A stretch of DNA of 64,000 bases, from NCBI GenBank assembly GCA_973895155.1, contig OZ316895.1, positions 3,025,659 through 3,089,658 on the forward strand, read 5' to 3'. This document shows positions 1 to 64,000 of the stretch, piece after piece (within the stretch, counting starts at the first letter, position 1; every line of letters begins with the position of its first letter). A program made the translations under genes and the position numbers. Origin of the DNA: Marsupella aquatica (Eukaryota > Plantae > Marchantiophyta). The notes under the pieces were generated by a model, which saw nothing but the letters and a program-made list of their open reading frames with translations, was not told where the DNA came from and searched no databases.

Positions 1-790
1 GGCCAAGACATCGTTGAGAAAACAGATGTCGTGTTGGCCAAGACGTCATTGAGGAAATATCAGTGCATTGCACAAAAGATGTCGTGTCGCCCAAGATGTT
101 GTTATCTGAAAGATGTCATGAAGTAAAAAGATGTCGTTAAGAAAAAAGAAGTCATTTTTCCAAAGATGTCATTATGTGAAAGATGGCGTTAAGAAAAAGG
201 TGTCATTTTGCCAAACTAAGTGATTGTGAAGTAAAAGATGTTATAAATAAAAAGATGTCATTTCACCCAATATGTCATTAATATGTGAAAGATGGCTCAA
301 TACCCGTGCGTTGCACAAAAGATGTCATTAAGAAAAAATATGTTGTGTTGCCAAAGATGTTGTCATGAAAAAAGGTGATGTTGCCAACAATTTTGTTAAG
401 TAAAAACATGTTGTGTTGTCAAAGATTTTTTTAAGAAAAAAGATGTCATGTTGCCAAAGATGTCGTTAAGAAAAAAGATGTCATGTTGCCAAAGAAGTTG
501 TTAATATGTGAAAGATGTTGTGAAGTAAAAAGATGTCATTAAGAACTATGATGTCGTGATGCCAAAGGTGTCGTGAAGAAAAAATGTTCTTATGTGAAAA
601 ATGTTGTGAAGTAAAAGATGTCGTTGCACCAAAGATGTCTTTATGTCCAAGATGTTGTCAGGTAAAGATGATGTTTTACGAAAGATGTTATTAAGTATTT
701 TTTTGTTAAGTACAAAATGGTTGATAAGTAAAGGGATGTCATTAGACAAAGATGTAAGTTGTGAAGTAAAAGATGTTCTTAAGTACAATT
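1..790. repeat. Degenerate short-period tandem array (AAAAGATGTCRT-like), probably the internal or subterminal array of a non-autonomous TE
   Basis: Dozens of aagatgtcgt/aagatgtcat/aagatgttgt variants; the reverse complement of the same array occurs at about 34230-34590, including the tgtgcaaYgcaMggg motif (reverse at about 301-319). Confidence 0.75.
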
Positions 791-849
791 GAAAATATTG
801 CTAGTAAACCATGTTAAGTAAAAAAAGTTGTTAAGTTGTTGCCACTTTT

Positions 850-1400
850 TTGCCACCCCTTGCATCCTGAAGCCCCATTGATAACCCCAAAGTTTTTGTT
901 ACTTTAAGCTTTTTACTTAAATGTTACCATGGCTGCTTACTTGGCTTTGGCCGCCCCAATGCCGAGCGGGATGCCAAGACCCCTTGGGATAATGACATGG
1001 CTTGGCTGACTTTTCAACAACTCTTCACTACCCCTTGCATCTTAGAACCCCATTGGGCCCAAAGTTTTGGCTACCTTAGAGTTCTTACTTAAAGTCGCCG
1101 CAATAGCTTAATTGGCATTGGCCGCCCCAATGTCAAGACCCCCTCGGGTAACGGAGCAGCTTGGCTGACTTTTCAACGGCCCTTTCCCTACCCTTGCATA
1201 TATCTTGGAACCCCATCAGTAACCCCAATTTTTTTGGTTACTTTAAGCTTAGTTTGCTTAAAGTTGACCGTGGCCGCTTACTTGGCTGTGGCCGCCCCAA
1301 TGCCAATTCCCCTTGGGGCAACGGCACGACTCAGCCCACTTTTCAACAAAACAATTTGCCTACCCCTTGCATGGAACCCCTTTGGTAACCTCATCCAAGT
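850..1400. repeat. Diverged tandem repeat, period about 160-175 bp, 3-4 copies
   Basis: cccttgcat recurs near 858, 1032, 1191 and 1364; the first three are followed by ttggcNNtggccgccccaatg and acttttcaac blocks. Confidence 0.7.
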
Positions 1401-4400
1401 TTACTCGGCTCCTTACTCGCCAATACCATGCCCCCCTGGGGTGGTGGTGTGGTTTGCAGCACTTTCCAACATTGGAGGACCTGCCACCCCCGGACCAACT
1501 TTGGTCCAGATATTTTGGCCCCCACCCCATGCCTCTTCCTGTGCTAAACAAAGTGGCAAGACATAACAACAACTGAGGGGTTGTTGGGGAGTTGGAACCC
1601 GGGGCAAGATTGAGTTAGGTTGGGGATGGGACCTTGGGGTCTCGGGTTTCATTCCACCCCGGGATGTTGGGTCTAGCATTTTTTACAACATTATTTTTTT
1701 GTTTTTGGCTAGTGTGACAAATGTCAGCCTCTCAAAGGAAGGAAATGCTAGGAGTATTCTTCAACAATTTTTCTTGAATTATATCTTCTTCATCAGATAT
1801 CCCTAGATTGACGTACAACGGTTAGATTTTGGCAAATGGGGTCCATGATTTGGTGGGAGAGTGGCCAATGGTATGCAAAGAATCTAGCAATTTTTTGGCA
1901 AAAGTGACGGAAAAAGTGGTGAACATATTTTGGGGAGGTGGAATTTGGCAAAAGTTTGCACCTAAAAACTACGTTGTTTGGATGAGGCCAGGGCCAGGGT
2001 AGTCTCAGGAGTCATCATCCCTTCCTCTTCACTCTCCCTCATCGCTCTCCCTCTTCTAGCTATTGGGTAATGGGTATTGCTCCTCTTCACACTCCCTCTT
2101 CTTGCCATTGGGTAGTTGTTGTTGCTTAAAAGTACTCATTAAATGCCTGGAGCCCTTATAAGCTCACATAGGTTGGAATAGAGAGCTCTAAACTCCAAAA
2201 GGAAAGAAGCTACGCTCTTCCCTCTCTCTTAAAAATTGTACTCTGATGGCACAATTGTACCTCCTTTTACAGGACCTCTATCCCCTTTGTACCTTGTACC
2301 TGGGGCTCCTAAGAGTAATGAGCTCATATGCTGTACCTGAAGGTACAATAGTACCTGTCTTGTGCATCTTTGTGTACTTGTTTTGTGCACACCAAGCCCT
2401 GTACCAGGTTTTCTCGCGTTCCCTTTTTTTTTCCCTTATTGGTTCTATATTTACAGGTTTCAATTATTCTCACCCAAAAGTACACTCCAAATTTGAATGA
2501 CGACCAAGCCATTTTTTGGCTCAACTGTGTATTATAGTTTAGGATATTTAAACATATAATCCATCCTATGGATATTTTCCGTGAACCAACCAAAAGTAAG
2601 TTTTCTTGAAAGGCACGAAAGCTACTGTACTGGATACATTTTAATAGGAACAATTCTTGGTTTCACAGGTGGGTCATAACGAATTAATGGACACCGGTCA
2701 TAAGCAGGATTTGCCAGGTGCCACTGGTCTTAGCCAATGGCCATATATTTCACCGTACAGCACGTTGAGAAGGGAAAAGTTTCAATGTGCTAGGAAATGC
2801 CAGAAACGTGACCTTTCCAAGTAGATTCATTGGTAGTTTCGATTAAGTTCCACTAGCCTGACTATCCTGTCCTTGAAAGAAAATAGAATTGAAGAAAAAA
2901 TCACAAATCTATACTCTTTTCCCTTATCTTTGTATACCTATTTTCTGTGCACCTTTTAGATTTATCTTATTGAGAGTTATCATACATTTTGTCCTTATTT
3001 GAGCTAAGGGCTAGAGGTTTCGCTCTAGACCATAGCCCTTAAAAGCTTCTATTATCCATTATATAGTAAGATACTACTAACCTGAGTCCTTTTCTTCCAA
3101 TTTGATGGTCTGCGATTTTTCTCTTTGTATATTTAGGTGCTTTCTTGGAGAAATGCGCTTAACTAGTGATTTCTCTCTTTTATTTAGTCAATTTATTTCT
3201 GGAGAAGAATGGGTGTAAAGATTTGGTTCACCACTTTAGGAAGATTCTCATTTGCTTTTAGAAAAAAAAATTAAAACCTAATAAGCCTAAGTTTTTTTTT
3301 TCCAGAATATTATGGGCAATGAGAACCACTCAAAACTCGAGCTAAAGCTCTCATTTTGGGGGCATTCTATCCCATAATGTCATTTAAACTAGATATGACC
3401 ATAGACATAAAGGCAAGAATAATGATTAAAATAAAACTGCCACCATCCTCGTTTTCCATTGCTTCCAACTTTGGTTACATCCCCAAAGTCACAGTCTAGG
3501 AACTTCACTCTAGACCAGAGGCTCTGAAGAGTGACTTTTGATAATAATTATATAGTTAGATTACAATGAGACCACTAAACCCTACTCATCAGTTGCAATA
3601 GATCAGTTAATGTCATAAATTAACCACATTGCAGATACTGGTAAGTGCAGCCTAATGAAAACTTTGCACTTATCACAATCCTGAGAAGTGCAATTCTTCC
3701 ATATAAGTGTAATTCTTCCCTATTCTTGCACTCTCACCTGCACTTATCAAGAATGTGCAACCTCAATGAGTGCAATGTATACTCTAAATTATTGCAGTAG
3801 CTGGTAGGTGCAACTTCTAAGCATGTCACAATCACTGAGAGGTGAAATGTTTACAACATTTAGCATCCAACAAGAAATGTACTTATGGTCTGTCCAATCA
3901 TAACCTATACATGTTCTATTCCTGGAAGGTTATTGCACCAAATACACTTCAAGGTAATTGTGCATCAAAATGTGACAATATATGATGTATTATGTCACTC
4001 CATATCATGATACACCTAAATATTCTGTTTAAATTAATACACCGTATTCTAATATGTATGTGGCTGCTGGTTTTTGATGCGCAGTTACCTCCTCACACCA
4101 ATTACCAGCATCTAGAAGGAACACACTCCTTGATCTAAAAGAATAGTCTGGTATGTAAATCAGTTTAAGTGTCAATCTAGAACATACAACACTCATTGAT
4201 ATAAAAGAACAGTTTATATATCACTGCCAAATGGCAGAAAAGCCGAAGCAGGAGACAGGATCTCCGCAGCCGAATGAAGGGGGGAAATGGAGGGAAAAGG
4301 CACCAAGAAGAAAATTTGGTATGGAACATCAGTTTGAGTGTCACCTCACAAAGTACACCAAAAATATTGGTTTTGGGAGTGCAATTATGGCCAGGTGGAA

Positions 4401-5787
4401 TGATTGTGTGCTTTTTGGACCCCTCTGGTTACAATCATTTCTCAGTCTCTGATTCTTCATTCTGCCGTCTATCCTATTCTCCAAGATTAGTGGTTCTGTA
4501 CGGTGGGCAGATGATTGATTGATGATCCTGTCCACCAGAGTGGCAGGAGAAACAAACGACTTTCACGACGTATCTTCGTACCCACTCTCACTGTACTGAC
4601 TCGAAGCGTCATAGCGAGGGAGCTGCTGCCCTCGGTGAACAACAATGGTCTTCCAATCTGTCACCTGTGGTTCTCGTGATTTCTGAATCAATAAAAATAA
4701 TTGAAGAACTCTCAGAGACGAACAAAAAATTGATCTTTGAGAAACGAGTTCCTGAAGGAGATTAAAGAACTGTTGCAGAAAAACAAAAACTCTTCCCATC
4801 CGGCCCCACAATTGATGCAAGTGGTGTTTTGGACTTCTGGTGAACGTGGGACTAGAGCAAACGGTGCCTGGGGCAAGCATACCGAAGATTCTGCACCAGG
4901 TCATACCTTCCACTCAGGTTGGTGAGGTACTGAGATGCCAGCAGACAGCCGCCAAGAGTCCTTGTTTATTGATCACTTTCGCTTATACTTTCCAGCAAAG
5001 ACGATTGTTACCGGTACTACTGCGCCTGAACAGTGCTGTGCAATGCGGTCGTCGCTCCTCAACTTCTAATTATAGTGGTCTCTCGGCAATTGCAGACAGC
5101 GCGAGTAGTCGTTGCTATTGATTAGGATTCTCATCCTTTTTTAACATTCATTGATGAGCGATCCAAAGCTCAATATTTGTAACCCTTCTATTTAGATTAA
5201 AAGTCGAGAGAATAGCGTGGGAAATTGATGAAAGTGGTGAACAGTGCTTTGATCAGTACTTGAGAATGTGAAAAACATGACAAAACGGTCTGACAGCCAT
5301 CGTTTGAATTCTCTTGACAGAGAGACTCATAGTACACGGAGGCGTGGAGGATCGCAATGTGGCATCTTCGATTTTGGGAGAGAAATTGATCTGTTCGACT
5401 CTTACCCTATATATGCTGCATGTTGTTGTCCCTAAATCGTCAACCTAATGTCCTCGAGCGGTGAAAATTTGAGCTCTTACACACGATCCACAAGCCGTTT
5501 TGGGGTCTTGCAGAGTGAGTCAGGGAAGCGAAAACATTTCAGGATGTAAAGAGTGGAAGACCAAAACTTCTCATACAGACTCGTTTGATGTGAACCACTG
5601 CCTCCAGGGGCCTATGCACCATGCAACTTGTTCGGCAAGCAACGTCCATAAGAGATGACTCGATCATGGAAGCTTTTCATACCGTCGCAGATAGTATCGA
5701 ATTCGGCATAAAGATTGCCCCAAAGAGTTAGTTAAGGAAGTACATACTACAGTCTGTGAGTTAGTAGCTTTGTTCTTGGGATTTCAC

Positions 5788-7704
5788 ATGGCGGCCCGGA
5801 GAATAGCTGCTTTGAGCTCTCCTTCGCCTGCTTCAAATCTGGCTGGTAGGCCGCATTTGCAATTCACTAGAGATCTTGCCAGTAATGGCTGCTGGAATGG
5901 AGGCCATCGACTCCTGAAGACGAATCTTCTTGTGCAGGGGTCGAGATTGATCAATGTTCGTCATGATCCACAATCCAGCAGCAGCGTCACCCTTGGAAGA
6001 AACACCGTTGGCAGAAAATTGCAAGCCTGCCTTGCTGCACGAAATATGAGGTGTAATTCAGAGCAGGGGTCGTCCAACGTAGTGACAGCTACCCTTGGAA
6101 GAAACACTGTTGGCAGAAAATTGCAAGCCTGCCTTGCTGCACGAAATATGAGGTGTAATTCAGAGCAGGGGTCGTCCAACGTAGTGACAGCTGACGTTCA
6201 GGAGACATTCCCGGATGAAACATATGACCGATTGGCAGAAGGGCAGCAAGTTCCGCTTTATGATACTGCCAGCCCGAAGCAGAATCCACGAGGTCTGACT
6301 GGGGAACGAGAGCCACATCCATACGAGGATGTACACATCGGAGCCAGTTGGAGAGAGATTCAAGGGGAAAGCAATTGGGAAGGGCTGATGCTCGATCCAC
6401 TGGACCACCGTCTACGAAGTGAGTTGGTCCGTTACGGTGAGTTTGCGCAGGCCACGTATGATGCTTTCGACCAGGACGAGTTCTCAAAATTTTGCGGCTG
6501 CTGCAAATATAGGAAGAGAGATTACTTCGAAAAATTAGGCTTGAGGAATCGTGGATATGAGATCGTTGAGTATATCTACTCCACAACCGAGGTCCAGGAA
6601 GACCTCTCAAAATTTTTCAAAACATCCAGAGCCCCACCGGACGAAAAGTGGAGCACAGCATCAAATTGGGCAGGGTTTGTTGCCGTGTGCACCTCGCCGG
6701 AAGAGATCGCCCGGCTGGGACGCAGGGACATTGTTGTTGCCTGGCGAGGAACCGTCACCCAGTTTGAGTGGATTGAGGACCTTGAATTGTCCCTGTGTCC
6801 CACCGGACCTGACCCTTGGGCTGTACAGAACGAACCCAAACGCTCGCCCTCACGGTTTGGGTCGGTGAAGGTGGAGAAAGGGTTTCTGAGCTTATACGAG
6901 TCCACGAATGAGGGCTCCAGGCATAACAACACCTCCAGTGCCAAACACCAAGTGCGGCGAGCCTTGAAGTGGCTCATGAAGAGGTTCAAGGGTGAGCAGA
7001 TGAGCATCACCTTGACCGGTCATAGCTTGGGAGCCTCTTTGGCAACTCTATGTGCATATGACATCGCTGAGTATTTGCTCCATGAACAGCAAGGTCGAGA
7101 CTTGCCCATGATTACCGCTTTCGTTTTTGCATCGCCGCGGGTCGGCAACACGGCGTTCAAAGACGTACTGGAGAACCTTAATGTGAAAGTGTTGCGAGTG
7201 GTGAATATTCAGGACTTCGTGCCTTGCGTCCCGGGCCTGCTTTTCCACGAGAAAATTAAATTCTCGCGCATGTACGTCTCTTTGTTGAGGAAGTCCCTCC
7301 TGATTCGGATGATACAACGAGTTATCGACTTCATTCCGGCGACATATTCCAATGTTGGTGTGGAGCTTGAGGTGGACAATCTGCAGTCACCTTTCGTCCA
7401 GCCAACTCGCTCTCCTGTGAGTACGCATAACCTCGAGCTTTATTTGCATCTTGTGGCCGGGTTACAGGACAAGGCTCGTGCGTTCAGTGAGGCTTTGTGC
7501 ACAAGGGACTTGGCTCTTGTAAATAAAACGACATCTCTACTCACACATAAGCATAGCATTCCAGCTGCTTGGTATCAAGAAGAGAACAAGGGGCTCGTCA
7601 AAATTGGGGGCCGCTTCACATATCGTCCTGTTCCACATGAGGACTTTCCGGAGCAGCCGCTGGATGAGGACGCCTTCGACCGGGAGCTCCATTACATACA
7701 CTAG
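5788..7704 (+). CDS. Phospholipase A1, class-3 lipase, DAD1-like/PLA1-I type, probably plastid-targeted, intronless (638 aa from ATG 5788)
   Basis: Motifs WREIQGESNWEGL, RYGEFAQATYDAF, GRRDIVVAWRGT, catalytic GHSLG, FASPRVGN, VVNIQDFVPCVPG (Asp) and THNLELYLHL (His); Ser/Arg-rich N-terminus typical of a transit peptide. Confidence 0.93.
   Translation: MAARRIAALSSPSPASNLAGRPHLQFTRDLASNGCWNGGHRLLKTNLLVQGSRLINVRHDPQSSSSVTLGRNTVGRKLQACLAARNMRCNSEQGSSNVVTATLGRNTVGRKLQACLAARNMRCNSEQGSSNVVTADVQETFPDETYDRLAEGQQVPLYDTASPKQNPRGLTGEREPHPYEDVHIGASWREIQGESNWEGLMLDPLDHRLRSELVRYGEFAQATYDAFDQDEFSKFCGCCKYRKRDYFEKLGLRNRGYEIVEYIYSTTEVQEDLSKFFKTSRAPPDEKWSTASNWAGFVAVCTSPEEIARLGRRDIVVAWRGTVTQFEWIEDLELSLCPTGPDPWAVQNEPKRSPSRFGSVKVEKGFLSLYESTNEGSRHNNTSSAKHQVRRALKWLMKRFKGEQMSITLTGHSLGASLATLCAYDIAEYLLHEQQGRDLPMITAFVFASPRVGNTAFKDVLENLNVKVLRVVNIQDFVPCVPGLLFHEKIKFSRMYVSLLRKSLLIRMIQRVIDFIPATYSNVGVELEVDNLQSPFVQPTRSPVSTHNLELYLHLVAGLQDKARAFSEALCTRDLALVNKTTSLLTHKHSIPAAWYQEENKGLVKIGGRFTYRPVPHEDFPEQPLDEDAFDRELHYIH
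5989..6192 (+). repeat. In-frame 102-bp (34 aa) tandem duplication in the PLA1 N-terminal extension
   Basis: 5989-6090 and 6091-6192 are identical apart from one synonymous change (aacacc/aacact); the protein repeats TLGRNTVGRKLQACLAARNMRCNSEQGSSNVVTA. Confidence 0.95.
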
Positions 7705-10539
7705 GAGAGAGAGTAATAGGAGCCACCATCTGGAAAGGTCGATTGCTAACTTGCGTCTTTGAATATCCCCGCACTCATGAAAGCAATGAATTCGATTCTA
7801 CACACTCAGGAGGGAGGTAGCTGAATAGCACGGGTCAAAGTTACAATTCTGCGAATTGGACAAACACCCATTGTGAATTTGCAAATATTGGAGCAGGAAT
7901 TGGAACTTGTAGCGCAATGAAACGCTAGCAGTCTGTCGTGCAATTTGCCTGTAAACAAGCGAACGACAATAACTCTATGGTGCGCATCATGCACCTTGCT
8001 CGATATATCGTCAAATCAAGTAAACGAGCGGATATACATGGACATTGATCTCTCGCAGCACTAAATAGATTCATTCAAGTGAAAACACCCTATCCACATA
8101 TATATTGCAGGAGAACTTAAGTGTCATTGGATATAGTCAGAAGAGTCTTTGCAGGAGACTCGTATGATTGTACAGTTGTTGGGATTTATTCGATCTAAGC
8201 TGACAGGCGACTTGAGCTTGTAGCATTGCAGAAAAGCATTATGATGCTTACTCAGTAGAGTTTTGGAGGACACTCGAGTCCCTGATGTTCAAATTCGGGA
8301 TACATTTCAAGAGTGGTCGATCAAACTTGTTGCCATTTGGGCTCGTTGTATATACACCTCCAATGTTGATAACTTTATTTTCTCCGTATCAATAACACAC
8401 ATGATTGAGAACAGACAGAGCAGCCATTTCATGATTCTATGAACTTCATTGTATCGACCCGGTGTATCGATCTACAAGAGAAAATGCCAAATGTGTGTGG
8501 TGAGATGTCGTTCTGCGTCAACCTGTCTTCCACTGAACGTAAGGTAATTAAAATCTCACGAATATCATTACACATTTTGTCGTCATCTTGTGTATGAACC
8601 TTTTTGTAAACCAATTTGACACGAATAAATTAGTTTTAGTTGATTTGGTGGGTGTGCTCTCTTTCACTCCTCGTGACGTTAGAACTGTTGGCCCTCACTT
8701 TTAAAGCCGGAGCCACATGTCATTTTTTATATGACAACTTTTTGGTGTGTGGTTTCCTTCTACTCATTCACACAATTCTATTCATTCACACTATGATTAT
8801 CATCTGGCTGCTAACTTACCGTTCAAGCTAACTCTCTGCTCAGTTCCCATTGCCTCTCATTGTCCATGGAGCTGCAATAACTGTACACGCTATGCTCCAA
8901 CGTACTACCAGTGTGCAGAAGACCCGGCGGGTAAGTCTAACATTCAATGACATCACTACTATGATTGAACGGGAGATGCGGTGACCATGCTCTCCCTTTT
9001 GTCCCATTTTTTGGGAGACTGACTTGCTGTAGCCTGGGGGACAGCCAACTCGTCTCTTGGGAGGTGCTTTGTTTCAGGACTTGACTTTTGTTGGGTGTTT
9101 GGCCCTTGATCTTGCCTGTTTTCCTGTGTGTGAGGTGTTTGTGTTTTCCTTTGGGTGATTTTGCCCCCTTTGAGTGTGATTCTTGTGTGCTTTAGTACTC
9201 TGGGTTTGTTGTTCTTTGAGCCCTGCTGGTCTTCGCCACGGTGGCCTCTGGAATAAACAGGCGCACTGCCATCCTTCGTTTAAAATTTAAAATAAAAAAG
9301 AGGGGTAAAAAAACTTTTTTGGCGTCTGTAAATTATGAATCCCTTTTCAAATTAGTCAGTATATCCATGTTGGAACTGGGATGACTACTTTTTTGAAATG
9401 GTTAACATCTTACTTATAAATACTCATAAAGAGCTAAGGGAAGCTAGAGTTGGAGTCTAGGCTTCTAGAGTGGGTCTAGACTTCTTGAGTGAACCGGTGA
9501 CTCTAAGGCCCCACCAAAATATATGTGCATACAAAACAGTATGTGCATGGACAGAATTATAGGACCCCACCAAAATTCATGTGCATGGAGATAATGATGT
9601 ATGTTAAAATGATGACATGTACCATGGTTTCTATCATCGTTTCAAAGCTCACAATGACTCCACAATGACGCTTAGAAAAGACAAAACTGAAAGCATGGTG
9701 GACAAAAAAGATGGGGCAAAGATGAAAGGGAAACAGGGTAGAATCATTTTTTTGGCAAAGTTTTTTTGGGTTTTCATTTATCTAAGGGGGCAGGAATCAA
9801 AATTTAGGGTGGGAGTAAAAAAGAGGATGGGGTGGGGTGAGTTTTTGGAGGTTTTATGATGCAGCCAAATCAAATGTCATGTGTGAAGCAACAGAATTTA
9901 TAGTAATACAAGCAAATTATCAAAAGAAGAAATGGAACATGACAAGAGTATGACCCAGAGGAAATGGGAATAGAGGCATAAAGAAACTACAAGTGTTTCG
10001 TATATCGCCATGCAATTTGATTTAATTGTCAGCTGTTTCTATTTCCTGACCCTTGCTCCACTAAGTTTTATCCATGAAACTTTGTATGTTGGACCTTCCT
10101 ATTGAAGGAGAAATCTCTCAAGTGGGGTTTCCTTTTCTGTTTTGATACATTATTCTTATTACACTAGGGAATATATTTTGTGGATAGTTTATTGTACTCA
10201 CCTCCATTCACAGTCAAAGAACGGGTAGTCAGGGCTAGTTATATACTAAAATGGATCAACTATTACTAACAGCAGTGACAAACTAAGGTTTGATCCAACC
10301 TATTTATTGAAAAGTTTGTGATAGCATTTACATGATATACTAATGATTCATTATAGTATCTAATGATTAGTATACCTTCTAATCATTAGTAGCCCAAGTA
10401 TTATTTTCTCACCTTAATCAGGTCTACTAATGATTCATTTTTGCACTCACTCATAGTGCTGTCAACTGGTACATTGTCTGGGTAACTTTGAAATACAAAT
10501 GTAGAGCTTTAGACACAACTACATTTTACGGCTGATTAA

Positions 10540-11010
10540 CGGACTTTTAGAAGATGTTAATCACAACGTATATGGCCAGCGGAGGAAAGACCTCATTCAC
10601 GACGTCAATAGAGCGACGTTAATTACCACGTTTGGGGAGACGCTCTTTACCACGTCCAGCACATTGTTCTTAACGTCGTACAATAGGAGGTATATGGGTT
10701 TACAACGTGTCAGACTACGTCAAATATACCCAACTCTCGTGTTTAACTTTACCGATAAACGTCGTGTCAGGCTACGTAATGAAACATTAACCACGTCTGG
10801 TGCAATGGACTAAACGTCGTATTATTTTAGCGTCGTCCGTGGCTGGTAAATTACGACCTATTTGAGACGTATGGGTAAGTTGACATAGTAGGGGACGATG
10901 TATCGTGCTCTTGTTGTGCGACGTACGTTGGCTTATGTAGGGCTCAACGATGTACTGTGGTGGTTAAAGGTCTTATAAAGGAGGACGTATACGGGAGTAC
11001 ATACGTCCTA
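10540..11010. repeat. Left subterminal cluster of ACGACGT/ACGTCGT motifs
   Basis: Examples: cacgacgtc about 10598, gcgacgttaa about 10613, taacgtcgta about 10671, aaacgtcgtg about 10756, aaacgtcgta about 10812. Confidence 0.85.
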
Positions 11011-13831
11011 TTACACATTGCACTGTCTGGGTGGAGTCCTTGTTAGGGTTCAGCTCACACACAATATAACCATGTGTTTTTACATATTGTAACCCGGAAT
11101 GAGGTGCCACCACAAATGGGTGGCCTGAATCAAAATGGCAAAAAATATGTACATAATGCATGGAGGACCTCCTGCTACTGAAATACCTACAACCTAATGC
11201 CGTTGAGAATGGGGCCTATCACGTCCCGATCCTCCGCCTCGTCGCCGACGCAACTGATACTGCTGGGCATCCTGCTCTGAGGCACTGCTACTGCCTTCTG
11301 GTTCCGGTGCAGCCGAGGGTGGAGCCTTGCCTCTAGGTTTTGGCACTATCTGCCTGGTGCTACGTGTTACCCTAGTGGACCGCCTCTCACCACTCCTCCT
11401 TCTCCTATCTCTATCCCTATCTCTCCCTCTCTCTCTATCTCTATCTCCCTCCTCCCTCTGTCTCTCCCTTCCTTGTCCTCTGGCCCTATGAGTCTCCAAT
11501 GCAGGGAAAAGGTCACGAGAAGTGGAGCCCTGCTGACCGCAAGGTACTGGGTCCTCCTCCTGGGTACCCTCCTCCATGGTTACAGTGTTGGGCTCCTCAT
11601 CCTCCTCAATGGGTCGTGCTACTAAACCCTCTGGTGCAGTCCAATCCACCTGTGCACAAGATACAATTTCAGTCTAGGTTTGCATAAGATACAGTTTTAG
11701 TCTAGGTCTATGGAATGGTACTGAACAAGCTAGCACACTTACCGGGTGGTCTTCCGGAACAGAGTCAAGCTTTGCCCATAGGGCTGCCGGGCCATATCGC
11801 TTAGAGTATAGCCGCTCTTGCTCACTCGGCTCGGCATCTCGGCCATACTTCCGCTTCTGCAGCAAAGGGAACTTACGTCGTTCAGGGCGATGTTATTTAC
11901 CTATCATCATACGACGTTACTAATACATACGTCGTCCATAAAGACGTTTAGGGGGACCCCATAGTATTAACGTCGATAGTACGACGTTAATGTAGTGCTA
12001 ACGTAGTTCAAAGCAAGGTACTACTAAGAAAACGTCATACGAGGAAAGGTAATGCGCGGCCAAGACGACGTTAATACTAAAAAACGACGTAAATCACAGG
12101 ATTACACCGCAACAGCACACGAACTGGCGAATGCAAACTTCAATGAGTATAGAGTGAGTCACTGCACTTACATAGGTTGCAAGAAATCCTCCCCAGATCC
12201 TCCCTGCCCCCAAAAATTAGTCACCTTCTTGCCACTTGCTTTTCGAACAGCAGTGGCCTTGTCTCCCATATGCACTCGCTTGCCAACTGGGGTGTCTAGG
12301 ACTGCTTCCAATTCGGAGACAATCAATTTGAAGTCCTCTTCACTCATCCCATCAGGTTTCTTGTAATCCCCTGTCCTCAAGTATCTCAGTTTTCGGACCT
12401 TGGCTCTCCACCTGAAACGCCGATCAGCTAGGTGATTCACGATCTTCTTCCTAATGTGGCGGTAGTCAATGTCACTTGCCTATCCAATGATTAATACGTG
12501 CAAACCGTACTTTTCCTTGCTTAAACCGTTGGTATCGTATTACGGGGTCGTGGAGGGACGCTATTTGGAGGATTTCCACACCTAAGGATGAGTATGTTTG
12601 ATTCCGCTCCCGGAAGTGTACTTTTTGATCAAGTCTACCGACTGGTCTCTCCGTTTTTGATCTTGAAGTCCAAGGGACTGGTCCTACCATCTACAACTCA
12701 TGCCCACCGGGTGAGTGCTGTCACCACCCCCCTCCTCTCTTGGGCAAGCATACCAACATTTACAATAAGATTTGAACACTAGTGACAAGGGCAAATGTTT
12801 CCACAACGACACCGACCACACGCACTAGGGGAGGAAAACAAACAACACAAGCAACAACAAGTGACACACAAAATATTGGAACCTCAAGCCAAATCCATAT
12901 CTCTTGGTGTTTCCCGTAACACATGCAAGGACAACCCGGCCTCCTGCCGTCTGCCCAACTCCTGCCTCCCGGGGACAAGTGCTACGTTCTCCACCTCACT
13001 ATACTCTGGCTTGAACTTCTCCTAATCGGTGCGCTACTCACAAAAGCTACTCCAAAGCATCCAAGTACTACGCTGAGTTCCCCCCTCACTACTTCGGGGC
13101 TCTCCCCCTAAATACAAAAAAAACCACACCAAAGCACCCCTCATGGGGTCACAACGATGGCGGCTACCCTAGCGGCGCCGCTAAAACCCTGCACTAAGAA
13201 ATCCCTAAACTAAAAAGGCATGCGGCACACACATGCTGCTAAAACCCTAAACCCTAAACAAGGGGCCGACGGTGCCTTCGATGGCGCCCCAACTGTACAC
13301 AGTGAACCCTGAAATTGCAAAACACCCCACAATGGCCGAAACTAGGTGCCCTATCAATTGTACTTTTGAGCTCACCCTTGGATAGCCCTTCTCCTCTTGA
13401 TCCCGAATCACTCAGCCGCACTCACAACGGACATCGGACGCCTGAGTTATGGTCGTTTCCGTATCGCGAAAACACAATTTCGTCGGGCCATAACTTGCTC
13501 ATCCTGGCTCCGTTTGAGGAGCGCCGCCTCTTGTTGGAATCAGCTCCGCGAGCTCTTTCCAACAAGCCTGTGAGTGACCCCTCACAAAAAAGTTGGAAAT
13601 CCAGAGGCTGTACAACCACATCCGTACGACTATCTACTCCTCCTCTTCTTCACTCTCGGTGCCCCGGCTTGTGCCCCGTGAGTGGGCCTCCTCTTCATCA
13701 CTCACGGGAGTGAATGCCACCTCACTTTTCTTCTTCTTTACCGGGGTACTCTTCGTGTTGCCGCTCCCTTGCTTCCTCAAAGTGGCCAAGGCCTGCCATG
13801 CCTTGATGTACCCCTCACCAATGGTGTCTTT

Positions 13832-15487
13832 CTATAGGGTAGCCTCTTCTCCGGACCGCAACTCCAACGGTAGAACTTGCCCTGTGGCCATGGGAGTCCC
13901 GGGGGTGACAGACCTGGGTGGCATCCCCGTACTGACCTGAGCCTCCCGTAACGATTTCCGTACCTCCCGGAGCTTCTTCTCCAAGCCCTTGCTCTTCTCC
14001 TGACTCTTCTTGACTCCATCCAACAAGGGCCCATACTTCCCACTAACCTCCTTCACCACCATCTCAATAGCCTGGGAGATCAAATCCGGGGAAAGTGTGG
14101 AGCTAGGTGTGTCGGGGCTCTTCCATTTCCCCAGACTCAAGGCCTCACTCCTCATCGCTCGTGTCTCAAAGGCGGCCACCTGACTCCGTAGTGCTCCCAC
14201 CTGGTTTCTCCACTCCACCACTTCTCCAGAATTCTGCTTCTCTTTTGCCAATGCTTGTCTCAACGCTCCCACCTCTTCTGCTTCCTTGGCCTTGGTGGAC
14301 AAGGCTCCCTTCAAGTTGGAGATCTCTACGTGAGCTACTTGGAGAAGCTTAACCTTCTCATGAATGGTCCCCTCCTTGGCCTTGATCACCTCCTTCAGAG
14401 ACAGGGTACTCTGCTCTAACGTCTCTACTCTGGCTGTGGCGTGCTTGAGAGAATCTCTCAATGCGTGGACTAGCTTGAGTCCCTCATGGACTCCCTCTCT
14501 GAAATCCCGTAGCTCTGCTAGGTAAACATCCGGAATGTTGTAGACCAGCGGTTTTTTCGGATCTCCCACGAGTGATTCAAGCCACTCCAACGTGTAGTCC
14601 TCATCCTGGTTTTCTTCTCCTCTATCGTCATCCCCACCCGCCGACGATGATTCCTCCGTGAGCTTCCCTAAAATGGTAGTGGCAATACTCCGGATCTCCG
14701 TGGTGAGAGATGATCCCGTGTCTTCCTGTCCCGGGGAACCAATCAACCCTTTTGCCCTGGCCAATACAAATGACCCCATCAAATGTACAGCCCCACCTGG
14801 TTTCCCACTCCCGGGATCAGCGGCCAACAGCTTCTTCAACCCGTAGTACCACCATCCGTACACATGGGCTGGGTGGTTTTTGATGTCCATAGCTACCACG
14901 AAATGCTCTTCATTCACCACCCCGGATTGCACGTTGCCAAGGACCCGTTGATGAACCTTGGCCAGGAATCCCTTATACTCAACATCCTTGACAGCGGAAA
15001 GATGGATGGCAGTGGTGGAGGTGGGATTAACCACCCAAGTGGCCACCATCTTCAACGTGAGTTCTCCCCTAATGTGCCGAGGTGTGAATGAGAATTTCTG
15101 ATTCTCCAGAAACAGCAGCCTAGCCAACTCCACATGGGGCACTACACGTTTGAGACATTCAAAGTAGATTCCCTCCGTTCGTAACTCCATCCCGGCCTCA
15201 ATGTCCCAGCTCTTCTCCGGAGGGATGGTAATCTCCACCTTCATGAATTCTGTAACCCCGGTGGCTTGGAAAATATTTCGACAATCCTCCATCACCTTGG
15301 CGGAGGTCTTGGGATAAATTCGACGAAAAATCCTCCTACCCACCGGTGTGGAACCTGCTGCCAATCCCGTGCTCATCGTAGCTTCTCTCTCTTCTCTCTC
15401 CCTTGCAATCAAAATCTCCACGTAGTCACGGTAAGTAGCCTTGTATCTCTGAATGCATGCCACACTAAACTCCGGTTGATCTAGCAT
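13832..15487 (-). CDS. 551-aa ORF inside the LTR-like insertion; resembles retrotransposon accessory ORFs (ATHILA ORF-1/Transposase_32-like N-terminal half, coiled-coil C-terminal half)
   Basis: Long open frame from ATG 15487; the pattern FQATGVTEF...AVKDVEYKGFLAKVHQRVLG...SGVV recalls plant TE accessory domains; heptad-rich region afterwards. The frame continues past the TAG at 13832 to a TAG near 13634, so the stop may be premature. Confidence 0.6.
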   Translation of the reverse strand: MLDQPEFSVACIQRYKATYRDYVEILIAREREEREATMSTGLAAGSTPVGRRIFRRIYPKTSAKVMEDCRNIFQATGVTEFMKVEITIPPEKSWDIEAGMELRTEGIYFECLKRVVPHVELARLLFLENQKFSFTPRHIRGELTLKMVATWVVNPTSTTAIHLSAVKDVEYKGFLAKVHQRVLGNVQSGVVNEEHFVVAMDIKNHPAHVYGWWYYGLKKLLAADPGSGKPGGAVHLMGSFVLARAKGLIGSPGQEDTGSSLTTEIRSIATTILGKLTEESSSAGGDDDRGEENQDEDYTLEWLESLVGDPKKPLVYNIPDVYLAELRDFREGVHEGLKLVHALRDSLKHATARVETLEQSTLSLKEVIKAKEGTIHEKVKLLQVAHVEISNLKGALSTKAKEAEEVGALRQALAKEKQNSGEVVEWRNQVGALRSQVAAFETRAMRSEALSLGKWKSPDTPSSTLSPDLISQAIEMVVKEVSGKYGPLLDGVKKSQEKSKGLEKKLREVRKSLREAQVSTGMPPRSVTPGTPMATGQVLPLELRSGEEATL

Positions 15488-15989
15488 TCATGCATCCCGA
15501 AATCAAATCGTCACCCGTAGCAATGTCAATTCCCTGGCCCGAAACAGCCCCCTATAGCCCGATTAATTTATTTCTCTCAATCCCTTCCGTCGTCACTCCA
15601 TGTTGCTATCGTTAATGCCCGGACAGTCCCCGCAATCCCCCATGAGTGAACCTTGAGAAGAATTGGAGAGAGAGCTCAAATAATTGTAACATAAGGAGAA
15701 AGCTTTCGGCAATAAGAGAGAGAAACTCGAGTTTGCTTTCGGCAAGAGAAGGGTCGTGTGAAAAGGAGAAAAGAGGGGAGAGAAAAAAAACAACGAAACC
15801 CTTCCTGGGAGCTTCTTTTTGCCTTGCGCCCCGGAGCCCTCCTTTGTCCCGTGTCACACCATTATGAGTGGTAGTATAGGATATCGGACTATGTAGGTTT
15901 GAGGCTTTCATATGTGTGTGATCGTGTCAGACAAGATTGTGTGTTTGATTGGCATCAATCGTTGTTCGATTATTCTTGAAGATGAATCA

Positions 15990-16175
15990 GCCACAGGCCG
16001 TGGGCTATGGGTGACTACCCACGCAACCAAACTGCAAGAGGGCACAGGCCGTGGGCTGTGGGTGACTACCCACGCAACCAAACTGCAAGAGGCCACAGGC
16101 CATGGGCTGTGGGTGCCAACCCACCCAACCAAGATGAATCGGCTACAAGCCGTGGGCTGTGGGTGCCTCCCCACC
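15990..16175. repeat. 51-bp tandem repeat (about 3.5 copies) within the LTR-like insertion
   Basis: cacaggccRtgggct(a/g)tgggtg units start at 15992, 16043 and 16094, with a diverged copy at about 16145. Confidence 0.9.
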
Positions 16176-17602
16176 AAAACTCTCTTTGCTCAAGTCATGC
16201 GCTAAACACGCCACAATCGATGTCTGTTGTGTAGCGATGTTTATGCGCACGACACCCGACTCGCGGGAGTCCCCCCTTCCTCGTAGCTCGCTGGCTCGCG
16301 GCCCTATGCAGGGCTCGCGGCCCCCCTGCCCGGTCACTCGCGGAGCCCCCCTTCCTCGCTGCCCACTCGCGGAAGGATTTAATGGGGGTTTAATTAAACC
16401 CCCCCATACTTCCCCAGTCTTGCTTGAGTGTTGCCTTAGAAGGGGTGTTACCAAAAAATTAAAAATGCTTATTTCCCGGACTTCCTTACCTTCCCGGAAA
16501 GTCACGATTTAAAACCCCCCAGGTTTTGCCCCATAATTAACCCGGGTCTAGACAAAACTGTTGGGGTCTCCGACTATCCCGAGATGCTTTAAAAAACTTT
16601 ACAAACTTAAAGAACATTAAAAAAACTCGCGTCTATGGGCTTATTTATTTACAAGTGTCTTGCTGGTGACACTAATGGTGACTTACCGTGGCGGGACCCG
16701 TCACAGTCAATCTCTCACCCATTTCTGAATCCAGCCTGCACGTCATTCAGGAGCAATTGGAACTTCTTTTGGTTATGCACAAGCTCCTTCCAAGTAGTCC
16801 AACCGGGACAGTGTTTAGCTACGCACGTCTGCACTCTGTTCGTGAGTGCTTTCTCATCCATGACGTCCGGCCTAGCATCAAAAGCGGCAAGGGTGATGGT
16901 GGGAAGGTGCTCCCTGTTGGCAGAAGCAGCTGCAACTTGCTGAGAAGGACGTCGCCGCTCTGGAGGAAACGATCGTGAGTGGTCTTCTCTCCTCTCTGCT
17001 CTTGTATGTCGATCTCCCCTACGTCTCTTGCTAGAAGTGCATGCATTGTGGTCATTAGATCCTTTCCCCTTTCGCCTTCTCCTTTCAGTGCTGCTATTTG
17101 ACGAAGAACGAGATCGCCTCCTCCTCCTCCTATGTTGCCGATGGTCCCTCCTATCATCTTCTGGCCTGTATCTCTCATGTGGGATTGTCACTTGACTCTT
17201 GATAGGAGTTTGAGCTGCTGCCTGAGAATCTAGTTGAATCCCAGTGAAGGCAGGATCATCCCAACCATCGTCTGGTAGACTCGGGAACAAAGGTAGCATA
17301 TCAATCGATGCCCCATCAAGCTCGGGCGTGGATTTAGGCACTTCAATCGCGGCCCCCTCCTCAATCTCGGCCCCCTCCTCGTCGGCAGGAGTGTTGGCCT
17401 CAATACTCTCCAGGTATTCTATAAACCTGGACTCCTTTGTTCCTTGTCCTCCCATGAATTGCCAGCTGTGGTTGAATGCTTGAACTAGTGAATGTGTCGA
17501 ACGTAGGGCTCGATGCACCTTCTCCAACTCCTCTGGATCCTCCAAACCCACCTTCAGTGCATCAAAGTTCACACTACAGGGAAGATAGCCTGGATACGAC
17601 AT

Positions 17603-18041
17603 GGCAGACTATTCTATGAGCAATTATGTGAGGTAGAGGAGGCAAGGAGAGGTAAGGACTAGAGGTGGGGAATGTCGAATGTGAGTCACATTCAAACACT
17701 CCCTCGATACTCCCCCGATGTTTTCCAAAGGAAATGACCGGGGATGCCTAACCTCGTGGATCCACCATTTTCCTGATTTTACGTCATTACGAGAAACGAC
17801 GTACATAATACATCATACTTAACGACGTTAATCTGGATAAACGTCGTACTTAGTGTTTTAAAGGTCATTGTTTGCGGGTCCATTGACGACGTTAAATGTT
17901 AGGGTTTCTTCAAAAAACGACTTTAAGGCCTTGTAACGTACTGTATGGCATTGTACTTTAGGGTTAGGGTTTGTGTGGTAGGTTTAGGGTTTGGATCCTT
18001 CCCTACGCATTAATCAAAGACGGTTCAATTTGTTGCAGGGC
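17603..18041. promoter_or_regulatory. Putative bidirectional promoter between the TnpA-like and TnpD/SET genes
   Basis: About 440 bp between divergent ATGs (17602 on -, 18042 on +); ACGACGT cluster at 17795-17897; telo-box-like tagggttt/ttagggttagggttt runs at about 17899 and 17958-17992. Function is inferred from position. Confidence 0.5.
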
Positions 18042-19547
18042 ATGGTGATCTATGCATCGGACTCTCTGTCTGATGAGAGAGATGATGGGGATACGAGTCT
18101 TGGCTCCAGATACCGGCATCGTGATAGGGGTAGAGACTATTCGCCGGATAGGAGGAGGGATCATTCGCTGGTTAGGAGGAGGGACTATACGCCGGATAGG
18201 TGGAGGGATGACTCACTGGATAGGAGGGATTATTCGCCGCAGAGGAGGGATTATTCACCAGAGAGCAGGGGTCGTGAGTCATTGCCCCGGAGGACGCCTA
18301 GTGGAGTCATTGCCCCGGAGCCTAGTCGTGAGTCATTGCCCCGGAGTCATGAGGACGGAAGGAGAGAGAGGAGCCGCCGTCATCGGTCACACCATCGCCG
18401 GCAGTCACGTGAGCCTCAGGCATACAGCTCACCTTCGCCAGTGGAGGAGGGGTTTGGAGCGGCCATGGCTGCTCTTCATGGTATTGGACCAGTCCGCAAG
18501 ATGCCTTGCCCTTGTAGACGATGCAAGGGCATTGTATCTCACGAGAGCACTACCATCGTTAGCCACTTAGGGATCCACGGTCGTTATGTTCCACCGACAC
18601 CAGAGGTAAGTTTTATCCTTTTGCACAACCATTTTGAGTAACTTTAACTTTTACTAGGTTGGGGTAGGTTGGCTTCTTGAGCAATGTTCATGTTTCTCGC
18701 TTTCTAAACATTTTGTTGCATACATGTGGAACAGATTCTTATTGTACGGTCTCCCCCTAAGGACCGCATGAGAGAGGTTGCACGTCGAGCGCTCTCAGCT
18801 CTGGTCCCCCCATCGGCACTAGATGCCACCTTACGGGCAATAGACCGTGTATTTGATAGGGTGAGGGTGGCACGTGTGCACCCTATTGAGAGGGGAGTAG
18901 TGGTCAGTACTAGACCACGGTCGTTGGAGTCTCGTCCGCCTAGGATGAGGCCACCCCATTGCCCTTTTCTTGATGCATCTAGTGCCCGGGAACCGAGAGA
19001 GTTACGTGGGAGAGCCTTGGACATCATAAAGGACTCATTCCCTACCCAATTTGGGCTCCCATTGGACCTTCCAATCAGGGAACCTATCATAGTCTGGGGT
19101 CGCCCTTGGGTCCTCCTTCCCTCCACATTGGGCCCTAACGTAGGATTAGGATTATTTGCACTTGTAGATATTGTGGTCCCTGATGGTTGTGAGCCCGAGG
19201 ACTTGCCTCAGCTCTTTCCATTCTATGGGCCAAAGTATTATGCACAGCGATGGCGCATCTTGTCTCGACAATGTCCAACCTTTGGTCGATATGGCATGTC
19301 TGTCAAGCTAGACCCTAGGTATGCTCAGATGGATGGTTATTCACCCCGCACTGGAAACTTGGCAGGTTACATCAATAGCACTGTGGGTTGTCGGCGTTTA
19401 GGTTTTAGGCCAAACGCTGAGTGGCACGAGTACCATGACCAGACCCACCCTCGTTTGCCACAGGCTTGTACTCATAACATCTTGACCCAAGCTAGCCGCA
19501 CCATTCGAGCAGGGGAAGAGATTTTTGTAGATTATGATTGGCATTGA
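18042..19547 (+). CDS. Predicted transposon-encoded SET-domain protein: exon 18042-18605 (RS/RD repeats plus CPCxxC...HL..HG zinc-binding module) joined to exon 18735-19547 (SET); about 458 aa
   Basis: SET motifs in the expected order: GLGLFA, FYG, DG...GNLAGYINS...PNA, RTIRAGEEIFVDY. Phase-0 donor GAG|gtaag at 18605/18606 and phase-0 acceptor cag|ATT at 18734/18735; no stops or frameshifts along this path. Confidence 0.8.
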
Positions 19548-22500
19548 GGATGGACATGATATATTCAGAATATATGGACCCATTGTTGCATATTGCATTA
19601 AATCATATTTTATTATTTGTTTGATTATAATGTTGTATTAAATAATGATTTTAACAATTGTAGGATGGTGCATACATTACCCCTACACCTCACCCATCCA
19701 TGATGACGATGTCAGCGCGTGACTTTCACCTATGGGCCACTCTGCACTTTTCTGATGAGGAAAATGTTGAGGGGGATAGTGACCATGAGGAGTACCCTGA
19801 TGCATATGATGGAGACTTTGATGAGGACGATGGAGATGAGGGGGATGCACCCATTCTTGAAGAGGAAGCTTTTGCCCACCTTGTGGACGTTCACTTTGGA
19901 CCACATGCACCTCAGGGCGAGAGGCCTACCATGGAAGTAGACCAGGAAGATTGGGACCAGTTGGAAATGGAAAGCCAGAACTCCACTCTTCCTGGATTCT
20001 CCATCATCACGGTAAGTGTCATGCTTGATTGAATAGTATCATGTGTCGACCATTACTTACCACACCCAATGTCATACCTCAAACTAATTGCATACAATTC
20101 CCTGGTTTCACAAATGCAGGTTGGGTGCCACTTTGTTGATGTTGAATTTGCAGGGAGTTTTCAACACTTCAGACGTCCATATAGATGCACTATTCCAGCT
20201 ATTCCACAAAAAACTCTTGCCCCAACCAAACACTCTCCCTGGGTGTGTGAGGGAAGCTAAGAAGTTGTTAACCTCAATTGGATTGGCTTTAGAGACTATC
20301 CACATGTGTCCAAGTGGTTGCATCCTGTACAGAGGGACATACCTTGAGCAAACAGAGTGCCCAGAGGCACAATGTAAGCTTCCACGGTACCGACTGGATA
20401 CCATCGGCGAAAAGATCCCAGAGAAGGTGATGTCCTCCTCCTCCTGGCAGTGTTACGTTTGTTAGAACGTAGTTTTGCCCATTTTCCTTGTCATTTCCAA
20501 TGTACGCACACGTATGTCATTTCTAAAGACATAACTTACGTCTCCAAATCACCAGTTAGTTTTTACGTCGTCTACTACATGGTACACATATATTTACGTC
20601 GTTAATTAAGACACAAATTGAAGTTTCCGACGTTACTAACATCTCTGGGAAACTTTACGTCGTATGTTACATTGTACCGATGTATTTACGTCGTGTAAGA
20701 CGACATTAACTTTGATTTAACGTCGAAGTGATGCTTGTAACACTGTTTATGGCAGGTCTTCAGGTATTTCCCAATCACACCCCGACTACAGCATCTTTAT
20801 CGACGGAAACATTTATCAGCACTTCAAACATGGCATGCTGAGAACAAATCTCCACCAGGGATTATGCGGTATCACCACAATAGTCCAGCATGGAAGCACA
20901 TCGACAGCACTTGGCCGGATTTTTCTAGGGAGCCAAGGAACATTCGATTGGGGTTAGCAATAGATGGGGTAAACCCATACAAGCAACGACGGAAGCCTAA
21001 GTCCATATGGCCAATTCTTTTGCTCAATCAAAATATCCCTCCATGGTTGGCGATGAAGAAGGGTCATGTTCTCCTCCTTGCTATCATTCCGGGTCCTCAG
21101 GCCTGTAAAAATCCAGACATTTGTTTGAATTGGCTCCAGCTTATGAAGAGTTGCAGAAGCTATGGGAGTTTGGGGCAGTGACCACAGATGTGACTTGGAC
21201 ACCGGATAATGGGAGGACATTTAATATGAGAGCAATGATCACCCATTGCACCACGGATGGTCCAGGTAATTCTCAATCATAGAAATAATTGAGACATACA
21301 TTGTGCATGGTTCTATTGCATGTGACAATGGTTTTTGGCCTGAATGTTTTAAATGTCATTGACAGGTATGGGCACAATATCTGGCTTGAAAGTGGTCGAT
21401 TATTCAGCTTGCCCTTCATGTGGTCCTGAGTTGCATGGGAGATACTCTAAGCGTCTGCACAAAACCACATATGAGGGCAGTAGGGTTCGTTTGCCAATGG
21501 ACGATATATTGCGACATAACACCACACATTGGGCTGAGACTGAGTTTAGGCCATGTCCCAATGGGCCTTCAGCTGAGGGTCAAATTCAAATGGCGGAGAA
21601 AGTGGAGGCAAAGTTACTTCAACCTAAGCACTGTGGTGTCAATCGTCGCTCAGCTTTGTGGGACTTGCCTTATTGGAGGGTAAGTAAAATCAGATTGGAC
21701 CTATTTTTAAGTTAGTGACTTGTAGTATTCTATTTATGAGTTTCTCACTAGCACAACCTGGTTCTTCATCTTGTAGAGGCTCCAGATCCGATGGTTGTTG
21801 GACCCCATGCATATTGAAGTAAATGTTGCCAAGAACCTGGTGAAGCACATTTATGGGATGAATGATACTCGTGGGGTCCGAGAGGATGCAAAGCAGGTTG
21901 AAGTGGTCAAGAGTTGTTGGATAACTCGAGATGGGGAGAAGCCACCTGCTCCTTGGGTTTTGCCAAAACAGATTTTGAAGGAGATGAACGGGATGATATG
22001 TGAAATGAAATTCCCTAGCCATTACGGAGCCGGCTTCCGTGGGTGCACTACAAGGGAAGACCACATACCCCCAATCGGCTTGAAGTCTCACGATTATCAC
22101 AAGTTGATTCAGCATGTGTTACCTGCTGTCTTGCGTTGTTGTGATGATTCTAGAGAGCGACGCCTACTCCGACATACAGTATATGAGTTGTGCTCCATTT
22201 TCAGGTTAGCATAGTCTTGTTGGCCATACTAATAATTTGACATATGTTTATCATACTAATAATTTGACAAAATCTTGAGTACCCCTTACAGGTGGGTATG
22301 CGCCAAGGAAATAAAGGAGAGTGAGATTCCCGAGATGAGGGAATGGTCTGCCCGTGTTATGTGCAATATGGAGAAGGTGTTTCCCCCATGTATTTTTGAC
22401 ATGCAGTTGCATTTGCTATGTCATCTGGTGGATGAGGTAGCCATTGCTGGTCCAGTGCATGCGCGGTGGATGTATTGGGTAGAGCGGTTCATGAAAGTGC

Positions 22501-23606
22501 TAAAGTCTTGGGTGCACCAACCCGCTCGACCAGAGGGAAGTATGGCAACAGGGTATATTATGTCAGAGTGTCTGTTCTACTCAAGCGGGGTGATAGGGAG
22601 TTTGGACACACAAGCTCCCATAGCTTGGGAAGAGGCACAAGATGATGACAATGGTGGGTTGCGAGTGATGGGCGCATCAAAGAAGCGATCATTACATGAT
22701 GACATTTTTCACCGACAGATCCACAATTATGTGTTGGAGAACTGCACCGAGATGTCAGATTGGAGAGAGTTGTATAGGTAGGGACGTAATCCTTCATGAA
22801 CTGAGTCCTACTTAGATTTGAAATGTACATTCAAGGTGGTTGGCACAAATTGGGATATGTGACCCAGTACTTGCAGGGCATGGGTGGAGCAGCAACGGAT
22901 AGGGGCAGCACAAGAGCGTGTTCATGCATCATTTTGCATATGGGCCTTGGAGTGCATGGAGGGGCTCCTTGCAATGCATGGCCCTACATTCATTCCCATT
23001 GATGTACAAAACATCATTAGGGGGCCTTCGATGTGGGCTATGAGTCATACTCACATGTATGAGTCAGGGCACCACTTTCGGACTTGGAGGACGGACCATA
23101 TGAAGAAGAGTACTTGTAACTCTGGAGTATATATGGTGCCCGATGTCGGTGATGTTGAGGTTCCTTATTGTGGCATTGTCTTGGATATTTTGGATGTTAA
23201 TTTTGGCTCATTTACCACCACGGTGTTAGAGGTGAGGTGGCACAAGTCCATCATGTCACCTCCAGCAAGAGCTACCATGGTGAAGGATGAGTGTGGATTT
23301 TATCGTGTGGACACGACCCGTGTTGCACCAAGCGGGACTGAGTTTAGTGACACTATAGTTTTTCCTAGCCAAGTGGATCAATGCATTATGGTTCCGATGC
23401 ACAGCATGGGAGGATGGTCCATTGTGATTCCCATCTTTCCACGCCGCAGGAAGGGCTTCATGCCATCAGCTATTGCAGACGATGAGGATTGTCATGATAG
23501 ACTCACTATCCCCATTTGTATTGACTGTTGTCATGGTTTGCATATAAACAGACATATTTCATGGCCTAGGCATCTGTCAATTTGGAGAGTGGGATGGGCT
23601 TGTTAA
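18042..23606 (+). pseudogene. TnpD/Tnp2-type CACTA DDE transposase (Transpos_assoc, Transposase_21, DUF4218 and DUF4216-like regions), multi-exon, with two frameshifts
   Basis: Exons about 18042-18605, 19664-20011, 20120-20427, 20757-21266, 21366-21679, 21777-22205, 22292-22777 and 22877 onward. Motifs IHMCPSGCILY, RYFPITPRL, SPAWKHID, RNIRLGLAIDG, TDGPG, DPMHIEVNV, GLKSHDYH, FPPCIFDMQLHLLCHL, WMYWVERFMKVLK, FPSQVDQC. Frameshifts at about 19971 and about 21128. Confidence 0.9.
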
Positions 23607-24142
23607 TCACTTGGTAAAGAAACAAGTAATAACCATACATTTATGGACATGATCCCTCGGCCTTCTACTACAAGGGATAATTGTCATTAACATCGTCCGA
23701 AACAATGCACGTCGATACCAAATTCTCTAACATCGTTTATAGCTACGCACATTTGACGTAATGGTAGTTAACGTCGTGTACCGAACCATCAGTCAACGTT
23801 ATAAGGGTTTATTAACGTCCTTCTATACGTCGTAACACGGTGAAAATGACGTTCTTAACGATGTATGGCGCGACAAAAATATATTACCTCGAGTAGAACG
23901 ACGTTAATAATTAGATACGACGGTTCAGTCAACGTACTAAATTTTCTTCGATGTTAATCACAGGCAAAAGATACAACATTCAAACCACACAATTGTTGCG
24001 ACAAATAGCACTCATGGATGTGTTTATTGCTGCACATAGACCAAATAGAGATACACCATAGCTCTACCATCCTTTCTACTGGAAATGTAGCCTACATGAG
24101 TCATGGTCATCCCTCTACACCCTCCCTCCAGACTGATGTTGA

Positions 24143-24706
24143 TTAAGGAGTCCCTTCTCCAGACCAGTAGTACTCCTCGTCTGCTTTCCTCTTCTTGTAC
24201 GAAGCATGCCTTTGGCTGGCATTCCAATTCTTCCGCACAACAGCTTCACTGGCCTGTAGCCTCTGAGCCTCCACCTCGGCTGCACAACTTTCCTTGTAAT
24301 CAAACATAGCAATCTGAAGTTCAGTGGGTGACAGGTCACATTTAGACAAGGTGGGAGGGTAGGCCTCACCATCATCATCCTCGGGCGAATCTTCCAGACC
24401 ACGATCACTGCTCGGATGCAACAAGAACTCTCCTGGATCCAACTGCTTGTTGGCAAGAATGGAGCACTCTACCCACCGAGTAGAGATGAAGGGCACGGTT
24501 TCAGCGAAATGCTCGATCAAGCCAGCATAGTCACTAAAGTGCTGGACCACAACCTGTTTCCACGTATTTGCAATCAAGAAATCGGTCTGTGAGGTACATA
24601 GCTTGTCAACAAGCCCTCCATGGCAAAAGAACCCTCGAACCATCTTCTCCTCCTCACCAAGTGGGAGGAAACAACAATGCACATTTGCAAAGAACTTCCG
24701 CACCAT
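24143..24706 (-). CDS. BRCT-domain protein (187 aa) carried inside the CACTA element
   Basis: BRCT pattern FANVHCCFL...FFCHGGLV...TDFLIA...FISTRWVECSILANKQLDPGEFLL (beta1, GG turn, WxxxS helix), followed by an acidic linker, a helix and a KKRK NLS-like motif; intact ATG to TAA; lies between the TIRs. Confidence 0.75.
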   Translation of the reverse strand: MVRKFFANVHCCFLPLGEEEKMVRGFFCHGGLVDKLCTSQTDFLIANTWKQVVVQHFSDYAGLIEHFAETVPFISTRWVECSILANKQLDPGEFLLHPSSDRGLEDSPEDDDGEAYPPTLSKCDLSPTELQIAMFDYKESCAAEVEAQRLQASEAVVRKNWNASQRHASYKKRKADEEYYWSGEGTP

Positions 24707-24834
24707 AGCTGAAGTCTTTGCCTCCCACGGTTCAACTTCTCTACACTGAGGACCTTTGATGTCTTCACTCGGGAATGTTGGCTATAGTGAGCCTCCTGCC
24801 TATAGTTCAATCTGTCCTCCGCTGATATGTGGAA

Positions 24835-25160
24835 ATAACGTCGTTTTTCCCGATGCACGTATGGTATTCTATGATGACGCATCTGCAGATACGTCGTTCC
24901 AAACGCCTAAACTTAAGAACGTCGTCCTATACATCGTTCTAGTTTACGTCTTCCAGGAACAGGTAAATTACCACGTCTAGTACGACGTAATGTAAGGTAC
25001 AACGTGATATACGAGGTAACTTACCGTGTCTTAAAGGACGTAAAGTTAACGTCACACAAGTCAACGTTATCTGATCCCGTCAGAACTCCTGACGACATCC
25101 GACAACAGTCCGGAACTTAACGACGTATAGTCCGTCGTAAATGGAAGGAACGTCGTCTTG
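24835..25160. repeat. Right subterminal cluster of ACGACGT/ACGTCGT motifs
   Basis: aacgtcgtt about 24837, tacgtcgtt about 24890, aacgtcgtc about 24918, tacgacgtaa about 24981, aacgacgta about 25119, aacgtcgtc about 25149. Confidence 0.85.
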
Positions 25161-26412
25161 GGTTAGGTTAAACCTGGTCCCGAAATACGAAAATGTAGTT
25201 GTGGAGCTTCAAACAAGCTCTAGGGCAGGAGCTTAAAACCACTAAGAGGGGGTGAATTTCTTCAAAAAGTGGCACTTTGGTTAACTAAGGCAATTACATC
25301 GAAATAAGAATACACAACAAAAATCTCAATAAAACAAAAAAAGACCTGAGTAATCTTCCAAACAGGTTAACACCACACAAATATGCTCGACATGGTGGAA
25401 CTCATTTCACCTTCTTGTCTTGCAGCAATCAAAACACAATTTTGCTATATCTTATTAATGAGCTATAGTTAAAATAACATTTACATAAATTGGCTATAAT
25501 TATCCTGGAACTGATGTGGACCTGTGGACGGGCAGAGGTAGCCAGGGGGAGAAGGGGAGGCACTGGGAATGGAGGTCAGGAAAGAGGAGCCCAAAGTGAC
25601 AAGAAGGTAGGAGATTCAGGGAATAATTAGCTCAAGGACCCCTCGGTTATGTAAGTTTGTTTTATTCAACTGTTTTGAGCCACAAAGAGTTGTACATTGG
25701 AATAGATAGATTAGAGCACATCACTGGATTCTGTCACAAAGAGTAACTTGTATGATTGTGGAAACAAACATTCATAACTATTTGTGTTTTCTCTCTCTTT
25801 TAACCGTTTCCCTCCTTCTTCCTTTCTTTCCAGGCATCCCCACACAAGGGAGGGCATGCACAGACTATAAGGGAGATCCTTGTGCTAGGCAAGGGAGGTG
25901 CCAAGGGTTAAGAGGAGTTTTGGCAAACTTTGAAAACTAGGAAAAAGAGGCAATAAGGAATAGACCAATATTACTTCTCACCTAAAATATAAGATAAATG
26001 AGATTTTGGAGAGATTGAATATTGTAAATGAGTTTTAGATATCAATACATATAAATTGTGCCCTCTTGATTTTAAAACAAAAATATAATATACTACCAAT
26101 ACGTAAGAAAAATTGAGCTGGACCACATACTAGTTCTGGATTGTCCAAGTCAGAGGTTAAGATGACCGAGTCTTTTGGGAGGCTTTTGAATGGGTAATGT
26201 GTAAGGTCTGGTTAGAGGGCATTGTGGGATATAATGTCCCCAAAATGAGGGATTTTGCCCAAGTTTCAAGGGACATTATATATGGCCCATAATTTTCACT
26301 TTCAAAACATTAACTAATATGAAGACTTGAGAGAGTCTTGGAAAGAAACCAAAAAAGTCCCTAAAATTAAGGCCATGCAATGGAGCATGCAATGGTGTGT
26401 ACAAAGAAAATA

Positions 26413-27360
26413 CAGCAAAATATTTCATGGGGCCCCTCTAGCTAAAGATATTCCTGACGAGCCCCTAACTTTTCAAATATACTTAATGGGGCCCCTCTCA
26501 CTTGCAAAAGTTTTGAAATACTTCTGCAAGGGAAGGTACGTAATTTTTGCTCTCTTGCGTTTTTTTCTCTCAATTTTTTGGAAATTACTCATACCTGAAA
26601 TTATTTCCCCAGGGCATAGTCTTACCTGAACTTTAGGAAGGTGAACCAATGGTTTTGGGTGCTATCTGGGTGCTATTTTATAACAGTTGTTTTTTGCAAA
26701 TAAATCATGTGGGACTTAAACAATTCTTTGATACTATGTTTCCAAATTTGATTTTGGAAATATTCACCTTAGACATGAGCATTTCCTTGGTGTCATTTTT
26801 GTGATTTATTTTTTAGATGTGAACACCTACAGTAGGTAGAGTATTTCAGGCAATTTCCGCAATGCCACTTAAACAACAATTTTCATTCTTTAGCTTAGTA
26901 CACAAGGCATTAATTGAATTCACAAGGCATCAATTGAATTCATAAAATTGAGCATATAGTATGCACATAGTGGCAGGCATATACAGAACAGAGTACATTG
27001 AAAATTGCTTCTGGAGAATATATCTAATACGTAGATAACTGGGGACTGACTTAGATAATTGTACCGCCATGTTACAATTAAAAAATGGAAAAATAATAAC
27101 AGGATGCACATAGAACCAGGCAGTGTACAAAAAAGAGTACATTGAAAATTGCTTCTAGAGAGTATATCTGATACTTAGATAACTGGGGACTGACTTAGCT
27201 AATTGTACCGTCATGTTACAATTAAAAAATGGAAAAGATAATAACAGGTCCTAAGAAAGGGTTTCGGGGACAAGGGGCCCCCACTAAGGATATTTGAAAA
27301 GTTAGGGGCTCATCAGTCCCAATGTCTTTAGGTAGAGGGGCCCCATCAAGTATTCTGCTG
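26413..27360. mobile_element. Non-autonomous TIR element (hAT-like MITE) with about 90-bp imperfect inverted ends
   Basis: Left cagcaaaatatttcatggggcccctcta...gagcccctaacttttcaaatat; right atatttgaaaagttaggggctc...tagaggggccccatcaagtattctgctg; flanks agaaaata/agacaaaa (6 of 8 match); internal duplication of about 145 bp (26980-27250). Confidence 0.65.
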
Positions 27361-29685
27361 AGACAAAATTATTTTTTTATTTTTTTCCAAACTGAGACCA
27401 AATAAGTTAAAATGCAAGGATTTTGGATCATGAAAAGATTTGCTGGCAAATTTGTGTGTTGTGATAATTTGCTTTTTGTTTCATATGAGAATCGTTCTGT
27501 ACTTTAATTGAGCTGGAGCATCTGCTTGGATTGATAGGCCATTGTACCATTCCCTCCTTGAAGCAAGGTGTGTATTGGAGACACAAAATGCCCTAAAAAA
27601 TACAAAGCCAAACCTTGTGAAGTCTTTACAGATATAGTAAATGTCCTGCTTACACAGCATTATGGGATATAATAGGGAGTCTCAAAGCTGACATTGATGG
27701 ACCTTAAGTTAAGGACACCAAAAGTTATGGACACACCCAAATTCATAGTCCATAAGTTTTTGCCATAAGGATTGGTCATATTATGCCATTACCATTATAG
27801 GTAGAGGCTCGTGAAAGAAAAAAACAAAAAATCTTTTACATAACCTCATGAAAAAGTTATGATCATTCCTTCATGGCTGAATATCATCCATAGTTTGTCG
27901 GCTCTGAGATGCCGTGTTCTTGAGTTTTGAGGGGCTATTATTCCGTGATGCTTTTGGAAACAGGACCTGGCTTGATAAACTTAAAGGCCTGATAGATTTT
28001 TACTTTCACTAATTTTAGTATAAGTAGGGGAGACTGCCCTCCAGAGGTGATTCAAATCTTGACCTGCAGGCATTATTCACCAATAATTAAGTAAATGCAA
28101 ATCTCTTCAATGTAGGAGCCAAGGTCTGGAAATGTTTGGACCGGCCCTCTCTAGGCAATGTAAATTTCTAGACAAATAAGCAGTCCTCATCAGCATTCAC
28201 TTGGGCCCACTGCTTGCCATGAAGAATTGGTACACATCATTACTAAATGACCCCAGGGTCTTGTACTTGCAACATATATAGCTGTTTCCACTCATTAAAT
28301 TGTTGTAATTTCAATCTTAGAGGAAGAAAAAGAAGAAATTTCTTCCCACCCCCACCCCCCTTGACCAAAAAAAAAACCTCTTGTATAGCCTCTCTAAGAT
28401 CCTGTAATGGGGCTTAAGATGGAAACACCCAACACTGTTTCCACTCTTTACACCATCCACATTTAATCTTAGAGAGAATGAAAAGAAGCGAGAAAAGAAG
28501 TAATGGCCCCTCACTGTTGTAAAGCCATCCTGAGGTCATATAAACCTTGTCAATTCATCATACAATCCAAATATATTCTCATTCAAAATAAAGGAAGGGG
28601 AAAAGCAAGCTATGGGCCCATGTCCACTATAAGGTGGACCTACCATAGTTACATGGCAAAACCAAAGACTTAGTCCCTGAGTTCAATCCCCCTCTACACG
28701 CAAGGGGGTGGAGTACATGTGTAAGTGAAGTGGGTGGGGTGTAGTGGTGGGAGTGCTGGTTTCTCTTTGGCCCCTAGCTGGCCACTTTGGGGCCTAGTTC
28801 AACCCTCTCTCCCTCGGGGTATGGGTCCCTGTAGGACCCCTTGATATGACCACTTGTGGTTATTGTACATAGGTGCATGCTCCAAAATAGATCTTTATTC
28901 GATCTGTGTTGGATGGGTGTTTGCTTTTTGGTTTCAAGGCAAAGCAAATACTTAATTAAGCTGCATGGGTGTTGCTTATTGATTTCAAGGCAAAGAAAGA
29001 CTCAACTAATCTCAGAGGGAACAAAAAGAAGCAATCAAAAAGCAAATCTATATAACTGCAAAGAAACAAAAATGCCAAACCAGGAGACATGATCCCAAAC
29101 TAAGGCAAAAAACTCAATAAGGGGGAAAACAAAGGAGAAACCTGGGAAAACGCAAGAACCAAAAGCCAAAGGGCCAAATAGCAAAAAAAGCCCACATGGC
29201 TAAAGAAGAAAAACCCCGGCAAAGGGCCAAAGAACAGGAGCCCTACTGAGCCACATACTTGAATGCTTGGTACAGCTCCAGGGTGAACATCACAGGAGGG
29301 TCACGAAGGGGAATTTGAATGGAAGCCCTAAATCCAACATCCTTAGCCCACGGAAGGATGGTGAAGGCCTGAGCCCGCTAGAGAGTGAATAAGAATGAAA
29401 TGAACTCAACCTCTTGTAAAGCCTGTATTGTACAGTATGGCATCTCAAATATTTTTTAAAAATTGAACCTTGTGGACAGCCCACAACGCACTTGGGTGCC
29501 CCGCAACAGAGTATAACCGGGCCATCATCTACTAGGGTAGTCAAATATGAGTGGGGTTACGATTCTCAGGTGTGATTGGTTGGGCCTCACATTTGGTCCC
29601 CGACCAGTCCTTCCTGCTGCCCAACCCACAACACTCCCAAGTGTGGTCGCATGTGAAAATTGACCAATTTTGAGATGCCCTAATA

Positions 29686-30156
29686 GGGCGTCTCAAAGCT
29701 GGGTCATTAGTGAAAGTTACAGTTTTGTGGTATATCCCATAACTCTGGTTATGGAACGCAGTTATGGAATTTTAAAAATGGGGGGAGGTAGCATTGACCC
29801 GCCCCATAAGGAAGGAGTGATGGTCTCACCTGTCTCATAGCCTATATGTTTTCCCTCCATTCTTGATCAGCCGCCACCTCAAATGCAGCAGCCATCACCG
29901 CGTCAGGCACAAAGTCCATGTGACTTCAATATCGGTCTTCCAGAGTTCCGGATTTGCGCCCAAAGTTGTGGGAAAGTTATGGGTCAACGTTCAGCTAGCG
30001 GGCTTTCCTTAAAATAGCTGAAAATCAGCTCCCATAACTTTTAGGCTTTCCTCAAGGTAACTAATAAACTCCCATAACATTTCCTGGAGTTCCAGTAATA
30101 GTACAATTATGATTATCTTGTTAAGGTAGGGTATTGGGCTAGGCTTTGAGATGCCC
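29686..30156. mobile_element. Tourist/PIF-Harbinger-like MITE
   Basis: TIRs gggcgtctcaaagc / gctttgagatgccc flanked by TA; related ends at about 27676, 29669-29680 and 34700-34713, and an inverted copy ending at 61384. Confidence 0.65.
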
Positions 30157-30439
30157 TAGTAAAGCCTGAAGTCAAAGACACACAGATGCCAAAACCTAAG
30201 ACGGTGAGGTGTTCAGTGTGCAAAATATAATAGTGGTCAACTTATTAGTATCTATTCATCCTATTGTTCACGGGATTGCAGTTCCCAGAATCCCAAAATG
30301 ATTCCCATGAGATTCATTTTGGTCAATAATGATTGTGATGTGCTAGTATCAGCACGTGGCGTTGACCGCATTCTTGTCGATCAATGAACGACTGGGTTTT
30401 TTATTCACTAAATTCAGTTTAGATTCCGTAGACTGGATT

Positions 30440-33400
30440 TTGTCTCCCATTTCTCGTTATCTCATTCATTTCCATCGCCCATACGGCACAGTACAATCCA
30501 GGCACGCACTGCTGATGAAGGCCTTTCGATTCAGTTCACAACTCTGCTCCGCACCCGGGAGAAATCGTTGAATTCCGCACTGCACAGTACGAATCCGAAG
30601 CAGTCGATTGCGACCGAGAAAAGTGCAAGGGGCAATAATTGGGAAGTGTTGGAACGGAATGGAGTGATTTATTGGGCACTTCTTGCTCTGGACATCGGAA
30701 TGGCTGCAGTTCTGTCTATGAGCTGTCCTCCTTGCTTGCTCAGCGCCAGCCTCGGGCGAGCGAACATCCACCACAGTGTTCTCTCGAGAGCCCGTCCTCT
30801 CCAGCGGAAGAGCTTCATCAGAGAGTCGAAGAAGAAGAACCTTGCCCAGCAACAGCAGCTCCCATGTGCATTGCGAGTCGACACCGTTCCAGGAGAGACA
30901 GCCACAGCTGCATCTGAAGTGGAAGAATACGGTGTCTCGTACCGGCACAGTAATGGAGGTAGTGTCGTCTCGGTCGGGAAAGGCTGGACAGATGCTGAGG
31001 GAAACCTGGACGAGCGTTGGCTCGCCAAGTTCAGAGGACTTGCGGTCATTGCTGCAGACCGAGTGGAGACACACACAGTTCTTGCCGTCCAGCGGAGTAA
31101 TTGGAACCATCTCTTCCATCAGACAATCGTCATAGCTGCAGTGTCTGCTGCCACTGCGGCGGCCATCACTGGAGCTGAGCCGGGTCCCGGCCTCACGCTG
31201 CTGGCCACTTCCCTGAACCTCATCTGTGCTGCGTTCATGGCCCTCGTCAACAGTTTTCAGCCATCTCAGTTAGCCGAGGAGCAACGCAGGTGAATTCGTC
31301 TTCTCGTTGCCGGGACAAGAAACCATCACTGTGCTTGGTGTCTACCATCCGCCACCATCTTCCTCACTTTCTAAGATTAATCGTGAACTAGCTTACTCGT
31401 TTTCAATCGTCAGTAACCTTCGTCATTTTCTGCCTTTTCTCTCCTCAACTTCCTCAATTTTGTACCATCAGGCATCAACTTTCTGGCTTGTTTGAAGATA
31501 AGATGACAATGGCTGTGAGCTAATGCCTCCTGAACTCTACGGCGTGCAGAGCTGCAAGGTTTTTCAGGCGGTTAGGGACGGAAATCAAGTCCACTTTGGA
31601 GGTTGATCCAGCGATGAGAGAGGAGGCGTCCGAATGCTGGGAGGAAAAAGTTGGCACTCTCCATGTTCTCGATAGGACGTTCCCTCTCCCTCTAAGCCCC
31701 GGCGGACTAGAGAAGTTTCCCCGCTATGTAAGTGCTGTCTTGCTGGCTTTTATCGCATGCTTCAAATCTCACAACATTCATTCGTGTTCCTTACAGAGGC
31801 GGCTCTACTCATGACAAAAAACCTTCAATGTTCAGTCAGCAGGTCCTCGTGTCCCTCTTCACCGTCTTGAGGACTTGAACTAGAGCAATCGATCTGTTTC
31901 TCCAGCAGGGCCCTAGGATCAAATGCCATTCAGTCATCTGCTTCTCATAGTACGTTCTCTGGTTCGCTGACCTTCAACCTTCACCTTTCGTGGTCTACTC
32001 TTGACACTTCGTTGGTGTTGCTTCTCAACAGGTTGTCCCAGCGGAACTAAGTCCCCCAGCAGGTCCAGACGACCCCAGGGCTGAAGGAAGTGACTCCGGC
32101 AGCAGAAACCTTAGAAATTGCTGGGGGTGGACATACAAAACTGAGGATTATTTGAGAAAAACCATGGAGCTCATCCACACCAGGGACATTCCGCATCTAA
32201 TTAGCTGGGCTGAGAAGGCTAAACGTCTCAACCAGGTTATGGCGAGAGTGTCTCCATTTTTGGCAATCGCAGGGGCACTCTGTAGTATTGCAAACAGTTG
32301 TCCTGGCCTGCCTTTGTCACATGTCTCGTGGCTGGCTGCAGCTCTCACTGTAGGCGCTGTGTTCACCCACAGTGTGTCTCATGCTCTTCAACTGGGTAGT
32401 GCGTTTGAGCTGTACCGTAATTATGCTGGATACTACGAAGACATTGAAAGAGCAATCGAGAGGGCTCTACGCCTCCCAGCTCATCAGAGGGAGGACTGGG
32501 AGCTCTTCATCAAGAAGATCAACTTACGGCTGGGCCATAACCCAAATAAGGAAAACGTGACACAAAATGACCATAATCATGCAGGTAAGCTCTTCTAATT
32601 GTATCTATGAACTTGGATGAACAATTACACTGGGCATCACATCCCTCTCGGGGCGACCTTAATGATCAGCACATAAGTTGAGAGTGTTCTAGGTGCTGGG
32701 TCCGTGACCAAATGGGAAGTTACACATAGGTGAGTTCTCTCTATCCGTTTGTCTCAATACTCCGTTCACGGTTTCTCCCTAAAGAGGTGGCATAAGAATC
32801 TTGGAGTTGAACACGGTTTGGATCGAGAAGACAAGGGTTTAACAAATTGATCTCCAGACCTTTAACTGGTACTTGGAACTGCGGAAGAATGCTTCGGCAA
32901 GTGTCTTCTACTAACAGCTCCAGTAGCGATTAAGCTGTTACCGAATATCCTTGTCTCAGGTAGAACGCTACAGGCTATCTTCTACCTGGGGGGTTGTCCT
33001 GGCAAGGGATCACCTAGTCGGGTGTACAATAGATAGATACCAATGCAGACATACTACCTAGAACAAATTGTGCAAGATTGGTCTTCGACTCGACTCCACT
33101 ATATGAGGTTTATACCTTGGGACGAGCCTGCAAGAGAAACAACGAGAAAGTCCTGAGCCCAATATCCCTGTAGGGTATTTTTCGTGTAAAGAGTTTTATT
33201 GTATCACTTTCTACTTGTTATTGTCTTTCTCGTGAACTTTTGGTTCTGGTATTGAAATCCACGACTCTGAATTCTCTTATAGGGGATCGTGTTATGTGGT
33301 TGAAGTGGATTTTTTGTCTTTTCCTCTTTCTTTGAAGGGAAATGAACATTCACTTGTGTGGACTTACCCCTGACCTACCGCACATCAATGAACCGTTCAT

Positions 33401-33759
33401 CGAATTGGAATGGAAAGAACATGCATCTCTCTAACTACATCTCTGAGAGGTATAGGAAACGTGCCGACCAACTATTGTTACCTGCAAAGAATATGATCTT
33501 TGCCATTCCAATCAATTCTCTTCTGTGACTCTTGCCATAGGACATAACTCACTCCAAATGTGTCCGAGCCTATGGAGCTCTCATGCAGACATCTCAGCTC
33601 GGTGCAACTCACAACAGTACCCCCCTCCACAGCAGTCACCCCAGCTGGCCAACCAACCAATCCTACAACAATCTGGCACGCGTCGCTCAGTCCCTCTCCA
33701 TTGCTCCTTCAATTGTCTCTCTCGTCGTGTGTTTGCCACAAACTGACAGGAGTATAACC
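30440..33759 (+). repeat. Segmental duplication unit A (paralog at about 44235-47569)
   Basis: Near-identical sequence from cccatttctcgttatctcattc to gacaggagtataacc in both copies, introns included. Confidence 0.93.
30700..32598 (+). CDS. At4g22030-like / Petal-formation-expressed (PF14476 Chloroplast_duf) family protein, copy 1, 3 exons, intact
   Basis: Exons 30700-31289, 31550-31727 and 32032-32598 join in frame through GT-AG introns; family motifs ADRVETH...QRSNWNHL, NSFQPSQLAEEQRRAARFF, LDRTFPLPL.PGGLEKFP, FELYRNYAGYY; C-terminus AGKLF. Confidence 0.85.
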
Positions 33760-34229
33760 TAAAAATTGGGCTAATCCATGGAAAACAATTGGGCTCTCTA
33801 GTTTCCTGTTATAAGTTCCTGGTTTGGGTTTACTGTTTCGGGTTTTCTGTTTCCTGTCTTATGTAAATCTCCCATCATAGCCAATCTTTTGAGCAATGGC
33901 ATCTTTTATTCAAGAATAGTTTTTGTGCAAAGAGAAAAAAGAAAAGAAGAAAAGGTAACTTTTGTGGCTGCCGGAGCCAGTATTTTGCACAATGATATCT
34001 TTCACTCAACAAAAGTTTTTGTGCAATAATATATTTTAACAAATAATTTTTATTATTAACGATATGTTTTGCACCACAATCCCGACCACAATCTATTTCT
34101 CAACAATATCTTTAACCAAACATCTTTTATGCAACGCAAGGGGATTGAAAGGACAGCGACAGAATGGTCATCTTTGCTAAACCCTAAAACCTAGGTGAAC
34201 CCCAAACCTATAATATAACGTTGTGCAAA

Positions 34230-34620
34230 TTTTGACATCTTTTGTGCAATGCACGGGTATTTTTTGTCAACGATGTCTTGGTCGACACAACATCTTTTTT
34301 CTCAACAATGTCATGGATGACACAACATCTTTTTTCTCAATGACGTCTTGGCCGACATGACATTTTTTTCTCAACGGCGTCTTGGCCGACACGACATTTT
34401 TTTCTCAATGACTTCTGAGCTGACCCAACATCTCTTGTCTCAATGACTTCTTGGCGGACATGACATCTTTTTTCTCAACAACGTCTTGGCCAACACCCCA
34501 TCTTTTTTCTTAATGACTTCTTGGCGGACACAACATCTTTAATCTGAAAGACCTCTTGGCCGACATGACATCTTTTGTGCAATGCAAGGGTATTCCCTAG
34601 GCCCTCAGTCTTAACTAGTA
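34230..34620 (+). mobile_element. Repeat-array TE end, possibly a Helitron-like 3' terminus
   Basis: About 30-bp degenerate repeats (acatcttttttctcaaYgacgtcttggccgac) ending in tgtgcaatgcaagggtattccctag...actagt, which resembles a Helitron hairpin plus CTAG end; inverted relative to 1-790. Confidence 0.4.
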
Positions 34621-35367
34621 CGTGGAGGACGTGCAAACGCTTGAAGGGTAGTTTTTATTCATTTTGAGCCACAAATCTGTAACTTTCAGCAATGACCCAA
34701 CATTGAGACGCCCTATTGCAATCTCTCATTCGCTTCTTGCCTACGCTCTTCTGTTCCATGTGTACTGTAATCCGGAAGAGCTCAATTCCGGGCAGGAGCA
34801 TGAACCTGGTTCAAGGTTCATGGGAGTGGTCCATCCTTGCATTAATTGTGAAATTACCCAATTATCTGGGCCCCACACCAAGCTTCTCCATATATGGGGC
34901 TTGTGAGAGATGCAATCAATTCACAGTTGTTTGCGATGAAACCCTCCACACATTCCTTGCCTGATGGTCCTACTAACAACTTTTTCAGCCCCATTCCATC
35001 ATTGTTCCTGGTCCTCAGTTTGTAGTAAGAGTGCACCCTGAAACATTTGATGCATTAGAAATGAGCTATTGTATGAACAAACCAAACTAAAAAATCGCCA
35101 AGATTCCCTATTACCAGACCATTGTTGGCAGTAACAGCCCTTCAAAACATGACCTTAAACCTTGTTTCATAGCCCAACAATAGACTCTCAAACTTGAGCT
35201 AAAGCCCACAATGCCCTGTACAGGGCGCTGCAAACAGGACGTCACTATGTACAAATGCACTTGAGTTGGGCCAATATTGAGTACTGTTTGTCATAGAAAT
35301 CTTTACTTACCAAGGTCATGACCAAGAGTATCACCTCCTTGCACCTAACATACAAATAAATAATCTA

Positions 35368-35748
35368 CACTGTTCACCGTAATTAGTGTGACTAACACTA
35401 ATTCGAGAGTGCCCATTTTCAGGGTCTACTCACAAATTAGTGTTAATCACACTAATTTTATGCTAACACTAATTTCGCGCACATGAATTAGTGTTACTAT
35501 GGTCTTAAGAGTGGCAAAATAGAGAGAAAGAAACTATTTTGAAAAATCCACAACAATTAGTGTTATTTTGGGCTAAAGATCAACCATTTTTTACAAGCAA
35601 TTTATACTAAAGTGAACCAAATCTGTTTTTGAAAACCGACAAAAATTAGTGTTACTTGGGCTCAAAATCATTTTTACCAAAACTAGTGTAACACTAATTT
35701 TGTACTAACACTAATTCTTGCATAACACTAATTATGGTGTTAACAGTG
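35368..35748. mobile_element. 381-bp MITE with CACTG ends, TA flanks and an internal AACACTAATT/AATTAGTGTT array
   Basis: Left ta|cactgttcaccgtaattagtgt, right acactaattatggtgttaacagtg|ta; about 10 copies of the motif in both orientations. Confidence 0.8.
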
Positions 35749-36096
35749 TAGCTATATTTGGTCCTTCTCAAAGCAAGTTCAGAACATTACCGCACTTGTT
35801 AGCTTCTGATAAGTCATATCCGCAAATTCTGTTGTGTGATCACACGTCTTTTTGTTCAAGTATTCCATTTGCTCCTTTGTGGAAATTACAAGGATGTCAA
35901 AAGCATGTTTCTTATACTAAGTATGTGGATATCCAGAAAATGTAAACAAATGTACTAAGTAGTACGTTGGGTAGTGTCCGTTGTAGATATTGTCCAAAAT
36001 TTAATTGAAATTCATGGTTTGATTCTAATTGGTTGGTGGGTGGTGTTACATAGTTTTAAAATGGAAATTTATTAAACATCTTGGCTTGTGAAATTA

Positions 36097-37089
36097 GGCT
36101 GCTGACCTGAGCGAATTTTGTGCAGAGCAATGATGGGCTTCCTAATTTCTGCATGTTTGCCCATGGCATACGCTATATATTTCGGTGGTATACTCATACA
36201 ATTTAGAGCAGAGAAGGCAGGCATGACTGGCTCCGTTCCCCTTCCCATTGGTACGATACTTCAATCACAATGCAAGAATGTCAAACTAGATGTATCTTGT
36301 TGAATTGGAAGCTAGGGCCATTCATTTGATCTGTTGGTAGCACCGTGTAAGAAATTTTGATTTATAATTTGAAGTTTGAAATGCATTCTGTGTATGCCAT
36401 TTGTTTGAAATCTCAGTTTCGCGATACATACAGGATTCCATATAGCAGATGTCATCATGGCAGCACTTGTAGGAGGGGTGGTTGTATGGTCTATTGGACC
36501 TGTTCTCCCTGTCATTGTTAGATGGATGGAATGGCTCATTTGGTGCGCTTGCTGCTGTACATAAGTATTGGGGCTGCAGCTCTGTCGTCTCGAGCATTTC
36601 CTTACAGCTATGAATTCTCGAAGAGACTTGTGTTGCAATATTCTGTCCATACAACAGGTCATTCTCTTCGTGCGTAAATGCTTTGCCAGTTGGTTTACCT
36701 TCAATTCAAAAGAACTAGGACGTCTTGCATGAATCCACCATGAACTTTGAACTCAAATCAGCAGCGGTGGGAAGATCTTAGCAAGTACGGATGTTTGTAG
36801 ACTCACTTGTTCAGATTTAGACAGTTGCATTTCCGGTGCTGGCATATGTATTGAACAATTCTTTCTCAAATTTATAGCTCAGTATGCTTGGTTGTCCACT
36901 CTCCATGCTCACACTTTCGTTTTTACCAGATAGAAGTACCGTGGCGAGTTCCAACTTGGATTTTGCCTCCATAGATCCGAATCCTAATACACTTATATGG
37001 AAGAATGTTCCAAACGTCGTGGAATATCTACATTTGGCATCCGCTCAGCGTGCAAAGGATATTGAGTTTAGTTCGTCTACTTTCATGGT
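36097..37089 (+). pseudogene. 3'-region exons of an ERMP1-like M28 membrane metallopeptidase (At1g67420-like), degraded
   Basis: Exon-like pieces AYAIYFGGILIQFRAEKAGMTGSVPLPI, FHIADVIMAALVGGVVVWSIGPVLPVI (then stop and frameshift), KRLVLQYSVHTT and STVASSNLDFASIDPNPN. Confidence 0.65.
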
Positions 37090-37393
37090 ATGGTTGTCAT
37101 TTGTTGTCACACGCTCATGATTGATTTAAATTGCCCAATCTTGTTAAAGTTTCCGTTCATATTGGTCAAACATGGTATACCTGACGCTGCCCAGTTCGCC
37201 ATCTCCTGGGCCCTTTTCTATACGCCTCCGGTGTAAGGTGCTCGTAGTACGAATAGCAGAAAGCTTTTCTGCCTTGGACGTCTTGCTGACACCACGAAAG
37301 ATTCGGTTTCTCCAGGCATTATATCCAATAACAATATTGCTAAATCCTGGCACAACTGTTCCCGTATCATCCGATTCATCTATTGTAGAAGAT

Positions 37394-37524
37394 ATCCAGA
37401 GCTCCTGGTTATTGGAGAGGAGAAGGGAGGCATCTAGATGAATCCAGAGCTCCTGCTTATTGGAGAGGAGAAGGGAGGCATCTAGATGAATCCAGAGCTC
37501 CTGCTTATTGGAGAGGAGAAGGAA
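37394..37524. repeat. 48-bp tandem repeat (about 2.7 copies; about 1.7 copies in the paralog at about 43020-43102)
   Basis: atccagagctcctgSttattggagaggagaagg at 37394, 37442 and 37490. Confidence 0.9.
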
Positions 37525-37937
37525 GGCAGCCAAATGCGACAAATTGATGTGATTGTGACGACAACGAAATTAATGATTGTGACATACAACAACTGTGCAT
37601 GACAATCTTGGCTGACGTCAGCACAGAATCTATTAATGGTGGAGCCACATGTGTCAAGGGGGAAAAGGAAAGGCTCCTGACACGGGCAAGTCGACTTTGT
37701 TTCACGACCCACTTCCTTTCTTTTCTTATAAACATTATAAGAGCACACGAGAAAACATCTCATTTCCGCCACTTCCTTGCTTTGATTATAAACATCACAA
37801 GAGCAAACCAGCATACCATTTCATTTCCGCCATTTGCTTGCTTTTTTCATAAACCTCACAAGAACAATCGGGAACACCATCTCATTTCCGCTCACTTTCC
37901 GCTCACTTGCTGCTACAGGAACTCTCAAGAGTACACT

Positions 37938-38195
37938 ATGGGTCTGGATTGGGGCCAGTTGTTTTTATGTTCCATTGGAGTAGTGGGAGCAATCGAACTT
38001 GGAATCTTTGTCAACGAATTTGGGCGACTTCGTAAGGAAGTCGGCAAGTTTCGTAAGGAAGTCGGCAAGTTTCGTAAAGATGCCGGCAAGTCAAAAATGA
38101 AGTTCGGGGACTTCTTGGCGACTATTAAAGTTGGCCATCACGAAGACACGGCAAGCACGGACGATCAATTTTGCACCGCTACTCGTAAAAAATGA
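37938..38195 (+). CDS. 85-aa single-pass membrane microprotein with basic heptad repeats, copy 1
   Basis: MGLDWGQLFLCSIGVVGAIELGIFV hydrophobic N-terminus, then RKEVGKF twice; the paralog at 43944 shows many synonymous differences and only in-frame indels. Confidence 0.65.
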   Translation: MGLDWGQLFLCSIGVVGAIELGIFVNEFGRLRKEVGKFRKEVGKFRKDAGKSKMKFGDFLATIKVGHHEDTASTDDQFCTATRKK

Positions 38196-39449
38196 AGGAG
38201 CTGCGATGGAATGACGAAAACGCAATGCCATCTGACGGAGAGGCAGTGCAGGAGTAAAACTTCTTTTTGCTATTCTTTTTTCTAGAGTTAGTCGACTTCG
38301 GTCCAGCACGCAGACAGTAGTCGTGTAAGGGATCGACCAATTTCGTTTCAGTAGGTGTTGTGTCTCTAGCCGGTGATTCCAATTTTCTGTAGTTTCCAGT
38401 CACGGGAAACTTTGTATTGCTTTTGAAGCTTCACGGCACGTCTTCTAATTTTCCGTCAGACGCAGGATGTTTTGATAACAAGAAATTGATTGGAATTTGG
38501 CATCCCATTGGTACTCCATGCTTCTATCATTTTATTTACTTTGATGTAATTCAGCTGAAATCCGCCTCCGCGTATTTTAATCCAACTTCTGCAGCTAAAT
38601 CAAATCGAAGCCATTCGAATCGACGCACAAAGTAGACGAACAGGGATCATTGCTTTACTCGTGGTTTCTCTGTTTTTCTGACCTTGTTTGCTGAGCTTTG
38701 TGATTGCTCCCAAATGTGAGAATGCAGATGACGCCAGAGTGACGTTCGGTCTCTGCAACTCGGGTTCTTGGTTTTATCCTTTTAAATATATTGCTCGAAA
38801 CGATGAAATCTCAATGCAGGTTTGAAACGGTTAGTCAGCTCTTTAAAAAAGAATTGTGGACCGTGATCCAGAACATAACGTGAGACGTTTCGCTTATAGT
38901 GTAGTGTAAAGTAAGGAGTGGAGTGACGAGAGTGAGGCAGAGGAGCTCGGAGCAGCTTTTGGTGAAGGAGTGACCCAAGGCTGTCGATGCCGCTTCTTGA
39001 GCAGGAAGGTCCGTCTCGACCGAAAGAGCAGCGGAGGGGAATTGTTTTAGGTTCGATTGCAATCTCAAAACATCTGCCATCATAGTGGTCTCCGTTCTAC
39101 TTTTCCGAAAAAGCTGTGTTCAAGACCAAAAAGAGAAAGAGCGTCGCATGCAGAGGAGGAGTAAAGTACTTAGAGGTCCCTTACATTCTCGCTGTGGCGT
39201 GAGCACTGAACAGAGAGCATCAGTCAGCCTCGTCCGAGAGAAATTTGAATTGTTGCAACGAGGGAAGGAGGGCATTGTCTCATTGACGATTTTGCTAAAT
39301 TTAGTTGAAGCGCAGTCGATGCGGGGAAAGGAGTCCTGAATCCTGAAGCAAGGGGAGGGCGCGGTGCGTCTGTCCCACGGCGGTCATCTACAATGAAGCG
39401 ACACTCGTCGAGTGGTGTGTCGAGGGTGCCAGATTCATCAGGTGGTGGC

Positions 39450-42400
39450 GATGCTTGGGATTCACTCGAGACCTCTTCCGTTGCAGAAAGGAATCAGGAA
39501 GAGGATGAGAGAAAATTGTGGCCGCTGCGGCTACTGGTCCTACGCTGGATGTAGCTTTGGCGGGGTTGTTGATATTGGTAGTCCTGTGTGGATGCTTTCC
39601 TGTACTCGCTTATAAGTCGATGAACATGCAATTCATGGTGCCTCTCGATAGCACGGCACCTCTGGACAGATTCTCGGAAGGAAGGGCTATGAGTCACATC
39701 CTGGCCTTAGCTGGATTGGGTCGGCAGGTGCAATCCTCCGCCCTTTTGAATTTTGTCATAGGTTCAGTGGTCGCTCTGCAGGAGTACTGTATTTGTTGAT
39801 CAAAGGTGTTTCTTGTACCTCGGACTTTTCGGTCGTCATTCGATTAGTTCGTTGTCCCTTTAGTTTTGCATGCGCGTTGAATTGGCTCCCAAATCTAGAT
39901 TCTTCTTTAGTTCACTGTAAAGTTAAATTCTGATGAGCAATTTGGTGATACACGTCGTAAAATAGCTCTTTCGTTTGGAGATCCTTCGGTCGTATAAATC
40001 AGTCTTTGCGCTATAGTTTCCAATGTAGGATATGTTTGTTTTCTATTCCAGCTCGTTTATTGAGATATGGATTAATGCGAAGTAATTATGGGGTTCTGCT
40101 GTTTTTACCTATTACGATGTCCGGCAGTAACATCGCCACGTTTTTCTTCATTGTGAGCAAGTAACGAGATGTCCATGAATTTAGTCTCGCACTGTTGCTA
40201 GTTTTCTTCCTTTCTTTGTACATTATTTGCCCTATCGGCGTCGCCCAGACCTTACAGGTCTACTGTGCAGGAAGGAACTCCAGGACTATCTGACGCAACG
40301 AATTACATAGTGGATGAATTAATGTCAATGAAGGCAAGAGCAAGTCCCCAAATCAAGTACGTTAAGTGAGGCTCTTTTGCTCACAATAGATTTATGTGTT
40401 ATTTGGGGGTGGACTAAACAGATGAAAAGTATTTGACTCCCCGATGAGATAGAGAACAGAGGTAGATGTGTGATATCACGCTGTTCCTTTGGCAATTCTC
40501 CAATTTTTGTGTTTCTACAATGTACGTCTGCTTGGTGATTAGGCTCAATTGTGGGACATCGTATTTTGAGTCATGTTGCAGGGTTGACATCGATGAGTCT
40601 TTTGTAAATGGTTCATTTAATCTTCGGATCTTGAAGCACAGCCTCAGCTTCACCTACAGGAATCATCCGAATGTTGCCATAAGGTAGGATTTCTGGTATT
40701 CGAACGGGCGCATTTAGAGGAGTTATTCCTCAGTGCATAGTCTAGCGTAGGAAGACACTCGCAAGGGCTTGTAGAGTTCGTTTGAAGATTCCTTACTCCG
40801 TGTGGGCTTCTGCGCAGGGTGGCAGCCAAAGATGCTCCCGAGGACGCTGCAGCTGTTCTCTTTAATGCTTATTATGATGCCCCTTTAGGTTCCCCTGGCG
40901 CTTCTGGTTGTGCTGGATGTGTTGGTACGATTCAGTGTCACAAGTCTCTCTCGGTATAGGTTAATCCCTTTGGCACTCCTTAGGTTGCATTGTGATGTCC
41001 ACTCAGCAATCTAGCTCTCTTTTACACGGCACTATTTGCGTTTCTAAACAATAACTCTGTATCCAATCCTTCTGTTTTCCCGTGACTAATTGGTTTTATT
41101 GTGCCCAATTTCCACAGCTTCACTTCTGGAGACTCTGCGCCAGTTAATTGACACGGAGTGGGTGCCACCGGCTCCAGTCATTTTCCTTTTCAATGGTGCT
41201 GAGGAACTTTTTCTCTTGGTGAGACCCTTAATCAGATTCGTTCTTCTACGCAAACTCCTCAGTTTCAAAGTGTGACTATCCCGACAGTCAAGGATGTGCT
41301 CAATCATCTATCTTCTAGCCTAATGTTGGATATAACATTTGGACTCGACTGTTTGTTGCTAAGCGGATGGATTAACTTGAAATGCATGCTGAGAGGAATT
41401 TCTGAACCCTAAAGAGCTTGACATCTGGGGAAAAGAATGAGCCCTAAACCTTTGTTCAAATTCATCAATACCATCGAAGATTATGAGCGATGAATGTATG
41501 TAGACGATGTGAATTGTGAACCGAATGATCAAGGTTCATGAGTCTTTGGGCTTTACCGTTTTCCTCTACCTGTGATATACTCTCAGATCATTCTTACAAT
41601 GCAGGATTAGGCGTCATTGAATGCAGCAGTTTAAGTGAAGGTTTGGGAGATAAGAAATAATCAAATTTGTAGAATCGGTCTGAAATCTGCTGGAACTTTC
41701 ATAGTTACTCAGTATCGTTGTCTGATATTGGATTTCGGACGAAATATGGCTAGTCTTTGATGGCATTGTGACATATTGAATTTTTGAGCTCGTTTTCACT
41801 GCTAAGCGAAATTACATTTACAGGTTTTCTCGACCGTGGATTGCACTCTCCTTATTTGTCCCAAGTTCTTTGGCGGGTCTGCTAATCCCACACTGCGGAG
41901 GTCTGGTGTCAAGCAGGTGCACCATAATACACTCGTGCATTTTGCATTTGTATATTTAATTAGGAACCAAGTCGTTTGTTTGTTGTACGTCCTTCAATCG
42001 TTCAGTCGGTTATCACATCGAGTAGTCACTGTGAACCTCAAGCATTGTGGATCTTGCGAGCGAGTCAATTGTTGAAACTTCCCGTTCAATTCATTTTCTC
42101 TTTTAGTTGCTGTCTTTAAAATCCTTCCTGTAATTCTGGGTCAAGTTCAGGAACTCTTAACAACTGCTGCTGCTAGTCGCTCTCATCTTTTTGGTTGCTG
42201 CATTATGAGGCTCAGATTTCAAGTCATTATCTGGGCCTCTTTTAAAATTATCGTGTGGCCACAGGAAACTATTGACTGGGGTGGCCGTTCGGGTTCTGTG
42301 GCATTGAAGCTGTCGTCAGTGCGGTATGTTTTTGTTCCCTCTCTGCCCTTGTGGTCTCTTCTCTGATCGGATTTGAGGAAGATATTGATCCTGTGCTCAA

Positions 42401-42726
42401 CTTGTGCCGGGACAACCCATCGTCTATTCTATGGCAGTTTAAGACCACATACTACTGTATTTCAGATACCCACAGGGTCTTGTCAGTGTCGTGGTTGTAG
42501 TTGTGGCTCTTACAGCTTGATTTCATTCGTGGAACTTTCCATGCTCACACTTTTGCTTTTACCAGATAGAAGTACCGTGGCGAGTTCCAACTTGGATTTT
42601 GCCTCCATAGATCCGAATCCTAACACACTGATATGGAAGAATGTTCCAAACGTCGTGGAATATCTACATTTGGCATCCGCTCAGCGTGCAAAGGACATTG
42701 AGTTTAGTTCGTCTACTTTCATGGTA
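39450..42726 (+). pseudogene. ERMP1-like M28 metallopeptidase pseudogene (5' exons plus one late exon; middle missing)
   Basis: Exons PLDSTAPLDRFSEGRAMSH (ends 39727), EGTPGL (40271), SFTYRNHPNVAIR (40582), LFNAYYDAPLGSPGASGC (40818), PPAPVIFLFNGAEELFLL (41118) and STVASSNLDF (about 42570). Zinc ligands are lost (H>Y in NAYYD, D>G in GASGC) and there is an in-frame stop just upstream of 39509. Confidence 0.75.
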
Positions 42727-43359
42727 TGGTTGTCATTTGTTGTCACACGCTCATGATTGATTTAAATTGCCCAATCTTGTTAAAGTTTCCGTTCATATTG
42801 GTCAAACATGGTATACCTGACGCTGCCCAGCTCGCCATCTTCTGGGCCCTTTTTCTATACGCCTCCGGTGTAAGGTGCTCGTAGTATGAATAGCAGAAAG
42901 CTTTTCTGCCTTGGACGTCTTGCTGACACTACGAAAGACTCGGTTTCTCCAGGCATTATATCCAATATTGCTAAATCCTGGCACAACTGTTCCCGTATCA
43001 TCCGATTCATCTAGAAGATATCCTGAGCTCCTGGTTATTGGAGAGGAGAAGGGAGGCATCTAGATGAATCCAGAGCTCCTGCTTATTGGAGAGGAGAAGG
43101 AAGGCAGCCAAATGCGACAAATTGATGTGATTGTGACATTTCCTTCTATAAATCACGAGTTTCGCATCAAATGGTGTCGCGTTGCGCCTCCTCCGTTAGC
43201 CGGTAGCTGCCGGTAGCCGGTAGTTGCCCGCAGATTATAAACAAATACGTAAAGAATGCGCTTCTGTGTATCGGCAGTGCATTGGCTACCGGTTAACTCG
43301 AAAGAGTGGGGTCTCTCAGGTGCTGAGTTCGATTCTCACTCTGAGTTTTTTAACACTCA

Positions 43360-43535
43360 CCCACTACAAAAGTGGGGTTCAGACTTCTCTTATTATAGTC
43401 ATAAGTTCTTTTGATTCAAAAAGAGCTTACACACATGATCCCCCAAAAGTGGGGTTCAAAAGTCATAAGTTCTTTTGATTCAAAATGAGTTTACACACAT
43501 GATCCCCCAAAAGTGGGGTTCAAAAGTCATAAGTA
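43360..43535. repeat. About 64-bp tandem repeat within the segment found only in copy 2, between units B and C
   Basis: caaaagtggggttca recurs at about 43367, 43444 and 43508, with ttcttttgattcaaaa...acacacatgatccccc between copies. Confidence 0.75.
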
Positions 43536-43943
43536 ACACACAAACTCTTTTTGATTCTAGATGGGAACAGATTCTAGATGGGAACAGGCTGTTCCAGTTT
43601 CCCGTCAATAATCACTATAATCCAAAGGAGCTACAGAACAGTCTAAAATAATGAACACGTTACTCGTAGAAGTGAATATCTATTAATGGTGGAGCCACAT
43701 GTGTCAAGGGGGAAAAGGAAAGGCTCCTGAGACGGGCAAGTTTAGGGTTTAGACTTTGTTTCACGACCACTTCCTTTAGGAGCACACCAGAAGAACATTT
43801 CATTCCGCCACTTCCTTGCTTTTATATTATAAACCTCACACGAGGAAACGAGGAACCATTTCATTTCCGCCATTTACTTAGCAATCGAGAAGACCATCTC
43901 GTTTCCGCTCACTTGCTTCTTCAGGAACTCTCAACAGTACACT

Positions 43944-44189
43944 ATGGGTCTGGATTGGGGCCAATTGTTTTTATGTTCCATTGGAGTAGTGGGAGCAATC
44001 GAAGTTGGACTTTTTGTCAACGAATTCGGGAAACTCCGTAACGAAGTCAGCAAGTTTCGGAAAGGTGCCGGAAAATCACAGAAGAAATTAGGTGACTTCT
44101 TGGCCACAATCAAAGTTGGCCACGACGAATCAAAAAACACGGCAAGCACGGAGGATCGCTTTTGCACCATTACCCCTCGCAAAAAATGA
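43944..44189 (+). CDS. 81-aa single-pass membrane microprotein, copy 2
   Basis: MGLDWGQLFLCSIGVVGAIEVGLFVNEFGKLRNEVSKFRK...RKK; same start, stop and frame as 37938-38195. Confidence 0.65.
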   Translation: MGLDWGQLFLCSIGVVGAIEVGLFVNEFGKLRNEVSKFRKGAGKSQKKLGDFLATIKVGHDESKNTASTEDRFCTITPRKK

Positions 44190-44495
44190 AGGTAGTCTTC
44201 GGGAGCTCCTGGGTAGCCGAGGCTTTGTTTTGTTTCCCATTTCTCGTTATCTCATTCATTTCCATCGCCCGTACGGCACAGAAAAACCCTGCACGCACTG
44301 CTGATGAACTGATGAAGGCATTTCCATTTAGTTCACAACTCTGCTCCGCACCCGGAAGAAATCGTTGAATTCCGCGCTGCACAGTACGAATCCGAAGCAG
44401 TCGATTGCGATCGAGAAAAGTGCAAGGGGCAATAATTGGGAAGTGTTGGAACGGAATGGAGTGATTTATTGGTCACTTCTGCTCTGGAAATCGGT

Positions 44496-46406
44496 ATGGC
44501 TGCAGCTCTGTTTATGAGCTGTCCTCCTTGCTCGCTCAGCGCCAGCCTCGGTCGAGCGAACATCCACCTCAGTGTTCTCTCGAGAGCCCGCCCTCTCCAG
44601 CGGAAGAGCTTCATCAGAGTCGAAGAAGGAGAACCTTGCACAGCAGCAGCAGCTCCCATTTGCATTGCGAGTTGACACCGTTCCAGGAGAGACAGCCACA
44701 ACTGCATCTGAAGTGGAAGAATACGGTGTCTCGTACCGGCACAGTAATAATGGAGGTAGCGATGCTGATGAAGGTGTCGTCTCGGTCGGGAAAGGCTGGA
44801 CAGATGCTGAGGGAAACCTGGACGAGCGTTGGCTCGCCAAGTTCAGAGGACTCGCGGTCATTGCTTCAGACCGAGTGGAGACACACACAGTTCTTGCCGT
44901 CCAGCGGAGTAATTGGAACCATCTCTTCCATCAGACAATCGTCATAGCTGCAGTGTCTGCTGCCACTGCGGCGGCCATCAATGGAGCTGAGCCGGGTCCC
45001 GGCCTCACGCTGCTGGCCACTTCGCTGAACCTCATCTGTGCTGCGTTCATGGCCCTCGTCAACAGTTTTCAGCCATCTCAGTTAGCTGAGGAGCAACGCA
45101 GGTGAATTCGTCTTCTCGTTGCCGGGACAAGAAACCATCACTGTCCTTGGTGTCTACCATCCGCCACCATCTTCCTCACTTTCTAAGATTAATCGTGAAC
45201 TAGCTTACTCGTTTTCAATCGTCAGTAACCTTCGTCATTTTCTGCCTTAGCCATCATTCAACTTCCTCAATTTTGTACCATCAGACATAAACCTTCTGGC
45301 TTGTTTGAAGATAAGATGATAATGGCAGTGAGCTAATGCCTCCTGAACTCTACGGCGTGCAGAGCTGCAAGGTTTTTCAGGCGGTTAGGGACGGAGATCA
45401 AGTCCACTTTGGAGGTTGATCCAGCGATGAGAGAGGAGGCGTCCGATGCTGGGAGGAAAAAGTTGGCACTCTCCATGTTCTCGATAGGACGTTCCCTCTC
45501 CCTCTAAGCCCCGGCGGACTAGAGAAGTTTCCCCGCTATGTAAGTGCTGTCTTGCTGGCTTGTATCGCATGCTTCAAATCTCACAACATTCATTCGTGTT
45601 CCTTACAGAGGCTCTACTCATGACAAAAAACCTTCAATGTTCAGTCAGCAGGTCCTCGTGTGTACCGTCTTTACCGTCTTGAGGACTTGAGCTAGAGAAA
45701 TCGATCTGTTTCTCCAGCAGGGCCCTCGGGATCAAATGGCATTCAGTCATCTGCTTCTCATCGTACGTTCTCTGGTTCGCTGACGTTCAACCTTCACCTT
45801 TCGTGGTCTACTCTTGACACTTTCGTTGGTGTTGCTTCTCAACAGGTTGTCCCAGCGGAACTGAGTCCCCCAGCAGGTCCAGACGACCCCACGGCTGAAG
45901 GAAGTGACTTCGGCAGCAGAAGAAATTGCTGGGGGTGGACATACAAAACTGAGGACTATTTGAGAAAAACCATGGAGCTCATCCACACCAGGGACATTCC
46001 GCATCTAACTAGCTGGGCTGTGAAGGCTAAACGTCTCAACCTGGTTATGGCGAGAGTTTCTCCATTTTTGGCAATCGCAGGGGCACTCTGTAGTATTGCA
46101 AACAGTTGTCCTGGCCTGCCTTTGTCACATGTCTCGTGGCTGGCTGCAGCTCTCACGGTAGGCGCTGTGTTCACCCACAGTGTGTCTCATGCTCTTCAAT
46201 TGGGTAGTGCGTTTGAGCTGTACCGTAATTATGCTGGATACTACGAAGACATTGAAAGAGCAATCGAGAGGGCTCTACGCCTCCCAGCTCATCAGAGGGA
46301 GGACTGGGAGCTCTTCATCAAGAAGATCAACTTACGGCTGGGCCATAACCCAAATAAGGAAAACGTGACACAAAATGACCATAATCATGCAGGTAAGCTC
46401 TTCTAA
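44496..46406 (+). pseudogene. At4g22030/PF14476-like gene, copy 2, frameshifted
   Basis: Relative to copy 1: 2-bp deletion in exon 1 (atcagagtcg vs atcagagagtcg, about 44618) and 1-bp deletion in exon 2 (gtccgatgct vs gtccgaatgct, about 45446). Assembly error cannot be excluded. Confidence 0.75.
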
Positions 46407-48773
46407 TTGTATCTATGAACTTGGATGAACAATTACACTGGGCATCACATCCCTCTCGGGGCGACCTTAATGATCAGCACATAAGTTGAGAGTGTTCTAG
46501 GTGCTGGGTCCGTGACCAAATGGGAAATTACGCATATAATCTGTGTGCTCTCTCTATCCGATTGTCTCAATACTGCTTTCACGGTTCTCCCTAAAGAGGT
46601 GGAATAAGAATCTTGGAGTTGAACACAGTTTGGATCGAGAAGACGAGGGTTTAACAAATTGATCTGCAGACCTTTAACTGGTACTTGGAACTGCGGAAGA
46701 ATGCTTCGGCAAGTGTCTTCTACTAACAGCTCCATAGCGATTAAGCTGTTACCGAATATCCTTGTCTCAGGTAGAACGCTACAGGCTACCTTCTACCTGG
46801 GGGGTTGTCCTGGCAAGGGATCACCTAGTCGGGTGTACAATAGATAGATACCAATGCAGACATACTACCTAGAACAAATTGTGCAAGATTGGTCTTCGAC
46901 TCGACTCCAATATATGAGGTTTATACCTTGGGACGAGCCTGCAAAAGAAACAACGAGAAAGTCCTGAGCCCAATATCCCTGTAGGGTATTTTTCGTGTAA
47001 AGAGTTTTATTGTATCACTTTCTACTTGTTATTGTCTTTCTCGTGAACTTTTGGTTCTGGTATTGAATTCCACGACTCTGAATTCTCTTATAGGGGATCG
47101 TGTTATGTGGTTGAAGTGGATTTTTTGTCTTTTCCTTTTTCTTTGAAGGGAAATGAACATTCATTTGTGTGGACTTACCCCTGACTTACCGCACATCAAT
47201 GAACCATTCATCGAAGTGGAATGAAAAGAACATGCATCTCTGAGAGATATAGGCAACGTGCCGACCAACTATTGTTACCTGCGATGCAAAGAATATGATC
47301 TTTGCCATTCCAATCAATTCTCTTCCGTGACTCTTGCCATAGGACATAACTCACTCCAAACGTGTCCGAGCCTATGGAGCTCTCGATCATGCAGACATGT
47401 CCTCAGCTCGGTGCAACTCACAACAGTACCCGCCTCCACAGCAGTCACCCCAGCTGGCCAACCAACCAATCCTACAACAATCTGGCACGCGTCACTCAGT
47501 CCCTCTCCATTGCTCCTTCGATCGTTCCTCTCGTCGTGTGTTTGCCACAAACCTGACAGGAGTATAACCACGCAATATCCTTGCAGGTTTCAAGTTGACT
47601 CTCTCCCTGTTTCCTTCGTCCTGCCTACCCAGTCCCAACCCAGAACTCACGGTAAACGTCTCGGATGCCAGTGAGATACCGAGTGTCATTACCATACTCC
47701 TGACTGATGCGCTCGAGCCGCTGTGTGTGTGTGTCTAACTCTGGATGTGGGTACGTTCCAAATTTACCTGGAACTGGTGTCCCATCACAAATAACTAATA
47801 AAAGCCGGGGCAGCTGCAACGCTAGATGAGGTTGCAAACCTTGCATTGAAGTGGAGAGACTGTAACCGACTTGACGAAAACCATCAACGAGAACAAGGAG
47901 ATGAAGGAAAAAGCCCTCCATGTATGTCCACCAAAGCCTTCCACCCTTGTCTTCTCTGAGACTCCCCTGGGACGATTCCCCAACGCAATGAGCGAGAGTA
48001 ACCAAGCTCTCATGAAACCTCCTTTTCCTCTATTTTCAATTAGTTTCCTGTTCGTAAAGCCTGTGCTGCCGGCTGCTTGAACGTTAACCTCAACCTCCAG
48101 AAGGGCTTTCACGAATCTGTACGGGACAGCCCTCTGCTGCGAAGTTAGGCTTCGATGGGGTCAATGAAATCTTCAGTCATCTTCTTTGCCGTTCCACGAA
48201 CAATGGCATAGTTTTTTATCGCTAGCTGGTAAGAGATTTCAATTCAAGTCGACATGTTGTCTCGCAGGGCGTCGAAGTTCCTTAGTGAAACGCAAAACTG
48301 AGATCGAAGGAGTGCATTTCAGCCCTGTCACAATTATCCCTTCTGATGAACCACCTGACCGAATGTGTCCACCACGTCATGGTCTTCGGTGGATACAATT
48401 TCGTGTTGACGTCCATCGCTGTGACGTGGAATGAACATCGAGATAGTATCTTCACAATGGTTTCGAGTCTTTTCGAGACCGGAAAAGAACAGAAAAAGAC
48501 TTCTTATTAGTGTACCTTTTGTTTTCGTGGGGTACTCCTTGTTTTGCAGGGCCTCTTTCGTTCTCTCCGGGTCTTTCCTTTTTACTCTGTTTAGTGGGTC
48601 GTTTTGCCATGGGGTTCATGTCTCCCCGTTAGGCCCGGTTTGGCGTTGTCAAAAAAACCCATTCCCACCTGACTCAAAACCCCTCTACAATTTGCCTTTG
48701 TATCTGGTTTTTCTAAACCAGAGCTGCCCCCCAACCCCCCACCCCACCCCCACCCCAAAGCTGTTATTTTGCA

Positions 48774-49475
48774 TTAAATCTATGCCAAATTAATGCTCCC
48801 CCATTTTCATGGGGCCTGGTACCCTGCCCGTCACAGTCCCCAATGTTGCTGGCCGCTCCGGTCCGAGTTCGCCAAAATATAAACCAAGAATTTACCATTT
48901 TGTCACCCGCTCCGACCCGATCAACCTTGTGCCATCAACTTCTTCCTTGTTGAGGTGTGGTTTATATTTGTGTAACACTTCTTTCCCCCATTCTTTCCAA
49001 TGGAGTCATACTTGCTTTGTCACAGAGTCTAAGTGTTCAAGGGGAGCCTAGTACTTTGGTTAAGACTCATGATTGATAGAGTCTTGGTTTATGTTTGCCC
49101 TATATTTCTTCTCCATGGAGTCGTGGTTCATGTTCTAGCAACACTTGTTTCCAATGGAGTCAAACATGTATGTTTTGTAATAGAGTCTACGTGTGTAGGC
49201 AAAGTCAAGTGCTTTGGATAAGACTCATGATTAATGATAGAGTCTTGGTTTATGTTTATGGTTTATGTTCTGGCAATCTTGGGCCGGAGCAGGCGAGAAC
49301 AAGTGAAAGCTGCCAGAACATAAACCCAGAGTTGATTGAACAGGTGACAAAATGGTAGAGTCTTGGTTTATGTTTTGACAAACTCAGGCCAGAGCGGGCG
49401 ATAGCATCGGGGACTGGGACGGGCTGTGTATAGGGCCCTGGGAAAATGGGGAGCACTAACTTAGCATAGATTTAA
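48774..49475. mobile_element. Foldback/MITE-like element with about 140-bp imperfect inverted ends bounded by TTAA
   Basis: ttaaatctatgccaaattaatgctccccatttt...aaaccaagaatttaccattttgtcacc versus ggtgacaaaatggtagagtcttggttta...aaaatggggagcactaacttagcatagatttaa. Confidence 0.7.
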
Positions 49476-52459
49476 CGTGTGGTCAAAATGTTCATTCCTG
49501 CCTGGGTAAGAGTGGGCATAACTCAAAACTGGTCAACTAAATTGAAATAAAGTCCTTCAATGTAGGGAATTATCCCAATAAAACTCCTCAAGCATTTATT
49601 TGGACATTTCCCTCAAATGAGAATGTCAGTCTCTTGTTGTAGTTTGGGTGTGTACTCATTGTTTATTTGGTTTTAGCTTGGCCCTCTCTGGATTTTTTCT
49701 CCCTTCTTTCTTGTTGTACTTTCTCGGGATTGGATCACAAAAGTTTGACACTAGTACTCCAATGGACACAAAAGCTTTACAGTGTCACTATATAACCAGA
49801 ACCTTACAGTGTCATGATATGGAAATGTAGGAGGTTATGTACAGGTAAACACTTGAGTTGAATGAGAAGGGAGGCCTATCCATGGACAGAACATCAGCAA
49901 GTGTAATCCATTGAAAGCCTTCTTTACTGGTCACTTGTGGAAAAGAAGTGTAAAAGTGGTATGCAAGTAACTTTAAACATTTTGTTAGTGTTCAGCAGGG
50001 TTCCAGGTGTCTATCCTAGCATCATGTCAAACGTTGTGTCCATTCACACACCCTCGTCTACTTTGTTGACACTATTTTAGTACATTTTGGGGTTTTATCA
50101 CAATTGCCACAAATGGAAGTACCCTTAGGAATGATCAGGTTGGGGCAAAAAATAATTAATTCTTGAAAATGTCAGTCCCTAGCGTAAAATTTAGGTAGAG
50201 TTTGTGAAACTTGGAAAATTATTACTATCACACATAGTGTAAGAATATTCTAAGCATTTTGATGTGAAACACTGATGTACCAATGTGAGAAAGTAAATCT
50301 ATATAATAAAGCAGAACCAGATCTAGGATCAGGGCATATGGTTCAAAGTTAAGCTCTAGACTATGATCGGGGCATAGCTTCATTGGGGTTGGAAATAGAA
50401 ACAGGCGCAATGGTATTCATTGTTTACTTATTTGCAAAGCTTGGGCATTCAGGCTAATCTAGATAAATTATTTATGACATTGCACTATATAGTGAATTAT
50501 GTCTAAGTGCATGCCCCCCTAAGAGCTCCAAGCCTGCACTCATCCACCTATGTAATATGTTACAAGGGCACAGGACATCATTTTTGCACTTCTTCACATG
50601 TGCATGGTTGCACTACCCAGAAAGTGCATGGGAAACTGAATTTTCTCATGTGTGTTGGCAGGTCACACACATTGGACTCCTTATTGTGCACGGTTCAGCT
50701 AGATAATTATTAAGTGCATGAAATTACTTTATGTAATTGTCTGCTGCACTTATTAATAAATGCTTCTTATGCAGTAACTTATAAATACATGTTTACACCT
50801 AGATGGGAATGCACTTATAGTTATGTCATGTAGTGCTGTCTTTTAGGGAGGGTCAACCTTCACTTATGCAACCTGCAATTTTTGGTGCATTTCTAAAGGA
50901 AATCTAACATGAAAGCTCAATCAGAAACTACCACCTGCGCCTTTTGTCTAGAGTGAAACCTCTTAGACCGTGACTTTAAAGACATAATCGAAAATGAGAG
51001 TGTTTAGATACAGAATAGAGGTAGGTTGTAAGGGAATAGGGCATAATCGAAAGAAAGGGTGCAGATAGAAAACAAGGATGGGACCAAGATGAATGGAAAT
51101 AGTAATGAATCTTTTTTTGCAATGTCTTTTTCTCCTGTCACCTCTATTTAAGTTCAAGGAACAGGTAATCAGCTCTAGTTGGTTAATGATACTCAAGCCC
51201 AGAGAGGCATGACTTTGTCGTAGCTCACTTGAGTAGAGACTGATAGGTCTTGGGTTTAACCTTTATGGGCTGAATCTTTCCAACTATTTGGTTGACTCTT
51301 CCCTTTCTGTGGGGTTTCACAGATTTCCCTAAAAAATTAAATTAAATAAAATGATATTTGAGCTAAGTTCTGGAAAGAATGACAGCCATTCGCCACATCA
51401 GACACATGGGCTGGCATCATTCACCAGCAAGCACTAGGCAAGATAAGGGCTGTTTGCCTGATGCTCATTACCATGCAATGTACATAGTCGCGAATCATTG
51501 ACACTGAGCTAGGTAAGCGGAGTTTTTCCAAGCATGACCTAGCGGAGCCAAGAAGTTTCCCAAGAATGAGCTAGCAGAGCTGTTCAAGTTACCATTTGCC
51601 ACCTAAATGCACTGTTAAACTCAAACTTACTCTCAAATTGAGACTATGAAGAGGCATTCTATGTTGCGAGCAAACAGGAGATTTTGATAGCGATGAGATT
51701 TTGATAGCAAGACAATAATGGTTCCAAATTTCAGTTTCTTTTTGGTGCCTTTTACATTTTTTGTGTTTTTTTAAAGACTCCAGATTGCTAGTGAGCTCGC
51801 TAGCAAAAAGGGACTCCCCAAAAGGGATGTTACCCACCAGGTAGTTGATAGCGAGGCAATTGCATGTAGAAAAATAGGGGTCATGCAGGAATTTTTTTTG
51901 TTCGCGCGAGAATTTTTTTTTCTGTTTGCTCGCATGTTATAATTACCCTACTATGAGCCAGTTGGCTGCAACCCAAAGGAGATGCCAACTTTCCTTACTC
52001 ATTGGCCAGTACGGAGTAACCTTGGCTAATTTGTTTAATACAAAAAAAAAATTGTTGGTGCTGGGCTACAGTGTAATCTGAAAGGTAAAGGTAATTTAGT
52101 TTATGTGCGAACCTGATCGTGGGTTCGTTACATTACGAGGACCTATCGGTGGCAGAGCTCAAGAGGGAGAAAAGTTGAAGCGACGGGAAATCAGGCGAGG
52201 ACCTGATGACAATCTGCGAGAGTGAGAAGCCCTGGAGCAGTGTAATTAACACCAGGGGATTCTGTACTGTAACGAGCTCAGACACCGCCAGTCGAAGACT
52301 GAAGCTCCGATTCCACACTCTCCAGTCACAGCTCATCAGCGAGCTCGTAGGTTCAGTCTGTCGGCCACCCTGTCCTCTTGATCTGCCGACATGTACATCC
52401 TCGCAGCGATGTAAAAGCAAGCGAAGCCATCCAATAGCTCTGTGACCAAGAATGCCGGG

Positions 52460-55400
52460 ATGGGCTCTTTCGGTCAGGTCCTTCTCCATCGTCGCTCTTA
52501 CTCCACCATCCTCTGCGGGAGCTCGCTATGCTTTCAGCCCGCGAAGGGTGCTCCCTCACGAGCTACGCAGCAGTGTCGAGTAGCGATGGCGAAGGCTGCT
52601 ACTACTTCGTCGGAATCGCCTGTCGCTGCGGCAAAGAGCAGCAGCAGCAGCGGGAACGGCAAGGACGTGGAATCGACCACGCCCAAGCTTCTGAAGGTGC
52701 CCACGGTTTTGACAGTCGCGGGGTCTGATTCTGGCGGGGGTGCGGGAATCCAAGCTGACATCAAGACATGCGCAGCTCTGGGAGTGTACTGCTCGTCGGC
52801 CATCACAGCTGTCACAGCTCAAAACACCGTGGGTGTTGAGGTGGGCTAACTTTTGACTGTGCTGCCGAATTGGAGTGAATGACTGACCGAATACATGAAG
52901 GGGTGAATTCTTGCTTCCGTTGCTTTGACAGTGCTGCCAAATTCCAAGTGAAAGAATGAGTGGATTTGTTTTTGTGAGCTACATTTTTCATAAGTTTCAC
53001 TCTACTTCGAAATTCGACTTATTGAAAGAAATTGGTGAAACAATTTTTATTCGTGTATCTCGACGAAAGAAAATCAAGCGATGGCCAGCGATTCAAGATT
53101 TACAGGCTTGTAGACTCATCAATGGCCTTGGCACTACGTATCGATGCACCGATGGGTCGTCTGTCGCTGGTCCTGTTTGTACTTGAGAACTCCTGTGACT
53201 AAGAGAATGCAGCTCGGTTTATTTGAATTGAAGGTCTGCACGCAAGACCGCCCAGTGCTTCGCACCACGCGAATTACAAATAACGGGCATTCTACTATCC
53301 AATGAAAATTTACATTCATACCGACTTGAATTCTTTCCAATTAAACTCATTTCCGACACTCCTCCCAGGACATGGAGTGACTTCAGAGGAATTTTCACCA
53401 TACTAGGTCTTCACGAATCAGAACGTATTTGTATACCTGGCGTGTTCCCTGTTTTAGCTCGGTTCAAAATTCTGTTTCTCTTTGCTGTTAATGTGTTTCA
53501 CTTATTCGAATTCGTATAATATTAATGATCTTATTTTACGATTTTAGGAAATCACCAAACATAAGCTTTACAGTCACATCTGTGGCAGAGCATTCCGAAA
53601 ATAACTAATTGGCGGATCAGAGGAAGGAATTGTCAATGTTTCATCCTTTCAGCCAATCTGAGAGACACATGCTGGGGATTTTATTTTCCTCCTGAGGTGA
53701 GAACTGGAAGCTCACCTAGGTCAGAAATGAAGGCTCCTGCTTAGGAACAAGCGCAAGGTGAAACTGTCACGGCGTGATTTGAGTTCAGTCCATGTTCAAG
53801 GTCAATGTATCGGAGAGTCAGGTCAGTCAAGCACACAGTGTGGTCAAGGAAGGGACCTTCCGAATCTGGATGTGGTGATTCTTAGTCTACCCATACATCC
53901 TGTCAACTTGAATACTGCACTGAAGCTCACAGTAGCACGTAGCAATGTGAGTCAGAGTCAGGCTACCGTGTTGTCAGGATGGCTGTAACTGTGTTATTGT
54001 TGATAGTATTGGAACTTATGATGTCGGAGCAAACATGCTCGAAGATTCCAACCATGCTCAAATAAACAAAAAAAATTCACTTCGACCGAATGATATATTC
54101 AGAAGCCTTGATGTCAATTGAAATCTGACCCAGTTTCTATGCAGGGCATTCACATAGTTCCACCAGACTTTCTGGAGAAACAGCTTCGCTCTGTGCTGTC
54201 AGACATTGGTGCTGATGTGGTGAGTCCATGCCTTCCAGGCTTTTACTAGGTGTAACTAGTGGATTAGTAAGATTCTAAGTAAAATTTTGAATTGAGTGCT
54301 GTTTTGTTTGGCCATAGACTTCAAAATCCATTGCAATCTCTTTCTGGTGGTGGAGCAGAGATCTACGGTATTTCGCTGTAATCTTCCCCCTCTGATTTTT
54401 TTCAGGTCAAAACGGGCATGCTGCCGACAGCAGATTCCATTTACACTCTCTGTTCGGTTCTCAACTCTTACGCTGTCCGTGGTACTCTTCTGCAGCATTT
54501 CCAACCCTGCGTAACTAGCCTAGTACTAAATACCACTAGCTACGTTGAAATTCTAAGGGGAGGATTCAATTATATGGTCTCACACTTCTTACAGTGTTTG
54601 ATTATTGAGCAACAGGTTGTGACAAAGGACTGTTCGAAGCTCTCAGCAACTTGTCTTGCAGTCGGTATCCAAAGCCTCATATAATCTATTGGGTTGAAAC
54701 ATGTGGGTAGGGCAGCAGTGGTCGTTGATCCAGTGATGGTGTCAACAAGTGGTCATGAGCTTGCTGGAAGACAGATCTTAACTGCACTAGGGTCAGAAAC
54801 CCCCGACTTTCGACCCTAATGTTTAATGGCTGATTCCAACTCATACTGATTTTTCTGATTAGTGACGGAGTTGGATATTTAAGTGATGCTTGTAAACGCT
54901 GGGCACAATACTTGTCAGTGCCAATTACTAGCATTGTGTATCTCCACGCAAAAGTATGAAGAACATACCTACACTGAGAGCTGTTTTGGTACCTTTAAAT
55001 TCTCAAATCTCTTGATTGGTGTCATTGGCACATCTCCCTGTACACACCAGTACAAATAGCTCCTTGTGGTGAACGGTAATCTAATTTGTTGTGTTTCCGT
55101 GGACTTCAGAGAGAAGCTACTACCTCTAGCGGATGTGGTGACCCCGAACTTGCCTGAAGCGTCGATCTTGCTCGGAGGAGCTTCGGTGGCAACCCTTGAA
55201 GAGATGCGCAATGCAGCAGTAGCCATCCATCGCATGGGGCCCCGGTTAGCACAACCCTAAACGTCATACCCAAATTCCGAAATCTGATTGTGTTCTATAC
55301 CCAAAATCAATATTTATGTTAGTGCTCGCATTTTTTTTGTCAATCACTTGAGAAAAGTGGAGGTTTCTGCTCACCTGTCCTGTTACAGGTATGTATTAAT

Positions 55401-57494
55401 AAAGGGAGGACACTTGTTGGGGACGGATGAGATTGTTGACGTTCTTTTTGATGGTACTTAACCTTTATCCAAGTGCTTACTTGTCAACAAAACTTCAAAA
55501 GTTTGGTTGTTTGAGCAGAATTGGGGTGATGACTCGTTTTCTTGCTTAAGGTGCTGCTTAAAATTCTAATCCTTGTCCATGAAGACCTTTACATCAACTA
55601 TCATGAAGTGATTACCCTGCTTGGGGATTTTGTAGATCAGTGAAATTCTCTAGCCCAGTTGTCATGGTAGGACTTGTTCTTGTTTGCATAGCTCTTGATG
55701 TGTTGAGGAAACGGTGAGTATAACCACCATTGCGAGCACAGAAGTTGCTAATGGATTGATCACTAGTTTGCTGTTATGCACAGAAACCAAATTCACCAAT
55801 ACTGATCGTTCTTCTTGGCAGGGTCTGAGTGGTATGAGTACCGTGGACCTCGCATAGACTCACACAACACACATGGCACGGGTTGTACCCTAGCCTCAGC
55901 AATTGCAGCAGAGATTGCCAAAGGACTGGACGTGAGAGACGCTGTTCAGGTAAAGGACTCAAGAAAAGCTTACCATCATAGTGTGTCCAACCAGTTAAGG
56001 TTGAAACTGGGCCTCAACTTTGAATCTGCGGTGCTGACCGTCAAAACTGTAATGATTGCTTTTCTGAAATCGATATCAAGATTTGTGAGATGCATTCCTT
56101 GAACTGCCGAAATTTCCCTTGGTACAGCTTTAACAGAAGAAATATTTTTTCTAGGTGCACTGCTCATAGCTCCTTCAACTAAATCCGCAATCATTCCAAA
56201 GAAATTTGCGGTAAATTGAAAATGAGTATATAGCAATTTTTCTACTCCACAAGACAAAAGTCTTACTACCTTGGAGGGTGACGGTCACATGGGTATAACT
56301 GGCTCTGACATGGATGATGCAGGCAGCTAAGACATATGTAGCGGAGACCCTTCAAAAGAGTGTAAACTTGAAAATAGGGAATGGACGGCAAGGTCCAATA
56401 AACCACCTTCATGCTTTGAACCAATGGGATAGTTCACTTCAACAACATTTTAACCCAGAATCCCTTCTCTTATATGCCGTGACTGACTCCTCCATGAATA
56501 GACGTTGGGGAAGATCCACGTTTGAAGCTGTGCAAGCAGCTATTGAGGGTGGTGCAACCATAGTTCAGATAAGGTACCTCTGTTTAAACGTGCTTTGATG
56601 GATTACTTTCTTCGACTCTTTTGGATCCGTTCACCAGCAACGGATATCTTTTAGCGTGGAACTGACTATCTGCTTTGTGGTTCAACAGAGAGAAGGAGGC
56701 AGAATCAGCAGATTTTCTTGAGGTGAGTACTTGGTTTGTTGAAGTCACAGCTGTCAACAGTGTATGAGTTCATTGTTGCATGTTTAGGATGAAAGTTCCG
56801 GAAGGTCAGCATATTCCAAATGTTTCCAATCTGAGACTAGTTCGCAACAGGAATCAGGATCATATTAATTATTGTCAATTGGTCAGATCATGGTGTCCTG
56901 CATTATCTAATGTATGGTGATCTGCTCAGATGTCTCTTTGCTGTTTCTGCTAGGTTGTCCATGTATCCACATACTGAGACAGCGCATTGCTATCATTTGC
57001 AGGAGGCTGAGGCATCCCTAAAAGTGGCGCGCAATTACGGAGTGCCCCTTCTAATCAACGATCGGGTCGACATTGCGTTGGCCTGTGACGCAGACGGAGT
57101 ACACTTGGGTCAATCAGATCTATCAGTCAGCCGTGCAAGGGCTATTCTAGGTCCTGACAAAATCATTGGAGTATCGTGCAAGACTCCCGAGCAAGCACAG
57201 CTTGCTTGGGAACAAGGAGCAGATTATATAGGATCTGGTGGGGTTTATCCCACGAACACAAAAAAAAACAATAAAACTATTGGAATAGAAGGGTTGCGGA
57301 AGGTGTGTGAAGAGAGTCCACTTCCTGTGGTTGCTATAGGTGGAATCAAAGGAACGAATATACCCGAGGTTATGAGTTCACCACGGCCAAATCAATTGAA
57401 AGGGGTTGCAGTAGTTTCAGGTATCTTTGATCAGTCGGATGTTTTGGACGCCACACAGAAACTTCGAGTTATTTTGTCTACAGCCTTGGCATAA
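52460..57494 (+). CDS. TH1: Bifunctional hydroxymethylpyrimidine-phosphate kinase / thiamine-phosphate synthase (ThiD-ThiE fusion), plastid-targeted, about 10 exons
   Basis: [123 protein letters not shown]. Exons about 52460-52840, 54145-54219, 54406-54481, 54713-54791, 55110-55244, 55389-55453, 55822-55949, 56323-56572, 56689-56722, 57003-57494. Confidence 0.95.
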
Positions 57495-58572
57495 TGTTCT
57501 TATTGGAGAAACGTCAAGCTGAAATTTGGCGTCCATGTTTGGCATGTTACTTGGTTCACTGCCTATTTGGGAATAATGCTTTAGTCTCACCATCGACGTG
57601 TTTTACAGCTAGCGAATGTGAAGCTGGCATATTGGTACCTGTGCACTCCTGAAGGCTCTTTTGTGCATTGTACGGACTTAGACATCGGATCCCTTCGCAT
57701 ATCTCGTACTAAATAGAGCAGCAGAACACATTTTGTTAGGGGATACTCTTTGTGGATGGGGTGATGTTTCACTAAAATGCTCCCTTTTGTGGACAACCAT
57801 CATTACATGCAAGAAATGCGACCAGGAAGGCAAGAGGTGGATGTTTGAAAACATAGTGACATCAGAATCATACTTGACCCAGCTCCAAGACTCACCAATA
57901 GCAATGGAAACTAGTGCAAGGGAACAAGTACTTCAAGTAACGAACATGGGACTATAACAATATTTGATCCCGTTTGAGAACTATTAATCTCATCTATGCA
58001 GTTCTCATCTTGAGGAAACTTCATTCAGGTGGGATAAACAGAAACTACAGAGATTGTAGACAGTTTGCAAACGCCGATGGCTTTTGCAGCAGCTAGGTGC
58101 GCCACCGTCCTTGAATCGGGGTTCTTTAAAATGTGGTCCGGCGGTATAGGCCCATGGAGTAAAAGGAATCTAATCATTTCATAATTGGAAAGTCGAGTTC
58201 AGATCAGACAAATTTGTGGTGGTCATGCCTTTCTACGGCACAGATTGCTTCCACCCATTTCATATTTCATATAGCATTTTGTTGATATAGCTCTGGACTC
58301 CTTCGCGGTTGTTAAGGAGCTGGATTGAGAGGCAATGTTAATCTGGTCTGGAAGGTTCAAATGACCAATCTCACAGAATCTCTATTTTCTAGTTAAATTC
58401 TGTAGGACTGGTCTAACGAACTCAATCTATGTTGTCTAGTGATGAAGTGCTGTCATGGTTCACCGAACTCTAGCACTATTGGCGGTCTCTGCAAAATTGT
58501 GAGAAACAGGATGCGAAGGACAGGAACATTTTGTACACACACCAATTTAAGAAGGGACAAACTTAGATCTCA

Positions 58573-59706
58573 CTACTTCATTTCTGGAATTATCTTCCTC
58601 TCGACATATCTGTCAAGGTGTTTGACGACGCCCTTCAACGTATTCCGGAACTTCAAAAACCCAAACTCCTTGCCCTTGTTGGAGCTCATGATGGAGTTGT
58701 AGCCATAATTGGCTAAGAAGATCTCAGCGAACCACCAGTGCCCCAATTCAGGTAATTTCGTTGGATGCAAGGAGTACTTCTTCACCAGCTCCTGCCACAC
58801 AGAACCCTTGTCTTTCATCAGCTGCTGAAGAGCGAAGGGTGGAATCTTGGGTCCCTCGGCTTTCATTCCCAGCCTCTCAGCAATAATCCCCCACACACGC
58901 TTCCACTTGAAAACATCTCCATTCATACAGTTGAAGGCCTGGTTTTTCGCTCTGGGATCTGTGGCCGCCCAGATGTGTTGCTCGGCTATCAACTCTGCAT
59001 CAGACGCATCACAAAGCGAATCCCAGGATGACCTCGGTCCAGGGAAGATCAGCGGCAGCCCTAACTCTTTGCAAAGGCAGCCGTAAACACTTAGAGTTGA
59101 CAACATGTTCATCTTGTTGCCTGTGGTGAAGCCGAATATCACGCCCGGGCGATGGACCGACCATGTGAGCTCCTCTCCCTGCCGACGCTTCTGCTCCACA
59201 GTTCGAAACAGTATGTCCTCCAAAGTGTAGAAGAAATTGTCCCCGGGTAGACGAGGCATGTCCTCCGTGAAGGGAGAATCCGGAAACTCAACTCTGTCAT
59301 TCATTAGCGCCCACTGGTCAAAGCTGCCCACATAGTGCTTCCCTCCCGTTTGGAGCGAGACGTGCTGAAGGCTCTTCGCGTTGGGCAGAAGAGCATCCAA
59401 CAAGTTCTGAAACATCCTCCCATTTCCTTCACAGTTCTCTCCCTCGGACATTAGATCCATCCAAGTCACCCAGAAGACATGGGTCACATCCGTCAATGGT
59501 GCCACCTTTGCAAGAGTCTCCTCCCTCTCTGACAGATCGCAACGGATATAGACATCTGGACTGTGCCACTCAGGTTTGGGCCGTCGTGCTATTCCGTAAA
59601 CCTTCCATGGGCCCCCAGCTGTGTCTGGCTTGGCTAAGGCTTCCACCAACGCCTCTCCTGTGATTCCTGTCGACCCAACAACCAACGCTACATTTCCGCT
59701 CGCCAT
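58573..59706 (-). CDS. PRISE family (progesterone 5-beta-reductase / iridoid-synthase-like, VEP1-like) SDR reductase, intronless, 377 aa
   Basis: VALVVGSTGITG, GPWKVYGIARR, DVTHVFWVTW, QTGGKHY, NFFYTLED, WSVHRP, DAELIAEQHIWAA, NQAFNCMNGDVFKWK. Confidence 0.92.
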   Translation of the reverse strand: MASGNVALVVGSTGITGEALVEALAKPDTAGGPWKVYGIARRPKPEWHSPDVYIRCDLSEREETLAKVAPLTDVTHVFWVTWMDLMSEGENCEGNGRMFQNLLDALLPNAKSLQHVSLQTGGKHYVGSFDQWALMNDRVEFPDSPFTEDMPRLPGDNFFYTLEDILFRTVEQKRRQGEELTWSVHRPGVIFGFTTGNKMNMLSTLSVYGCLCKELGLPLIFPGPRSSWDSLCDASDAELIAEQHIWAATDPRAKNQAFNCMNGDVFKWKRVWGIIAERLGMKAEGPKIPPFALQQLMKDKGSVWQELVKKYSLHPTKLPELGHWWFAEIFLANYGYNSIMSSNKGKEFGFLKFRNTLKGVVKHLDRYVERKIIPEMK

Positions 59707-61139
59707 TGGTAGTCCAGCTCCCTGATTCCCCTCTTCGTCTCGGCTCCTCACCTGCAAGATTGCTGTACAGCCCTGCCAAACCCACCTTGCTAGAGCAACC
59801 CTTATAGTCTTATCCCTCTGGTATTCGGATTGCAACTCCAACTATGGCTGCCTTCTTTCCCATGTACAATAGTCTTCCCTCCTACACTAACCTTGCTCAT
59901 GCTGTCTCGTGGCCCAAGAGCAGCTCCTTCTGTGCAAATCCATGACTAAGTACAGTTGAAAAAGCACCCAGAGATGCAACCGTCCGCTACTTTTCCCGTG
60001 ATGTGTATCGTTTTCCACAGTGAAAATGCCGCTCATCTCCTCGTGCTCATCCAAAATGTACTACATACTCAATCATGAGCTTTAGCATCGTCACTCTTCA
60101 TCCCCTTGCCTTGTGAAACTGATACTGCACGGTGAAGGCAACTTGGTGCTGGAAAGAACTTGGTGCTCGGATTCATCCGCCAACCTTTTGAGGGATCAAC
60201 ATGTTGAAGACAACCATATTTTAAACCTTCAACTTGGGCGATTCACAATTTCACACTCATCTCAGGATATTCTCCGTTAAACTATAGCACGGTTCCATAG
60301 GCAGCTAGCTGAATGAGTGAAGAAAGACATCACTTCGGAATCTTACGTCCTTCAACTTCCTAGAAAGCAACCACACGTTATACTCGGTGAAATCCTCAGG
60401 ACGGGAGTGTTTCTGATCCTAGTGGTTTAGCCAACAATTGATATTTTACTCGAATGCCTGACATCAGCATATCGTGCACCACGAGCTCAATTTCAAGTTG
60501 TCAAGGTTTGTAAATCCACCGTCTTAGCCCTTAACTTCCATTAGCTGGTGAGACAATGATGAAATTGGACAGAGGTCCCCGATCTATCATCTATCGGGAC
60601 TCTACAGTGCAATATAGAAGAGTGGACAAGGCACTGACGCTTTTTGAAGTGGAACTGTGGATCAGTGTGGAACTCTTTGGACCACCATGCACAATGCTGA
60701 AACGTCTTCCTCGTGGGGAATCAGAACCGACACTACTGTCCGGACGATTTCTGGGTAACTTGTGGATCACATGTCGAGAGCCACCTCCACGTGAGAAGTG
60801 CCTTCGATGTCATTCTTAATTATAGAACAAGTTTGAGCACCCTAATTTTTAAAGTTTTTCCTTTTTAGACTCTCCCATAACTCTGGTAATTAAGGAACTA
60901 ACAAGATCAGGTAACATTGATCCGTCCCATAACTCTGGTAATTAAGGAAACTCACATAAAAGTTATGGGGAGCCTATCTTCATCTACACTAAGGAAAGGC
61001 TGCAGGCTTAACTCATAATTTTCTTGTCACTTTAGGAGCAAATTCAGAAATCCTAAAATCCAAGCTTAACCCATAACTTTCTTGTAACTTTAGAAGCAAA
61101 TTCAGAAACCCGAAAATCCAAGACTTGGAAACTCTGGAA

Positions 61140-61384
61140 AACCACAACTGAAGGCATGTAGGCTTGGCGCTTGACATGGTGAAAGCTGCTGCATTTGAGG
61201 TGACGGCTGATCAAGAATGAAGGAATACAGAATTTTAGGCTATGAGACAGGTGAGGCCTAACTCCTGCCTTATGGGACGGATCAATGTTACCTGATCTAA
61301 TTTTTAAAATTACATAATCGGGTTCCATAAGTGGACTTATGGGATATACCACAAATTCACTAATGACCCAGCTTTGAGACGCCC
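61140..61384 (-). mobile_element. Inverted partial copy of the MITE at 29686-30156
   Basis: taggctatgagacaggtgag...ttatgggatataccac...cactaatgacccagctttgagacgccc is the reverse complement of about 29686-29900. Confidence 0.7.
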
Positions 61385-61824
61385 TAATGTCATCTTGTGA
61401 AGAAAAAGAAAGATGCTACAAAAATTCATGATCTAATATTCATAAATTAATTCCTGACCATCAGATGTCCCTAGATTTAAGGACTGTACTGAGTGTTAGA
61501 TTCTGACTGATGGCTTATGTGGGTAGGTTGGAAACTTGCTACTATTGATAAAGCAAAGCTACTGTAGTGGATTCTAGCCTAAGGGGGAGAAGGTTTTTCA
61601 CAAGGTATAATCTAGCTAAGGCCAGTACAAAAAGCCCGGTTTGCAGCAGTACAGTACAGTAATTGGCAAAAGGGAGGTCTCCAGTCCTGCACTCACAAAA
61701 ACCATTGTAGATGTGTTTTCCCTTCATCCACCCACAGGCCATATAAAAGGGGAAGTGTCCAAGACCTCCCCCTTTTTCCTCATTACAACTCCTCTCCTCT
61801 CATGCCATTTTGCTCCACACTAAT

Positions 61825-62030
61825 TAGTGAAACCTGGTGGATCCAAGCTTTAACATGGCTAGTGTAGTGGCTGTGTCTTTTTTTAGTGTAATAATTAGTG
61901 AATCTGGTGGATCCAAGTTTTAACATGGCTCCTGTGGTGGCTGTGTCTTTTTTGACTGTAAATAGAAACCTGGTGGATCCAAGTTTTAACATGGCTACTG
62001 TAGTGGCGGTGTCTTTTTTTTTTTAATGTA
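61825..62030. repeat. About 65-72-bp tandem repeat, 3 copies
   Basis: ctggtggatccaagYtttaacatggct...gtggcKgtgtctttttt at about 61833, 61904 and 61970. Confidence 0.85.
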
Positions 62031-64000
62031 AATAGAATGTGAGGACATTTAGGAAGCCCAGTGTGCCATTTCCAGAGACACACCCTGCCCCCAACCCACG
62101 TGAGTACGTTACTCACTTAGGCCCCCACCCAAATTCAGATACTCGAGTTTCTCGCCGCCGCAGACATTCTGAGTTCAGTTCTGGAGTTGACAGACTTGAC
62201 AGACTTGACGTCATCAACTTGAAAATAAATCACTCATGATCGACAATAAGTTGTCGAGATGTGCATTTATGGTCTGCTACAAAACAAAGTCATGGTAGTA
62301 CATCTGCCATGTTTACGTATGCCTTGTGCAGATCGACTTTTTGTCCATCCAATCGGTGCGAGTTCTCGAACTTTAGTTCCAAGAGATGAAGTTTTGGGGT
62401 TGTTTGTAAGTTGGGCTTCGCTGTCGAGAAGTAATTGACTTGTTTCGTCGAAGACTCCATACATGAGTGTAAAAATAATGTTGACCACTGCCGTAAACTG
62501 TTTCTAGCTAGACAGCGCTCATCACTGCTAGTCTTCTTGGGATCCATGCATTAATTCTGCTCGGATATGTATTTTTATTTGGAGTTGTGGCTTGATCTAG
62601 AAAGGTCGCCCACGTTCACAGTAGCTAAAAAGGAGTATACACCTACAAGGGCCCTTTGCACCAAATCACCCATCTGGGCTGAAGAAGGAGAGAATTGAAT
62701 CAATGTAGTCTCTAACCAAGCCAGAACGTACCGAAAATCAAAGCTGAATCGAAGAAAAACTGTCTCACAACGAATCCTCTGTGGTAATAAGTGCCGAGTC
62801 TGTTAATCTGTTAATAAGCTAGATGAACCGTCGGACAATTCGTCAAGATGGCCCTCAGGTATCCGTCTATAGCACGTTCAGATCGATGCTGCTCCGAAAG
62901 TATTACTTCAAGTGATTAGTCTGCGCAAAATCAAGGCTTATCGTGACCAGAAAAGTCCTTGGCCAAATAATGCGTCACGGACTCTTTTGGCACTAAGAAT
63001 AACAGAGTCACGAGAAATGCCCCAGAGCACAATCAACAAAAACAACGATACTGATTTCAGCGAACAGTGCATGAGGTGAACGTTGACATCACAAAAATCA
63101 AAGTTCCAAGTGACCTTTTGAAAAATCTACTGTGATAAAGAATACATTAGAAAGAGACCCGAGTCGCAAGAAAGGTCCATCCCTGTGGAGGAAACTTGAT
63201 GGAAGAGTGTGTTGAAAAGACGAATAAGTTGGACGAAACTCTCGAAGCGTACCTGATCAATGCGCATGGAAGAGAGATCAGAGTAAAAACATTTTGGACG
63301 ACTGCACCAAGGCAGGTGGGACTTCTACATATTTGTATATACAGAAATCCATGTGCCAAATCAAGAGCTACAGGTGGATGTCTCGTCGTGAGAATTAGTC
63401 AGGGACTGTTCGCACTCTAAAATCGTTTCAATTGCGACATAAGCTTGTGAACACCTTCCCAGTCGAAAAATAGAGAGAACCAATTTACCCTGAACGAGTG
63501 CCAACGAAGAACAACGAGAGAAAAAGGGGAAGAGGTCCCGAGAGAACCAAACAAAACAAGAACCAAAGAGGGAAATTTTAAAAGCCACCTTTCCAGTCAT
63601 GTACATATAATCTTATGTTCGCGGCCTCTTGCGTATGCAAGTGGGATGTTCGTCTCTTGGAGACACATGATTTGGGTCCATGTCAGTCGATGGAATGTCG
63701 GAAGCACATCTCCAGGATGCTGTGTTCGGAAGGAAGACTCCTAGTTCCTGCTTGCATGAAATGCTAAAGAATCTTCGACATAAACGGAAACACGTTTCAA
63801 ACTAGAGCCCCAACACGAATCTGTACAGATCCTCCTCAATTGTTCCTAATGACGGTGGCAATGATGACGTCAACTTCGAGGGAGTAGGTTGGACTGGCAT
63901 TCTCCAAGACGTCAACTGCAGTCACGGTGGAGTAAAACTTGCAGCCCCGCACTATCTTCTGGAGTGCAATAGATAAAATTGAAGGAAACGAAACACTAGA

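Follow-up and report, generated by a model that had tools for sequence, protein, structure and literature searches.

The window, by which we mean the whole 64,000-nucleotide stretch of Marsupella aquatica DNA analysed, contains a dead member of a likely bryophyte EnSpm/CACTA-lineage family. This family retains a SET-domain exon within transposase intron 1 and probably a convergent BRCT gene too. We propose that the SET exon is spliced onto transposase exon 1; the predicted product combines a zinc module with a SET lysine methyltransferase and would modify the chromatin of the element itself. Taken as a whole, from dead copy to self-directed methyltransferase, this explanation stands for us at an even balance.

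The element is delimited by CACAACTACATTTT, a perfect 14-bp inverted repeat whose left copy (10514–10527, plus strand) starts CACAA and is preceded by GA and whose right copy (25190–25203, minus strand) matches it at 14 of 14 positions and is followed by GA. The unit is thus bounded as the first-pass annotation had it. Its short terminal inverted repeats (TIRs) and CAC..GTG ends are those by which the EnSpm/CACTA (CMC) superfamily is defined (PMC12730594), and its transposase has both Transposase_21 and DUF4218 above the Pfam cut-off. The earlier label of CACTA element holds at this superfamily level, but the ends read CACAA..TTGTG, not CACTA or CACTG, and a 3-bp target-site duplication is absent from the flanks of the one copy compared; typical plant CACTA elements are described with CACTA or CACTG ends and a 3-bp duplication (PMC10741241). 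The flanks, AGA and GAG, have two nucleotides (GA) in common, a candidate 2-bp duplication that in a single copy has a chance probability of 1 in 16; in the wider CMCT clade duplications of 2–5 bp are described (PMC12730594). The right TIR junction was read with no or one difference in contigs of X1, X2 and X3: these carry the very same insertion and are therefore not independent lineages. Rfam returned no match in the sequence, and a sigma-70 promoter scan was set aside as irrelevant to plant DNA. Related loci for SET and BRCT were absent from the viral contigs and prokaryote genomes searched, as expected of a plant element.

The transposase gene lies on the plus strand and consists of eight exons separated by GT-AG introns, with Pfam matches to Transposase_21 (E 7e-27), DUF4218 (E 1e-30) and Transpos_assoc (E 1e-3); no Plavaka-type family is listed by Pfam for these exons. 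Exon 1 (18042–18605) encodes Arg/Ser/Asp low-complexity repeats and a Cys/His module (CPCRRC..H), and ends in a phase-0 donor. Its Transpos_assoc match (E 1.3e-3) is also found in two metagenome loci, L001 (1.5e-3) and L002 (1.5e-4). Exons 2–4 occupy 19664–20011, 20120–20426 and 20756–21265, and exons 5–8 occupy 21366–21679, 21777–22204, 22292–22777 and 22877–23606. Exon 5 contains a CPSC motif and exon 7 an HLLCH motif; the D/D/E catalytic positions are presumptive. Exon 4 has no stop-free frame (there is a frameshift near 21125) and the phases of exons 2 and 3 do not agree. The element had been read as coding for four products, but four working ones are not confirmed: besides the frameshift in the transposase, the TnpA-like gene carries an insertion and an in-frame TAG. 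With frameshift, phase break, insertion and stop the copy lacks the intact transposase and intact accessory gene of an autonomous element, and is only a fossil record of its family.

Within transposase intron 1 lies the SET exon (18735–19547, plus strand), intact and stop-free, with a phase-0 acceptor, its own stop and a reading frame in phase with exon 1. The SET exon of the original annotation is borne out: Pfam (24.1 bits against a cut-off of 22.4) and the predicted fold agree. Nor is the exon restricted to one copy. A metagenome scan reduced 99 pattern matches to two loci, each less than 2.2 kb and too short to hold BRCT or the divergent gene, and both, at 46–47% identity, have SET placed after an exon that resembles exon 1. 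All three sequences (window, L001, L002) show exon 1, an intron of 129–156 nt and then SET, with phase-0 donor and acceptor; beyond SET, L002 goes on to an acidic exon resembling exon 2 (E 0.004). Diverged contigs retain the exons, have their introns swapped, and bridge SET to both adjacent transposase exons: X1 joins 18613 to 18710 via 98 different letters, and the joints in X2/X6 run from 18609 to 18722 and from 19547 to 19661. Identity at the three codon positions of SET is 0.56/0.66/0.36 for L001 and 0.56/0.65/0.32 for L002, a comparison of sequences that shows purifying selection on the exon. A tally of synonymous and non-synonymous changes was set aside as a selection test, covering as it does only the variants listed. 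Among those variants, the majority change 19241 T>G would by itself give a stop in the SET exon; 20 of 30 homologs carry Ser at this codon, so a second change among the unlisted variants is likely.

Searches returned 29 SET homologs (36–64% identity), of which CAM6082854 and CAM6101687 are assigned by name to the liverwort Calypogeia fissa; the tree was built from SET sequences alone, with no host outgroup and no paired transposases. These data bear on the idea that SET and BRCT are host fragments captured recently as Pack-CACTA cargo and of no use to the element. CACTA elements are indeed described as carrying host sequences (PMC10741241), and the physical linkage of BRCT is a matter of tiling alone. 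However, no annotated host gene occurs among the 29 SET or eight BRCT matches, third positions are near saturation with the SET protein retained, and the intron position is identical at 46–47% identity. We hold capture to be highly improbable overall, and for SET it is largely refuted. SET is, on the sequence evidence, very probably integral to the family: the original view of integral modules as opposed to random captures stands for SET (both loci, codon-position identity, bridging contigs) and probably extends to BRCT. The grounds first given for it were partly mistaken, since SET is not flanked by motif clusters and both core genes are defective in this copy.

How SET is expressed is less firmly indicated. 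It may be joined to exon 1 as an alternative last exon, a splice we regard as somewhat probable. Within the scanned stretch, the window and L002 each have no phase-0 YAG other than the chosen acceptor, whereas L001 has three, the chosen one included; seven of the 29 homolog ORFs start with a hydrophobic run ending in Gln right before the conserved part, which reads like an in-frame T-rich acceptor and hints at splicing. Alternatively, SET could be an integral but separately transcribed nested gene whose product tunes transposition by methylating non-histone targets, among them proteins of the element itself. There is an in-frame Met at codon 12 (kept in six of the 18 alignment rows with a residue there), the most distant subgroup (P0025–P0029) starts at its own Met with no acceptor-like run, and a histone substrate is not singled out by the fold. 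Yet the phase-0 donor and acceptor are present in three of three loci, L001 has no Met until just ahead of the conserved core, and matching in the diverged contigs restarts at 18710–18722, where the acceptor lies and before the Met is reached. A separate gene is, in our estimation, unlikely.

The structural model of the SET product (pLDDT 85.9) matches SET folds with Z 12.3 and rmsd 2.6 over 124 residues. SET1, SET8 and PRC2 tie as matches (Z 12.0–12.3) and therefore the fold does not single out a substrate; viral SET structures give no closer match than those of cellular origin. SET lysine methyltransferases are characterised by GxG, NH(S) and ExxxxY motifs. G139, F141, G165 and N214 are invariant in the family and Y267 is present in 29 of 30 sequences, the remaining one being truncated. 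The His of NH(S) is replaced in all 30 (by Ser in 29, otherwise by Ala), as it is in LegAS4, which likewise has no canonical His in the alignment, and the product has no post-SET region. It is quite probably an active methyltransferase. Opposite the Tyr of the 'IYTG' motif, at a position we take to be the equivalent of EZH2 Y641, 23 of 30 family sequences have Phe, and the presumed F/Y-switch position is Val in 22 of 30; because of these two residues the predicted enzyme probably favours higher methylation states. In EZH2 itself, Y641F is described as favouring trimethylation (PMC3914023).

Whether or not the target is the element's chromatin is, to our mind, a finely balanced matter. Were the mark repressive (H3K27me3, for example), SET would be self-limiting: it could quiet the element, or give a reversible Polycomb-type state in place of silencing by DNA methylation. 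PRC2/EZH2 is among the tied best fold matches, Phe occupies the Y641-like site, and transposable elements of liverworts and hornworts are described as often marked by H3K27me3 (10.1101/2022.10.24.513474), but the same tie includes enzymes of activating marks (SET1/COMPASS), and we rate this self-limiting role as distinctly unlikely.

Opposite the transposase gene lies a divergent, minus-strand gene of several exons. Its first coding exon starts with an ATG at 17602, runs to 16719 and, beyond an insertion that interrupts it, resumes in frame at 12530 to end at 12172; this 3′ part (12172–12530) contains an in-frame TAG (12480–12482) and has a phase mismatch to the next exon. The third exon (11743–11856) is placed by splice signals, and the last (11194–11649) is acidic, Arg-rich and has no Pfam match. 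The first-pass annotation described a divergent TnpA-like/TnpD pair: the divergent multi-exon gene beside the transposase is there, but searches lend the TnpA label no support. An Spm TnpA-like protein is recognised by two tandem tri-helical HTH motifs or by a Transposase_24-type match. The pieces of the gene, split as it is by the insertion and by introns, were searched separately and gave no match in Pfam, Atlas or NCBIfam, and phmmer against longer proteins returned none of 218 candidates. The label goes by resemblance. TnpA-like proteins seem, according to a recent preprint, to be confined to flowering plants (bioRxiv 10.64898/2026.08.24.746577).

The nested insertion (12531–16718; 4,188 bp) is not part of the CACTA element. 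A 5-bp duplication, imperfect at one position, bounds it, and it lacks long terminal repeats. It carries a minus-strand ORF (13832–15487) for a 551-aa coiled-coil protein that had previously been missed and that bears a weak resemblance to Transposase_28 proteins (Atlas score 0.85), which we treat as a lead only. Transposase_28 proteins are gypsy-associated. The ORF was rejected as a TnpA-like or fifth product, since the insertion that holds it is separately marked off by the 5-bp duplication.

The presence of a repeated motif among and around the genes, claimed earlier, is confirmed. WWACGTCGT occurs at 23 sites, where shuffled sequence averages 0.13 (maximum of 2 in 200 shuffles), and its ACGTCG core at 35, where shuffles average 2.4. 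Although 65% of the element is coding, 33 of the 35 core sites are non-coding (P 4e-13). They form six non-coding clusters of mixed motif orientation: left subterminal (10560–11010; 17 ACGT cores, CpG o/e 1.55), within an intron of the divergent gene (11870–12095; 10 cores, 2.2), between the divergent genes (17775–17940), in transposase intron 3 (20450–20725; 10 cores, 2.08), between the 3′ ends of transposase and BRCT (23690–23940; 9 cores, 2.52) and right subterminal (24830–25160; 13 cores, 1.93). L002 has a related cluster from −261 to −132 relative to the exon-1 ATG, at a distance equal to that of the window cluster at 17775–17940. CpG o/e is 1.99 in the clusters and 0.16 in motif-free introns; since 98 of the 145 cluster CpGs are part of the motif itself, CpG retention may reflect selection for binding, not low methylation. 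The accessory ORFs had been described as bordered by the clusters, which is so for BRCT (four and six core sites on its sides) but not for SET (none in either adjoining intron piece). It is possible that the divergent gene encodes an Spm-TnpA-type binder of the arrays that would keep them under-methylated.

The BRCT gene (24143–24706, minus strand) is intact and convergent to the transposase gene, a single exon for a product of 187 aa. The complete convergent ORF previously reported is upheld, stop-free from 24706 to 24143. It encodes one BRCT domain, an acidic linker and a long C-terminal helix. Pfam is weak (E 0.04), but the predicted structure resembles known BRCT domains (Foldseek E 6e-6; Z 13.2, rmsd 2.1, 88 residues), with the GG turn and conserved Trp of the fold present and PARP4, XRCC1 BRCT2 and Rev1 as best matches. 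Seven of eight search matches are credible, two of them from Calypogeia (CAM6123900, CAM6101053); P0051, a tandem-repeat protein, was removed from alignment A3 as spurious. In three of four runs the relatives' contigs end their match precisely at the BRCT stop codon (24143). BRCT is tiled into the element by joints from 23500 to 23940 and from 24691 to 25118 and by a contig over 24016–24382, so the link is via overlapping contigs; none of the recovered contigs or loci holds both BRCT and transposase, and in Calypogeia the accessions for SET are not neighbours of those for BRCT but sit on contigs of other lengths. From these sequences BRCT is probably integral to the family.

The phosphate pocket of BRCT domains is marked by a Ser/Thr-Gly signature. 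The first-strand loop here is FLPLG, which does not suggest a phospho-histone reader. This matters for the scheme first put forward, in which DNA binder, SET and BRCT act as one complex that undoes silencing on the arrays. The three genes do share a TIR-bounded unit with six CpG-retaining non-coding clusters, and VANC and TnpA are precedents of motif-directed anti-silencing. Against this, SET is not bordered by clusters, the BRCT is single with a loop lacking that signature, and Spm TnpA uses host demethylases while H3K9me stays, so that no SET partner is needed; we find a single complex quite unlikely. On the explanation we prefer, binder, SET and BRCT need not form one complex, and BRCT would act in repair of the transposition break and not as a chromatin adaptor.

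Among known systems, the nearest are En/Spm of maize and Spm of Arabidopsis, with their TnpD and TnpA, which share Transposase_21/DUF4218, CAC..GTG ends and clustered short motifs; their accessory product shares transposase exons or has a separate gene. Spm TnpA, which binds motif clusters, induces hypomethylation via host demethylases without H3K9me removal (10.64898/2026.08.24.746577). In contrast, the candidate alternative product here is a SET enzyme, a BRCT gene is extra, clusters are internal as well as terminal, the ends are CACAA and the duplication is at most 2 bp. The main text of that preprint makes no mention of 'SET domain', methyltransferase, moss or bryophyte. The red-algal Plavaka (EnSpm superfamily) is, as described, also a giant element with several accessory genes, one with SET, and repeat arrays proposed as self-binding sites; its PAG2 fuses a DNA methylase to SET and occupies a cassette of its own, which by description sets it apart from the lone SET exon in intron 1, and that description, in the part available, includes no BRCT (10.1101/2025.02.11.637652). 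Transposon-borne SET genes are further cited for HarbingerS and MuDR of Phytophthora and for Helitrons (PMC12730594, Bostrychia preprint); these are of other superfamilies and hosts, and the passages available describe no function test. SET on transposons is thus already published (HarbingerS, MuDR, red-algal Plavaka), with oomycetes and red algae as recorded hosts. We found no paper with SET nested in a CACTA transposase intron, although Repbase or supplements may hold bryophyte EnSpm entries with SET, and no BRCT gene on a CACTA element in the literature searched.

Arabidopsis VANDAL/VANC offers a second likeness: VANC21 sites are described as short motifs densely arrayed within introns, between genes and in the non-coding ends of VANDAL, with local CG hypomethylation (PMC5735166). 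The arrays here also lie in non-coding parts of the element. VANDAL, however, is a MuDR element with VANC21 motifs in a single orientation, whereas the present arrays are mixed, and Pfam gave no VANC-family match for any of the present ORFs. The plant anti-silencing factors VANC and TnpA are, in the accounts available, DNA binders (PMC5735166, 10.64898/2026.08.24.746577). With a SET exon under selection in a bryophyte CACTA family, it becomes testable whether transposons write their own histone marks, and a SET-bearing family bears on why transposable elements of liverworts and hornworts carry H3K27me3; a CACTA BRCT gene would link accessory cargo to break repair. Such a family would be able to supply its own chromatin-marking and repair helpers. 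A doubtful but consequential extension is a self-contained kit, in which a motif binder, an exon-1-spliced histone methyltransferase sharing the targeting module, and a BRCT adaptor would mark copies in trans for escape from silencing and for movement. If true, this kit would offer a histone writer encoded by a plant transposon and amenable to experiment. Marchantia and Physcomitrium are transformable bryophyte models.

Summed contig depth relative to the transposase (three of four runs; X5, which was patchy, omitted), a rough figure and not a copy number, is 0.56–0.81x for SET and 0.69–1.06x for BRCT. By the same measure, as a rough hint and again not a copy number, the ORF of the nested insertion reaches 5.0–7.3x.

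Between exons 1 and 2 of the EnSpm/CACTA-type element's transposase gene lies a SET exon (18735–19547, plus strand); the boundaries at the end of exon 1, the start of the SET exon and the start of exon 2 are all phase 0. The structure model has a SET fold (pLDDT 85.9), but because its fold matches to SET1, SET8 and PRC2 tie (Z 12.0–12.3) the substrate cannot be named. Relatives numbered 29 among 2,970 candidates, and 99 pattern matches yielded two metagenome loci, L001 and L002. In both (2/2) a low-complexity, Cys/His exon is followed by a 144–156-nt intron and a SET exon in the same phase; L002 also has an exon-2-like exon after SET, and a motif cluster upstream of the ATG at a distance equal to the element's. 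Identity to these loci is 32–36% at third codon positions and 65–66% at second positions. Contigs of diverged subfamilies run from exon 1 into SET and from SET into exon 2, and have other sequence in place of the introns. The shared layout, the codon-position identities and the bridging contigs together argue that the SET exon is an old, selected part of the transposon family, an integral module as first proposed; that SET and BRCT are inert cargo is hardly credible.

Conserved phase and acceptor-like N-termini in 7 of the 29 homologs lead us to infer that SET is spliced to exon 1. Against this, the SET exon has its own Met; independent transcription of SET, with action on non-histone targets, is unlikely. 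A 30-sequence alignment shows that the family conserves the Gly and Asn of the SAM pocket as well as the final Tyr and has Ser in place of the canonical His. At the position that we take, with the alignment's support, to correspond to EZH2 Y641, 23 of the 30 sequences have Phe. The analogy with EZH2 Y641F (PMC3914023) hints at higher methylation states; deposition of a self-repressing mark by SET is very unlikely. Five homologs (P0025–P0029) form a deep subgroup in the SET tree, keep Tyr at the Y641-like site and apparently start at their own Met: this form may stand alone or be placed differently.

SET genes are known on HarbingerS, MuDR and Helitron elements (PMC12730594; bioRxiv 10.1101/2025.02.11.637652) and, within the EnSpm superfamily, on the Plavaka elements of red algae (bioRxiv 10.1101/2025.02.11.637652), so transposon-borne SET is a known theme. 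Neither a SET exon within a land-plant CACTA transposase intron nor a CACTA-borne BRCT gene was found in the literature covered, Repbase and paper supplements being outside its scope.

The transposase gene (eight exons, plus strand) matches Transposase_21 and DUF4218, and weakly Transpos_assoc; on these grounds the element is a member of the EnSpm superfamily. It is bounded (10514–25203) by a perfect 14-bp inverted repeat starting CACAA. Comparison of this single copy's flanks revealed no 3-bp target-site duplication, since only GA is common to both; a 2-bp duplication is possible but weak. The unit first described as TIR-bounded CACTA thus keeps its inverted repeat and transposase, but its ends are atypical: plant CACTA elements typically have CACTA/CACTG ends and 3-bp duplications (PMC10741241), and elements of the wider CMCT clade end in CA..TG and make duplications of 2–5 bp (PMC12730594). 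The left flank (10479–10513) is similar to the element's right end plus flank (GAAATAC..AAATGTAG..GAGCTT); it may represent the decayed end of a neighbour or a rearrangement of the insertion site, either of which might account for the lack of a 3-bp duplication. This copy is dead: every frame of exon 4 contains stops, its reading frame shifts near 21125, and the phases of exons 2 and 3 are incompatible. Relatives' contigs cease to match at 23483–23491, whereas the last exon here extends to 23606, and the family's stop may be earlier.

The divergent gene on the minus strand has its start at 17602, is cut at 16718 and picks up in frame at 12530; farther along, a TAG interrupts the frame and the phases on either side of the next intron disagree. 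With both genes so broken, four working products are not confirmed in this copy. Of the proposed TnpA-like/TnpD pair, the divergent gene itself is present; the TnpA-like label reflects resemblance and position, and the gene's pieces matched nothing in Pfam, phmmer, Atlas or NCBIfam. The 4,188-bp insertion lies between two copies of a 5-bp duplication that differ at one position. It holds no copy of the element's motif, and its summed contig depth, a rough measure, is much above that of the transposase. It is a separate element, missing from the first-pass annotation, and its 551-aa ORF is a weak look-alike of Transposase_28 proteins. This nested element (12531–16718) appears to be high-copy and is without internal long repeats; the ORF is coiled-coil, a 51-bp tandem repeat lies at 15990–16174 and a 20-bp palindrome at 16384–16403. 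With its limits moved by one base, it would begin with TG and end with CA, and so resembles a very large solo LTR with an ORF.

The convergent BRCT ORF (24706–24143, minus strand) is intact. Its Pfam match is weak (E 0.04); the best solved-structure matches of its profile are BRCT domains, and its model matches the BRCTs of PARP4, XRCC1 and Rev1. Eight matches, one spurious, were found among 1.84 billion representatives. Those SET and BRCT relatives that have a named organism all come from the liverwort Calypogeia fissa, which makes a bryophyte host likely; the SET and BRCT accessions recovered from Calypogeia do not lie next to each other. In contigs from three sequencing runs the match breaks off precisely at the BRCT stop codon, and overlapping pieces link BRCT to the post-transposase spacer and to the element's right end; no single record among relatives' contigs covers transposase through BRCT. 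Runs X1, X2 and X3 share the right junction of this copy and so count as one lineage, X5 being the only more distant run. The predicted fold stands, and the linkage through overlapping pieces makes BRCT a probable integral part of the family.

The consensus WWACGTCGT forms six clusters (both ends, two introns and both intergenic spacers), with 23 sites in the element against 0.13 in shuffles, confirming a repeated motif between and around the genes; 33 of 35 core sites are non-coding. The clusters have a CpG o/e of 1.99 and introns free of the motif one of 0.16, a contrast qualified by the two thirds of cluster CpGs that belong to the motif itself. Clusters lie on both sides of BRCT and none flanks SET, so the proposed bordering of accessory ORFs applies to the former only. 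Motif placement is comparable in VANC21 targets (PMC5735166), and motif-dense binding with hypomethylation is demonstrated for Arabidopsis TnpA (bioRxiv 10.64898/2026.08.24.746577); the element resembles VANDAL and Spm in motif layout only. In L002, a distant relative, the cluster (61–193) reads TTTTACGTCCT instead of WWACGTCGT, which suggests motif drift between families as in VANDAL.

In the likeliest mechanism, to which we give an even chance, intact family members would produce, through alternative 3′ splicing, both transposase and an exon1–SET methyltransferase that would mark element chromatin. A separate DNA binder would keep open the arrays of the motif, and repair of the transposition cut would be assisted by the BRCT protein. 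That a self-encoded histone-writer system is real is unlikely, and the complex of DNA binder, SET and BRCT first envisaged is quite improbable.

Related 17/35-bp tandem arrays, ∼72% alike, occupy opposite strands at 1–800 and 34260–34576; their core resembles the element motif, their CpGs are almost all decayed, and they hold no intact ACGTCGT versus 27 in the element's clusters. Elsewhere, a 3.4-kb duplication (30438–33759 and 44228–47569, 94.8%) carries a two-exon Chloroplast_duf (‘petal formation-expressed’) gene, and a second duplicated pair lies at 36898–37488 and 42534–43114 (95%). A Lipase_3 ORF (5695–7704) contains in its N-terminal part a 102-bp segment that is duplicated exactly and in tandem, and ordinary host genes comprise a thiamine monophosphate synthase exon (56841–57494) and a PRISE/VEP1-like reductase (58573–59841).

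What the first reader, a model, noticed from the sequence alone, without database searches (positions are those of the whole stretch)
10540..25160. ACGACGT motif forms six clusters in non-coding parts of the element, including two introns
Seen: dense (A/T)ACGACGT / ACGTCGT clusters at about 10540-11010 (left end), 11870-12095 (TnpA-like intron), 17775-17930 (divergent promoter), 20460-20730 (transposase intron), 23690-23955 (between TnpD and BRCT) and 24835-25160 (right end). I saw no such clusters in the nested LTR or the flanks. Each motif has two CpGs and many are intact, although decayed forms (aacatcgt, acgatgta) exist. Established: CACTA repeats are normally subterminal TnpA-binding sites, whereas internal non-coding motif arrays characterise VANC targets in VANDAL elements. 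Inference: these are landing pads that spread an element-encoded factor across the whole element.
Basis: partly seen in the sequence, partly recalled or inferred. Interest (0 to 1): 0.78.

Follow-up and report, generated by a model that had tools for sequence, protein, structure and literature searches.

The report
CACTA transposon with internal docking arrays
A plant jumping gene carries one 10-letter DNA word in six tight clusters, at both ends and in every long non-coding stretch inside it, and its nearest relatives carry their own versions of the word in other introns, so the clusters likely serve as docking sites for a protein the element makes to keep itself from being silenced.

Summary
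A CACTA/EnSpm element (10514-25203, 14-bp TIRs) has 27 exact ACGTCGT sites against 0.77 expected. All 27 fall in its six non-coding stretches over 300 bp; none is in about 7 kb of coding sequence or in eight short introns. The consensus is TTWACGTCGT, in both orientations and not in tandem repeats. Spacers between motifs keep CpG (o/e 0.96; short introns 0.13). The two nearest relatives found carry related but different words (TTACSACCT, TTACGTCTC) in other introns. Most other families show no arrays: 2 of 21 pass a blind test. The element also encodes an open 458-codon zinc-module + SET-domain product, a layout shared with Riccia gene models. One SET-bearing family lacks intronic arrays, and one array-bearing family lacks SET at that position, so the two are not obligately linked. 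Best reading: family-specific binding pads for an element-encoded, TnpA-type factor, laid out like VANC targets. Binding, methylation state and the binder's identity are untested, and the 'TnpA-like' label had no database support. Verdict: new variant of a known kind.

The parts
10514..25203 (.). CACTA/EnSpm DNA transposon, about 10.4 kb without the nested insertion; this copy is defective
   Evidence: Perfect 14-bp TIRs with GA on both flanks; Transposase_21 and DUF4218 Pfam hits; a sister contig's alignment stops at exactly 10514
10514..10527 (+). Left TIR, begins CACAA
25190..25203 (-). Right TIR
10549..11011 (.). Cluster 1, left subterminal: 4 exact sites, 13 matrix sites
11872..12093 (.). 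Cluster 2, in the long intron of the left gene: 6 exact, 11 matrix sites
17778..17926 (.). Cluster 3, between the divergent starts of the left gene and the transposase gene (promoter role inferred): 4 exact, 6 matrix sites
20464..20709 (.). Cluster 4, in the 329-bp transposase intron 20427-20755: 4 exact, 7 matrix sites, about 31-bp spacing, one 41-bp duplication
23687..23926 (.). Cluster 5, between the convergent 3' ends of the transposase and BRCT-like genes: 3 exact, 9 matrix sites
   Evidence: spanned by a sister contig with 42 other letters in 331
24835..25158 (.). Cluster 6, right subterminal, partly inside a predicted 5' intron of the BRCT-like gene: 6 exact, 11 matrix sites
11194..17602 (-). 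Left multi-exon gene, candidate motif binder ('TnpA-like' by recalled resemblance only); split by the nested insertion, with one internal stop at the junction
   Evidence: With the insertion and one copy of its duplication removed, 398 codons read with one internal stop; no Pfam, homolog, Atlas or fold match
12470..16705 (.). Nested high-copy LTR-like insertion, TG...CA ends, 5-bp duplication GTCAA, 551-aa ORF; no motif
   Evidence: contig depth several- to ten-fold that of the host element; no convincing LTR pair found
18042..18605 (+). Exon 1: RS-rich stretch plus CxCxxC..H zinc module
   Evidence: Transpos_assoc PF13963 E=0.0014, below its cut-off; GT donor at 18606
18735..19547 (+). SET-domain exon inside intron 1 of the transposase gene; spliced to exon 1 it gives an open 458-codon product (splicing predicted)
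   Evidence: PF00856 24.1 bits, cut-off 22.4; SET-fold matches; 147 relatives
19664..23606 (+). TnpD-type transposase exons; frameshifts near 19975 and near 21130
   Evidence: PF02992 E=6.8e-27, PF13960 E=1.4e-30
24143..24781 (-). Open ORF with a weak BRCT match
   Evidence: PF16589 E=0.041, 14.6 bits against cut-off 27.3; no solved-structure hit

Best explanation
The six clusters are arrays of one 10-bp word, TTWACGTCGT, at both ends and in every long non-coding stretch of a CACTA transposon, and they likely are binding pads for a DNA-binding protein made by the element, which would keep the pads unmethylated and the element's genes active. Shown: the word, its enrichment and placement, CpG retention in the spacers, sister contigs over clusters 1 and 5, and family-specific variants in other introns of related elements. 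Inferred: that the terminal copies are TnpA-type sites as in other CACTAs; that the same protein therefore binds the internal copies; that the left gene encodes it; and that binding protects from or removes methylation. With the nested insertion removed, no base of the 10.4-kb element is more than 1.5 kb from a site.
For: Enrichment 27 against 0.77; all sites in 6 of 6 long non-coding segments, 0 in coding sequence and 0 in 8 short introns. The same word occupies both subterminal regions, where CACTA elements carry TnpA sites (PMC2613891 passages). Arabidopsis TnpA binds dense clusters of a family-specific CpG-containing 10-mer and demethylates them (bioRxiv 10.64898/2026.08.24.746577 sections 4 and 33). 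Spacers are unrelated between clusters, so the word is what is shared. Spacer CpG o/e is 0.96 after masking motifs, against 0.13 in short introns (p=2e-8) and 0.39 in the rest of the long segments (p=0.004). The window, L001 and L006 form a clade (SH-aLRT 95). L001 has 12 of 12 TAC[CG]AC[CG]T sites in its two long introns; L006 has 7 of 7 TAC[GA]TCTC sites in two introns; neither uses the intron that holds cluster 4. L001 passes a blind test, 0 of 100 shuffles. Maximum distance to a site is 1494 bp.
Against: No binding or methylation data. The candidate binder has no family, homolog, Atlas or fold match, and two papers place TnpA-like proteins in flowering plants only. Spacer CpG retention is not significant against coding sequence (p=0.098), and 18 of 51 spacer CpGs sit in ACGT and may be worn motifs. 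L001's first array intron has 1 CpG in 268 bp, so CpG richness is not general. Only 2 of 21 other families pass the blind array test, and one of them (L034) looks like a tandem-derived block. The L006 and L032 patterns were chosen by eye. The ACGT core also fits host bZIP factors (recalled). One of the five listed sister differences in clusters removes a CpG from an exact site (24983).
Confidence: 0.55

Rival explanations
1. The arrays are binding sites for host transcription factors (ACGT-core, bZIP-like) that the element uses as enhancers or as methylation-free islands; no element protein is involved.
For: The core TACGTC/AACGTC is an ACGT element (recalled). Clusters 3 and 6 lie at likely promoters. 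L032's 3' region also holds repeated CCACGTCA words. TF sites in transposons are documented for Arabidopsis (bioRxiv 10.1101/2022.10.24.513474 passages). The element's candidate binder is unidentified.
Against: The word changes between families (TTACSACCT in L001 lacks the ACGT core at 10 of 12 sites; AGTCRTT in L032), whereas a host factor's word should stay put. It is the same word as at the subterminal positions. It is at chance level in the 49 kb of flank.
Confidence: 0.15
2. The word is a transposition signal only. The internal arrays are passive copies or relics of subterminal sequence, or extra synapsis sites, with no role in silencing.
For: Subterminal repeats are cis-determinants of excision. 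L001's sites come as inverted pairs, like CACTA subterminal stem-loops. Most surveyed families do without internal arrays.
Against: Internal clusters share no alignable sequence with the termini beyond the word and no second TIR was found. Internal arrays are as dense as terminal ones. Arrays recur in different introns of related families, which relics would not predict. CpGs persist in the spacers.
Confidence: 0.15
3. The arrays recruit the element's own zinc-module + SET protein, directly or through the left-gene product, which would write a histone lysine mark over the element, either activating or self-dampening.
For: Exon 1 + SET is open for 458 codons in a copy whose transposase and left gene are broken. 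SAM-binding and catalytic-type motifs are nearly invariant in 15 relatives. The fold matches MLL3, PRC2, SET7/9 and SET8. Zinc + SET fusions occur in Riccia gene models.
Against: The SET-bearing L002 family shows no arrays from SET to the transposase stop (its promoter and ends were not in the contigs). L032 and L037 have arrays but no SET between zinc module and core. The substrate is unknown, and the fold hits do not separate activating from repressive enzymes.
Confidence: 0.15

Closest known systems
Arabidopsis Spm1/TnpA system (bioRxiv 10.64898/2026.08.24.746577; read: outline, sections 4, 6, 33 and a term search)
   Same: Same superfamily; family-specific 8-10-bp word with CpG; dense clusters needed; word diversifies with the family.
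   Different: There, binding and demethylation are restricted to the termini. Here four of six clusters are internal. TnpA-like proteins are said to be limited to flowering plants, and the binder here is unidentified.
VANDAL/VANC anti-silencing (PMC5735166 and PMC10398659; passages read)
   Same: Short family-specific words dense in introns, intergenic and terminal non-coding regions of a multi-gene DNA transposon.
   Different: VANDAL is a Mutator element with degenerate TIRs. Its targets are same-orientation tandem repeats. Here the element is CACTA, sites are 29 plus and 28 minus, spacers are unrelated, and no VANC/DUF family match was seen in Pfam scans.
Subterminal repeats of plant CACTA elements (En/Spm, Tgm; PMC2613891 passages)
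   Same: Reiterated direct and inverted short words near both ends, with an AT-rich and a GC-rich half.
   Different: Ends are CACAA, the flanking duplication matches at 2 bp rather than 3 bp, and the word recurs internally.
SET-carrying transposons: HarbingerS and oomycete MuDR (PMC12730594 introduction), Phytophthora Helentrons (PMC4067079 passages), red-algal Plavaka PAG2/PAG3 (bioRxiv 10.1101/2025.02.11.637652 passages)
   Same: A DNA transposon carries a SET domain. Plavaka belongs to the EnSpm superfamily and has internal repeat arrays proposed as self-binding sites.
   Different: Here SET is an in-frame exon inside transposase intron 1 that would share the zinc-module exon; the host is a land plant; there is no methylase, ParB or oxygenase gene; arrays are dispersed words at six places.

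Membership tests
CACTA/EnSpm | TnpD-type transposase (Transposase_21, DUF4218) | tested here: met
   PF02992 E=6.8e-27, PF13960 E=1.4e-30
CACTA/EnSpm | Short TIR starting CAC | tested here: met
   14 of 14 match, CACAA rather than CACTA
CACTA/EnSpm | 3-bp target duplication (plant type; 2-5 bp across the CMCT clade) | tested here: inconclusive
   2-bp GA matches, 3 bp does not; one copy only, in a locally repetitive site
CACTA/EnSpm | Subterminal repeated word at both ends | tested here: met
   Clusters 1 and 6
TnpA-type anti-silencing system | TnpA-like protein with two helix-turn-helix units | tested here: inconclusive
   No Pfam, homolog or Atlas match; a single-sequence fold of half the domain gave four helices at pLDDT 51.6 and no fold match
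TnpA-type anti-silencing system | Target clusters restricted to termini | tested here: not met
   Four of six clusters are internal
TnpA-type anti-silencing system | Protein binds the word and causes local demethylation | not testable with these tools
   Only an indirect CpG-retention footprint
VANDAL/VANC | Mutator transposase and a VANC gene | tested here: not met
   The transposase is CACTA; no such family in the Pfam scans of 14 and 8 ORF pieces
VANDAL/VANC | Word dense in introns, intergenic and terminal non-coding regions | tested here: met
   6 of 6 long non-coding segments
VANDAL/VANC | Same-orientation tandem-repeat organisation of targets | tested here: not met
   29 plus and 28 minus sites; none of 24 tandem-repeat rows overlaps a cluster; one 41-bp duplication in cluster 4
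SET-domain lysine methyltransferase | SET fold with GxG, N-x-S..PN and E-x-x-x-x-Y motifs | tested here: met
   (motif names recalled)
SET-domain lysine methyltransferase | Activity on a histone lysine | not testable with these tools
   Fold hits span H3K4, H3K27, H4K20 and non-histone enzymes at similar scores

The most novel reading that the evidence does not exclude
A bryophyte CACTA lineage has built a complete self-addressed chromatin-writing system: an element-encoded reader docks on a family-specific word planted at six points along the element and brings in the element's own zinc-SET enzyme to write a histone mark over its whole length, an anti-silencing design reached independently of VANC and using its own writer rather than a host demethylase.
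Probability: 0.17. Interest if true: 0.88.

Novelty: new variant of a known kind. Interest (0 to 1): 0.6.

Why it matters
Sequence-specific anti-silencing is known from flowering plants in two designs: terminal TnpA sites in Spm, and element-wide VANC targets in one Mutator lineage. An element-wide layout in a CACTA from a probable bryophyte, with the word changing and the arrays moving between introns across families, would show that the VANC-type layout arose twice and is not limited to flowering plants. The dispersed, non-tandem arrangement also asks how such arrays co-evolve without tandem amplification. The case is testable: the word is known, the candidate proteins are few, and the SET exon offers a possible element-encoded writer.

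Tried and rejected
No genome is held for this window, so no genome-wide density plot or full sister-copy alignment was possible. A site-by-site comparison of motif and spacer variation in sister copies remains open; one search lists only 40 of 3456 differences. No RNA holder was listed; this is no evidence on expression. SET-profile scans of metagenome and viral contigs confirmed nothing (0 of 276 and 0 of 58 candidates), nor did a transposase scan of viral contigs (0 of 1). The left gene got no homolog among 221 candidates, no Atlas hit, no Pfam hit at E<=5 and no fold match from a low-confidence model. No Rfam match in 10400-25400. No solved-structure sequence hit for the SET profile or the BRCT-like ORF. 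Rejected: chance or plain CpG richness; tandem amplification or a MITE inserted six times; a fixed inverted-pair spacing in the window (4 of 9 pairs at 12-13 bp are plus-minus); a 10-bp target duplication (8 of 10 match, explained by a local 8-bp repeat); a 6-bp duplication for the nested element at 12457-16671 (it does not restore the reading frame by my reading, whereas the 5-bp one does). The matrix score (57 sites) was trained on the clusters and is descriptive only; it also sites elsewhere in the element and 25 outside. The first tree run failed on labels and was rebuilt. The tree kept 52 of 75 rows after removing near-copies; loci lacking both exon matches were left out.
Full report
Observation. 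The window has 12 ACGACGT and 19 ACGTCGT sites, which are one word on two strands. Their context gives the consensus TTWACGTCGT. A matrix trained on the clusters finds 57 sites there, 6 to 13 per cluster, 29 on the plus and 28 on the minus strand. Dinucleotide shuffles of the element give 0.77 exact sites; 0 of 300 reach 27. Each of the six long non-coding segments, defined from gene structure, is enriched (0 of 2000 shuffles for five, 1 of 2000 for the sixth). Coding sequence (6954 bases), all 8 short introns (87-128 bp) and the nested element have none; the flanks are at chance level. The limits used were a few bases off and were corrected. The clusters share nothing alignable beyond the word and short context, apart from a 41-bp duplication within cluster 4, and none overlaps any of 24 tandem-repeat rows.

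The element. Perfect 14-bp TIRs bound 10514-25203, with GA on both sides. One sister contig's alignment ends exactly at 10514. The plus-strand gene is a TnpD-type transposase with two frameshifts. Its first intron holds an ORF with a SET domain (Pfam 24.1 bits against cut-off 22.4; model pLDDT 70.8; fold hits MLL3, PRC2, SET7/9, SET8 at E about 1e-6 to 1e-5). Exon 1, which carries the zinc module, splices in frame to it by GT..AG sites to give 458 open codons (splicing is predicted). A weakly BRCT-like ORF converges from the right. The left gene runs on the minus strand and is cut by an insertion at 12470-16705 with a 5-bp duplication; removing it leaves 398 codons with one internal stop. That insertion has several- to ten-fold higher contig depth. 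The left gene's likeness to TnpA is recalled, not shown: searches found nothing. Without the insertion the element is about 10.4 kb and no base is more than 1494 bp from a site. The host is probably a bryophyte: the named close SET relatives are from the liverworts Calypogeia fissa (46% and 58%) and Riccia sorocarpa, with distant ones in a fern and Ginkgo. The host itself was not identified.

Methylation footprint. With motifs and one-mismatch cores masked, cluster spacers keep CpG o/e 0.96 (36 in 989 bases). Short introns have 0.13 (3 in 824; p=2e-8), the rest of the long segments 0.39 (p=0.004), coding sequence 0.51 (p=0.098, not significant), and the near flanks about 0.2. This fits long-term protection from methylation at the clusters. 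It is weakened because 18 of 51 spacer CpGs are in ACGT and may be worn motifs. Liverwort DNA transposons are methylated (PMC5784723 passages).

Sister copies. Four runs were laid on 9500-26300. A contig spans cluster 5 with 42 other letters in 331 at depth 153, and another spans most of cluster 1 with 65 other letters. Only 40 of 3456 differences were listed. This shows presence in sisters, not a rate; the site-by-site test remains open.

Related families. A transposase scan of metagenome contigs gave 182 relatives among 244 candidates; 80 loci were kept. Their hosts are not given by the tools. In a tree of 52 rows the window groups with L001 and L006 (SH-aLRT 95, quick method, 222 columns). 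L001 has 12 TAC[CG]AC[CG]T sites against 0.15 expected, all in its two long introns (268 and 246 bp), often as inverted pairs, and none in its two short ones. L006 has 7 TAC[GA]TCTC sites against 0.07, all in two introns. Neither uses the intron that holds cluster 4; in L001 that intron is 107 bp and empty. In another clade, L032 has 22 AGTC[AG]TT sites against 1.3, 21 of them non-coding (two introns and the 3' region), and its sister L037 has arrays upstream of the transposase. L014 has a short array between the transposase stop and downstream sequence. These patterns were chosen by eye after a screen. In a blind exact 7-mer test on 43 of 81 regions long enough, grouped into 22 families including the window, only the window, L001 and L034/L035 had 0 of 100 shuffles reaching the score. 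L030 and L068 were borderline (3 and 4), L032 failed (87) although it passed an intron-only version (0 of 100), and L006 was too short. L034's array looks tandem-derived. Internal arrays are therefore real in this clade and patchy elsewhere. L001's first array intron has 1 CpG in 268 bp, so the shared feature is the word, not CpG density.

SET and arrays. The SET profile finds 147 representatives at E<=0.001. Of 30 scanned, 2 hit both SET and another family; 3 Riccia gene models carry Transposase_21 behind a match to the SET-family profile. Five of 159 proteins have an N-terminal zinc-type pattern, three of them named Riccia models with a separate SET product or fusion. Six of 80 loci, all one family, have SET just upstream of the transposase; they show no arrays from SET to the transposase stop, but their promoters and ends are not in the contigs. 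L032 and L037 have arrays and no SET there. So the two features co-occur here but are not obligately linked. Two earlier notes of this scan describe the same SET exon in moss CACTAs; I had found the layout before reading them, and they are not independent support.

Mechanism. The simplest reading is that the terminal clusters are the usual CACTA accessory-protein sites and that the same protein binds the four internal clusters. In Arabidopsis such a protein needs dense clusters of a family-specific 10-mer and triggers host demethylation, but only at the termini. VANC uses an element-wide layout, in tandem repeats of a Mutator element. This element has the first system's parts list and the second system's layout. 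I put this at 0.55. Host-factor sites, transposition-only relics and recruitment of the element's SET protein get about 0.15 each. Binding, the binder and methylation are all inferred.

Literature. Nine searches were run. None of the listings or the passages read described internal motif arrays in a CACTA of land plants, or a SET exon in a bryophyte CACTA. SET capture by HarbingerS, oomycete MuDR, Helentrons and red-algal Plavaka is in print, and Plavaka's internal repeats were already proposed as self-binding sites. Papers were read as outlines, named sections or term passages, never whole; PMC11982613 and PMC13547354 as passages. Repbase Reports, subscription journals and supplements were not seen.

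Verdict. The feature is real and ordered. It is a new variant of a known kind, a CACTA with a VANDAL-like spread of family-specific sites. Interest 0.6.

Noticed in passing
window 18735-19547: SET-domain exon in transposase intron 1, open in a copy whose transposase and left gene are broken; it ends just after the last conserved tyrosine with no cysteine-rich tail. Same layout in Riccia gene models and in six metagenome loci.
   Followed up: yes
window 12470-16705: Very high-copy nested insertion with TG...CA ends and a 5-bp duplication but no clear LTR pair; one 551-aa coiled-coil ORF with no Pfam family and a 51-bp tandem array at 15990-16174.
   Followed up: partly
window 24143-24781: Open ORF with a weak BRCT match transcribed inward from the right end; no relative among the 80 loci.
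   Followed up: partly
window 1-800 and 34150-34650: A second, unrelated array type built on AAAGATGTC words with 17- and 35-bp periods, present twice in inverted orientation.
   Followed up: no
window 30500-33750 and 44300-47550; 36900-38070 and 42530-44070; 29684-29990 and 61066-61386: A 13.8-kb-spaced near-identical duplication, a probable LTR pair inside it, and long inverted repeats about 31 kb apart: further nested elements.
   Followed up: no
L037 2013-2090, 2654-2750, 3458-3570: ACGACT/ATGACT arrays upstream of the transposase, behind a TAGGGTT-like word as at the window's cluster 3; two of the arrays lie in a duplicated block.
   Followed up: partly
L060 and L061, both ends of the contigs: Dense AACCG[GT]T arrays on both sides of the transposase only, a terminal-type layout for contrast.
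   Followed up: partly
window 18123-18350: Exon 1 holds 21-, 24- and 26-bp tandem repeats encoding an RS/RD-rich stretch ahead of the zinc module.
   Followed up: no
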